Source: Mobula hypostoma | Taxonomy: Eukaryota | Assembly: GCF_963921235.1 (NCBI RefSeq) | Contig: NC_086097.1 | Span: 35,342,001-35,406,000, forward strand | Direction: 5' to 3' | Length of the DNA stretch: 64,000 bases | Shown: positions 1-64,000 of the stretch, in pieces | How the letters are laid out: every line of letters begins with the position of its first letter | Position numbering within the stretch: position 1 is the first letter of the stretch | Notes under the pieces: model-generated | Databases searched by the model: none | Told to the model about the DNA's origin: nothing | Seen by the model: the letters and a program-made list of their open reading frames with translations, nothing else | Made by a program: the position numbers and the translations under genes

Positions 1-1960
1 ACTGCTCAGTGTCGTACTGTTCACTGTGTAAGACCTACTCTGGTTGGCCCCACTGAAGTGCAAAACCTTGCACTTTTCTGCATTAAGTTCCATATGCTAT
101 TTTTCAGCCCATTTTCCCAGCTGGTCCAGATCCAACTGCAAACTCTGATAGTCTTTCTCATTATCTACCACACCCCAATCTTGGTGTCATCTGTAAAGTT
201 ACTGATCCAGTTAACCACATTATCATCCTGATCATAGATTTAGAAGACAAACAACAATGGACACAGCGCCCATCCCTGTAGCATTCCACTACTCACAGAC
301 CTCCAGTCAGAGAGGCAACCATCTACTACCACTCTCTGGCTGCTCCCACAAAGTCAATGTCTAATCCAATTTGCTACCTCATCTTGAATGCCAAGTGACT
401 GAACCTTCTTGACAAGCCTCCCATGTGGGACCTTGCCTAATGCCTTGCTAAAATTCATGTAGACAACATCCATTGCCTTGTATTCATCAACTTTCCTGGT
501 AACTTCCTCGAAAAGGTTTATGAGGTTGGGTAGATGTGTCCTGCCATGCACGAAGCCGTGCTGACTATCTCTTATCAGTCTATGTCCATCCATATACTCA
601 TGTATCCAGTCCCTCAGTATGTGTTCCAATAACTTTTCCACCTCTGATGCCAGGCTCACCGGCCTATAACTTCCTGGTTTCTTTCAGAGCCTTTCTTAAA
701 CAGCGGAACTACATTAGCTATCCACCAGTCCTCAGCTGTCACTAAGGATAATTTAAATATCTCTGCTAGGGCCCCTGCAATTTCTGCAATTGCCTCCCAC
801 AGAGTACAAGGGAACACCTTGTCAGGCCCTGGGGATTTATCCACCCTAACATGCTTCAAAACAGCAAACACCTTCTCCTCTGAAATCTGTAGAGGGTCCG
901 TAAAGTTGGTGCCACTTTGGGTCACTTTTATAGACTGTGTCCATTTCCTGAGTAAATACGGATTTCAGGTTTCCTCCATCTCTTTTGACTCCACTGATGG
1001 ATCACCATTCTGATCTTCCAGAGGACCAGTTTTGCTCCTTGCAATCCTTTTGCTCTTAACACATCTGTAGAATCCCTGAGGATTCTCCCTCAACTTGTCT
1101 GCTAGGGCAACCTTGTGCCTTTTTTTTTTGTGTTATCTTGCATTTCTTATACTCCAGAAGCATCTCATTTGTTCCTATCTGCATGCACCTCCTTTTTTTT
1201 CCTTAACCAGGCCCTCAATATCTTTTGAAAACCAAGGTTCCCTCCACCTGTTAATTTACCTTTTATTCTGATGGGCACATAGAAGCTTTGTTCTCTCAAA
1301 ATTTCACTTTTGAAGGCCTCCCACTTACCAAGTACACCTTGCCAAAAACCAGTCGGGCCCATTCTACACTTGCCAGATCATTTCTGATACCATCAAAATT
1401 GGCCTTTCCCAATTTCGAATCTCAACTTGCGGATCTGACCTATCCTTCTTCCATATTTAATTTGAAACTAATGGCATTATGATCACTAGATGCAAAATGT
1501 TCCCCTACACAAACCTCTGTCACCTGCCCTGTCTCATTCCCTAATAGCAGATCAAGCGTCGTACACTCTCTCTGAGGGACTTCTATGTGCTGAGTCAGAA
1601 AACTTTCCTGAACATATTTGACAAATTCTTTCCCATCCAGTCCTTTTACAGTATGGGATTCCCAATCAATATGTGGAAGGTTAAAGTCACCTGCTATAAC
1701 AATCTTATGTTTCTTGCAGCAGAATGCAATCTCTCAACAAACTTGCTCCTATAAATCCTGCAGACTGTTGGGTGTTTGTAATATTGTCCTGTTAATGTTG
1801 TCTTAACTTTCTTATTCCTCATAATACTTCACTAGACGAGTTCTTCAGTCTGTCCTGACTGAGCACTGCCATGACATTTTCTCTGAGTAGTAACGCTACT
1901 CTGTCACTTCTAAAACAATGGAATGCCAGAATATTGAGCTCTCAGTACTGCCCTTCTGCA
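1..1960 (-). mobile_element. Degenerate CR1 LINE ORF2 (endonuclease end, linker, RT); runs off the window start
   Basis: Broken - strand ORFs with DKSPGPDKVFP, ANVVPLFKKG, SQHGFVHGR..NLINLFEEVT, DVVYMNFSKALGKVPH. Confidence 0.92.
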
Positions 1961-2354
1961 ATATTGTCAAGAGTAGAATACGTTTAGGAAAACCAAAGAT
2001 GGGAAGTGCTCAAATACTTTGGAGTTTAACGGGGTGAATGGAGATCAGAGAGATAAGTGGGAACAAAGCAGTTGGAAATGAAAGGGACTTTTTCATCCCA
2101 ATGCATCACTTATCAGAAGTAAAGGTGAGAATAGGAAACCAATAGCAGTTTTGAAGAGTTAAGCAAGGGGTGCCAGCTATGATTGCAGTAGTCAGATCCA
2201 CAGAAGAATGGGAAGAATTTCAGCAGCAAATTACTGTGACATGAACGAGCTCATGGAGGGGAACGTAGTCTTAATGGGAGGATGGATATGTTCTGAAATT
2301 CGGCTTTGGGTATGGCACCAAAGCTGTGACCAATTTGGTTCAGTTCCTGATAGT

Positions 2355-2683
2355 TTACTGCTGCTGGCATTTAGGGCAGCAATGAAGGTTCTCCTTTTCT
2401 GGCGATGTTTAAGGCTTCCTTTATCACGTTAGTAGCTTCCTCTCAGATTTCACCACTGTCAGTCATGTAACTCCCGGTGGAGACTCAGGAATACCATCAC
2501 AAGCAGATGTAGAAGGATTCTTTGCTTTTCCCATAAAAATTTTGCTTTATCACTCAGAGTTGTTAGCCCTGAGCTGAACCCCCGAACCTGGAGGACTGGT
2601 GGACCACTTTTAATCTGGCCTCTTCGGGTCATTGAAGCATGCAAGCCTCCAAACTACAATAAATTTGTGGTCCTCTTGGAGGT
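2355..2683. repeat. Interspersed repeat, probably RTE-related (copy 1)
   Basis: Shares ctgtcagtcatg, ggtggagactcagga, gttgttagccctgagctgaacccc and tgtggtcctct with 49665-50036 in the same orientation. Family label is from memory only. Confidence 0.6.
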
Positions 2684-5239
2684 CAGTTCCTCATAGGGTG
2701 CGAGATTATTTTAGTGGCAAAGGAAGAGTGTTTGAATGGTCACTGAAGATATTTTATCTGGATAAAATTTGTGATCTTTTATTAAAGATCTCTTGAAGAT
2801 TTCTGAAATGATTCATCAGCATAAAAGCTGTCCTTTCCTTTTCACCGATAGTATTATTTTTGGGATTACTCCATAGGTCAAGGTGAAAATATATTTTAAG
2901 GATACGGATTTCTTAACTCGAAGAACTGAGTATTATAATCTGTAGTAAATTAAAGTCTTCTCTGTTATTTAAATTGCTGACAACATACCGCCACTTCATA
3001 TTGTTTACTTCAAATCATTAAGTGTTTTGCTTTTTTAGTTTTGTAATCAATTCTACCCTTGGCTCAGAAACCATTTTAAATTGTGATATTTTGATGTTCC
3101 ACCCTCAGATCTGGAGGAATTGCGTTTAGATTGTTGTAATGCAAACTGCCAAGCAAATAGTTCAAGGATCAATATTTATTGCAAAGGCTAGGCAGTCTGT
3201 GGCCATTAACAGAGATGTGAATTATTGCCTTGTTGTCATGAGTGTCATTGAAGAATTACCTTGAGGGATTTACGAAGCCTAACTTAATGAAGGCTGCAAT
3301 AGCACAAATGCGACAGAGGATTGCCCTCTGTTTCTGATCTCATCTCCAGAAAAGAGAATGGGGTAGGCAGCAGCATGAAATGGCTTCAATTATGTGATGA
3401 GTTTCCTGGTTAATGACATTTCATTGAAAGCCTCAAAAGAACAATAATGAGGTGATTCTTATTGGCTGTGTTTGCTTGTCTGAAGGGACCATTTTTGATG
3501 CTCAAGTCCTGGACTTGTGCAGACCAGTTGCAATGCCAGGAGTTACTAAATGGCAGAGGTGTTTACTATGCTCCTTGGCTGTGATTTTTCAGTATTACAT
3601 TGGGGAATTGTCACTCCGATCCTAGACCAGGTCAGACCTGTCACAGGATCTCAATTCATTGGTGATTCCATGACTAAGGGAAGTATTTGTTTTCTTATTT
3701 TTTAAACAACTTAAATCCTTTAAATTTTATTTGATCAATTCTATTAGTTTTTAATGGCCCTCAATGTCAGAGACATTGAATACCTATTAAAAAGCTAACA
3801 ACACTGTCTTGAGCTTTGTGTCCCTTATCAAAAACTCACAGTGCATTCTGGTGCATTCTATCACCTGAGGCCTAATCCCCGTCTGCACCTCACCACCTGA
3901 CATCTCAAAATAGATTGTTTAGACCTAAGTCAGGTAATTGTGGGCTGGTGTGGACTAAGGGTCATGTCAGTGGACATGATGCCAAAAAATCTGTCCTAAT
4001 TATAATTGAAAATTATTTTAATGATATACTCTATGAATTCAATTTGCATACCACATTTGAACTTTCAAGCTTCCCTCTCACAAGCCAGTCTGTCCATTCA
4101 CTGCTTGAGCTGTCCAATCTAAAAGTTAGTGATGGGCAGATTTTGCATTCCATGGCAATCATACCAGCACTACTTTGAACAAACTTGCAGTTGTCCATGG
4201 ATGTTTGTTCTGAAAAAATTTGAGAATGAGAAAACCATTTTAGAGTGACACTCTCTACATGAGATCTGAGACTTGAGTAAGCAGTGAAGCTTCTTAACCA
4301 AACAGACTGAAGAATCCTTGTTGAAGTCAGTGGAGTCTGAACCAAGTTATATTAGCCGGAAGCCTGTAATCTCTATTATGTTGCTTTGCTTTTCTTTGGC
4401 AGAGTTGACTTCAACTCAGCACAGCCTGAGTCTTTCTAATCCTTCATCCAGGTTTATTGACAAAGAAGTCAATGCTACTAACAAAATTGATCATATCCTG
4501 AAGTCAAATTAATGACCATTGGTAATTTCTGCATGCTGCCAATCTGTAAACCTTCAAGACAATAAACTAATTATACTGGTACATCTGGGTACAAGGGGAA
4601 TGTTAGATACTGCTTAGAACATTGAGTATATTTTTTTATTTTAATTATTTCAAAGGTTCATTTAATATCGGGGAATGGATACAGTATACAATCCGAAACT
4701 CGTACTCCTCACAAACATCCATGAAACAAGAAACCCCCATAGAGTGAATGATAGAATATCAAAGCCTGAAGCCTCCCCTCCCCACTCTCTATTCGTCCGT
4801 GAAGTTGACTGTTGCATCCCAATGTAATATGACATTGATTCTGTATATTTTTAGGAGGTACAATCAATGGATTATCTTCCAGCTACTTAATTGATAGTTT
4901 GATTAAGAAGTTTACAGTACTGTTTTTATTGCATTTTTTAATTTTAAATTTATTTTCATTGATATTAATGAAACAGCATCAAGCTACCACTCTTAAATAT
5001 ACCAAGGAATAGTTTGTAATACAAATTTTAAGAAATGCAAAATGGTATTTAGAAACAAAATTCATTTGCACGGGCTCATGGCAGATTTTGCATTTGAGAC
5101 CGTGTCTAACAGTTCGTCTGTGCACAACTTGCAAGTATGCTATATTTAAATCAATACAAAAGCATGAGTTGAGAGTGAAATAAAGGCAGTAAAGAAAGAT
5201 GAGATTATTAAATTGATGAAGTGGAGGCATGGTTGTGGT

Positions 5240-5995
5240 CTTCAACTGCCGAGTAATTTTGATCAGATAGTAAATTGTGCAGGGCAATGGCAGTTGGAAT
5301 TTAACCCTGATGGGTGTGACATGGTGCTTTTAGGGTCAATGATTAGTATGGTCCTAGGGAATATAGAAGAACAAGAAAACCTTAATGTATCAGACCTAAG
5401 AAAGAGGCCACACAGGTACCGTAGATAAAGTGGCAAAAGTAAGGTTTAAAAGTATGCTTGCTTTCATTTAGCCTGAGCACAGAATATAAGTGGAGAGAAG
5501 GCTTGTTGAATTTTATTAAACATTGGTTGAACCCCAGCTGGAATATTGTGTGTAGTTCTGGTCATCACTCCATAGGAAGCATGTAATTACAGCGGGAAGG
5601 TTGTAGAAGTGTTCCAGCAGGATGCGGCCTGGAATATAGAATATTTCAGTTAAGAGGAAAGACTAGATTAACTGGGCTTGTTTTCCTACAGCCAGAGGAG
5701 GCTGAGGGAGGCCTGATAGATTTGTATAGAATTATGACATAGATAGATTGAAATCTTTTTCCCCAAAGTGTAGTTTTAATGTGAGGAGTAAGTGGTTGAA
5801 AAGGGATTCTGACTACAATATTTTTTTCCACCCGGGGTGTGGTTGCAACCTGGAAAGTACTGCCTGTGAAGTTGCTCAAGACAGGTACTCATAGATTTGT
5901 GCAGCCCTATAGTACCAAAGCATACTGACCAAGTTAGGTACTCGATAGTTGGCAGGGAGACAGTGGTTGGGGGGGCCTGTTTCTGTGCTGTACAG
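5240..5995 (+). mobile_element. Old CR1 LINE 3' fragment
   Basis: Remnants WQLEFNPD.C and tattgtgtgtagttctggtc (YCV.FWS); 3' end ggcctgtttctgtgctgta. Confidence 0.8.
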
Positions 5996-7184
5996 CTCTG
6001 AAAGTTAAATATTTGTTATTTAATACTTGCAATCTTTTAAAATCTCCAATAAACATTAAAGTGGGCTTCTAAAAGTTAATCTTTAGTAATGGACAGATAA
6101 TTAATGTTGAGGATATACTGTACTTGTATGAACATGCCATAATTTTCTTCTGGCCAGATTACTGATGTCCATAATTTAAATTCTACATCTTTATAACCTT
6201 CCATTCATCTGAATGCTGAATCTCCTGTCAAAGCTCTGTTACGTTCAAAGGGAGTTGGCTACAAATCTGAAAGGAAAGAATTCACAGGGCTGTGGGAAAA
6301 ACATAGGGAGGTAGGACTAACTGGATTGCTTTTGCTTCAAGCTGATTCAGACTCATATAGCCAAATGCTGTAATCATTCAGTGGTTCTACTGCAAAGAAG
6401 CAGGGAGAAATGAACAGTAGTTTACAAATGTATTAACCTGCACAGGTGTGCTACTTGGAGTTATTTAACTGCAAAGTCTAGGCTAAGCATTTCACTCCAA
6501 ATCAAGATAGTGTACAGCATGTAGGTAGATATTCACTCCTTTTGCAAGAAAGTTATTGATTTTTTAGTTTGTTAATGAAGAAAACTCTTAAAATATTTTA
6601 TATTTATTTAACAAAATGGCACCTGAATTTATCCTTTGCACAATCAGTGAAAGGCACTCTCCTTAGTGACAAATACAGAGGAAAGTAATAAAATTCTATT
6701 AATGTTCCGTTTATACTTTCAACAAGCTAAAATGCCAATTCAACAGTGTGAATGATGAAGGAAGTAAGTGGTCCAGTTTCAGCACCAGCAAATGTAGGAG
6801 CCTAATGGATCCTCGGAACTGAAGGATAAATGATTATAGCCTCAAGCTTGTAACTTTAATCTTTCTACTGTAATCTGTAACTGGTGCTGAAACTGTGAAA
6901 TCCAAAATGCTGCAGTAGGAAATCTTCTTGAAATTTAAGTCCAAACCTTACAAACCATAAAATTCAACAATAAACTAACAGTTTACTACCACCATCAATA
7001 GTTCATGAGCTGAACCAGAAAAAGATCATAATATCTGTGCACACTTTATATCCTATTGCTTTGTAATTGCAAATTTTATTTTCTCCCAATAAAAGAAAGC
7101 TTAACAGATCACTTCTTGAAATTGTTTGTTAATTTTAAGTCTCCAGTGCTACTATACTCTACAAACTACATTGCATTTTAAATA

Positions 7185-8026
7185 CAATGGATTTCAATCA
7201 ATTGGGACATATCGGGCACGGTACATTTTGGACCAATTAAGTGGCTGCCCCAATTAGCCGAAGTTTCATGGAAATATTTAAAAAGATATAAATAGAACAA
7301 ACTACTCTTTAATTAAGTAACAAATTATGTACTTAAATGAAATACAGAACAAATTAGAATATTAGCAAAACTACCATAGTATACAAAATTGCATATTGGT
7401 TCTCAACAGTCATCAGTGGAGGAATTCATCCAGACAATGTATACTGCTATGAACTTTAGATGTTTTTTACAGATTAGACTGCAAAGTCAATCTAAAATCA
7501 GCACAGACACCTAGTGCAGATAATGGAATGTTTTTGACGATTGCATCTTCCAAATCTACATTTTCATTGTAACATTCAAGATTATTGTCAATACCTTTAA
7601 ATTCTTTGTAGCTCTTGATTTGTTGGAGTAGTGTAATTGTTTCATTTTCACTCTTGGCTGTTTCTGGTATCTCCAAGCATGAACGTTTGAAACTTTAGTG
7701 AACAAAACAGTTCTGAATTATCTTACTGCTTCTTTCTTGTCGACTATCAATTACAAAAGCACTGTTTTTTTGAATACAGACAAACTGTATATAAACATTA
7801 TTCAGTCTAAGCATGGTGTAATGTCTCGTGGCCACGCTGGTGCATGTGACTGATGTTAATCAGAAACTATTTGGCAACAATCTCCTGCCTCAATGAAGCG
7901 GTATAGTGTTCCAGACAAAAGAAGGCAATCCTGACTATTTTCTCAATTAGTTTGTGTTCTTTAACTGGTGTCCCAAATAAGTGGCTGCCCTGATTAATCA
8001 ATGGCCCAATTAACCGGACTCCACTG
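7185..8026 (-). mobile_element. Non-autonomous Tigger/pogo-like DNA transposon (copy 1)
   Basis: TA at 7183-84 and 8027-28. TIRs CAATGGATTTCAATCAATTGGG and CCCAATTAACCGGACTCCACTG. Interior is homologous to 43746-44591 in opposite orientation. Confidence 0.82.
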
Positions 8027-10002
8027 TAGTTTTTGGGCTCTGAACATATTTCTCCAGTATGAATGGTCAAAGTAGAGATGCCTTATCAGCTACTCAAAAT
8101 TGGAGTTGCTTTCCTTTTTTGAAACAATCAGATAGAAGCACAGTTTGGAGTAAGATGCTGAAATAATCATGAACTGCAGTTCCTCATGGCGGATGGTTTC
8201 TGCTCTCAGAGCTCACTGAGTGGCCTAGCATTATCGATATCTCCAGGAGTGGCCAGGAGAATGTGTGCCTCTGGAATGTGGTCCTGTGGCACTGTGGACA
8301 ACCTGATTCCTAGCTGGTGTCGCTGACTGAAGATTGTGGGAGATCAGAACAGTGTCTCACAATCCTTGCTGTACCACAGATCCTCCAGTTAGAAGAACAT
8401 AAATCGCAAAGGTGGTGCTGACTCTTTACACTGTCACAAGATTGGCTAATGTATGTTGACAGTGCAAATGTGGAACATACAGGATAACTGTAATCCTGTG
8501 ATCTGGTGATGACTGGTATGAATAAGATCATCTGCAGTATGTATGACTCAACTAGCACAAGCCATCCATCTTGATCAAATGATTAATGTTGACATAAGCT
8601 CATTGGAATACAGGCTTGGAGGTACGTCCATGATAAATTGTGGTGCTGGAAGGGGCTGAGATCTTGATCAAAAGAATATTTTATGGCCCATCATCAAACC
8701 TTTGACAAAATTCTATCTCAAATTTACATTACAATTCCATGCAAAATCAAGTTGTCAAAATGATTCGATGCATACCATACAAAATATAATAAGTATTAAG
8801 ATACATTTTAAGTTCAGTGCTGAAGAACCCAATTTCTAGGCAGTTCTTCCATCTGCTGCCATCATTACAATTGACATAAGTAACCCTGCTGTTTACCTGG
8901 TATCTCTCTGCCCCATTCTCGGGTTTTCTTTATCAGGCAGAAATTCATTTTCATCAATCATAAAATAAAGAGAACATAATATTTTCAATCGTGTACAGGT
9001 TGATGTGATTTGTTTCCCTTTCAAGTCCATACCGAGTTTCTGAACTTCCCTTCACCTGTAGCTCACTGATGGATTATAGGTTGTGACGGAATGATCATTA
9101 CAGGTGCATTCTGGACATTTCACGAGCAGTGTTGTATGTCATTAAACTAGTAGCTTGAAGATCTAATGCATGCACCATTTTATATTTAAAATCTACAACA
9201 GTCACCAACTTAAAGTAAAATTAAAGCATACATTATTTATCCTGCATTAATACATAATCATACAATGATATTGTTAAAGTGGTGTAATCTTTGTAAGAAT
9301 CATGGAAAAAGAAAAAGATTTTCCAAAGTTTAACTGTTCATTTGTAATCTTTGCTCTCAATGAAAAATTGCCCCCTTAAATAAATCCATTTGTCATGAAA
9401 ATCAAGCTTCTTGAACGTTTTTAACCCATTTCTAGGATGTGTACTGTAAGTTTATCTTTCATCACTAATTCATCCACTGTCAGTAAACCAAGTGAAAGTT
9501 ATTAACAGTGACTGTAATTTATGCTTGGCTAGTTATTAAAATATTAGGTACATATTTAATCAGTTGTTATTGCACACTTGCAATTCACTATGTGATCACA
9601 ACTCATCTGCCCCAAGCTATTAATTCAATACAGGATCAGAGGTCAATAAACATGATTTTATAGTACGTTAAGAAATTGGACAGTAGGACATTGCAGAACA
9701 GCAGCAAGTAGACTTTTTACTTAGATTGCCACACATCACATCACATCAGCAAAATGTATTACCTGCAAAGCTAAACAGTTTGTGCCAGAGGCAACTTTTA
9801 ACAGTTAACTGTTGTAGCAGTCCACAAAAAGATTTTCAATGACATTCATAACCTCATCCTGGAAATGTCTGATGGAAGGAACCCTGTGGGTTTCTGTTCT
9901 TGGTTGCACTACCATGCGGAGTGTGCCACGTAATGGGAAGGCAACATGGGGAGCTCTGAGGGGCATGTGGGGCATATTTGAGGTTCTTCTCAGACTGTAT
10001 AT

Positions 10003-11700
10003 TCAAAGTTCAAAGTAAACTTATTATCAAAATACATATGTGTTACCTCATACAATCCTGAGATTAATTTCCTTGTGGGCATTCATAGTAAATACAAGAA
10101 ACACAATAGAATCGATGAAGGACTGCACTCAACAAGATGGACAAGCAATCAATTTGTAAAATACACCAAACTGTGCAAATACAATAAGAAAAGGAAAGAA
10201 AGAATAATAATAAATAAATAAATAAGCAATAGATATCAAGAACATGAGGTGAAGTGTAGTCTTTGAAAGTGAGTCCACAGTTTGTGGGAACAGTTTAGTG
10301 ATGGGGGCAATCTGGTTCAAGACCCTAATGTCTGAGGGGTAATAACTGTTCCTGAGCCTGAGACTCCTGGACCTCCTCCATGATGGCAGCAACAAGAAGA
10401 CTGCATGGTCTGAAAGGTGGGGGGTCCTTGATTACGGATGCTGCTTTCCTGTGACAATATGCTCAATAGTGGGGGGGAGCTTTACCCCTGATGGTCTGGA
10501 CTATATCCACTATTTTTTGTCAGCTTTTCCATTGGAAGGCATTGGTGTTTGCATACCAGGCTGTCATGCAGTCAGTCAATATAGTCTCCACCACACACCT
10601 ATGAAATTCTGTTGAAGTTTTAGATGACATTCCAAATTTTCACAAACTTCTCAGGAAGTAGAAGTGCTTTCTTCGTTATGGTACGTACGTACTGAATCTA
10701 GGACGGATCTTTTGAAATTATAGCACTGTGGAATTTCCAGTTGCTGATCTTCCATTCTAAATGGTCTACACCTCTGGGGTAGACCATTTAGAACGGAGTT
10801 GAGGAAAAACTGTTTCACACAGAGGGTTGTGGTTCTGTGGAATGCTCTGCCTCAGAAGGCAGTAGAGGTCTGGATGCTTTCAAGAAAGAGTTAGATAGAG
10901 CTCTTTATGATAGCGGAGTCAAGGGATGTGGGGAGAAGGCAGGAAAAGGGTACTGATTGTAGATGATCACAGTGAATGGTGGTGCAGGCTCGAAGTGCTG
11001 AATGGCCTACTCCTGCACCTATTGTCTATTGTCTATTGATCCTCTGATGAGAAATGGCTTATGGATATTCAGTTTCCTTCTCCTGAAGTCAATAATCAGC
11101 TCCTGAGTCTTGCTGACATTGAGTGAGAGGTTGTGGCTGTGGCACCACTCAGCCAGATTTTCAATCTCTCTCCTATATGCTGATTCATTGCCACCTTTGA
11201 TTCGGCCAAAGACAGTAGTGCCATCAGCAAACTTAAATATGGTAATGGAGTTGTTCTTAGCTTCACAGTCATAAGCATAAAGCGAGTAGAGTGGGGGGCA
11301 AAGCACACAGCCTTGTGGTGCACCTGTGCTGATGGGGATTTTGGAGGAAATGTTTTTGCCAATCCAAACTGACTGGAGTCTGCAAGTGAGGAAATTGAGG
11401 ATCCAGTTGTATAAGGAGGCACTAAGGCCAATGTTTGAAGCTTATTGATTAGTTTTGAGGGGATGATGATATTGAATGCTGAGCTGTAGTCATGAAGAAC
11501 ATCCTGATGTATGCACTTTAACTTTCCAGTTGTTCCAGGGTTGAGTGAAGAGCCAATGAAATGGCTTTTGCTGTTGACCTGTTGTGACAGTAGAGAAACT
11601 GGTGTGGATCTAAGTCGCTTCTCAGGCAGGACTTGATATGTTTCATCACCAACCTCTCAAAGCACTTCATTTCAGTGGATGTAAGTGCTACTGGATGATA
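10003..11700 (-). mobile_element. Rex/Babar-like LINE, 5'-truncated, interrupted by a CR1 fragment
   Basis: ORF pieces [57 protein letters not shown]; (TTTGAAC)-type tail near 10003-10016. Confidence 0.85.
10776..11037 (+). mobile_element. CR1 3' fragment nested in the Rex-like LINE
   Basis: acacagagggttgtg..tggaatgctctgcc..gaatggcctactcctgcacc followed by a (TATTGTC)n tail. Host sequence resumes at gatcctctgatgag. Confidence 0.85.
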
Positions 11701-12321
11701 TGAACACACATGGTCAAGTACATCATAGAGGGAACTTGCACTTAATTACATACATTATATCACTTTTTCTAAGAGTGATGTGAATTTAACATATCCACCA
11801 GTGTAACTGATCCATTGAGTTTTAGATTCTCTTTGATCTTTGTGATTGTACTGATATTGCCTATGTTGTTCTTAGTGACTCAACAGATATTGTTGATCTA
11901 GTATCCACCTCTGGATTTCTTGACTCATTTCAATTGATTTTCGTATCAACATTTCTTGGACCATTGTAGGACTCACTTTCGGAGTAACTTCAAATTAACA
12001 GTCTTCCTCATTTTTCCCTTGGTGGTGCCCTGTCATGAGACCAAGTGTCTAACCTATAATCATTCTTAGAACCTTGTGTGACCATGATCTCTCTGATATC
12101 TCACTCTTTCATCTACCAGGTGCTCGCTGGCCTCAGCAAAGAAACGTTTAGACCCACCTCCCATTCCTGCAATTATATTTTACCTTGTCTGCCCTTCGAT
12201 GGTGTAGTGTGATGGAAACTCTGTATGGACCATTCATGGCTATAGGTGCTGCTGAAATTTTAAGCAGATGTCCCTGACTCAGACTGTTTAGGTGCACTGT
12301 GCAAAGATGAACTTGTATATC

Positions 12322-12725
12322 CAAAGTTCGAAGTAAAATTTATTATCAGAGTACATACATGTCACCACATATAACCCTGAGATTCTTTTCCTGCGGGCAT
12401 ATTTAGCAAATCTATAGAACAGTAACTGTAAACAGTAAGCAAACTGTGCAAATATATATATATATGTAAAGGGTAGTAACTGTTCTTGAACCTGGTGGTG
12501 TGAGTCCTGAGGCATTTGTACCTTCTACCCGATGGCAGCAGGTTCTTCCCCGTTCTGGTGATCATAGTGAGCATAGAAGGCATTGAGATGATCTGAAAGC
12601 GATGCTCTGTGTTCCCCTATGTTGCAAGATTTAACTTTGTAGGAGGTTATGGCATTGTGTGTACCAATAATTTTTTTGGGCCTATATGCTCTATAGTGCA
12701 TCATGATGAGGTGACCACGCACAAA
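12322..12725 (-). mobile_element. Fragmented Rex/Babar-like LINE 3' end
   Basis: LLPSGRRYKCLRTHTTRFKNSYYP and a 3' UTR of the same type as at 10003. Confidence 0.75.
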
Positions 12726-13659
12726 GCTCTGCACCCTGTCATGTTTTGAGACGGCAAAGCAGGAGTAACTTTTACCAGGACATTAAGTTGATGCAAAAAT
12801 AAATAATTTAAAATTGCATGAAATCCCATAAGACACCAGGAACTGTTAAGTTTGCATACCCCAGTGATGCTATTATGCCAGCTATCTTACAATCCTGGAT
12901 TTTTTGAGGCTACCATCAAAAGCTGGTAAGGCTCAATATTACTGGAAGTCTCATTGGGAGTCCATTCCCACATCTTGCTGCCCTCTTTGCACTGATGTCC
13001 CTTTGAGAGAGGCCACATTGTGGAAGATATGAGTACATTTTTGTTGCTGGTAAGAAAGGGGCTCCAAATGAAAATAAGGAAGGCATTTCTGTTTCATCGT
13101 ATAACAATGTACTATAAGCAATTCAACTTTGTTTCCTCTGAGATTTTTTTCTGCATTATTATTTTTGAGGATTATCATTGAAAAGAGAAAGTTTCAATTT
13201 TCTGCCTATTTACATTGGCATCAGTCATGGTTGTACAAGACAGAAAAACACTGCGCAGAGAAAATCATACTAGAATTCATTTACAAAGAAATATTTCATA
13301 ACCAGAATATCAGATACAACAATGAACTTAAATAAATAACTTCTAGCTCAAATCCAAATCAAGCTGATAGGATGAAAATCTATTGTCCCAAATATTCTGT
13401 AATTTAGTATTGTCAATAATATTAAAGTGAATCCGGTTTGTGGATCTCATGCAAATGAACGCTAAGTTGACATGGTCATGGTTTTCCGTCAAGTTTTCTC
13501 TCAGTTCTTTGTTCAGTGCTGCACTTTTAGAGATTTCAAGATATAGTTAATGAATCTTGATACTCGGTAGCTCAATATGAATTCTTCGGTGCTATGCAGC
13601 TGAATAAAGACCTCATCCAGAGTGAGAAGAGCTAATGAGCAGTTCATGTTATCTTCATC

Positions 13660-14020
13660 ATTTCAGAATTCACCCTTCTCTTCTCATCTGCCCATCACCT
13701 CTCTTTGGTTCCCCTCCTCCTTCCCTTCCTTCCATGGTGCATTGTCCTCTCCTACTAGTTTCCTTCTTCAGCCATTTACCTCTTCCACCTACCCCCTTAT
13801 ACTTCATCTGCCCTCCCCCACCCACCCACCTTCCTCCTCACCTGGTTTCACCTATCCACCCACCAGCTTGTACTGCATCCCTTCCTCCCACCTTCTTATT
13901 CTGACTTCTGTCCCTTTCCTTTCCAGTCCTGATGAAGGCTTTCTGCCTAAGATGTTGACTGTTTATTTGTCTCCATGGATACTGCCTGACCTGCTGAGTT
14001 CCTCCAGCATTTTGTGCAAG
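13660..14020 (+). mobile_element. Penelope-like element 3' fragment with decayed hammerhead (13924-13961)
   Basis: Pyrimidine-rich 3' UTR, then ccagtcctgatgaagg..gttgactg..ctgcctgacctgctgagttcctccagca. Homologous to the region downstream of the GIY-YIG ORF at 53909-54492. Confidence 0.8.
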
Positions 14021-14121
14021 TTGTTTATCATTTCAGAACTTTGAATTGTCCCTTACAGAAGGATTTACTTCTGCACAAAATCATGTGAGTTGAGCCTGGG
14101 ATAACATATTTTTCCAATCAA

Positions 14122-14497
14122 TCAACACACACAAAATGCTGGAGGAACGCAGGGGGCCTGGCGGCATCTATGGAAAAAAGTAAACGGTCCACGTTTCGGG
14201 CCGAGACCCTTCATCAGGACTGGAAAGTAAAAGTGAGAAGGTGGGGAGGGGAGGAAGAAGTACAAGGTAGTAGTTGAAAGGTGAAACCAGGGGGTGAAGA
14301 AAAGAGCTGGGAAGTTGATTGGTGAAAAAGATAAAGGGCTGGAGAAGGGAAATCTGATGGAAGAGGACAGAAGGCCGTGTAAGAAAGGGAAGGAGGAAGA
14401 GCAGCAGAGGGAGGTGTTGTGCAGGTGAGAGAGGGAAATGGGAATGGGGAATGGTGAAGGAGGGGGAGGGCATACCGGAAGTTCAAAAAATCGATGT
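14122..14497 (-). mobile_element. Penelope-like element 3' fragment with near-intact hammerhead (14185-14222)
   Basis: Starts at the ORF end (IDF.NFR). Minus strand reads CAGTC CTGATGA AGGGTCTCGGCCC GAAA CGTG GACCG, so the cleavage triplet is mutated to GUG. Confidence 0.85.
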
Positions 14498-16371
14498 AAT
14501 TGATTTCTATTCAATGTTTCCTTCTGGGGGATTGACTATGAGACTAGACCAAGTTGGCCCAGGAATGGTCATTGTTGGATGTTCCCAGGTGAATTGTGGT
14601 TTCGCCGCATGGTGTCAAATTCGGACCTCAGGCAATGGCATGCTCTGTTCATTGTCATGAACTTTAGTAAGAACTTACATTGGATAATTTTGTTATCTTC
14701 AACCCAATCATTAACACTCAGCCATTCTATTCTCTATGCCTTCCTTGTTTCAAGACACCTATCTCTGACTATATACTATCTGATACACATCTATGTTTGG
14801 ATAAAATCTCCACAGCAGAGTGAGGGATGGAGAATCTTGTCATCGGCCTATGGCAGATCTAGGACAAGATCCTCCACCCCTTCCACCACATTGAAGATGA
14901 GCTCTTTTATAAATGACAAACATGGATTTTGAGGGGTCATTTACTACATTCAGGTTTTCCCCAGTTTGTGCAGTGTTCTGTTCATGTGAACTGTTCATAA
15001 CCCAAACAGTTTTCAAGTCGGGCATATGGTAATGAACCAAGTTCCCACATGGGAGAAGATTCTTGTTGTCCCACAGCAACCAGCAAATCTGTTTTGCTGA
15101 TATCCCAACCTCTTGTTTGCATGTATTGTCAGCACATAAAGTGATTATTAGTGGGGGGAAGGGTACCAGCTTTATTATTTTCTACATTATTATTGTGCAT
15201 TGGTAAATTATTATTGTGTATATTATTATTCCGTACTTTATTATTAGTTAAGTCTCCACACTGCTAAGTGTGTTTTGAAATGTTGCTGCTGTAACAAAAG
15301 AATTTCCCACTCGAGATCAATAAAGTACGTAGTATTATTATTATTACTTTTATTATTATGATCATTATTCCAAGTCTAAGTCGCTGCTAACTACTTAGAT
15401 TCAATGTCTAAGCTTTTGCTTTGTGTATGTTTTAAACTAAGTTGGTGATTAGAACTAGCAGCCGATAGGCTGGTGCTGAAATGAACAGCAGTCAGGGAAC
15501 TGGGATGCACTGGTGGAAAATGTTACAGCTGAAAGCAGTTATAGTTACAAGAAGCTCAAAGATATCCCAGTAAAGAAAAGCTATCGCATTGTTGCAAATT
15601 CCAAGGAAACAATAATTACATTTGTCTCTATATATTCATCATATGACTGGTCCTCCAAATGGCTTACTGCAACCTAATAGGAATATTTCAAGCTATTCAA
15701 TAAGTTGGTACCATTAATAGATGATTAGATTACAAAAGAGTGATTTTGAATGATAACACTTTATTAAAACACTGGTTATCCCTCAGATGGACATGATACT
15801 CAACTACACGTATTACGTGGCCATCTTTCACACCAATGAAAATTCAGTTTAAGTCCTAGTTGTGACTAATTTAACACAAGTCAAACAATGACAGCCTCTC
15901 TATAAAAGGAAACATTTGCTCCACATCCAGCTTACCAAGATCTTTTAGGATCAAATATGTCAGTGTACTCATTTCTCATTCTTCTAAAGTCCAGTGGTGG
16001 ACACACACCTGGCCTTTCTAACTTTCCATCATAATGCAACCTAATCATTCTGCATAGAGTCCAATAATCTTTCTCTGAACTGCTTCCAAATATTAACATC
16101 CATCTTTAAGTAAGGAGACCAATAGTGTACATAATACTCCAAATGTGTCTTCATCAATAGCTTCTGTCATGGAGTCATAACCTTCCTGCTTTTGCACACA
16201 AGGTCTCTAGTAATAGCCAATATTCTGTTAGCTTTGCTAATTATCTGCTGTACCCAGCAATGATTAGTCTTGTACTAATCGTTGCCAGAATTCCAAGATA
16301 CCCTTCATCTTAGAACTTCCCAACATTTAGATAACTTAGGCACAAAATTTACATCAGAACGATCCTAATGA

Positions 16372-16697
16372 CTTGAGTCCTCATGGTGGGTTTTGGCCCA
16401 AAACTTTGACTGTTTATTCATTTCCATAAATACTGCCTGACTTGCTGAGTTCCTCCAGTATTTTGAATGTGTTGCTATGGATTTACAGCATCTGCAGAAT
16501 CTTTTGTATCTAGATAAAATGTTTTGTTTTTATTTAATCCTGCCTATATGGACAACCTGAAACACAAGATTCTGGAGAATCTGCGAATCATGAGCAACAC
16601 ACACAAAATGTTGAAGGAAATTAGCTGGTCAGGCAGTATCTGTGAATGAAAATACAGAGTCAATGTTTTGGGACGAGATGCTTCATCCGGACTGGAC
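16372..16697. mobile_element. Two short decayed Penelope terminal-repeat copies, tail-to-tail (about 16372-16510 +, about 16560-16697 -)
   Basis: ctgcctgacttgctgagttcctccag..gcatctgcagaatc, followed by its reverse-complement homologue acacacaaaatgttgaaggaa..cttcatccggactgg. Confidence 0.7.
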
Positions 16698-17789
16698 AAT
16701 TTCAGATTTTTCCATATTCTAATCTATTCGGTCAATATTTGTTCAATTACTTAAAGTCCATTATTCCTCTGTCAACTACTTCAGTCTTTCTCTCACCTTT
16801 CTTTTATAGTTTTCATTAGAAAATTTAGGGCTAAATTTACCAATTTACCAAAATTTTTTTTAAAAGGTGAGGTCCCAGCATTAATCCCTGTGGTGCCCAG
16901 GAAAGTGCCTGGATACAAAGAGTAAAAAGAAGGTGTGGCTATTCATATTAATCATATTGACATTCAAATGAAAATTAGGCAAATACTATACTTGAAAGGA
17001 TATAGGCAATGCTGATGGTACAGCTGACAAGAATTAATTGGACAGCACTTCTAGATTTGGCACAGGACTGTTGGACTGAATAGTTTCCCTTTTAATTGTA
17101 ACAATGCATGTGGACTACTGGAAATGCTCCAGAATAAATTCAGGTTGTGATTTTGTTAATCTGAAATATCTAATTAAAGTCACTAATGTCTATTCTGGGC
17201 ATTTCACATCTTGACGTTTTCTAATTTCTGGATGAATTTTATAATGTTCAAGTTTATGCTGCAATTGAAAATCCAGCAGTACATTCATGTCAGGAGTCAA
17301 TATTTGGTTATCCTTACTGGGTTCTGGTCTATATATCATCTCCATGTTTTAGCAAAAACTGTCAATTAAATGCCAAGAGTTGGATTTAATTGCCCAGTAA
17401 TACACCCCGGCTCAGCAGACCTAACAGTAATATGAATTTGTGCAACAGGATATAATATGTGGTCATTATAATATAGCTGGTTTAGTGCTGTTTGAGAATT
17501 AATTTCTAGGTATGTATAATCTAGGACTTAATTAACATTTGTAGTTCAAAAGTTCATGGTTAACTACAGATGACAATCATGAAAGTTCAAAATTTTGTGT
17601 GAATGAAATTTAAAGAAAGATAGCCAATTAAAAGGAACTGCTTATTAAAGTCTTTAAATAAACCACTATACATATTTTAACATCAGCTAAATTAGAAATA
17701 GATGTCTACAGCTAAACTTTAAACCTCTTGACAGGCAGGCTAAATCTTCCTGTTCCTGTTATTATATAAAATTAAATTCAGTAAGTAGT

Positions 17790-18380
17790 GTTGAGAGAAA
17801 AATAGTGAGGTAGTATTTACAGGTTAGTTCTTTGTCCATTCAGAAGTCTGATGTTGGAGGGGAAGAAAATGTTCCTAAAATGTTGAGTGTGTTTCTTCAG
17901 GCTCCTGCACCTCCTTCTTGATGGTAGCAATGAGAAGGGAGTATGTCCTGGGTGACAGGAGTCCTTAATGATGGATGTTGCCTTTTTGAGATGTTGCCTT
18001 TGAAGATGCTGGGGAGGCTGTGGAGTTGGTTGAATTTGCAACCCTCTGCAGATTTTCCCAATCCTGCACAATTGCCCCTCCATACCACAGGGTGATGCAA
18101 CCAGTTTGAATGTTAACCATATAACAATTACAGACCAGAAACATGCCATCTCGGCCCTGCTAGTCCGTGCCAAGCTCTTACTTTCACCTAGTCCAACCGA
18201 CCTGCACTCAACCCATAACCCTCCATTCCTTTCCTGTCCATATAGCTAATATAACCATATAACAATTAGAGCACAGAAACAGGCCATCTCAGCCCTTCTA
18301 GTCCGTGCCGAACGCTTACTCCACGGTACATCTCTAGAAATTTGCTCGAGGTTTTGGTGATATACCAAATCGCCTCAGAC
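17790..18380 (-). mobile_element. Rex/Babar-like 3' fragment containing two tandem CR1 3' tails (about 18115-18320)
   Basis: KATSIIKDSCHPGHTPFSLLPSRRRCRSLK. The unit aaccatataacaatta..cagaaac..gccatctc..ctagtccgtgcc occurs twice. Confidence 0.75.
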
Positions 18381-18914
18381 CAAAGACCCTAGATAAAGAC
18401 TTTGCAGGCTAATTCCTAATTAGCCAGAATACTGCAAAAGATTGCGTCACTTTGGATGCGTCTTACATCCAAAGCAAAATGGCCGTAATCTTCTAACTAG
18501 TTTAAGATAGTTTGTACTAGAATGCTGTATAGCTCTACCCATGTCCTGCTTCATTTTAATTAGATTTATGAATTTTGCTCTTTATATAAATTTGTTGAAC
18601 ATCATATAGAACCTTAAAGCTGCTATGTTTGGGCCCAAGAACATGTTTTAGTATTCTTCTATACTTAAATTGATTGCCTTACCCCCAAAACAAGTTTAAA
18701 TTAGTTTTGAATAATTTCAGTGTTCATTTTCAGTTAATTGCAATTAGGTTACTCTTGTGACAAACCTGTTTTCAGTTGTATCAGTCAAACGATTCCAGGC
18801 TACCACTCTAAGGAGTATTATTTGATCCAGAATGTTTCTGTAGTTTCGAAACCACTACTTGATTGCTCTGCTTATTCATAGATTTTTGCAATTTCTGCTA
18901 TAAAAGATGAGCAT

Positions 18915-20120
18915 GAATCAGAATCAAGTGTATTATCACTGTCTAATATGACAGGAAATGTGTTGTTTTGTGGCAGTAGTATGGTGCAGAGACATAAAAT
19001 TACTATAAAGTACAAGATAGTATTCATGAGTTCATGGACCACTCATAGAACTGATGAAGGAAGAAGCTGCCCCTGAATAATTGAGAGTGCAGGTCTTCAG
19101 GCCTCCGTACCTCCCCCCGATGGCAGTAATAAGGAGAGTGCACACCCAGATGGTGAAGGTTTTAATGATGGGTGCCAAAGTCTTGAGGCACCACCTCCCG
19201 AAGATATCCTTGGAGGTGTTGAGGATTGTGCCTGTGATGGAGTCTGCTGAGCCTACAACCCTCTACAACCTCTTGCAATCCTGCATGTTGGAGTCTTTAT
19301 GCCATGGTGTGAGGGAACCAGTTGGAATGCTCTATAGAAACTTGGGTGACATACCAAATCGCCTCAAATTCCCAACAAATTCGAGCCACTGTCGACATCT
19401 GGGATTTTACGAACTGTGGTGTCATCTGCGACTTTATAAATGGTGTTTGAGCTGAGCTTAGCCACAGAGTCATGTGTGTAGAGAGGCTAGAGCAGTGGGT
19501 TGAGCACGCATCCTTGAGATGCGGCATGTTTATTATCTGCAAGGAGGAGATGCTATTACCAATCTGTACCGACTGGTACAAATTCCCAATAAGGAAGTCA
19601 AGGATCCAGTTGCAGAGGGGGGTAGAGAAGTTGAGGTTAAAAAGCTTGGTAATTATTACTGAGGAAAGGATGGTATTGAATGCTGAGCTGTAATCGCTGA
19701 ACAGCAGCCTGACATACAGTACTATATGTTTTGCTGTTGTCTTATTGCTCCAAAGTGGAGGTCAAGTGAGATTGTGTCTGCTGTAGACTGCTTGCAATGA
19801 ACTGCAGCAGGTCCTGGTTCTTGCTTAGGCAGGAGTTAATTCTAGCCATAACCAATCTCTTAAAAGCATTTCAATATGGTAGATTTGAGTGCAACTGGGC
19901 AATAGTCATCGAGGCAACTCAGCATGCCCTTCCTTAGCCCTGGCATGATTACTGCCCCTTTGAAGGACATGGAAACCTCTGAATGCAGCAGTGAGAGGTT
20001 GAAGATGTCCTTGAACACTCTGGTCTTCAGAATCCACCCAGATATACCATGATACATCTGAGGGTTCGCCCACTTGAAGGGGGTTCTGAGCCTCCGAGAC
20101 AGAGATCACAGGGTCACTGG
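18915..20120 (-). mobile_element. Rex/Babar-like LINE, degenerate
   Basis: VFKDIFNLSLLHSEV..CLDDYCPVALKSTILKCF and [11 protein letters not shown]; gaatcagaatca tail. Confidence 0.8.
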
Positions 20121-20429
20121 ATAATGTGAGAATTTGTATACCTTTTGTATGCCTTTGAATGCTTACATAAAAAGACATTGAGATCCTTGGTGAATGAAAC
20201 TGACAGTGTTCTCGGTACCCAGAAACATTTCCAACCAAGTCTTTCTGGGTTAGACCCATGAAGAAGTATAAATCAAGGAAAGAAAGATCTGCCTACAAGC
20301 TCAGACTTAATTTATTTCTAACTGGATCTTGTGTTCTTTCTGCTGGCTCACTGTTAGAATTTCCAGGTTAAAATGAACTGTACTTTGATTTAGAATGCTA
20401 TATCCAGCAACTTAGTGTCCTTTCAGACT

Positions 20430-20702
20430 ACAAGGACATCCTTTTAGAACAGAGATGAGGAGGAATTTCTTTAGCCAGAGGATGCTAAATTGATGGAATT
20501 CAGTGCAGTGGACGGTTGTGGAGGCCAGGTCATTGGATATATTTAAAATAGAGTGATAGATCCTTGTTTAGTAAAGGTGTCAACGGTTATGGGGAGAAGG
20601 GAGGAGAATGGGATTGAAAAAGTTAACAAATGAGCCCTGATAGAATAGTGGAACAGATGCAGTTGGTCAAATGGCTTAATTCTGCTCCTCTGTCTTATGT
20701 CT
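20430..20702 (+). mobile_element. CR1 3' fragment
   Basis: tttagaacagagatgaggaggaatttctttagccagagg..aatggcttaattctgctcct. Confidence 0.8.
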
Positions 20703-20963
20703 ACCAACTGCGCAATTAGTTTTGGAAGAACAATGGTGCTACTGAAGTGTGAATGCATAAACATATATTGAAAGAGTGAAAAACAAATGCAATAAGAAGG
20801 AGTTTAACAGAGGAAATGCTTAAAGGACTTTGTTACACAAGTTAGATTTCAGCAGGGGATTTTGAAATCTCCAGTTGATATTCCACCCCAGAGATGTTCA
20901 CTTAAGCAGATTTTAAAATATGTATGCAAAGCAAAAATGACTCAAATCTCTTCCATTTTTTGA

Positions 20964-21296
<333 letters not shown>

Positions 21297-23274
21297 TAAC
21301 TAGGGAAATGCACATTGCAAAATAATTAATCCTGGGGGTATGTGGAATATATTGGAAACATAGCCTATTTTTTCATTTGGGTGGATTACATTCCTTTTCC
21401 CTGAACATGTTCAATAATTGTTTAAATTATAGAAGATTTTAAACAGATCGTCCTAACAATCTTTGTGTTTTCCATTTAGAAAAAAAATGTGATTTTTTTG
21501 TAAATTCTAGTTCTATGTTTTGTTGGAACCAGTATAAAAGTTCATGATTTTGACCTTGACTTTGATGAAATATGGGCTTTTGAGGAATATGCTACAATAA
21601 ACTCCTTGCAATTTGGTGTAAAAATGCTTTCTCGATTTGTGAATTTAAATGAGATTTATGATTTGAAATAATAAACCCTTATACTTTTTGTCTTTTTTTG
21701 CTGCACGCAGAATGAAGTGTAAAGATTTGCAGATGTCAAATTAGATTTGTTTTATCCTCAAGAGAATTGATGTAATAAAACTAATAAATCCTGCACAAAA
21801 ACCTTTTCCAATTTAAACTCAGTTGGTCTGAAAAATGACCATAACATAATATGATAGAATTTTATATTGAGTTTGAAATCAGTATAGTTCAATCCAAAAC
21901 TGTGGTTAATATCATGTGGGACAAGTTGAATTTGGTTGATTGGGGAATTACATTAAAAGTTGTGACAGTAGACAGGTTATGATAGCACTTATGGAAAAAA
22001 TACAAAATTATCTTAAATCCTTAAAGTAAGAAAACTTCAATAGGAATTAAAGATGCCATTAAATCAAAAGAAGAACCTTACACAATGTTGTAGAAATAGC
22101 ACTAGTTATAAAGTTTGGGAGCATTTTAGGATTCAGCAAAGGACTGCCAAGAAATTGATGAAAAATTGAAAGAGAATATGTGAGGTGGGAAACATAAAAG
22201 TGGACACAAAGAACTTTAAAAATATGTAGAAGGGAGAAAAACTGGGAAAAACAAATATTACAGTTAAGAATGGGCAAATTTACAGTATAAGAGTAACAAA
22301 ATGGGAGAGAAATTAAACAGATCCAATCACATTTCCTTTTCCGGTTTCCCATGCAAACGGTGTTGACAACGTGGAGTTTGCGATGATTTGTCTGCGCATT
22401 TTAGAACTGGCTTATTTATATTGTTTTTATTGAAGAAATTATTCAGTGCTCACATGTTGTTGTCGCTGGGCAAAAAATTGCACAGCCCAAGATCTTTGTG
22501 CACACTGCTTGTTACAAGTTCGAGGGAACATTGTTTGGCAAGTCATTGCAGGAAGGTATTTGTCTTGACTGAAGAGGGATGAACCAAGGGAGTAGGCCAT
22601 TTAGGAATGAAACTGAAAGATAGTTTTTAACTGAGAGTGTGGTGAATCTGGAAGGCTTTGCTCATTCGGTAAGTTTTTGGATATTGAGGGAATGAAGAGT
22701 TATGGGAATAGTACTCAAAAATGGAGCTGAGGTGGAAGATCATCTGTGATCTTGATAAATAATAAATTGATAAATGGATGTACAGTCTTGAAAGGACAAT
22801 TAGTTTATTCCTGCTCCTATTTCTGCTTTTCTCCATAAAGTTCTACCACCAGATTCTTTAAAACAAAAATGCCATCTGTGTGTATTGCATTTTACAGCCC
22901 ATCCTGTGGGATTACTTTTGACATAATTGTGATAAGTTATCAGAAGATAGACATTTATGGGAGTTTATTGACTCCTTGTTGCCAGCAACTTGGTACTAGT
23001 GTGATGCTAACAAGACAAGATGCTTCATTGAAAGAAAACACTAAGGGAAAGGTTGAATTAAATCATGGAAGATTTCACCTCTCTTAAGAATGTGGGTAGT
23101 GTTTTCACATTTCCTTTTATAATGAAATTTTTTGGTACAATTAGTATTGATATTAGTGTGATCTCATGGTTGTGATGAACAGTGAATCTAGGTATGGGAG
23201 TATGTGGAATATATTGGGAATTTAACCTATATTGATTTGAATAGTTACATTCCACTGTTACTCTGTGACTATAC

Positions 23275-23685
23275 TTTGTGGAATTCAGAAGAATGAGAAG
23301 CGATCATTTAGAAACATACAAAATAATGAAAGAGATAGATAAGATAGAGGCAGGAAAGTTGTTTCCACTGGTAAGTGAGACAAGAACTAGGGGACATAGT
23401 ATCTCGGTTTGTGGAATAGATTTAGGATGGGAATGAGGAAAAACTGCTTTTCCCAGCGTGTGGTGAATCTGTGAAATTCTCTGCCTATGGAAGCAGTAAA
23501 GACTACCCCACTAAATATATTTAAGGCACAGTTAGACAAATTTTTAAGGGCTATGGAGAAGAGAAGTTCATGGAGCTGAGTCCATGGCCAGATCAGCTAT
23601 GCTCTTATTGAATGGTGGAACAGGACTGAGGAGACAGATGACCCACTCCTGCTCCTATTTCTTAAGCTTCCTATGTTTCCTATGA
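23275..23685 (+). mobile_element. CR1 3' fragment
   Basis: ggaattcagaagaatgaga (EFRRMR)..gtggtgaatctgtg..cccactcctgctcctatttctt. Confidence 0.8.
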
Positions 23686-26600
23686 ACTCCTTCAATCATG
23701 ACATATCCAACTGTGGACACATCTTGATTAAAGGGATACAATGAAAAGTAATGTTAAATTTGAATTGTAAGTTTAATTAGTTTAAGAGCCATTTGATCTG
23801 ATCTTTAGAAACACAAATCTGATGAAATTCTGGCTAGCTTCTTTTCTAAGTATTTACTCCAAGGAAGTAATATCGTCTCGGTTTTCATTAGATTGCAATG
23901 TTCTTTGACACAGTTTCCCTGAAATGTCACTATGATGCAAGGAATTGTGAATTTTTAATTGCATCTCAAATCACTACTAATTGTATTTGCTTGCTGACAT
24001 TTGAAGAAGATAGAATTTTTTTTTGTACAGAAGGATATTTTTGGCAGAGTTGAAATAAGTTCTGAATATAATGTAATTTATTAATAAACTACCAATCTAA
24101 TATAGCCAGCAAGTAGTTATCTATAAACTTTTAAAAGGAATTAAAATCAGATTAATCACAGGTGTCTGATTAACAATATGACTGAAAAGGTATATTTTAT
24201 TTGGACCCTTATTTTTACCAATATTATTTAAAAACTGCTAAATAGCTACACTATGAAGGAATATTTCTTAAGCAATTACTTTATTTAAACCCTTACCTTT
24301 CAAAATTGTGCCAACTATATATATTTGTTGACATATAACTGAATTATTTGTGAATGAATTTCAAAGATAATTAGTATTGAATAACCTCTCCAGACCTTAT
24401 TCAAGTGAATAGAAACCGGATAAGAAAACTTCACAAAACAGTCCCAACTTGCTGTCCAATCGACATTTCTGCACAAATTGAAATCTCAACCACAATGACA
24501 GAGCTCTGAGGATTTAGATCTAGATGGTCTGATTTGCCACCTTTTGTGCCACAGTCAAAGTCAAGTTCAAAGTTGAGTTTGAACGAGTAATGTTCAAGTA
24601 CATGGATGCTAAGGGGCAATGAAGAACTTACTTGCAGCTGCATCATAGGACAATGACATCAGATAAATAGAATTTGCAAGAAAACTAGAAATTAACCATA
24701 AATTATGCACATTTTTTACAAGAATGAACTCAGAGTGAATTAAACGCTATTTTAGAACAAAGTGATCAAAGTGTTGCTCTACTAATGCAGTGAAAGAGTG
24801 AAGAATACAGTGAATGGTTGAAGGGAAGTAACTGTTCTTGACCTAGTGATGTGGGACCTTAGTGGGGCTTCAACATCAGTTAAAATACCCTTTGAATATA
24901 CAATAAAAAATTGAACTCTAAACCAATAAAATAAATTACTACAGAACATCGTGGTTTCCGGTAAAAGGTAGTATGATAAATTGTGCTATTCAGCTGGACA
25001 GTAAGGAGAGTGGAAACATCATAGATCATGTTATTGAATGCCTGACAAGATCATATTTCTGTAACAAGGCCTGAACTTTGCATTATTCCTAATGAGGACA
25101 CTGAAAACAATCATCATTATTAAGCTGTAAATAGGTCAGCAACATCTGCCATCCATGCATGTGCTGTTAAATGCTAGAACACTGGGAACTGCTGTCAAAG
25201 GAACCATGTTCTGCTACAGAGTACACTGTTAGCAGAGTTTGCTTCACTATTGGAATGACTGTAATGACCTAAACAAGAGTACTTATCCACCATTTCCACA
25301 GTAAAAAGAGCTGAAAGCTAAATAATTCAGGTGCGAGTTTTTAATGGCACAACAGAGCTAGAAGACTTTCCTGGAACTGAAAAATTAATTCCAAAAGCAT
25401 CGAGCCTCATTCCATTTTATTTCTTTCTATCTGCCACTTTAACCTCTCCTTAATTCCTTCTGTATTTCCCAGATCTTATTCTAATTTGTCATCGCAACTT
25501 AAATGCCCTGTGTTTTATTTTAGTGCAGGTTACCGTCAGCATTCTTGAATCAATTAGTTTGATAAACCTTACAGTTTCTTAACTCATTCACTGGCAGCAT
25601 AGATTCCACCTAAGGGTGATTACAGCAGAATAAGCAGCAGTTTCAAGGAAATCTACAGCTTTAAAAGCTCAGTGGATGGCTGTAAGTGAGGTGTTAGTCA
25701 GGTGTTGTTCCTTTGGCATTACGGGCAAAACCAACATAAATGGGGAGAATAATTCATTAATGGAATGTACTATATATAATGGTGCTCTGTTACATCCCAG
25801 CTGCAAACTGCAATGATAGAACCCTGATCTCCGCCACTAATAGGAACAAGGGCGCAAGTGCAGTAAAGCAAGTTCTCCAAGTCATACAGCATCCTGACCC
25901 AGAAATGCATTGCTGGTTCTTCAGTTGCACTGGCTCTGAGTCCTGGAACCTCACTAACCCTCACCAGAAGGTTTGCAGTAGTACAAGAAGGCAGCTCAGA
26001 ACCACCTGGCCCCCTTTTCGAGGACAATTAACAATAAGCAATAAATTATGGTTGTATGAGCAACATCCAAATCCTGAAAATGGGTAAAGAAAAGTTTTAA
26101 GGTCATGAGGGGTCTCGGCCAGAAATGGCAATGGTTTATTCCCTGTCCTAGATGCTGACTGACCTGCTGAGTACCTCCTGCATTTAGTATGTGTTGCTCA
26201 AGGTTTACAATATCCGCAGAACATCTTGTGCAAAAGTGGCATGCAGTCAATAAAACGCAAAGGCTTTTTACTACCTCAATGTCTCCCAAGAGCTTTACAA
26301 TTAATGAAGTAATTTTAGAAGGTAGTCACTTTTGATATATAGGAAACTCATGAGTTTATTCAGTAAGCACAGATGACTTTCGCAAAATCTGCAAATTGTA
26401 CACCACTGGTCACTGTAGGGTCATAGAACACTACAGCACAGAAACAAGCCCTTCAGTCCATCTAGTCTATGCTAAACCATTAATCTGCCTGATCCCATTG
26501 ACCTGCACTCATACCATAGCCCTCCATAACCCTCCCATCCATGTCTCGCCCAACCTCAATGGAAAAAGCCGGCTTGCGTTTACCCTGTCTATACCTCTCA

Positions 26601-26780
26601 TAATTTTGCATACCTCTATAAAATCTTCCCTCAGTCTTCTAAATTCTAGGGAATAAATTCCTAAACCATTCAACCTTTCCCTGTAACTCAGTTCTTCAGG
26701 TCCTGGCATTATCCTTGTAAATTTTCCCTGTCCTCTTTCAATCTTATTGACATCTTTCCTGTAGGTGGGTGCCCAAAACT

Positions 26781-26935
26781 AGGGTCTCGGCCTGAAACGT
26801 GAGTCCTGACGAAGGGTCTCCATCTGAAACGTCGACTGCACCTCTTCCTAGAGATGCTGCCTGGCCTGCTGCGTTCACCAGCAACTTTGATGTGTATTGC
26901 TTGAATTTCCAGCATGTGCAGAATTCCTGTTGTTT
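26781..26935 (+). mobile_element. Penelope terminal-repeat insertion nested in CR1, with 1.5 hammerhead copies
   Basis: Interrupts CR1 sequence cccaaaact|gcaaaatactt. Near-identical to the reverse complement of 53909-54008. Confidence 0.85.
26802..26837 (+). ncRNA. Minimal type I hammerhead ribozyme motif; core intact, helix II weakened
   Basis: AGTC CTGACGA AGGGTCTCCATCT GAAA CGTC GACT. Confidence 0.6.
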
Positions 26936-29481
26936 GCAAAATACTTCAAGTTAGGCCTCACCAATGTCTTATACAATTTCAACACAACATCCCAACTCCT
27001 GTATTCAGTGTATTGATTTATGAAGGCCATTATGCCAAAAACTTTCTTAACGATCTATCTACAAGCCACTTTCAAGGAATTATGTATCTGTATTCCCGGA
27101 TCCCTCTGTTCTACTGCACTCCACAGTGCTGTGCTGGTCACTGTGTAAGACCTACCCTGGCTGATCCTCCCAAAGTGCAACATCTCACACTTGTCCGCAT
27201 TAAATTCCATCTGCTATTTTTCAGCCCACAAGGTCCAAGGGAACACCTTGCCAGGCGCTGGGGATTTATCTATCCTAATTTTCCTCAAGACACCAAACAC
27301 CTTCTTCTCTGTAGTCTGTATAAGATCCATGAAATTACTACTGCTTGCCCCACTTCTACAGACTCTGTGTCTGTCTCCTGAGTGAATACAGATGCAAAAA
27401 AGCAATTTAAGATCTCCCCCGTGTCTTTCAGCTCCCTGCATTGATCTTCCAGAGGAGCAATTTTATCCTTTCGCTCTTAATACAGTCTATCTGTAGAAGT
27501 CCTTCAGATTCTCCTTTATCTCGTCTGCTAGTGCAGCCTCATGCCTTCTTTTAGCCCTCTTGATTTCCTTCTTAAGTGTTCTCTTACAGTTATATGCTCC
27601 TCAAGTACTTAATTTTTCCTACCTGCCTATATCTGCTATGCACCTCCTTCTTTATCTTAACCAGGGCTTCAATTCTCTCGCCAAGCAAGGTTCCTCAAAC
27701 CTGTTATTCCTGCCTTTTATTCTGACAGGAACATACAAACTCTGTACTCTCCCACTTAACAAATACAGCTTTGCTAGAAAACAACCTATCTCAATTCACA
27801 TTGGCCAGATCCTTTCCGATACTATCAAAATTGGCCTTTTTCCAATTTAGAATTTCAACACGAGGACCAGGCCTATCCTTTTCCATAATTACCTTGAAAC
27901 TAATAGTATTACGATCACTAGGTGTGAAGTTTTCCCCTACACAAACTTCTTTTACTTGTCCTGTCTCATTCCCTAGTAAGAGATCAGGTATCACACTCTC
28001 TTGTTGGGGCTCCCATGTACTGATTAAGGAAATTTCCGTGAACACATTTGATAAACTCTTCCCCATCCAGCCCTTTTATAGCATGGGAGTTCCTGTCAAA
28101 ATGTGAAAAGTTAAAATCGCCTACCATCACAACCTTATGTTTCTTGCAACAGTCTGTGACCTCTCTACAGATTGGTCACTCTAAATCCCACAGGCTGTGG
28201 GTAATAATATATTTCTATTCATGTAGTCATATCTTGCTTAATCCTCAGTTCTATCAATAATACCTTACTAAATGAGCTCTCCAGTCTGGCCTGTCTGAGC
28301 ACTGCCATGAGCTTTTCCCTGTCTAGAAATGCCCTTTAATCCCTTCTGCTCTATCATGTCTAAAACAACAGAACCCAAGGACATTGATCTGCCATTCTTG
28401 CCCCTTCTGCAACCAAGTCTCACTAAAGGCATAATGGCTGCTCACCCTCCCACTTAAGAATACTGTGGACTCGATTATGGACTTGATCTGAGATGTCTCT
28501 GACCCTGGCATCTGGGAGGTAACAAAATGTTTTGAATCTCGTTCTCATCCATAGAACCTTCTTTCTGTTCCCCTAACCAACAAATCCCCTATCGCTACAG
28601 TGGCCTCTTTTGAGTGACAACCCCCTCCCCAACAGTATGCAATGCAGTGTATCCAGTGTAGAGTGGAATGACCACAGAGGTACTCTACACTGGCTGCCTA
28701 TCCCTTTCACCCTCCTGACACCCACCCACTTACCTGTGTCCTTCATCTTGGGTGTAACTACCTCCCTGTATGTCCTGTCTATCAGCCCCACAGCCTCCAG
28801 AATGATCCCGAGCTCATCCAGTTCCGCCTCCAAATCCTTATCATGGTCCGTTAGAAGCTGCAGGTGTAGTTGTCAGGGGCACTGGAGGTCTCCCTGCCTT
28901 CCCACATCCTGCAAGAGGGGCATTGCACTATCCTACCTGGCATCCCCACTGCTCTAAATGTACAATAAGAAAGAAAGAAGAAATAACAAAAAAAAATCTA
29001 CCTTTGGCCTACACCTCTCCTTGCTGAAGCCTCAGTGAGGTAAAGCCTCAATTCTCCACTCTAACACTGGCCCACTCACACAGTGGCTGCTCCGCTGAAA
29101 CCCAACTTATTTTTCTTGAACCTTGCCAAGTGTCTTATTATGTGCAATCTTCTGTCTCCTTGGAAAATGTGGTGCATAAAATGTGCTGACTGCGCATTTG
29201 ATAGAATAGTTCAATAGTTCCATTTAATATAAGAGAATGTATACAATATACAGCCTGAAATTCTTGTTCTTCACAGACACCCACGAAAATAGAAGAGAGA
29301 CCTGTGAGGAAATGTAACATAAAAAAACTGGAAATGTCAAAGCTAAGTCTAAAGTCCCTAGCAAATTATTGGGATATAGAGGTTACTGCTAGAAAAAAAA
29401 ACTATATAGAAAGGCTTGTATTTATATGGTGCTTTCATTCTTGCTTTCAGAACATCCTTAAGCACATTATGAAATATTTCA

Positions 29482-30030
29482 GTCATAGAGTCATAGTCTA
29501 GAAAAGTACAGTACAGAAACAAGCCCTTCAGCCCATCTAGTCCATGCCAAACCATTTTTACTGCTTACTCCCATCAACCTGCACTGGGACCATAGCCCTC
29601 CATACCCCTACCATCCATGTACCTATCCAAATTTCTCTTAAAAGTTGAAATCAAGCTCACATGCACCTCCTGTGCTGAACAAGTTTCCCCTTATGTTCCC
29701 CCTAAACTTTTTACCTTTTGCCCTTAACACATGACCTCCAGTTGTAGTCCTACCCAACCTCACTGGAAAAAGTCATTGTTGTAAATATTTTTTCTTTGGG
29801 GATGAAGATCGGTCTAAAATAGATGTGGCTAAATTAGTGAGGTGACAGCATTATTTATAATCATTTACTTGCTTCAGGACCGGATGACATAGGAGCAGAA
29901 TTAGGTTATTCAGCTTCTTGAGTCTGCTCTGCTATTCCATGATAGCTGATTTGTCATCTCATTCTCCTGCCTTCTCCCTGTAACCTTTGACGCCCTTACT
30001 AATCAGGAACCTATCAACCTCTTCTTTAGA
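29482..30030 (-). mobile_element. Two CR1 3' end fragments (about 29482-29772 and 29885-30030)
   Basis: (AGTCATAG)n tail plus cagaaacaagcccttcagccc; gacataggagcagaattaggttattcagc. Confidence 0.75.
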
Positions 30031-30235
30031 TCTTGACATCATGCTGGCATGTAGCTTCACAAAAGCTCTGTATCAAACTCAGAGTTGTCATTCTGTCCCA
30101 GTTCATTATTGCTCGCAAATATGCAAATCCTGGAAATTACAGGAAGGATATAAATAAGGTTGAAAGAGTGCAGAGAAGGTTTACAAGGATGTTGCCGGGA
30201 CTTGAGAAACTCAGTTACAGAGAAAGGTTACAGAC

Positions 30236-33200
30236 TTATCCAAACTTGACGCTTTCCAAAAGCTCCAGCACATCCTCTTTCTTAATATCCACATGCTGAA
30301 GCTTTTCAGTCTGCTGAAAGTCATCACTACAATCACCAAGATCCTTTTCCATAGTGAATACTGATGTGAAGTATTCATTAAGTACCTCTGCTATTTCCTC
30401 CGGTTCCATACACACTTTCCCACTGTCACACTTGATAGGTCCTATTCTTTCACGTCTTATCCTCTTGCTCTTCACATACTTGTAGAATGCCTTGGGGTTT
30501 TCCTTAATCCTGCCCGCCAAGGCCTTCTCATGGCCCCTTCTGGCTTTCCTAATTTCCTTCTTAAGCTCCTTCCTATTACTTCACTTTACTTTACTTTACT
30601 TTATTGTCGCCAAACAATTGATACTAGAGGGTACAATCATCACAGCGATATTTGATTCTGCACTTCGTGCACCCTGGATTACAAATCGATAGTAAATATT
30701 AAAAATTTAAATTATAAATCATACATAGAAAACAGAAAAGGGAAAGTAAGGTAGTGCAAAAAACAAATGAGAGGCAGGTCCAGATATTTGGAGGGTACGC
30801 CCCAGATCCGGGTCAGGATGCGTTCAGCAGTCTTATCACAGTTGGAAAGAAGCTGTTCCCAAATCTGGCCGTATGAGTCTTCAAGTTCCTGAGCCTTCTC
30901 CCGGAGGGAAGAGGGACGAAAAGTGTGTTGGCTGGGTGGGTTGTGTCCTTGATTATCCTGGCAGCACTGCTCCGACAGCGTGCGGTGTAAAGTGAGTCCA
31001 AGGACGGAAGATTGGTTTGTGTGAGGTGCTGGGCTGTGTTCACGATCTTCTGCAGCTTCTTCCGGTCTTGGACAGGACAACTTCCATGCCAGGTTGTGAT
31101 GCACCATAGAAGGATGCTTTCTACAGTGCATCTATAAAAATTAGTGAGGGTTTTAGCTTTATAATCTTCTAGATCTCTAACATTACCTAGCTCTCTGAAC
31201 CTTTTGTAAGCTTTTCTTTTTTTCTTGACTAGATTTATTACAGCCTTGGTACACCACGGTTCCTGTACCGTACCATAACTGCCCTGTCTCATTGGAACAT
31301 ACCTATGCAGAACTCCACACAAATATTCCCTGAACATTTGCCACATTTCTTCCGTACTTTTCCCTGAGAACATCTGTTTCCAATTTAAGCTTCCAATTTC
31401 CTGCCTGATAGCCTCATAATTCCCCTTACTCCAATTAAACGCTTTTCTAACTTGTCTGTTCCTATCTCTCTCCAATGCTATTGTAAAGGAGATAGAATTA
31501 TGATCACTATCTCCAAAATGCTCTCCCACTGAGAGATCTGACACCTGACCAGGTTCATTTCCCAATACCAAATCAAGTACAGCCTCTCCTCTTGTAGGCT
31601 TATCTACATATTGTGTCAAGAAACCTTCCTGAACACACCTAACAAACTCCACCCCATCTAAACCCCTCGCTCTAGGGAAATGCCAATCGATATTTGGGAA
31701 ATAAAAATCTCCCATCACGACAACTCTGTTATTACTACACCTTTCCAGGATCTGTTTCCCTACCTGCTCCTTGATATCCCTGTTACTATTGGGTGGCCAT
31801 AAAAAAACACCCAGTAAAGTTATTGACCCTTTTCTGTTCCTAACTTCCAGCCACAGAGACTCCGTAGTCGATCCCTCCATGGCACCCATCTTATCTGCAG
31901 CCGTAACACTATCTCTGATCAACAGTGCCACGCCCCGACCTCTTTTGCCTCCCTCCCTGTCCTTTCTGAAGCATCTAAAACCCGGCACTTGAAGTAACCA
32001 TTCCTGTCCCTGAGCCACCCAAGTCTCTGTAATGGCCACCACATCATATCTCCAAGTATTGATCCACGCTCTAAGCTCATCTGCTTTGTTCACAATACTC
32101 CTTGTCTTAAAATAGACACATCTCAAACCTTCGGTCTGAGCACGTCCCTTGTCTATCACCTGCCTATCCTCCCTCACACATTGCCTCCAAGCTTTCTCTA
32201 TTTGTGAGCCAACTGCTTCTTCCCCAGTCTCTTCAGTTCGGTTCCCACCCCCCAACAATTCTAGTTTAAACTCTCTCCAGTAGCCTTAGCAAACCTCCCT
32301 GCCAGGATATTGGCCCCCTCGGATTCAAGTGCAACCCGTCTTTTTTGTACAAGTCACACCTGCCCCAAAAGAGGTCCCAATGATCCAGAAATCTGAATCT
32401 CTGCCCCCTGCTCCAATCCCTCAGCCACGCATTTATCCTCCACTTCATTGCATTCCTATACTCACTGTCGCGTGGCACAGGCAGTAATCTCGAGATTACT
32501 ACCTTTGCTGTCCTGCTTCTCAACTTCCTTCCTAACTCCCTGTCATCTTTTTTCAGGACCTCTTCCCTTTTCCTACCTATGTCATTGGTACCAATATGTA
32601 CCACAACCTCTGGCTGTTCTCCCTCCCACTGCAAGATATCTTGGATGCGATCTGAAACATCCTGGAACCAGGATCCTGGCACCTGGGAGGCAAACTACCA
32701 TTCTTTCCTGTGTCCACAGAATGGCCTGTCTGGCCCCCTAACTATAGAATCCCCTATCACTACTGCCTTCCTCTTCCTTCTCCTACCCTACTGAGCCACA
32801 GGGCCCGACTGTCTGCCAGAGGCACGGCCACTGTTGCTTCCCCCAGGTAGGCCGTTTCCCCCCCCCAACAGTACTCAAACAGGAGTACTTATTGTCAAGG
32901 GGTACATCCACAGGAGTACTCTCTAGTACCTGACTCTTCCCCTTTCCTCTCCTGACTGTTACCCACTTGTCTGTCTCCTGTGGCCCCAGTGTGACCACCT
33001 GCCTATAACTCCTTACTTTCACCTCCTCGCTCTCCATGACCAGGCAAAGGTCATCGAGCTGTGTCTCCAGTTCCCTAACTCGGTCCCTTAGGTGCTGCAG
33101 CTCGACGCACCGGGTGCAGATATGGCCGTCCGGGAGGCTGGGAAACTCCAGGACCTCCCACATCTGACACCAAGCACAGAAAACCGGCCTCACACACATA

Positions 33201-33460
33201 ATGCTTCCTTTCTGCAGTTAACACAGGTAAACCTACCTCGCCTCGTTACCACCTAAGCCTGTTGAGCCAAAGCCCTATCACTTTGCCTCCCTCTCACTCT
33301 GCTGCCCGCTGGATATGGTGGTCTTCTTTATAAAGCTTTCCTGCTTTATTGGCTGATGTCATGTGCCTGCAAGGTCTTGCCTCTCTTTTACCCCAAGTAG
33401 TAAAACTGTCTTCACTCAGGAAATCCTTAGCCGTTTACCTCAGCCTTCTTGCACCGAATC
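30236..33460 (-). mobile_element. Relatively young CR1 LINE with 5' UTR, ORF1 (Zn finger + SGNH esterase) and ORF2 APE endonuclease; 3' half missing
   Basis: ORF1: CAWCQMWE..HICTRC, VVVHIGTNDIGR, DGLHLN. ORF2: DVVAITETW, VMGDFYFPNIDW, LDLVLGN, GDSDHN. Continues after the nested insert as RIKENPKAFYKYVK. Confidence 0.95.
30579..31152 (-). mobile_element. Rex/Babar-like LINE 3' fragment nested in CR1 ORF2
   Basis: LTNFYRCTVESIL..DRKKLQKIVNTAQH..LPSGRRLR..NSFFPTVIRLLN; (TAAAG)n tail; TTA on both sides (30576-78, 31153-55). Confidence 0.92.
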
Positions 33461-33464
33461 TTGA

Positions 33465-33692
33465 CAATAGAGACGAGGAGGAATTTATTTAACCACCTGT
33501 GGAATTCATTGCTGCAGGCGGCTGTGGAGGTCAACTCACCGGAAGTATATATAAAGTGGAGGTTAATAGGTTCTTGATTAGTCAGGGTGTCAAAGGTCAC
33601 AGGGAGAAGGTTGAGAGGGATAATAAATCAGCCATGATGGGATGGTGAAGCAGACTGGATGGCTACAGTTCTGCTCCTGTCTTATTGTCTTA
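33465..33692 (+). mobile_element. CR1 3' fragment
   Basis: agagacgaggaggaatttatttaacc..tggaattcattg..ttctgctcctgtcttattgtctta. Confidence 0.75.
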
Positions 33693-34441
33693 CCCTTAGA
33701 CTTAGTGCAACTTACAACTGCCTCGTGGCTCGGATCAAATGCAGGCAAACTGATTGATGAAGTAGCCTGCTTCTAGACCTCAAACAACTATGAGCAGTGG
33801 ATACTGCATGCCACCTGCTGTAATGTGCTCCCTGGAGCAAACATAAAATAGAACAATCTGATAATAAAATGACAATAAAGCTTGAAAGGATGGGAAAAAA
33901 TAGAATGTTCTCATGAGATTCATTCAACTCCAAAAATAATAGTAGTACATTAATAGAACGAGCATCTTAACTTACAAATTTTGAGAATGTACCTTGTATC
34001 AAATGCACATTTATAATTTATTAATTTCTGAGAAAGTCTGCTGTATTTTCAGTCAATATTTAATATTCATAAAATGTTAAAACTTTGCCTACAGTGAACA
34101 GAAAAAATGTTCCTTTTGTCTTCACTGCAGCACAAAATAAGTGACTGCACAAGACTGCAGAAATTTTCTAGACAAAGGTTGCTGGGAGCTTTTAGTGGGA
34201 ACCTGGTGATCAACAGTTGCAAGTTGTATTAGTCTGAAGACATGATCTATCTGCTGGAGACTGCTAGAGTGAAGATTGTGGAGGAATAAAGCAATCCGGA
34301 CCAGAACTTCCTAATTTTCCCTTTTAACAAAAGAACACAGGAAAATAGAAGCAGGAAGTGGTTATAGCAGGAAAACAGAACACAAAAGAATAGAAGCAGG
34401 AAGTGAAAATAGAAGTTTTGTAGGAGTGAACGCTTACATTG

Positions 34442-34577
34442 TTCTTCTTCTTGGGCCCTTAGCTCCTGGTGGAGCACAGCCCATTGATGACCTCCAGTCT
34501 CGATCGTCTGGTATGGTTGTATTCCGTCAATGCTTCTGTAATCCATCATATCCACTGTACAGGGATTGGCCTATACT
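34442..34577 (-). repeat. Short interspersed repeat with (GAA)n tail, possibly RTE-related (copy 1)
   Basis: Its reverse complement aligns along the whole length with 45789-45932. Confidence 0.7.
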
Positions 34578-35093
34578 GCTTCACCAGAGCCCCGTAGGCC
34601 GGCCTTACCCGTTTCCACCTCTCACGACGAGGATGTAGGATCAGACTTTGAGAGGCTAAGTAGGATGCCATAGTGGGATGAGAAATTGGCACAGCATTGT
34701 GGGCCACAGGGCCTGTACTGTGCTGTAGCATTCTATGTTCTATTATTGGACCACCTGATCCGCCATTCAGTCCGATCGTGGCTGATCTGTTTCAGCTCTC
34801 AGCCCCTCTTCCATGGCAGCTCCACATTGCCCTTAATTTCCTCATCTGCCTAAAATTTCTCTACCTTTTATTTATTTACTTAAATGTTCCATCCTCCGCC
34901 AACCCCTGGAGAAGCGAGTCCTAGATTCAGCTTGCTCTGGGAGAAGCAGTTTCTACCCACTTTAGTTTTAAGTGACCTCCCTCTTTTCTTAGCTATGTCC
35001 CCACACTCAAAACATCTCAATACATGGGCATCAAAGGTAGCTGTCCATTTAGTTCCCATCCTCATTTACTTTACTAACCATCTTTAAAACATG

Positions 35094-35655
35094 CAGCCAG
35101 TAGTCACTTTATTAGGTACACCTGTACATCTGTTCATGAATGCAACTAACTAATCAACCAATCATGTAGCAGCAACTCAATGCATTAAAAAGCATGCAGA
35201 CATGGTCAAGAGGTTCATTTGTTGTTCAGGTCAAACATCAGAATGGGAAAGAAATGTGACCTAAGTGAGTTTGACTGGGGAATGATTGTTGGTGCCACAT
35301 GTGGTGTTGAAGTATCTCAGAAACTGCTGATATTCTGGGACTTTAGGTCTCTAGAGTTTTACAGAGTGTGGTGCAAAAAGCACAAAACTTCTAGTGAGTG
35401 GCAATTCTGTGGGTGAAAATGCATTGTTAATGAAAGAACTCAGAGGAGAATAGCCTGACAGGTTTAAGCTGACAGGAAGGTGACAGTAACTCAAATAACC
35501 ACGCGTTACAACAGTGATGTGCAGAAGAGCATCTCTGAATGCACAACATGGTGAATCATGAAGTGAATAGGCTACAGCAGCAAAAGACCATGAACAAGCT
35601 CTCAGTGGCCATCTTATTATATATGGGAGGTACCTAATAAAGTGGCCACTGAGTG
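35094..35655 (+). mobile_element. Non-autonomous Tc1-like DNA transposon
   Basis: TIRs cagccagtagtcactttattaggtac and gtacctaataaagtggccactgagtg. Transposase N-terminal remnant MGKKCDLSEFDWGMIVGA. Confidence 0.85.
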
Positions 35656-35696
35656 AATAAGTTTGGTAGCTACATAGACAGGCATGGATAATATTA

Positions 35697-35835
35697 AACA
35701 CAAAATACTCTGCAGATGCTGAGGTCAAAGCAACACTCACAACAGAACTCATGAAGGGTTCTGGCCCAAAACGTTGACTGATCATTTCCATGGGTGCTGC
35801 CCGACCTGCTGAGTTCCTCCAGCGTGTTGTGTGGA
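35697..35835. mobile_element. Penelope terminal-repeat remnant with inverted halves and decayed hammerhead
   Basis: aacacaaaatactctgcagatgctg (- orientation) followed by atgaagggttctggcccaaaacgttgactg..ctgctgagttcctccagc (+). Confidence 0.7.
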
Positions 35836-35968
35836 TAACGTTATGTGGTCTTCTCATTTAAAGGTGGCATGGCTTCTAAAACTTGGACCAAAGATCTCAC
35901 ATAATTATGTTCAGCAGAATTCCAGTCACATGGAGTATCCTCATCACCTTTAGAACACAAAAAAAAAC

Positions 35969-36609
<641 letters not shown>

Positions 36610-37646
36610 TAGCAAGTTGTGCAATTTGATCACCATGTTTTATGAAGAAAATGATGTACGCATTTCTTTTCTGGCCCATCATTGTCTTTAAAAAATTATG
36701 GTTTGCAGCCTTTTCTACTGGCTGACATTGGTTCATAAAATAATCAAAGTTAACACTGATTTGTTAGGGATTGAATTCAATACATCATAAGATCACAATT
36801 CATTATCCTCTCCCCATGTTGCTGGTTATGAAAATCATGAACATGACATTCTGTGGTTGTGTTTCAAGTGAAGATAATTTATTTTTTTCCTTTTATGCTT
36901 GTTTATGATGAGATATGAACCAATGGTTCTAAATTCATCATGTACCTTAATCTAATAACTGTTATCTTTAAAGGTTATTTCACTGTTATTCATAATTGGT
37001 ACACTAATAGCTTCTCCTTCATTTGACTATCAATTTATTTTAATAGAATCACAGAATTGTTATCGTGTTTGGTCAATCATGCCCATGCTAGATCCCAGAA
37101 GAACAATTTTGTGACTCCCATTCCTCTGCTCTTCTCCATAACCCTATAATTGATTTTCTTTCAACTGCCTACCTAAGAACTTTTGAAGGCACTAATTTAT
37201 TTTGTGCTCACCAACCTTATAGACAAAGAATTCCAAATTTTAATTCTATTCTCAGGGGAAAAGAAACGTTTCCTCACTCTTCTCCCTTTTACCCAATTTT
37301 TTAAATCTACGTCCCTGGTCCTTCAACCATTCACTGATAGGCACAGTGGGACTTCACTGTTCTAAATCGGTCATGTATATCTTCATCACTTCTTCTCTGT
37401 AAGTTCATTCATCCAAGCTGAATATCACCAGCTTCTCTAATCGAACTTTAGGCAGAAATAAATTATTAATCTAAGCCCAGTTACAATGTATAAGAGAAAA
37501 CTGATATAAAAAATTTCATCTGTTTTCAGCTAGATCAGGGGACCCCAATCTTTTTTTATGCTATGGACCAATATCACAAAGCAAGGGGTCAGTGGGACCC
37601 CCTGGGCTAGCTGAAAGGAGAGCAGGCTAGTATGTTCCAGTTAAGT

Positions 37647-38095
37647 ACAAGAGATTCTTCAGATGCTGAAAATCTTGAGCAACAGATGTAAAATGCTGGA
37701 AGAACTCAGTAAATCAGGCAGCGTCTATGGTGGGGGAATAAATAGCCCATGCTTCAGGCCAAGACCCTTTATCAGGACTGGAATGGAAGGGAGAAGAAGC
37801 CAGAATAAGGAGGTTGCAGCGATAGGTGAGACCAGGTGAGGGGGGAGATGTGTGGGTGAGGAATGGGGAATAAAGTAAGAAGCTGCAAGGGGATAGGTGG
37901 ATATGGTACGGGGCTGAAGAAGGAGCAATCTAATAGGAGAGGACAGTGGACCATGGAAGAAAGGGGTGGAGGAGGAGAGCCAGAGGGAGATGATGGGCAG
38001 ATAAAGAGAGGAGAAGGGGCGAGAGGGTAACCTCAATGGAGAATGGAAAAGGAGTAAAGTGAGGACAAGAAATTACTGGAACTTGGACAAATCGA
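37647..38095 (-). mobile_element. Penelope-like element 3' fragment with decayed hammerhead (about 37745-37780)
   Basis: Homologous to 14122-14497; gcttcaggccaagaccctttatcaggactgg. Confidence 0.8.
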
Positions 38096-38194
38096 AGCTC
38101 ATGTGGTATTATTCCATCCTCTCTGCACTAGTGGGACTTTATCTGCTCTACCACACAGACAGAAAATGAGCTTCCAAAACTGGCGAAAGGAAAA

Positions 38195-39190
38195 GAACCG
38201 CATCATCAAGTTCACCGATGACACGACCGTGGTGGGTCTCATCAGCAAGAACGACGAGTCAGCATACAGAGAGGAGGTGCAGCGGCTAACGGACTGGTGC
38301 AGAGCCAACAACCTGTCTCTGAATGTGAATGAAACAAAAGAGATGGTTGTTGACTTCAGGAGGACATGGAGCGACCACTCTTCGCTTAACATCGACGACT
38401 CCTCTGTAGAGAACATTAAGAGCAACAAATTTCTTGGTGTTCACCTGGCAGAGAATCTCACCTGGTCCCTCAACACCAGCTCCATAGCAAAGAGAGCCCA
38501 GCAACATCTCTACTTTCTGCGAAGGCTGAGAAAAGTCCATCTCCCCTGCCCCATCCTCACCACATTCTACAGAGGTTGTATTGAGAGCATCCTGAGCAGC
38601 TGCATCACTGCCTGGTTCAGAAATTGCACCATCTCAGATCGCAAGACCCTGCAGCAGATAGTGAAGTCAGCTGAGAAGATCATCGGGGTCTCCCTTCCCG
38701 CCATTAGAGACATTTACACCGCACGCTGCATCCGTAAAGCAAACAGCATTATGAAGGACCCCGCGCACCCTTCATACAAACTCTTCTCCCTCCTGCTATC
38801 GGGCAAAAGGCACTGAAGTATTCGGGCTTTCACAACCAGTCTATGTAACAGTTTCTTCCCCCAAGTCATCAGACTCCTCAATACCCAGAGCCTGGACTGA
38901 CACCAACCTACTGCCCTCTACTGTGCCTATTGTCTTGTTTATTATTTATTGTAATGCCTGCACTGTTTTGTGCACTTTATGCAGTCCTGGGTAGGTCTGT
39001 AGTCTAGTGTAGTTTTTGTGTTGTTTTACGTAGTTCAGTGTAGTTTTTGTGTTGTTTTACGTAGTTCAGTGTAGTTTTTGTATTGTTTCATGTAGCACCA
39101 TGGTCCTAAAAAACATTGTCGCATTTTTACTGTGTACTGTACCAGCAGTTATGGTCAAAAGGACAATAAAATGTGACTTGACTTGACTTG
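38195..39190 (+). mobile_element. Young Rex/Babar-like LINE, 5'-truncated
   Basis: Open frame [45 protein letters not shown]; (GACTT)n tail at 39175-39190. Confidence 0.92.
38999..39091 (+). repeat. 31-bp tandem repeat, 3 copies, in the LINE 3' UTR
   Basis: Unit gtagttcagtgtagtttttgtgttgttttac at 38999, 39030 and 39061 with few mismatches. Confidence 0.9.
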
Positions 39191-40069
39191 AGATCATTCC
39201 GCATTCACTTCCCTCATTTAAGCAAGACACAGAGGAACAGTAAAGAGACCACCGCGTGGGAGTGGTACCATCTTTGACCTTTTGGCAGAGGGCCCACCAA
39301 GCCTGAAACCTCCTCCACAGAAGCACGATCACAGTCTGTCAGATACATCCACTGGCAAAACTTCATTGTGATCACTTCATCCTCTTTGATTTAACATCTG
39401 TGCTGCTACATCATCGTCAAGAGGTTTTCTTGACGATGATGTCAGCAACAATCTTCTGTTCTGTCTTCACTGGACAGTTTAAGTGAGTGGGCAGACATCT
39501 GGAGTACAATGTGGGAGAATGTAAAACTGACATTCTGGCAAATAAGTGAAAACAAAAAAAAATCAGGAAAGCATTATAAAAGTAATTGATCAATTGTGCA
39601 GTTTTCCTCTCTTTGAATTTCTTTGACAATTGAGACAAACTTTTTTATTATCCTTGAATCACATGAGCCATGTAAAAATCTTTCTGCAACAAGCTGTTTC
39701 AAATACATGAAGCTGATAATTTTATGTAAAAAGAGCATTTTTTTAAACATAGACTGAGATTCTAAGTGTGGCATACAGCAGCTGTGACAATTCTTCCAAT
39801 AAATTATAAATAGCTTTACTGCAGCTGCAGAGCTTCCATACTGAAACCACAACGAAGGATGATGGAGTATGCTGAGCCACAAGTTATTGTGAAAATAATA
39901 ACCAGACTAATAGCACTCACCAAGTTACAAATTGCCCAGCTATTTAAGATGAGCACAGCAGAACAGAGAAGTATGGATATTGCCGTTCAATATTGGGAAC
40001 AATATAGCACTTGGAATATTCTGTTTAGTTCTGGTTGCCTCATTATAGGTAGGATATGGAAGCTTATCA

Positions 40070-40940
40070 GCGAGGAGACACAGAGGGATATTGCGGTCTA
40101 AGTGCGTAGATCTCTCAAAGTTGTCACGCACGATGATAGGATGGTTAAGAAGCTGTACGGTGTGTTGGCCCTCATTAGTTGGGGAGGTTGAGTTCTAGAG
40201 GTAATGTTGCTGCTCTATAAAACGCTGGTTAGACCACGCACTTGGAGTATTGTGTACAGTTGAGATCACCTCATTATAGAAAGGATACGGAAGCTTTAGA
40301 GAGGGTGCAGAGGAGATTTACCAGGATGCTGCCTGGGCTAGAGGGCCTGTATGAACACAGGTTGGGTAAGCTAGGGCTTCTCTTTTTCAAGTGAAGGAAT
40401 CAGAGGCGACTTGACAGAGGTGTGCAAGATGATAGGAGGCGTAAATCAAGGGGATAGCCAGAGACTTTTTCCCTGGGCAGAAATGACTAATACACAGGAG
40501 CATGATATTAAGGTGATTGCAGAAAAGTATAGGGCCGAAAGCAGAGTGGTGGGTGTGTGGAATCCCCTGCTGGGGGTGATAGCAGAGACAGATACATTAT
40601 AGCATAGAAACTATATAAACATCTTGTTATTCAAACCGATTTCCAAACATAAATGCTTTCCTTGATATCCTTTGTGCCAATAATGATTAATAATTATTCA
40701 GGATATGGAATTGATTCTGATGAGTCTCATTAGCAATTTGCCTTCAGCAGTTAACAAGTTATGATGCTTTACACACATTTGCACACTAATTAAAAGATGG
40801 AGATTAAAGATTGCTACAATGTAAGGATGTAAGAAAAATGTATGGCTATGTAGGAGGGAAAGGCTTAGAGTACGTTTAAAAAATCGACACAACATCATCG
40901 GCTGAAGGGCCTGCACTGTGCTGTAATGTTCTCTGTTCCA
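40070..40940 (+). mobile_element. CR1 3' fragment interrupted by a locally duplicated segment
   Basis: ttggagtattgtgtacagtt..gagagggtgcagaggagatttaccaggatgctgcc; 3' end gctgaagggcctgcactgtgctgtaatgttc. Confidence 0.8.
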
Positions 40941-42294
40941 TGTGCTAGTCTGCTCTAAACAGCACGCAAGCAGAACCTTGCCATCCACAATCAAAAGAAT
41001 TGTATGGTGTGAATTTCTGTCAAAGACATTAATCGGAGTTGATGGCCCTCTTCCAGCAACCTGTTATGTGTGTGGGAGATCAAGAGATCAGATGTAATGA
41101 ATGTTTATCATTTATGACAGCTCTGGTCCAGTAACTCAGAGTATCCATTGCCTGGGAATAGCTATGGTAAAGCCCCTTTCAATGTATGGGAATGTCATGC
41201 TTTGCTGGGAAAGGTTGCCCATTCTGTACAACAGAAACAATATACTTTTAAGCAGACACTCTAGTTATTATGATTATATTAATATTTAAGCCCTTTGATA
41301 AAATATACCTATTTATTGTTTACAAAATGTCTTACATGGATCACAATCTTTAGTTAAAATCATATCTGTTAAACGATGTGAATATTATCGCTAATCAAGC
41401 ATGGGGGTGAAAAGCTTAAGAGGCAGCGATAAACTATATAAACATCATGTTATTCCTTTGATATCTTTTGTAATATTAATGATTGAATGATTAATAATTA
41501 TTCAGGATATTGAATTGATTCTGATGAGTCTCATTTGCAATTTGCCTTCAGCAGTTAACAATTTATGATCCTTTACACACATTCACACACTAATTAAAAG
41601 ATAATTAAATATTGGGTATATCAAACATTCTATTTATTCCATTTAAGTCAATGTTTCATCTTTAGTCTAGTCAGAATTATGTTAACATATCTGTTTCAAT
41701 ATTTATCACACTTACTATGTTTGTATTCAGACAATTGAATGATCAATTTTATCTGCAGTTAAAATCTATTTTGTATACATGCACAATATCGGGATCCAGG
41801 ATCGGCCATGATGGAATGGTGGAGTGGACTCGATGGGCTGAATAGCTTAATTCTGCTCCTATGTCTTATGGTCTTATGCATGTCACATCTGCAGATGCCA
41901 TATTGTGCTGACTGATAGTGAGCTATTTAAAAAGAATAAAATGGCCTTTGACAGGAGGGTAGAGCTGCAAGTGGGGCCATCGTCAAGAGGCCTGGTTCCC
42001 CATCATATTTTCCTCAAGTAATGTTTGGAAATCACTCCCTCGCAATTGTTAGGACAGGCATAGCTGCAGAAAGCAGTGGGGCTGGTGTAAGAGGAGGATA
42101 GGTTAGATTGGACATGACTCCACCCAATATTTCTGCAAGGGAAGTATAACGCATGCCTGCCCCCTTTACTGTTTTATCTAGTCCTCTTTGGTGTAAGTAA
42201 GGAAATGGAACTCAATCACACACCAATCACAAGCCATTCAATAACTTCGCCATGGATATTGGTTTCAGACAGTGGAATCTTTTCTATTCTTCTC

Positions 42295-43153
42295 TTTCTT
42301 TTTTCTTTTTAAATCTTTTTATTGAATAAGTATACAAAAAGGTAAGCCATATAGGCACTAATACACTGTTAGAATATAATAAAATTACAGAAGATATTAA
42401 TACAAAAAAAAACTACAAACAATGTAATTTAAACATAACATACCAAGGTAACATAATAGTATACTAATTTTTATATATATATCAATAGAGAAAAGGAAAA
42501 AAAAAACCCCAAAAAAAACCCACCGTGCAACTAACTAAAAGCAAAGCAAAGCAATGGGCTAACTTGAAACCAAACAGAGTTAAAAAACTTAAAATCACGT
42601 CCTCAATCCCCGACCTCCATTAAAAACGGTAAAAAAAACAAGAAGGGTATATATTACATTAAATGAAAATATTGAATAAAAGATCTCCAGGTCTGTTCAA
42701 ATTTAAATGAGGAGTCATAAAGATTGCTTCTAATTTTCTCCAAATTCAAACGTAATATCGTCTGAGAAAACCAAAAAAAGGTAGTTGGAGCATTAAGCTC
42801 TTTCCAATGTTGTAAGATACATCTTTTCGCCATTAAAGTAAGAAATGCAATCATTCTACGGGCTGAAGGGGAAAGATTACTGGAAATTTTAGGTAGTCCA
42901 AAGATAGCAGTAATAGGGTGAGGAGAGATATCTATATTCAATACCTTGGAGATAATATTAAAAATGTCTCTCCAAAAGGTTTCCAGAGTAGGGCAAGACC
43001 AAAACATATGAGTTAAAGAGGCTATCTGCCCCGGACATCTATCACAAAAAGGATTAATATGAGAATAAAAGCGCGCTAACTTATCTTTGGACATATGTGC
43101 TCTTTGAACAACTTTAAATTGAATTAGGGAATGTTTAGCACAGATAGAGGAAG
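42295..43153 (-). mobile_element. L1-clade LINE, 5'-truncated, young, 12-bp TSD
   Basis: Open ORF2 C-terminus with CCHC motif CDRC..LTHMFWSC; AATAAA plus A-rich tail; TCTATTCTTCTC at 42283-42294 and 43154-43165. Confidence 0.92.
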
Positions 43154-43165
43154 TCTATTCTTCTC

Positions 43166-43482
43166 AACTTCACTCACCCCATCACTGAACTATTCCCACA
43201 AGCTATGGACGCACTTTCAAGGACTCTTCATCTCTTGTGCTCGATATTCATTGCTTATATATTGTTATTATTATTTCTTTTTTTCTTTCTATTTATATTT
43301 ACTCAGTTTTTTGTCTTTTGTACATTGGTTGTTTGTCCATCCTGTTGGGTGCGATCTTTCATTCATTCTATTGTATTTCTTGTATTTACTGTGAATGCCC
43401 ATAAGAAAATGGATCTCAGGGTTGTACATGGTGTCATATATGTCCTTTGATAATAAATTTACTTTAATCTTTGAACTTTGAC
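43166..43482 (+). mobile_element. Rex/Babar-like 3' UTR fragment
   Basis: Reverse-complement homologue of 10003-10310; ends gataataaatttacttt..ctttgaactttga. Confidence 0.75.
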
Positions 43483-43745
43483 TTCGAACATTGAGCAATT
43501 TTCTTGTGGTAGTAAGTAATGACATTATAATAATGCCAGGCAAAGGGGGAAAACAGGACTGACAAAGGCACAGGCACAAAAAGGAACAAAATTTCATGGA
43601 TTAATACAGTATTACAAGCACAATCACAATATTGTTGCATTCATGGCAGTTTTCTTTTTAAGTGTTACAGATATCAAAAAGATAGGACAGGTCATGAAAA
43701 TATTTCATGTTCAGTTTGAAAACGGATGAGGAACAAAACAAAATA

Positions 43746-44591
43746 TAGTGGATTCTGATTAATTGGGCCATCGGTTTATCGAGACAGCCATTTAATTGGG
43801 CCAGCTCTTAAAGGACAAAAACTAATTGAGAAAAGAGTCGGGATTCCCTTCATTTATTTAGGATGCTGTGTCACTTAATTGGGACAGGAGACTGTTGCCA
43901 AATAGTTTCTAACTAGCATCAGATGTGTGCACTTGTGTGGCTGTTAGACACTACACAGGGCTTAGAGCATACAGTTCTTAAGTAGTATCAGTTCCATGTG
44001 CTTTTGTTCAAAGAGCAATGATCTTTGCCACTAATTGTTGGCGAGAAATAAGCAGTAAGACAACTCAGAACTGTTTTGTTCACTGCGGTTGCAATCATTC
44101 AGGCTTGGAGATTCCAGAAATGGCTGGGACTGAAAATGAAACAACTTCACTACTTCAACAAATTAGGAACTACGAAGAATGTGAAGGTATTGACAATCAT
44201 CTTGAATATTACAATGAAAACGAAAATGAAGGTTTTGATGATGCAAACATCGATAGCATTGTATGAAGGCAGTCCACTATCTACTCTAGGTGTCTGCACT
44301 GATTTTGTTCATTTACAGTCAACAAAAAGAATGCAGCAGCATACACTGAAATCTGCTGTCCGTAACTATTAGGAACTAATACGCAGTTTTATAGTACCAT
44401 AATAGTATTGATAGTATTCTAATTTGTTCTGTATTTCACTTAAATACATAATTTGTTACTCAGTTAAATGGTAATTTGTCTTTTTTATGCCTTTTAAACT
44501 ATTTCCATGAAACTTTTGCTAATAGGGGCAGCCGCTTAATTGAGCCCAAATGTACTAGTCCCGATGTGTCCAAATTAACTGGAATCCACTG
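43746..44591 (+). mobile_element. Non-autonomous Tigger/pogo-like DNA transposon (copy 2)
   Basis: TIRs TAGTGGATTCTGATTAATTGGG and CCAAATTAACTGGAATCCACTG; TA on the left; pogo-type C-terminal remnant WREISSKTTQNCFVHCG. Confidence 0.82.
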
Positions 44592-45138
44592 TGTACAGAT
44601 AAAGAAATGTATCTTAAAAATATGGCATTTGTCACAGATTATAACTGAAATCTAAATATAATTTAACTCATTAAAAGCCCTTAGATTATCTACCAAATAC
44701 CAAGGCAGATGAAAGCATTTTGGATTAAAAAACAGCAAAATTTCTTTAATTTGTCTTGAGAAAGGTTTTGATTTTCATGGCCAAATCCTATGCTATGAAA
44801 CCGATACAGAATAGGTGGTATTATTAAGCTTATATAACATTTTGGAGTTTATGGATTGCAAGAGATGAAGGAAAAATCTGACTTCTATGGTTTTTATGTC
44901 CTTCCCTTTCTACTTGTCTGTGTCACATGCTATTCTTATCTGGGGAAGTGGGAAGCCAGTTTTCCTTAGCTCTAAGCCACAGAAACTTATGGTCGGATAA
45001 CATGATACTCATTATTTTCTTCATTCCCCAGATGGGACTGCCCTGCATCATTTTGGCATCTATCACTCCACCACAAATGGCTCATCAAAGATTTGGAATC
45101 TGTCACACCAGTCAAAATTACAAAATAGTCTCCAATGA

Positions 45139-45456
<318 letters not shown>

Positions 45457-45788
45457 TAAGGTTTGATCCTTTGATGTACATCAGGGTCAGTTATATTCAG
45501 TCTCAAAGTTAATGTCACAAGTAACGTTCAAAGTTTAGAATGTGCTCGGTGTTTATATGACATATATATTTTGCAGTGTTTGTTACAAAAAAAAGTTCAG
45601 CTGATGTTTGAGCACCATAAATATAATTGTTGCCCAGCAGAATAATGTTAGTGTAGATAATGGTGACCAGATTTTAAATAAGTTTCCCACTGCTTGGACA
45701 TATTCACTGTGTAGTGTGATACTTATATGACAGGTCTCTGCTTGTATGTGGTAACGTTTTATTTGTAGTAGTTACTGCTACCTCGGCT

Positions 45789-45932
45789 ATATAGGCCAAT
45801 CCCCTGTACAGTGAATACAATGGATTACAGAAATATTGACGAACCCCAACCATACCATCGACTTTGGACGATGGAGAAGGAAGGTCATCAATGGCCTGAG
45901 CTCCACTGGGAGCTCAGGGCCCAAGAAGAAGA
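45789..45932 (+). repeat. Short interspersed repeat with (GAA)n tail (copy 2)
   Basis: ataggccaatcccctgtacagtg..ggtcatcaatgg..gggcccaagaagaaga; inverted relative to 34442-34577. Confidence 0.7.
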
Positions 45933-48019
45933 CTACTACCTCAAATTAACATGGTGGGGGGGGGGAGGATGGAATTGAAACAGTTGTTAATTTAGATGAT
46001 GATTAGATTATTGGCTAATAGCAAAAGATTGAGAAAGAAATCCATTTGCATTCTTGGTCGGCTTCTCATTCTTTCCCGAAAGCTAATTTGTGTTGAAAGG
46101 TGAAAATTATGTTTTAAATAATTACCTTCCATGAAATGGATCCTTATATTGTTAGTCTAGTAGGTTGTTAACATTCATTGTTTCCATTTGTAAGGCACAG
46201 TGGAGTTGTTTCTAATTTTGTTCTCTCACTTATAAGCACTCAGACTCTTTTTACTTCAAATTGATTGGTGTCCCTTTGCAATGTGTCTTGATGTCGTGCA
46301 GCGGCGACATTGCCAACATCTTTTATTTGTTAAGTATGACTCTAGAACCAATTCAATATTATAAGAATATTCCCAAGTCAAGGCTGTACAAGAAACTAAA
46401 GTAAGTCAAATGCTTCTGCATAACTGTTTGTCATTTTTGTGTGATGCAATATTTCCCCAGTTATGTTTATTATGTAAAAATGGAACAGTGTACAACCATA
46501 TCATGTGAGATAGCTGCAGGGAAGGCAATGTCACTCTGTGTTCATCAAGAAATGGCTATTGCATAATTTTATAGGGAAGGGAACACAAATCTGTCCTTAT
46601 ACTGAAATGGGGAACATTGAGTTTCTGGAAATCAAGTGCCTGAAACTCCCTCGAATGTGGTGAACGAAGATTTATTTCAATCTCTGAAGCACTGTACTTC
46701 TTTTTAATGGCTCTTTGAACTTAAAGACACAAGGAAAGACTGTCGACAATGCAAATTGAATTGAAAGATTTGAATGCTAAATATAGATCTCTATCATCAG
46801 AATATTTAGATAATTAGAAGTTATTGATGTTTAGGAGTGACTACAAGGCAATATTCTAATTGGGTGATGCAAATTATATTTATGAATTAACAATTTATTA
46901 AGCAATTATTATCTGTCATTTGAAATCTGTCACTAATTACAGCCTTGAAGTCATTTCTTGCCATTTGGTACTTCACATGGGATATGCAGATTCGCATGTC
47001 TAAGAGATGTTGTTTTACTCTGGGTATATTTCTACAATGATAGGAAATATCATTGCTATCTACAGGTGTCATTACACATTTGGTCACTATTCCTTGTCCT
47101 CGGGTACAAGGGTTAAGAATGCCTTTATTTTATGCTTGCCAGTAAAGAGCTTCTAGTTTATCAGTTGATTGTAGGAAGTTCTATTCTTCCGGGTATTCCT
47201 AGTTGCGAATAGCCATCATGTGATCAATTTATATAAGGTACTAACAATACAGAGCTGTTATGACAGAATCTACATTGCGCAAGTGGTAATAGAGTCATGC
47301 CTTTAGGGACATGTTCCCAACAACAGAATTTCCTATAATCATTTTGGATAGAAGTCCTTAAAAACATGTTCCCTACTACATGCTAGATGTACAATACAGA
47401 TTCTACTTCATATAAATTAATCACAGGACACAGATTCCAAAAAGCAGCTTCTCTTCCTCCCTCTGTTTTATTTCCTTTCCAGAGTCCCTCAGGGCCTGTC
47501 CTTGGCCCCTCTTCTCCCTGAGTTGCAGGCAGCACCGTTGCGACTTCTTAGACAGGGAGTCAGATTCCACATGCCCGTGGCTGGCACTTAGCTCCATTTC
47601 TCCAGCCCCTTCACAGCCCCACATCCTGCCTTGAATGAGTCACTGTTTCCCCTGGCTAAAGCACTGGGAAGACCATTGTTGTCAAATCAAACAACAAAAC
47701 CTAACCTATGGCCCTTAATTAAATTCTTTGTTGATCAAGTGGGAAATGCCAGAGACTTTTAGAAATATGCTCCACCTTCACTAGCCTCTTCTAAAATCCC
47801 TTTTTCACCATTCATGACAGCACTTTAGCTATCAATTTATTCGCTTATCCACCCTGACTTTTTAAAAATTCATCTATTTTTGTTTTTCTGATATCTCATT
47901 TTCTGATTGCCTGAAAAGGTGAAAAGTGTACATGATACAGTGTATAGGAACAGCCAGGTTATTCAGTAAAATCATGGCTGATTCTTTTCAAGTTCATCTT
48001 GTCATCTGATCTTTATACC

Positions 48020-48760
48020 TTTTGGTTGTGTGGTCAGGCACAGCTCTAGTGCCATCTATAAATTTGCCGATGACACCACTGTTTGCAATATCTCAGATGG
48101 CGATTAGGAGGCGCACAGGAGCCAAATAAACCAACTGCTTGAGTGGTGTCACAACAACAACATTGCACTCAACAACATCCAGACCAAGGAACTGATTGTG
48201 AAATTCTGTAAGGGGAGGTCAGGAGAATACATACCGGTCTACGTTGAGGGGTCAGTGGTGGAAAGGACACATAGTTCAAGTTCCTGGTTATCAGCATCTT
48301 GGAGGATCTGTCCTGGGCCCACCATATTTGCGAAGGGATGCCAGTGGCTATACTTCATTCTGAGTTTAAGGAGATTTGATGTGTCACCAAAGGCTTGCAA
48401 ATTTCTACAGATGTACTGCAGAGGGCATTCTGACTGGTACGAAGGCTTCAATGACCAGGATCAGGTGAGGCTGCAGAGAGCTGTGGGCTCAGCCAACATA
48501 ATCACGAGCAGAAGCTTCCCCCCCCCCACCCCCACTGAGAACATCTTTAAAAGGTGATGCCTCAAGAAGGCAGCATCCATCATTAAGGACCCTCACCATC
48601 CAGGACATTCGCTCTTCTCACTACTACCATCCGAGAGGAGGTACAAGGGCTTGGAGATTCACACTCAGCATTTCAGGAATAGCTTATCTCTCTCTCTTTC
48701 TCAATTTATTGATTTATTTAGTTATTTCAGTGACAATGAACCTAATCCTGATTCTGATCC
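48020..48760 (+). mobile_element. Degenerate Rex/Babar-like LINE 3' fragment
   Basis: atctataaatttgccgatgacaccact (IYKFADDTT), LYFILSLRRF, gcagcatccatcattaaggaccc. Confidence 0.8.
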
Positions 48761-48909
48761 ACTTCAATCCTGTACGTGTTCTGAACATCTGCAGCTCTTT
48801 GAGTCAAAGGGGTTTTAGGTACATGGGAGCAAAGTAGTTATGTTACCGCACTGGCATTGCAGGGACATGAAATGATACCCTACAGATACGAATTCAAATA
48901 CCACTGTGA

Positions 48910-49421
48910 GGGCTGATTTATACTTCTGCGTCAACTCGACGCCGTAGGTACGGCGTCACCGCGAACCCTACGCCAAGCCTACGCGGATCTCTACACTGTA
49001 GCCTGACAGGCACCTCTCCTAAAATGTAACTACGCGTCGCGGCAACGCAGACCGCAACAACTGTGATTGGTCCACTTGGTAGCATCGCATTTCCTTCTAC
49101 GCTGCAATAGCTTCCCATTGGGCGACTGAAGGGCAGGGAAGGAACTCTGGCTGCAATGCTTTCCACAGAGCTTTACAGACCTCCGAAATTATGGAGGACA
49201 CATTTCGCATTTACGATAAAAGACGCTCCCTTTAAACTTTACCCCGAGAAAGACTACCATGACCATGAAGCCTTGCACCGGCAGGTGTGTGCGCACGTGC
49301 AACGTGCCTGAATTGCAGAGTGACGCAGACACACCAACGCACAAGTATAAATGCTCACAACGTGCGTCGGCCACTTGCATAGGTTATGGCGTTGAGTTGA
49401 CGCAGAAGCATAAATCAGCCT
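48910..49421. mobile_element. CpG-rich MITE, probably PIF/Harbinger-like
   Basis: TIRs GGCTGATTTATACTTCTGCGTCAACTC and GAGTTGACGCAGAAGCATAAATCAGCC (1 mismatch in 27); flanks TGA and TAA; no transposase. Confidence 0.82.
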
Positions 49422-49664
49422 TAACAGCTGGAACATTAAAACAATGTAACTTCAAGTTAAGCCTGGAGGTGCCAATTCCTGAACCAGTAATGATCACGAA
49501 ACAATCACTTCGTTCTAAAACCTACATAAATAATTCACTAATGTCCTTTAGTGCTTACAAGTATGGCCTATAGGAGATTGATCCACTCAGTAACAGTGTT
49601 CACTTATATTTGCCCCTTGAAATAGCCCTCACTGGGTTCAAGGGCAAATAGACTTGCGTACTTA

Positions 49665-50036
49665 ATGCCTGTTATGCAGGCGCTTAGGGCTGCAGTGAAG
49701 GTCCTCCATCTTTAGCTGGGGTTCAGGGTTTCCTTCATCGTGTCAATAGCTTATCTTGGTTTTTCACTACTGTCAGTCATGCAAGTCCTGGTGGAGACTC
49801 AGGATGTAAAAGGATTCTTCATTGCTGTTTCCTAACAGTTCTGTTTCATCTGTCAGGGTTGTTAGCCCTGAGCTGAACCCCCAAACCTAGTTTGTCCTCT
49901 ACCCTTTGACCTGTTTGGCATGGGCGACCCCTACCAAGAGCCAAAGCATAAAGCCCTAACTCCAGCCAACACAGCTCTCCAGGTCACTGAGGCATACAAG
50001 CCTCCAAACCCTGACAGGGTTGTGGTCCTCTGGGAG
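49665..50036. repeat. Interspersed repeat, probably RTE-related (copy 2)
   Basis: Homologous to 2355-2683. Confidence 0.6.
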
Positions 50037-53000
50037 GAAGGGCAAATAGGGACGCGCCTTAGTTGCCAGCCTTATAGTAATCCAATGAATTAACAAATAA
50101 AAAATCAGCTGTTGCTTTGTGTGAACGTTGTTACTGCTTGAATTGGCACTTTTGAAGTAAATCAATAGTCCAGGGTGTTCTACAATGAAATTTGTTTTAG
50201 AAGCTCTATTAGGAGCTTTATATCAGTGGACTCTATAAAAGGTCTTAGATACAGGAAGTTCCTAATTTTCTCTCACTGCAGACACGTTGGAATCATGAAT
50301 CTTTCATGCTGTGAGAATCTGCTGTACTTGGCATAGAAATTCACTGTCATAAACAATAAATTTAAACTGTAAGTGTCGACAATACGGTGAAAATTAATCC
50401 AATCTGTACCTTGCACCAGTCAAAACCTTGAAAAACATCTGTGAGCTGGAAATTAACCTTTCACATAATTGCTAGAGAAGATGTTAGTTTATGGCTCTCA
50501 AGCTGTTTTCACAAATTGTTAATTGTGTAACCTGTAAGCAACACATCGTTTTAAAGCATCTACCTACCTCACCAGGGGTTGCCGTCTTCTTGAAATCTGC
50601 AAATTGCCTAGCAACTGTTCGGTGGACAAGAAGAGATGTGTCAGTGAGGTGCTTCAACCAATTATATCCATTCAGAAGTAACTCCTCTTAAATCCTTTTC
50701 TCCCAAAGACAGGTAGTTTAACTCTACAATATATTTGACAATCCTGATTCCCAAAACTCAATATTCCATGCCTGACGCCCAGTAAGTACATGGTTCCTTT
50801 GATTCATTTCACATATAGTCTCTCACATGCCCTCTCTCATACCTATCGATGTGATTGCTTAATTCTTATCTTCTGGATGCAATAACCTTTCGTTTGATAA
50901 TATTTTTCCTTGTTCGCCTGATTATAAATTAGCCCAATGATCTCCCTAAGGGAAATCCAATATGGTGCCATATATTTTATATATTATATTCTATAGTAAA
51001 CATAAGAACATCTGAAGATGCCACCATATTATGTTCTATGATATTATAGAGAGGCTTCTGTTTTAAAGAAGCCAAAAACATACTACAAGGAAGTGTGCGC
51101 ACCTTAATTCCACAACTTTCAAGTGAACTATTGTTGTTGTATTACAAGGATAGGACAAATAGCTTGAGCTACCAATTAGAACCTGAATGAATTTAGAATA
51201 TTGAACCTGGGACTGGTTTCCCGACTGAAACAAGGACATGCAATTGCGAAGGAAGGAATGCGGTAAAGTTAACTACACGATAATAAGAATTTGGAGATAA
51301 CTTCTTTGCAGATAATCAGACTGAGCGTATAATGTCTGGAGTCTAAAAGAGTGAGTGATCTCATTGAAACTTATAACATTCTGATGGGACTTGACAGGAT
51401 AAAAGAAGGGATGAGTAAACTTTGAATGCTAGGCTAAAATGATAAAAGTTAAACTAATATGGCAGGTGGATGGGAGACAGCATGATAGTGTTGAGGATGC
51501 GCCAACAGGTTTATAAATAGATGATGTAATATGTAATATGAATGCAAGGAAGAACAAGCCGATGATTGGGTACAACTGCAGACAGAACAAAGAGTTAAGT
51601 TATACCACAGGGGTAAAATTCATAAAGGAGAAAAATGCAGGACTGAAGGCGCTGTATTTAAATGTGTGTAGCATTTGGAATAAGGTGGACGAACTTGTGG
51701 TGCAATTAGAGATTGGTCGGTATGACACTATGGGCATCACTGAGATGTGGCTGAAAGAAGGTATTAGTTGGGAGTTTAACACCAAAGGATATACTTTGTA
51801 TTGAAAGGACAGGCAGGAAGGCATAGGTGGTGGTGTGGATCTGTTGGGAGGAGATGGAATTATATCCTTAGAAAGAGGTGACACAGGGTCAGAGAACATC
51901 AAATCTTAGTGGGTGGAGTTAAGAAGCTGTGAGGGTAAAAAAAACATTATGGGAATCATATATAGGCCTCCAAAGAGTAGCCAAGATATGTGGTTGAGAT
52001 TGCAAAGGGAGCTGGAAAGGGCATGTAATAAGGGCAATGTCACAATTGTAATGGGGGACTTCAATATGCAAGGGGATTGGGAAAATCACGTTGATGTCAG
52101 ATCATGAGAGGCAAATTGTTGAATGCCTCCAAGATGGCTTTTTAGAGCAGCTTGTGTTGAGCCCACTTGGGGAAAAGCTATCTTAGATTGGTTGTGGTGT
52201 AATAACTTTTTAGGGAGCTTAACGTAAAGGAACACTTAGGACGCAGTGATCATAATATGATTGAATTCATACTGCAGTTTGAGAGGGAGAAATACAAGGC
52301 ACATGTTTCAGTATCGCAATGGAATAAAGGGAATTACAGAGACATGAGACAGGAGCTCTCCCAAGTGGATTGGAGGAGGATACTGGTAGGGATAATGGCA
52401 GAGCAGAGATGGCTGAGGTTTCTGGGAATAGTTTACAAGGCGCAGGACAGATATGTCCCACAGAAGAGGTTCTCAAATGGCAGGGGTAGGCAACTGTGGT
52501 TGACAAGGGAAGTTAGGACTACAAGGAAAGGACATATGATGTAGCAAAAGTGAGTGGGGAGTTGGATGATTGGGAAACTTTTAAAATCCAACAAAAGGCA
52601 ACTAAAAAACTTTAAGAAGGGAAAAGATGAAATATGAAGCCAAACTAGCCAATAATATAAAGCAGGATACTAAAAGATTTTTCAGTTATATAAAGAGTAA
52701 AAGAGAGGTAAGAGTTGATACTGGACCACTGGAAAATGATGCTGGTGAATTAGTAATGGGGGACAAAGAAATGGCAGACAACCTTAATAAATACTTTGCT
52801 TTTATCTTTACTGTGGAAGACACTAGCTGTATGCCAGAGTCCATGAGTTTCAGGGAGCAGGAGTGAGTGCCATTGCTATTACAAAGGAAAAAGAGCTAGA
52901 CACACTCCAAGATCTTAAGGTGGATAAGTCACCTGGGCCAAATGGACTACATCCCAGAGCCCTGAGAGAGGTTGCTGAAGAGATAACGGATGCATTGGTC

Positions 53001-53908
53001 ATGATCTTTCAGGAATCATTTGATTCTGGCATGGTCCCAGAGGACAGGAAAATTGCAAATGTCACTCCACCCTTTAAGAAGGGAGGAAGATAAAAGAGAG
53101 GAAATTATAGGCCAGTTAGCCAAACCTCAGTAGATGGGAAAGTATTGCGGTCCATTATTAAGGATGAGGTTTCATGGTAATTGGAGGCTAATGATAAAAT
53201 GTCAAAGTCAGCGTGGTTTCTGCAAAGGGATATCTTACCTGACAAATCTGTTAGAATTCTTCGAGGAACTAACAAGCAGGGTAGACAAAGGACAGGCAGC
53301 GGATGTCATTTACTTGGATTTTTGGAAGGCATATGATAAGGTGCCACACATGAGGCTGCTTAACAAGATAAAATCCTGTGGCGTTATAGGAAATATACTG
53401 GGATGGATAGGGGAATGGCTGACAGGCAGGACGCAGCGAGTGGGAATAAAGGGGGCCTTTTCTAGCTGGCAGCCGGTGACTAGTGGTGTTTCTCAGGGGT
53501 CAGCATTGGGACCGCTACTTTTCACATTGTTTGTCAATAATTTAGATAGTGGTATTGATGGCTTTGCGGCAAAGTTTGCGGCTGATACGAAGACAGGCAG
53601 AGCAGAAGCAGGTCCTCTAAGTGCTGAGGAAGCAATGTGATTGCAGCAGGACTGAGACAAAAGTAACAGATAAGAATAATGTGTTGGGAAATGTATGATA
53701 ATGTATTTTGGTAAAAGGAACAATAGTGCAGACTATTATCTAAATGGGGAGAAAATTCAAACATCAGAGATGCAAAGTGACTGAGGAGACCTTGTGCAAG
53801 ACTCCCAGAAAGTTAATTCACAGGTTGAGTCTTTGGTAAAGAAGGCAAATGCAATGTTGACATTTCTTTCAAGGGGAATAGAAAATAAAAACAAGGAGAT
53901 AATGCTGA

Positions 53909-54828
53909 GCAACACACATCAAAGTTGCTGGTGAACACAGCAGGCCAGGCAGCATCAATAGGAAGAGGTACAGTCGACGTTTCAGGCCGAGACCCTTCGT
54001 CAGGACTAACTGAAGGAAGAGTGAGTAAGGGAGTTGAAAGCTGGAGGGGGAGGGGGAGATGCAAAATGATAGGAGAAGACAGGAGGGGGAGGGATGGAGC
54101 CGAGAGCTGGACAGGTGAGAGGCAAAAGGGGATACAAGAGGATCATGGGACAGGAGGTCCGGGAAGAAAGATGGGGGGGGGTGACCCAGAGGATGGGCAA
54201 GAGGTATATTCAGAGGGACAGAGGGAGAAAAAGGAGAGTGAGAGAAAGAATGTGTGCATAAAAATAAGTAACAGATGGGGTACGAGGGGGAGGTGGGGCC
54301 TTAGCGGAAGTTAGAGAAGTCGATGTTCATGCCATCAGGTTGGAGGCTACCCAGACGGAATATAAGGTGTTGTTCCTCCAACCTGAGTATGGCTTCATCT
54401 TTACAGTAGAGGAGGCCGTGGATAAATGTATCAGAATGGGAACGGGATGTGGAATTAAAATGTGTGGCCACTGGGAGATTCTGCTTTCTCTGCTTTTCGC
54501 AGGGATCGCTCCCTACGCGACTCCCTTGTCCATTCGTTCCCCCCCCCATCCCTCCCCACTGATCTCCCTCCTGGCCCTTATCCTTGTAAGCGGAACAAGT
54601 GCTACACATGCCCTTACACTTCCTCCCTCACCACCATTCAGGGCCCCAGACAGTCCTTCCAGGTGAGGCGACACTTCACCTGTGAGTCGGCTGGGGTGAT
54701 ATACTGTGTCCGGTGCTCCCGATGTGGCCTTTTATATATTGGCGAGACCCGACGCAGACTGGGAGATCGTTTTGCTGAACGCCTACGCTCTGTCCTTAAT
54801 AATTATCTGCAGAATTCCTCGTGTTTAC
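53909..54828. mobile_element. Neptune-type Penelope-like element, rearranged, 13-bp TSD
   Basis: + segment encodes CKRNKCYTC..FTCESAGVIYCVRCSRCGLLYIGETRRRLGDRF (Cys linker and GIY-YIG N-half). - segment encodes LPVATHFN..RLEEQHLIFRLGSLQPDGMN (C-half), 3' UTR and terminal repeat. GAGATAATGCTGA at 53896-53908 and 54829-54841. Confidence 0.93.
53971..54008 (-). ncRNA. Intact minimal type I hammerhead ribozyme in the Penelope terminal repeat
   Basis: Minus strand UAGUC CUGACGA A GGGU CUCG GCCU GAAA C GUC GACUG. All core nucleotides are present, helix I is UAGUC/GACUG and helix III is the ACGU palindrome. Predicted cleavage between 53976 and 53975. Confidence 0.82.
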
Positions 54829-55689
54829 GAGATAATGCTGAAGCTTTATAAGACAGTAGTCAGGCCGCACTTGGAGGATTGTGAGCAGTTTTGATCCCCT
54901 TATCTCAGAAAGGATATATTTTCATTGGAGACAGTCCAGAGGAGGTTCACAAGGATGATTATGGGAATGAAAGGGTTAACATATGAGGAACGTTTGACAG
55001 CTTTGGGCCCGTACTCACTGGAATTTAGAAGAATGCGTGGGGATCTCATTGAAATCTTCGGAATGTTGAAAGGTCTGGATAAAGTGGAACTGGAGAGGAT
55101 GTTTCCTCTAGTGGGGGTATCTAGAACGAGAAAGCACAGCCTCAAAACTGAGGGGCAAACTTTTAGAACCGAAGTAAGGAGGAACTTTATTTTTTTATCC
55201 AAAGGGTGGTGAATCTGTGAAATGCTCTGCCACAGATGAGGTGGAGGCCAAGTCCGTGGGTATATTTAAAGTGGAAGTTGATAGATTCCTGATTGGTCGG
55301 GGCATCAAGGGGATATGGTGAGAGGGCAGGTGTATGGGGTAGAATGGGATCCGGGATCAGCCATGATGAAATGCGGAGTGCACTTCATGAGCTGAATGCT
55401 CTATTTCTGCCCCTATGTCTTATGGTCGTATGGTCTTATGGATCGAAGCTGCTGTTGAACCATGATGTAATATGATCTAGAAAGAAAATCTGACAGCTGC
55501 TAACAAAAATTCCCCCAGTCTTCACTCCTTAATATTAGAGTGTGTTTTGCAGACCAGATCAGTGACATAAAGATTCATCTCCTGCCTGTGCCAATAATCA
55601 GAGTAATATAACTGGTCCCAGTATCCTGTGATTGTGTGGAAACCAGCCACATGAATTCCACTCCAGCCAGAAAATAGAGAAGGGAAAGA

Positions 55690-55845
55690 CGCACAAAATG
55701 CTGGAGGAACTCAGTGGGTCAAGCAGCATCTATGGAGAGAAATAAATAGTTGACAATTCAGGCTGAGACCCTTCATCTGCATCTGTTGCCTCCAGCATTT
55801 TGTGTGTGTTATCCCAGATTTTCAGCATCAGTAGAATCTCTTGTG
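55690..55845. mobile_element. Penelope terminal-repeat remnant with inverted halves
   Basis: cacaaaatgctggagg (55692-55707) and cctccagcattttgtg (55789-55804) form a perfect inverted repeat around a decayed hammerhead. Confidence 0.75.
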
Positions 55846-55951
55846 GGAGTAAGGGATGGAATTGGGCTTTGCAGTGAAGCTTCTCAAGTGAAGAGCAGCT
55901 AATTGAACAAGAGATAGTAAGCAAGCTGGCTTCTTCACGTCCAGGAGCCAG

Positions 55952-57447
55952 CATAGGAACATAGAAACATAGAAGATGGGTGCAGGAGTAGGCCATTCGG
56001 CCCTTTGAGCCTGCACCACCATTTAGTATGATCATGGCTGATCATCCAACTCAGAACCCTGCACCTGCCTTCTCTCCATACCCCCTGATCCCTTTAGCCA
56101 CAAGGGCCATATCTAACTCCCTCTTAAATATAGCCAATGAACTGACCTCAACTCTTTCCTGTGGCAGAGAATTCCACAGACTCACCACTCTCTGTGTAAA
56201 GAAGTTTTTCCTCGTCTCAGTCCTTAAAGCCTTCCCCTTTATCCTTAAACTGTGACTCCTCGTTCTGGACTTCCCCAACATCGGGAACAATCTTCCTGCA
56301 TCTAGCCTGTCCAATCCCTTTAGAATTTTATACATTTCAATAAGATCCCCCCTCAATCTTCTAAATTCCAGCGAGTATAAGCCTAGTCGATCCAGTCTTT
56401 CATCATAGGAAAGTCCTGCCATCCCAGGAATCAATCTGGTGAATCTTCTTTGTACTCCCGCCATGACAAGAATGTCTTTCCTCAGATTAGGGGACCAAAA
56501 CTGCACACAATACTCCAGGTGTGGTCTCACCAAGGCCTTGTACAACTGCAGTAGTACCTCCCTGCTCCTGTACTCGAATCCTCTTGCAATGAATGCCAGC
56601 ATACCATTCACCTTTTTCACCGCCTGCTGTACCTGCATGCCCACTTTCAATGACTGGTGTATAATGACACCCAGGTCTCGTTGCACCTCCCCTTTTCCTA
56701 ATCGGCCACCATTCAGATAATAATCTGTTTCCCTGTTCTTGCCACTAAAGTGGATAACCTCACATTTATCCACGTTAAATTGCATCTGCCATGAATTTGC
56801 CCACTCACCTAACCTATCCAAGTCATGCTGCATCCTCCTTACAGCTAACACTGCCGCTCAGCTTTGTGTCATCCGCAAACTTGGAGATGCTGCATTTAAT
56901 TCCCTCGTCTAAGTCATTAATATATATTGTAAACAACTGGGGTCCCAGCACTGAGCCTTGCAGTACCCCACTAGTCACTGCCTGCCATTCTGAAAAGGTC
57001 CCGTTTATTCCCACTCTTTGCTTCCTGTCTGCCAACCGATTCTCTATCCACATCAATACCATACCCCCAATACCGTGTGCACACTAATCTCCTGTGTGGG
57101 ACCTTGTCAAAAGCCTTTTGAAAATCCAAATATACCACATCCATTGGTTCTCCCCTATCCACTCTACTAGTTACATCCTCAAAAAATTCTATGAGATTTG
57201 TCAGACATGATTTTCCTTTCACAAATCCATGCTGACTTTGTCTGATGATTTCACCGCTTTCCAAATGTGCTCTTATCACATCTTTGATAACTGACTCTAG
57301 CATTTTCCCCACCACCGATGTTAGGCTAACCGGTCTATAATTCCCCAGTTCCTCTCCATCTTTTTTTAAAAAGCGGGGTTACATAAGCCACCCTCCAATC
57401 CTCAGGAACTAGTCCAGAATCTAAAGAGTTTTGAAAAATTATCACTA
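55952..57447 (-). mobile_element. Young 5'-truncated CR1 LINE (RT domain and C-terminus)
   Basis: [52 protein letters not shown], a 266-aa open C-terminus, and a (TTTCTATG)n tail. Confidence 0.95.
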
Positions 57448-57835
57448 TATGCCAGCAGCCTGGGGAGTGTGGCAGATAAGAATATACGGGAAAAACAAGC
57501 TTGAGAAATGCGAACAGTAGCTATAACTTAAGGCATTCCTTGTGGATACAATACCATTGAGAAGAAGAGTGTTGTTAATTAACTATAGGTGAAACTATAA
57601 ATAACAGCAGGTTTGAATGCATGTTGCAGGCAAGTCACCTCTTTCACTTGTAATAGGATTTTCTTTTACCTTGGACTCCTCCGGAGTAGCGGAAAATATG
57701 TATGTAAGCTTTTCAGTTAGCTTTCAAAATAAAACAACATTCACCATACCAGCAAGTCTTTGTATGTCAAAGAGTTGTAATTACCGGTGATTATCATCAG
57801 TTGCTGTCTTCTATTTTTTCAAAAAACCGGTGACA

Positions 57836-58713
57836 TCTCGTCATCTTCAGAAGTTTTCGGATGACTCTGCCATAATTGGATGCATCAGCAAGGGAGATGA
57901 GGCTGAGTACAGGGCTACTGTAGGAAACTTTGTCACATGGTGTGAGCAGAATTATCTGCAGCTTAATGTGAAAAAGACTAAGGAGCTGGTGGTAGACCTG
58001 AGGAGAGCTAAGGTACCGGTGACCCCTGTTTCCATCCAGAGAGTCAGTGTGGACATGGTGGAGGATTACAAATACCTGGGGATACGAATTGACAATAAAC
58101 TGGACTGGTCAAAGAACACTGAGGCTGTCTACAAGAAGGGTCACAGCCGTCTCTATTTCCTGAGGAGACTGAGGTCCTTTAACATCTGCCAGACGATGCT
58201 GAGGATGTTCAACGAGTCTGTGGTGGCCAGTGCTATCAGGTTTGCTGTTGTGTGCTGGGGCAGCAGGCTGAGGGTAGCAGACACCAACAGAATCAACAAA
58301 CTTATTCGTAAGGCCAGTGATGTTGTAGGGATGGAACTGGACTCTCTCACGGTGGTGTCTGAAAAGAGGATGCTGTCTAAGTTGCATGCCATCTTGGTCA
58401 ATGTCTCCCATCCACTACATAATGCACAGCAATACATTCAGCCAGAGACTCATTCCTCCAAGATGCAGCACAGAGCGTCATAGGAAGTCATTCCTGCCAG
58501 TGGCCATCAAACTTTACAACTCCTCCCTTGGACGGTCAGACATCCTGAGCCAATAGGCTGGTCCTGGACTTAATTCATAATTTACTGGCATAATTTACAT
58601 ATTACTATTTAACTATTTATGGTTCTACCACTATTTATTATTTATGGTGCAACTGTAACGAAAACCAATTTCCCCCGGGATCAATAAAGTATGACTATGA
58701 CTATGACTATGAC
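57836..58713 (+). mobile_element. Young Rex1-like LINE, 5'-truncated
   Basis: [32 protein letters not shown]; gggatcaataaagt followed by an (ATGACT)n tail. Confidence 0.92.
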
Positions 58714-60289
58714 AGGAAGAAGGTTTAACTTAGCAGTTGCTGCTACTAGTAACACCAAGAGTTTCTTTATACTCTTAGCATTAAGGTTATATTCTTAGCA
58801 TTATATTCTTAACATTAGCATTATTATTCACGCCCGCATGTTGAATGAGTATGTGAAAGCAGGGCCCATTCCGTAATATATAAATTCCTGCCATTCCCGT
58901 CTGCCGCAGTTTGTGTCAGAGCCATCGCTTTCAGTTGTTACAATGGAACAGATAATCACATTCTGAGTTGATTAGCTAGATGATGGATTTTTTTTTCAGT
59001 AGCACTATAGAAAGCTCTGCAAATCAGCTTCCTTGTTTTATTCCAGTTAAGAGCTGATCCCTCTGGGGTATTATGACACACAACAGCTAAGGGAACAATG
59101 ATACTTTGCGTAAAAGCACTCACTGTCCACTCTGCCAACACACTAATGCTGGACTAGTGTCTCGGTAGATTGCAATACAATAAAGATTCTAACAGTAGCA
59201 GAATCCAGGACATTGACAATACAGACCCTGACTGAGAGAGAGGCAAATAAATCTGGCTGACTTTCAGGGTGCTTTCAACAGTGTGATTGTTTCCAATGTT
59301 CAATGCTTTCTACTTTTAGCTTGTATTTTAATTGGGCTCAATACATCTGTCAGTGGCATCTACACCACTGTGGGTGTCCTGATGTTTGATGCGTGCATGT
59401 GATAGACTGCGATGGCAAGATGCTGCTGCACTAGACTATAGAGATGCATGAAATAGACCCTTCCTCTCTCCCACAATATATGATGTGAGATAACTGTGGA
59501 GAACTGCAGTATTCTGACACTCCCTTTCTCTTTAAAAATCCAACCCTGGCAAGACAGATTTGAAAGGCTCAGCAGATAGGAATGGCAGGACTTTATATGC
59601 TGCAGGAATGGGCACAGCCTTTCAAACATCCTGTGTAATACCTGACGCACCTTGGCTTCTCACTATGCAAAAGCCCTAACATGCATATACCAGTCTGTGT
59701 TGCGTAAGTATCGCGTGGGGGAGAGGGGGGTAAGATCCACATGTTAATTGTGAGCACTTCACTTAAAGGCAGGTTGCAGGACGTAGCTCTGCTTCCTGAT
59801 ACACCACTCTAGATAATGAAGAGGAGTGTACGGGAAAATGAAGGAGGAGCGCATGGGGGAGTGAAGCACAGCGTGAGGGAGAGTGAAGAGGATCGTGAGT
59901 GAGAGGGAAGTGGGGCATGTGAGGGGATGCTATCACCCATTCAGATCTTATTTGCAAGGGTAAGAAAACAAAAAAAAAACAGAGCTCAAAGCCTGGAATA
60001 AAAATGGAGAATGCTGAAAATACTCAGCAGTCAGACAGCATCTGTGGAGAGAGAAACTAGTGTTTCAGGTTAATTGATGAAACAGTTAAAATGGTTTAAA
60101 CTGCAGAGCAGGACACACAGAGGGAGAAAACAAGGGAAAAAGCACAATTTTTTATTTTTCAGCTTGTGTACCTTAGTACATATGCAGATAACTCAGCCTT
60201 GTGTTGTGTAAAATCACAAATCCAATTGTTTTTCCTACTGTCGTAACACAAGGGTTACCTATTCTTCCAATTAAGGATCGTGTGTGACT

Positions 60290-60800
60290 TTGAGGAGAAT
60301 GTGTAGGTGGTGATGTTCCCAAATGCCATTTGCCCTTGTCCTTCTTGGTGGTAGAAATCGGAGGTTTGGGATGTACAGTCGGAGCAGCCTGGACAAACAC
60401 TTCCAGTGCAGATTGTCAAAGGCACACAACACAGCCAATGTGTACCAGTAATGTAGAGGATGAATATTTGGAGTTTGGTCTGAACAATTTTGAGTTTAAA
60501 AGTTGCCAGTGCTGTATGTATCCAAAAAGTGGAGAAGATTGTACCACAGTACTGCCTGGCACCTTGGAAGTGGTGGAAAGGTGATGGTAGAGTCACTAGT
60601 CACAGGATATCAGTGGCTGACCTGCACCTGCTGTCATAACATTATGTGCTTGGTCCGGCTGAGGTTCTGGTCCTAATAATGCTGATACTAGCAAACTTGG
60701 AGGTAGAAATGCCACAGAAGGCCAAGGGTAAATGGCTGGAGACTGTTTTGCTGGAGATGGCCATTGTGGTGCACATGCTACTTGCTACTTATTAGACCTA
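60290..60800 (-). mobile_element. Very old LINE (CR1/L2-like) remnant
   Basis: atttgcccttgtccttcttggtggtaga..ggtttggga resembles old chondrichthyan LINE RT remnants as recalled; no intact motif. Confidence 0.4.
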
Positions 60801-60967
60801 ACCTGTCATGTACTTGATAATGAGCAAAATTGCCCAGGTATGTCTAGTCCAAAAAAATCAGGAAAATCCAATACAGTACAGATAATTATCTGATTGATTC
60901 ACTAGCAATTATAAGCAAAATGATGTAAGGTGAGTCTGACAATGTTATCAATTGGCAATTACCTGGC

Positions 60968-61162
60968 AAGGGACAATATACAATGACCAATTAACCTCCC
61001 AACTGGTATGTCTTTGGACTGTGGGAGGAAACCAGAAAACTCAGAGGAATCCCATGTGATTATGAGGAGAAGGTGCAAACTTCTTGCAGACAGCAGTAAG
61101 AATTGAACGCTGGGTCACTGGTATTGTAAAGTGTGGTGCTAACCACTATACTCCCATGCCGC
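60968..61162 (-). mobile_element. tRNA-derived SINE (V-SINE/HE1-like), partial
   Basis: Minus-strand head GCGGCATGGGAGTATAGTGGTTAGC (A box)..GTTCAATTC (B box), then V-domain-like gtttgcaccttctcc..ggtttcctcccacagtccaaagacat. Confidence 0.78.
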
Positions 61163-62749
61163 TCTGTTAGAGGCAAGCTTACAAGAAAGATAATGGAGGA
61201 AATGAAATGCTCTGCAAGCTGGCATAGATTAGATGGGCCTAATGGCTTTCATCATATTGTAAAAACAATGGAAGTAGGAGTAACTTGAGAAAGGAGAGGG
61301 GAGCAATACTGAAAAACATGGTGTTGATAAATGTCGGTGATGAGAGATGACATTAGGAAACAATGTTTTGGAATCCACGGCAGACTTCCATGTTGGCAGA
61401 TTGTACTTGGGGTCTTGCGATCCTAGATTTCGGAAGAGGAGAATGGAGATCCAGATTGGAGAGGTGGAAAACAGTACCATATAGCGAGTGGGCTCTGAAT
61501 GGTGATGGAAGTAATTTCCATAGCTGGCAGGCATTTCACACTGGGCATCGTACTGGGGAGACCGTGTTGTCCTTGGTGCTCCTGGGACAGTGACGTTGAT
61601 TTTCCTCTGCTGTGCTCCAAAAGGGAGGTTGCATTGGAAATGATATCACCACATGTGGCCTGATGCAGAAATAATATCAGAAAAGAGGAGGCGTGCACAT
61701 GGAAATGTCTGTTGGACTTTCAGGAATGATATGAAATAACCATTATTGCACTTAACTCTTGGAAAAGAAATTGATTTTCAGTTGAATGCTGTTGAAAAAT
61801 ACCCAACATCCTGCAATTGAATTTCTGGGTGTCAGTCAACTAATCGTGTCTAAAGTGACTTCTGGAGTAGGAAGTCCACTTCAGCTCCACAATATTTCAA
61901 AAGCAGCTGTGTTACTGAAAATATATGGGTAAATAGGAAAAGATTCTGACTTCACACTCCTGATGAAAAGTTCCATCTGTCAAGGGAACATACTAAAAAC
62001 TTGGCAAAAACTTTTCACTATTTCCTGCTGGGTACATGATGTTAGAAGTTGTCCCCCATGTGTTCAAGTACAATGAATAAAACACTTGAATGTTGGAACT
62101 GTGCAAAAGGACAGTCAATATCAGTAAAGGGGAGAGATATCTTAATATTTTAGCTGTAACCAAATAGACAAGTATATGGAAAGATAAACAAACACTTTAA
62201 GTGGATTAAAGTCAATAAAGCTATAGAGGGCAGGGATGGATTAAGCAACTGGTCAACCTCTTAAAAGGAAATAAACTGTTGGATGACTTAATGTGAATCA
62301 ATGGGAAGACTTAAAAGAAAACATGAGAAGTTGAAGTGGTGAAATAGAAAACATATGTACAAGTAGGAGTTGAGTTTGCTGAGCCTTTGATAAGTCATTT
62401 ATCCATTGACGGTTTTGCGATCTTCTTGACATGCTTCATATTTAAGACATGCACCAGCACATCCCACAGGGTGCATTAGAGATGTGCTTTGGAGCTCCAG
62501 TGGTGTATAATTCAGTTTTAGGAATTTTACTTTAGTTTCCACCTCACAGATAATTGCCCAGGTCAAGAACCATACAGCAAATCTGGTCATAAACAAGATT
62601 AAGCAGTGTGTTGTAAATGCAAAAGTATTTTCAGTTTAATTTATTCTACTTTGTTTTACTTCATCTCTTATAAAGAATTTCACAAAAAAAAAGTTGTGGT
62701 GGGTTACTTCCCACTGTTTTCTTACGGGTCCTTGTTTAGCTATGGGCTT

Positions 62750-63242
62750 CATAGGCAAGGCCCTCCTTATCACTGAGCACATCTACAAGAAGCACTACCA
62801 CAAGAAAGCAGCATCCATCATAACCCCCACCATACAGAGCATGAACTCTTCTTGCTGCTGCCATCAGTAAGGAGGTACAGGAGTGTTAGGTCCTGCACCA
62901 TCAGGCTCAGGAGCATTTATTACCTTTCAACCATCAGGCTATTGAACTGGCATGGATAATTCCACTCAGATCAACTCTGAACTCCATAAACTATGATTCA
63001 CTTTTAAAGGGCTCTGCAACTTATATTCTCAGTATTTTTATTTACTTATTTTCTTTTTATTTGCACAGCTTGTCTTCTTTTGCACATTGGTTGTTTGTCA
63101 GTCTTTGTAGTTTGTCATTGATTGTATTGTATTTCTTTGTTCTACTGTGAATGCCTGCAAGAAAATGAATCTCAGGGTAGTATATGGTGATATACCTAAT
63201 ACAGTACGTACTTTGATATTGAATTGACTTTCAACTCTGAAC
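62750..63242 (+). mobile_element. Rex/Babar-like 3' fragment
   Basis: aagcagcatccatcat..ctgctgccatcagtaaggaggtacaggag and a 3' UTR homologous to 43166-43482. Confidence 0.8.
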
Positions 63243-63369
63243 ATGCACTTTCATGTCTCCAGGTAGCGGTAACAAGAAATTTCAAACATATGCTGACCTA
63301 AACTGCTATATCTTGTGTTTTGGGGGAAAAAAAGTAAAAAGTATTATGGATACGTTATAATACCAGCCA

Positions 63370-63693
63370 TTCCACTGAGGCAAGGGGAGAAAAAAACCAG
63401 AGGACATGGGTTAAGGGTGAGGGGGGAAAAGTTTAAAGGGAACATTAGGGGGGGCTTCTTCACACAGAGAGAGGTGGGAGTATGGAATGAGCTGCCAGAC
63501 GAGGTGGTAAATGCGGGTTCTTTTTTAACATTTAAGAATAAATTGGACAGATACATGGATGGGAGGTGTATGGAGGGATATGGTCCGTGTGCAGGTCAGT
63601 GGGACTAGGCAGAAAATGGATCGGCACAGCCAAGAAGGGCCAAAGGGCCTGTTTCTGTGCTGTAGTTTCTATGGTTTCTATGGTTTCTATGTT
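63370..63693 (+). mobile_element. Young CR1 3' fragment
   Basis: TRGHGLRVRGEKFKGNIRGGFFTQREVGVWNELP; (TTTCTATGG)n tail. Confidence 0.9.
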
Positions 63694-64000
63694 TAGGTCT
63701 TGATTGACAGCATGAACAATTGAAATTTAGTTGAAATAGAATCCATTCAATATTAGCAGTAACTTTGCCTGCATATTGAAAGAAAACTTACAATCTTTTG
63801 CAGGAAGAATTGCAAGGTAAATTGAGAATATCAGAATAATATGAATAATCTTTTATATATAATCATTAGAAATGTGAATGATTTCAGTTAGTAATTGGAA
63901 AGAAAATGAAACAAATTTTCATGTATTTGTGCAACATTTTAATAATTGCTCCTGCAAGTATTTTGTAATGAAGGGGTTCATTTTCCAACTTCAGCAAAAA

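What the first reader, a model, noticed from the sequence alone, without database searches (positions are those of the whole stretch)
53971..54008. Intact minimal hammerhead ribozyme with extra-A core and loopless palindromic helix III
Seen: the minus strand reads UAGUC-CUGACGA-A-GGGU(CUCG)GCCU-GAAA-C-GUC-GACUG. It has both conserved boxes, a GUC triplet, a 5-bp helix I and helix II, and it lies just downstream of a GIY-YIG ORF end. Known: Penelope-like elements carry minimal type I hammerheads in their terminal repeats that cleave as dimers, and an extra A after A9 occurs in the CChMVd viroid hammerhead. Inference: helix III is only ACGU with no loop, so it cannot fold as a monomer and would need two tandem repeats or two RNAs. 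That would act as a copy-number sensor releasing unit-length element RNA. PLE hammerheads are known in general; I cannot tell whether this chondrichthyan variant is described.
Basis: partly seen in the sequence, partly recalled or inferred. Interest (0 to 1): 0.8.

Follow-up and report, generated by a model that had tools for sequence, protein, structure and literature searches.

The report
Penelope-element minimal hammerhead ribozyme copy
This is a real, intact-looking copy of the small "dimer-type" self-cutting RNA motif that Penelope-like jumping genes are already known to carry, sitting here in a truncated, dead copy of such an element, so it is a correct catch of a known kind.

Summary
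It has both conserved boxes, a GUC site, a 5-bp helix I and a 4-bp helix II. It lies 293 nt after the stop of a GIY-YIG ORF fragment.

It belongs to a Penelope-like element (PLE) that is hugely amplified in this 3.48-Gb genome. The core pattern occurs 90,673 times, against 429 for a reversed control. One copy examined for layout has the motif in both flanking repeats, 3,513 nt apart, around a 1,043-aa RT plus GIY-YIG frame.

Both are published consensus traits of metazoan PLE "min-HHRs", as is the dimer model (Cervera & de la Peña 2014).

The window copy sits in a 921-bp, 5'-inverted, dead insertion with a 12-bp target duplication, so it has no partner in cis.

Contigs from other organisms keep the 38 nt almost unchanged while both flanks differ.

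The "copy-number sensor" idea is untested. The layout of genomic copies suggests that inserted templates were not cut.

Cartilaginous fish are not named in the PLE hammerhead texts I could search. This scan has found PLE hammerheads before, on other genomes.

Verdict: new member of a known kind, low interest.

The parts
53971..54008 (-). Minimal (helix-III-less) hammerhead motif: helix I 5' strand, CUGACGA box, bulged A, helix II GGGU(CUCG)GCCU, GAAA, C-G, GUC, helix I 3' strand. The predicted cut is after C17 (53976).
   Evidence: Sequence; parse asserted; pattern statistics.
53908..53970 (-). Element 'tail' from the motif to the 3' end of this arm (…GATGTGTGTTGCT). Other copies either end here or run on into TGAATTTCCAGCATCTG…, which is the 5' leader of the next unit.
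   Evidence: The repeat boundary is at query position 393 in 40 scored copies. Variable ends are seen in 47 copies. The alignment to L072 covers this stretch.
54009..54300 (-). C/T-rich 3' untranslated stretch between the ORF stop and the motif. It is specific to this element family ('family A').
   Evidence: 97-98% identical in 40 scored genome copies. It differs in other families and in other organisms' contigs.
54301..54492 (-). C-terminal part of the GIY-YIG endonuclease ORF, with its stop at 54301-54303. This is the direct arm of the insertion and matches element positions 4579-5159 of the L072-oriented copy.
   Evidence: ORF list; alignment to L072 at 96.2% over 582 nt; translation of L002.
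54484..54795 (+). Inverted arm: the element segment that lies directly upstream in element coordinates (4268-4576), covering the zinc-finger-like and GIY part of the endonuclease, in the opposite orientation.
   Evidence: 93.3% over 312 nt; ORF 54459..54851 (+).
54796..54828 (+). 9 nt of filler, then 24 nt matching the distal tail of the element (ATCTGCAGAATTCCT…GTTTAC). This is a second 3'-end site, so both ends of the insertion carry an element 3' tail.
   Evidence: Sequence, compared with the tails.
53896..53907 (.). Left copy of the 12-bp target-site duplication GAGATAATGCTG.
54829..54840 (.). Right copy of the 12-bp target-site duplication GAGATAATGCTG.

Best explanation
The 38 nt are a copy of the minimal hammerhead motif (min-HHR) that Penelope-like retroelements carry in each of their flanking repeats.

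In a complete unit of this family, the order is: motif, then a tail of about 65 nt and a leader, then an ORF of about 1,043 aa (stop to stop) with reverse transcriptase and a C-terminal GIY-YIG endonuclease, then a C/T-rich 3' UTR, then the motif again.

One motif cannot close helix III because C15.2 and G16.2 are adjacent. The likely active form is therefore a double hammerhead. In it, the ACGU of two motifs pair to make a shared 4-bp helix III, and each helix I forms between the 5' strand of one motif and the 3' strand of the other. The two motifs could be the two repeats of one transcript or two separate RNAs. Each GUC would then be cut, probably slowly and with help from the element's own protein.

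What is shown here: the sequence anatomy, the element layout, the amplification, and the conservation across families and organisms. What is inferred from published relatives: dimer formation, cleavage and protein assistance.

The copy in the window is part of a 921-bp, 5'-inverted, dead-on-arrival insertion with a target-site duplication. At this locus it has no same-strand partner and most likely does nothing.
For: Anatomy.

Element layout, from one copy (L072): motifs at 1554 and 5067 in direct orientation; a direct repeat 1404-1646 = 4916-5159 at 98.4%; an open frame 1639-4767 of 1,043 aa.

ORF identity:
- YIDD and GIY…YIG-type motifs appear in the translations.
- The Pfam hits are weak: GIY-YIG E = 0.0011 and RVT_1 E = 0.0047, both below the curated cut-offs.
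- There are 571 homologues at E <= 1e-3 among 8,000 scored. The precomputed Pfam domains shown for the 120 listed include PF00078 and, for some, PF01541.

Amplification:
- 90,673 core-pattern matches against 429 for the control.
- 2,316 first-look candidates for the 401-nt stretch, of which 40 were scored at 97-98% identity.
- 17,711 candidates for an RT fragment.

Conservation (contigs of four runs, 40 differing places listed, 32 more not shown):
- Only 2 of the 40 listed places fall inside the 38 nt. One is 53984, U11.1 to C, which restores the canonical G10.1-C11.1 pair; it makes up 71% and 56% of depth in two other organisms. The other is 53999, the free position N7.
- In X9, six places in the 38 nt upstream and two in the 38 nt downstream are changed at more than 80% of depth.
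- Loose ends pile up at 54005-54007 and at 53970, so homology between families is bounded by the motif.

Families: at least three element families with different flanks share the motif.

Literature:
- PMC4209133 describes this architecture and the dimer model.
- PMC11167929 (passages) reports that an Anolis Poseidon hammerhead cut only when the element's protein was present.
Against: - No cleavage data exist for this sequence.
- The nearest-neighbour energy of the double-hammerhead fold of two 38-mers is -11.5 kcal/mol. Two inactive monomer hairpins score -22.0 and an extended duplex -30.3. In the inactive hairpin, GACG of the box pairs with CGUC of the cut site. Such models ignore the tertiary core.
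- This copy and the dominant young subfamily carry G10.1.U11.1 instead of G-C: 33 of 47 sampled copies have T and 14 have C.
- The helices hardly vary between families. There is no two-sided covariation, only one-sided changes that keep pairing: U/C at 11.1, G/A opposite U in helix II, and U/C at 2.5.
- Genomic copies end downstream of the cut site, and the layout copy starts upstream of its 5' motif. Cleavage is therefore not visibly part of the route to insertion. This agrees with PMC11167929, where hammerhead mutants did not affect insertion in vitro.
- No Rfam hammerhead model matches.
Confidence: 0.85

Rival explanations
1. The 38-nt block is conserved mainly as a binding or positioning site for the element's RT-endonuclease protein. 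It lies about 65 nt upstream of the place where reverse transcription starts. On this view the hammerhead-like core is a vestige, or a secondary activity that plays no part in transposition.
For: - The copies share fixed 3' ends 65 nt and about 110 nt downstream of the motif. This fits internal initiation of reverse transcription near the motif.
- The dominant young subfamily carries a weakened G10.1.U11.1 pair. It also carries C7, which extends an inactive hairpin.
- PMC11167929 (passages) reports that hammerhead mutants did not change insertion in vitro, that cutting needed the protein, and that no RNA-seq reads began or ended at the cut site.
Against: - Every catalytic-core position of a hammerhead is kept across at least three families and in contigs of other organisms.
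- PLEs of plants, fungi and protists carry canonical or monomer-stable hammerheads that do cut (PMC4209133).
- A protein-binding role and a cutting role do not exclude each other.
Confidence: 0.1
2. The match to the hammerhead consensus is a chance resemblance inside a repeat, multiplied by the repeat's amplification.
For: - All 90,673 matches descend from a few families, so they are not independent.
- No Rfam model matches.
- There are no two-sided compensatory changes in the helices.
Against: - The motif sits at the position where PLEs of many phyla carry hammerheads, in both flanking repeats (PMC4209133).
- It shows the four extra traits that paper lists as not built into its search: a nucleotide between 9 and 10.1, G10.1-C11.1 in the older variants, a palindromic 15.2-16.2, and consensus families.
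- The block is the best conserved part of the repeat across families and organisms.
Confidence: 0.02
3. The motif belongs to a short non-autonomous tandem element (a non-LTR retrozyme) that makes small circular RNAs, rather than to an autonomous PLE.
For: - A 2026 preprint reports non-LTR retrozymes in its one sampled cartilaginous fish and derives them from PLE repeats (10.64898/2026.07.22.740005; abstract and passages).
- Many copies in this genome are very short.
Against: - The window copy is contiguous with a GIY-YIG ORF fragment.
- About half of the 47 sampled copies have the PLE ORF ending about 300 nt upstream.
- The two close direct pairs that I examined, of the few seen among the 100 listed places, are independent truncated insertions of different families, not tandem units.
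Confidence: 0.03

Closest known systems
min-HHR of metazoan Penelope-like elements (Cervera & de la Peña 2014, Mol Biol Evol, PMC4209133; text read)
   Same: - No helix III or loop 3, with a palindromic 15.2-16.2.
- An unpaired nucleotide between A9 and G10.1.
- A short helix I (4-5 bp).
- Located in both flanking repeats of an RT plus GIY-YIG element.
- Thousands of solitary copies from truncated elements.
- Pairs on opposite strands 100-700 bp apart.
- A proposed dimeric active form.
   Different: - Helix II here is 4 bp, whereas the Schistosoma families have 7-8 bp.
- The dominant young subfamily has G10.1.U11.1 instead of the conserved G-C.
- The copy number (about 90,000 core-intact matches) far exceeds the about 4,000 (coelacanth) and about 9,000 (Xenopus) given there.
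- Cartilaginous fish are named neither in the main text nor in supplementary file 2 (file 1 could not be searched).
Small hammerhead variants of PLEs that cleave as dimers (Lünse, Weinberg & Breaker, RNA Biol 2017). The paper is not held; I know it only from the reference list and summary in PMC6765202.
   Same: A very short stem III, association with PLEs, and dimer-dependent cleavage.
   Different: I could not read the paper, so I do not know whether cartilaginous-fish sequences or this exact variant are among its examples.
Hammerhead of the Anolis carolinensis Poseidon element PAc (Mob DNA 2024, PMC11167929; passages read)
   Same: - A vertebrate EN+ PLE with the motif in the flanking repeat.
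- A characteristic 'tail' and two adjacent 3'-end sites.
- Likely dependence on the element's protein.
   Different: In PAc the ORF starts within the motif (at stem II). Here the first Met of the open frame lies about 135 nt downstream of the cut site.
CChMVd (+) hammerhead with an extra A between A9 and G10.1 (De la Peña & Flores 2001; cited in PMC4209133, otherwise recalled)
   Same: An extra unpaired nucleotide at the same place in the core.
   Different: That is a viroid hammerhead with full helices and tertiary loop contacts that is active as a monomer. It has no relation by descent that I could test.
Double-hammerhead of newt satellite 2 and ASBV (Forster et al. 1988; cited in PMC4209133 and PMC6765202)
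   Same: A weak helix III is completed by pairing of two motifs.
   Different: Those keep a short stem III and a loop. Here nothing is left but the ACGU palindrome.

Membership tests
Hammerhead ribozyme (catalytic core) | C3-U4-G5-A6-N7-G8-A9 box | tested here: met
   CUGACGA at 54003..53997.
Hammerhead ribozyme (catalytic core) | G12-A13-A14 followed by A15.1, with U16.1 and H17 at the cut site | tested here: met
   GAAA at 53983..53980 and GUC at 53978..53976.
Hammerhead ribozyme (catalytic core) | Three helices around the core, including a closed helix III | tested here: not met
   Helix I (5 bp) and helix II (4 bp) are present. C15.2 and G16.2 are adjacent, so a monomer cannot close helix III. 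It is met only in a two-motif model.
Hammerhead ribozyme (catalytic core) | Match to a curated Rfam hammerhead model | tested here: not met
   No hammerhead hit at gathering score or at E up to 10. RF00163 gave 0 matches in the genome, but its control rang nowhere.
Hammerhead ribozyme (catalytic core) | Site-specific self-cleavage after H17 | not testable with these tools
   All four runs laid were contigs, which cannot show RNA ends.
min-HHR of metazoan PLEs | No helix III/loop 3; palindromic 15.2-16.2 | tested here: met
   ACGU at 53980..53977. The same is required by the pattern found 90,673 times.
min-HHR of metazoan PLEs | An extra nucleotide between A9 and G10.1 | tested here: met
   A at 53996. 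It is A in 45 of 47 sampled copies, T in 1 and G in 1.
min-HHR of metazoan PLEs | Conserved G10.1-C11.1 pair | tested here: inconclusive
   This copy has G.U. Among 47 sampled copies, 14 have C and 33 have T. C makes up 71% and 56% of depth in contigs of two other organisms, so C looks ancestral and T derived (the site is a CpG).
min-HHR of metazoan PLEs | Present in both flanking repeats of the element | tested here: met
   L072-oriented copy: motifs at 1554 and 5067; repeat 1404-1646 = 4916-5159. Only one copy was examined.
Penelope-like element (endonuclease-bearing) | Single ORF with a reverse transcriptase followed by a C-terminal GIY-YIG endonuclease | tested here: met
   A 1,043-aa frame with YIDD and GIY…YIG-type motifs. 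The Pfam hits are below cut-off: GIY-YIG 19.6 bits against 22.6, and RVT_1 17.1 against 29.6. Homologues carry precomputed PF00078 and, in some, PF01541. No solved structure matches.
Penelope-like element (endonuclease-bearing) | Partial tandem (pseudo-LTR) or inverted arrangements, 5' truncation, and variable 3' 'tail' | tested here: met
   Direct repeat. Head-to-head inverted partners in 7 of 30 loci and in 8 of 47 sampled copies. Two 3'-end sites. The window insertion has a 12-bp target duplication.
Non-LTR retrozyme | Head-to-tail arrays of short units, each with a hammerhead | tested here: not met
   The window copy is joined to ORF sequence. The two close direct pairs examined are unrelated neighbouring insertions. 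No genome-wide search for arrays was done.

The most novel reading that the evidence does not exclude
The youngest and most prolific subfamily of this element has copies 97-99% alike, many with long open frames. It spreads while carrying a weakened hammerhead. It has G10.1.U11.1 instead of the G-C pair that older families and other organisms keep. It also has C at position 7, which lets GACG pair with CGUC in an inactive hairpin.

If that variant cuts poorly, this genome is a natural experiment. It would show that efficient ribozyme cleavage is dispensable for Penelope-like element amplification in vivo, and that the block is kept for another reason such as protein binding. Alternatively, the wobble may tune cutting down so that full-length, uncut templates survive.
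Probability: 0.2. Interest if true: 0.45.

Novelty: new member of a known kind. Interest (0 to 1): 0.2.

Why it matters
It adds a very large, young family to the known set of Penelope-like-element hammerheads: about 90,000 core-intact copies in one 3.5-Gb vertebrate genome.

It also offers paired natural variants for testing what these ribozymes do for the element, which is still an open question. The variants are C or U at 11.1, and C or U at position 7.

It does not reveal a new kind of ribozyme or mechanism. The window copy itself is an inert fragment.

Tried and rejected
- **Rfam.** Scans at gathering score and at E up to 10 gave no hammerhead hit. The search with RF00163 over the genome found 0, with a control that rang nowhere. 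I do not use this as evidence.
- **Wrong spacing.** My first pattern had the wrong spacing and found nothing. I corrected it.
- **LINE tail idea.** I suspected that a neighbouring CR1/L2-like LINE (ORF 56051-56857, minus strand) owned a related hammerhead-like tail at about 55790. BLAST against other LINE copies showed that the LINE ends near 55953, and that the tail is a separate short insertion of another PLE family. I rejected the idea.
- **Tandem retrozyme reading.** Two close direct pairs proved to be unrelated neighbouring insertions.
- **Expression.** No RNA holder is listed. All 22 runs are kept as contigs, and their kind is a guess. The four runs laid cannot show RNA starts or ends, so nothing can be said on transcription or on cutting in vivo.
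- **Solved structures.** None match the ORF.
- **Energy models.** Nearest-neighbour folding does not favour the double hammerhead. I treat this as weak, because such models ignore the tertiary core.
- **Lünse et al. 2017.** The paper is not held.
- **Formal covariation count.** I did not run one. The helices are nearly invariant, so it would say nothing.
- **Earlier notes of this scan.** There are none on this genome.

Full report
**1.

The minus strand from 54008 to 53971 reads TAGTCCTGACGAAGGGTCTCGGCCTGAAACGTCGACTG.

The stretch contains:
- the CUGANGA box (54003-53997);
- one extra A (53996);
- a 4-bp helix II, GGGU/GCCU, with a CUCG loop;
- GAAA (53983-53980);
- C-G;
- the GUC triplet, with C17 at 53976;
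- a 5-bp helix I (UAGUC/GACUG).

C15.2 and G16.2 are neighbours, so a single motif cannot close helix III.

On the same strand, an ORF fragment with the C-terminal half of a GIY-YIG endonuclease ends with a stop at 54301-54303, 293 nt upstream.

The pattern CTGANGA-N(8-20)-GAAACGTC occurs twice in the window, against 0.00 expected in 100 shuffles. No Rfam family matches, even at E up to 10. This is expected for a motif that lacks helix III. The genome-wide RF00163 search found nothing, but its control rang nowhere, so I draw nothing from it.

**2. What it belongs to**

The window is part of a 3.48-Gb assembly.

Amplification:
- The 401 nt around the motif have 2,316 first-look candidates in the genome. 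All 40 scored are 97-98% identical, and most stop matching at query position 393, which is window 53908.
- The core pattern occurs 45,262 + 45,411 times in the genome, against 214 + 215 for the reversed pattern.

ORF content:
- Oriented copies carry, upstream of the motif, one long frame with RT motifs (…YIDD…) and a zinc-finger-like plus GIY-YIG endonuclease.
- Pfam sees these only weakly: GIY-YIG E = 0.0011 and RVT_1 E = 0.0047, both under the curated cut-offs.
- A search with residues 480-1043 of the frame found 571 proteins at E <= 1e-3 among 8,000 scored. Their precomputed domains include PF00078 and, for some, PF01541. The best named ones are uncharacterized proteins of the shark Chiloscyllium punctatum, at 63-66% identity.
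- No solved structure matches.

Layout, from one copy (L072, read on its minus strand):
- motif at 1554;
- open frame 1639-4767 (1,043 aa stop to stop, first Met at residue 27);
- second motif at 5067;
- direct repeat 1404-1646 = 4916-5159 (98.4%).

This is the pseudo-LTR - ORF - pseudo-LTR layout of a Penelope-like element (PLE), with the two motifs 3,513 nt apart. A search with an RT fragment gave 17,711 candidates. Of the 150 scored, many sit in open frames of 1,043 aa. The family is therefore young. I describe this only; I made no consensus.

**3. The copy in the window is a dead fragment**

- Window 53911-54492 (minus strand) matches element positions 4579-5159 of the L072-oriented copy.
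- Window 54484-54795 (plus strand) matches positions 4268-4576, the piece that adjoins it in the element, but inverted.
- The inverted arm is followed by 9 nt of filler and 24 nt of the element's distal tail.
- The whole 921-bp insertion (53908-54828) is flanked by a 12-bp duplication, GAGATAATGCTG, at 53896-53907 and 54829-54840.
- Both ends of the insertion therefore carry an element 3' tail, which resembles twin priming.

Head-to-head inverted partners are common. They occur in 7 of 30 BLAST-selected loci and in 8 of 47 pattern-selected copies.

The nearest same-strand relative in the window, at 14190-14215, has GUC changed to GUG. The motif has no partner in cis.

**4. Variation among copies**

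I fetched the first 40 places listed by the pattern search. They yielded 47 pattern-matching copies. Among these 47:
- position 7 is C in 37, T in 9 and A in 1;
- the extra nucleotide is A in 45;
- position 11.1 is T in 33 and C in 14;
- helix I has 5 contiguous pairs in 25, 7 pairs in 1, and fewer in 21. Those with fewer are mostly copies truncated or inverted at the motif, or copies of other families.

Most changes are CpG transitions.

I also found copies by their tail alone, which does not depend on the core. Of 95 such copies, 78 keep the core pattern. Among the 29 that were not the reason for fetching a locus, 14 keep it. That is what young, neutrally decaying copies would show. It says nothing about function.

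About half of the 47 copies have the PLE ORF ending about 300 nt upstream. The rest are shorter. At least three families with unrelated upstream sequence and diverged tails share the motif.

**5. Conservation above the flanks**

Contigs of four public runs, from four coded organisms, were laid on 53900-54320 at 80% likeness or more. The kind of run is a guess.

Of the 40 differing places listed (32 more were not shown), only two fall inside the 38 nt:
- 53984, where U11.1 becomes C. This restores the canonical G10.1-C11.1 pair. It accounts for 71% of depth in X9, 56% in X18 and 26% in X1.
- 53999, position N7, which is free to vary in hammerheads.

In X9, by contrast:
- six places in the 38 nt upstream (54015, 54022, 54023, 54030, 54033, 54041) are changed at more than 80% of depth;
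- two places in the 38 nt downstream (53957, 53967) are changed at more than 80% of depth.

Loose ends pile up at 54005-54007 and at 53970, so the homology between families is bounded by the motif itself.

The limits of this evidence:
- The helices hardly vary, so there are no two-sided compensatory changes.
- There are only three one-sided changes that keep pairing: U/C at 11.1, G/A opposite U in helix II, and U/C at 2.5.

**6. How it most likely works**

By analogy with published relatives, two motifs pair through their ACGU to make a shared 4-bp helix III. Helix I then forms in trans between the two motifs. This is inferred, not shown.

Nearest-neighbour energies do not favour that fold:

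| Fold | Energy (kcal/mol) |
|---|---|
| Double hammerhead of two 38-mers | -11.5 |
| Two inactive monomer hairpins | -22.0 |
| Extended duplex | -30.3 |

In the inactive hairpin, GACG of the box pairs with CGUC of the cut site. This fits two published observations: the low in vitro activity of such motifs (PMC4209133), and the finding that an Anolis Poseidon hammerhead cut only in the presence of the element's protein (PMC11167929, passages).

Two features of the genomic copies bear on the role of cutting:
- Copies end about 65 nt (…GTGTGTTGCT) or about 110 nt (…GTTGTTTRC) downstream of the cut site.
- The layout copy starts about 150 nt upstream of its 5' motif.

The RNAs that were inserted therefore carried uncut motifs. 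This agrees with the same paper's report that reverse transcription starts at two internal sites and that hammerhead mutants did not affect insertion in vitro.

**7. Comparison with what is known**

Cervera & de la Peña 2014 (PMC4209133; I read parts 1 and 2 of the four parts of the text) defined the "min-HHR". Its traits are:
- no helix III or loop 3;
- an extra nucleotide between 9 and 10.1;
- a conserved G10.1-C11.1 pair;
- a palindromic 15.2-16.2;
- a short helix I;
- presence in both flanking repeats of PLEs;
- massive numbers of solitary copies, and pairs on opposite strands;
- a proposed dimeric active form.

They report it in the fish elements Xena, Poseidon and Neptune, in the coelacanth (about 4,000) and in Xenopus (about 9,000).

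Cartilaginous fish are not named in the following:
- the main text of that paper, or its supplementary file 2 (file 1 could not be searched);
- any paper found by a full-text search for "hammerhead ribozyme" + "Penelope" + "shark", which returned one review (I did not open it).

A 2026 preprint (abstract and passages) includes one cartilaginous fish with non-LTR retrozymes. Lünse et al. 2017 is not held. I know it only from a review's summary and reference list.

Earlier notes of this scan record the same kind of motif in rotifer and other genomes, judged known there too. They gave me no new lead.

**8. Verdict**

The identification as a PLE dimer-type minimal hammerhead is right. The claimed oddities are the published norm, and the functional idea is untested.

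What is new is modest: a very large, young family in a genome of a group not named in the papers I could search, and a dominant subfamily with a G.U at 10.1-11.1.

Classification: new member of a known kind. Interest 0.2.

Noticed in passing
window 53896-54840: The insertion is twin-priming-like. A direct 3' arm (53911-54492, minus strand) is joined to the adjoining upstream element segment in inverted orientation (54484-54795, plus strand). That arm ends in 9 nt of filler plus 24 nt of the distal element tail. A 12-bp target duplication, GAGATAATGCTG, flanks the whole. Both DNA ends seem to have primed on element RNA, at two different 3'-end sites about 45 nt apart.
   Followed up: partly
window 26780-26901 (+): This is another family-A copy. 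Its core boxes are intact, but helix II is broken (GGGTCTCCATCT). It is preceded directly by a partial duplicate of the motif (GGGTCTCGGCCTGAAACGTg) joined to AGTCCTGACGAA…, which looks like a template-switch junction inside the motif. It runs on past GTTGCT into TGAATTTCCAGCAT…
   Followed up: partly
window 13931-14017 (+), 14124-14215 (-), 37647-37773, 55690-55850 (-): These are decayed copies of a second PLE family. Its tail reads …CCATAGATGCTGCCTGACC.GCTGAGTTCCTCCAGCATTTTGTG. Several are head-to-head inverted pairs. The one at 14190-14215 has GUC changed to GUG, and the one near 55790 has lost GAAAC.
   Followed up: partly
window 55953-57400 (-): This is a CR1/L2-like LINE fragment (RT C-terminal frames at 56051-56857, 56823-57083 and 56971-57378). 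Its 3' end is near 55953, by comparison with five other copies at about 90-92% identity. The hammerhead-like tail next to it is a separate insertion.
   Followed up: yes
window 51517-53640 (+) and 57791-58483 (+): Further non-LTR retrotransposon RT and endonuclease frames, frameshifted into several pieces. The window around the finding is a patchwork of nested retroelement fragments.
   Followed up: no
L071+L019 (G000:C9), joined positions 2980-8102: A 5'-truncated PLE copy (587-aa open frame) is inserted inside another LINE. That LINE's RT frame stops near 4900, and an RNase H-like frame resumes near 6897.
   Followed up: no
L045, L060, L073 (copies): Several 5'-truncated copies begin right at the 5' edge of the motif (…TAGTC/AGTC-CTGACGA). 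None of the 95 tail-identified copies begins at the predicted cut site. This may reflect the reverse transcriptase stopping at the folded motif. It was not tested.
   Followed up: no
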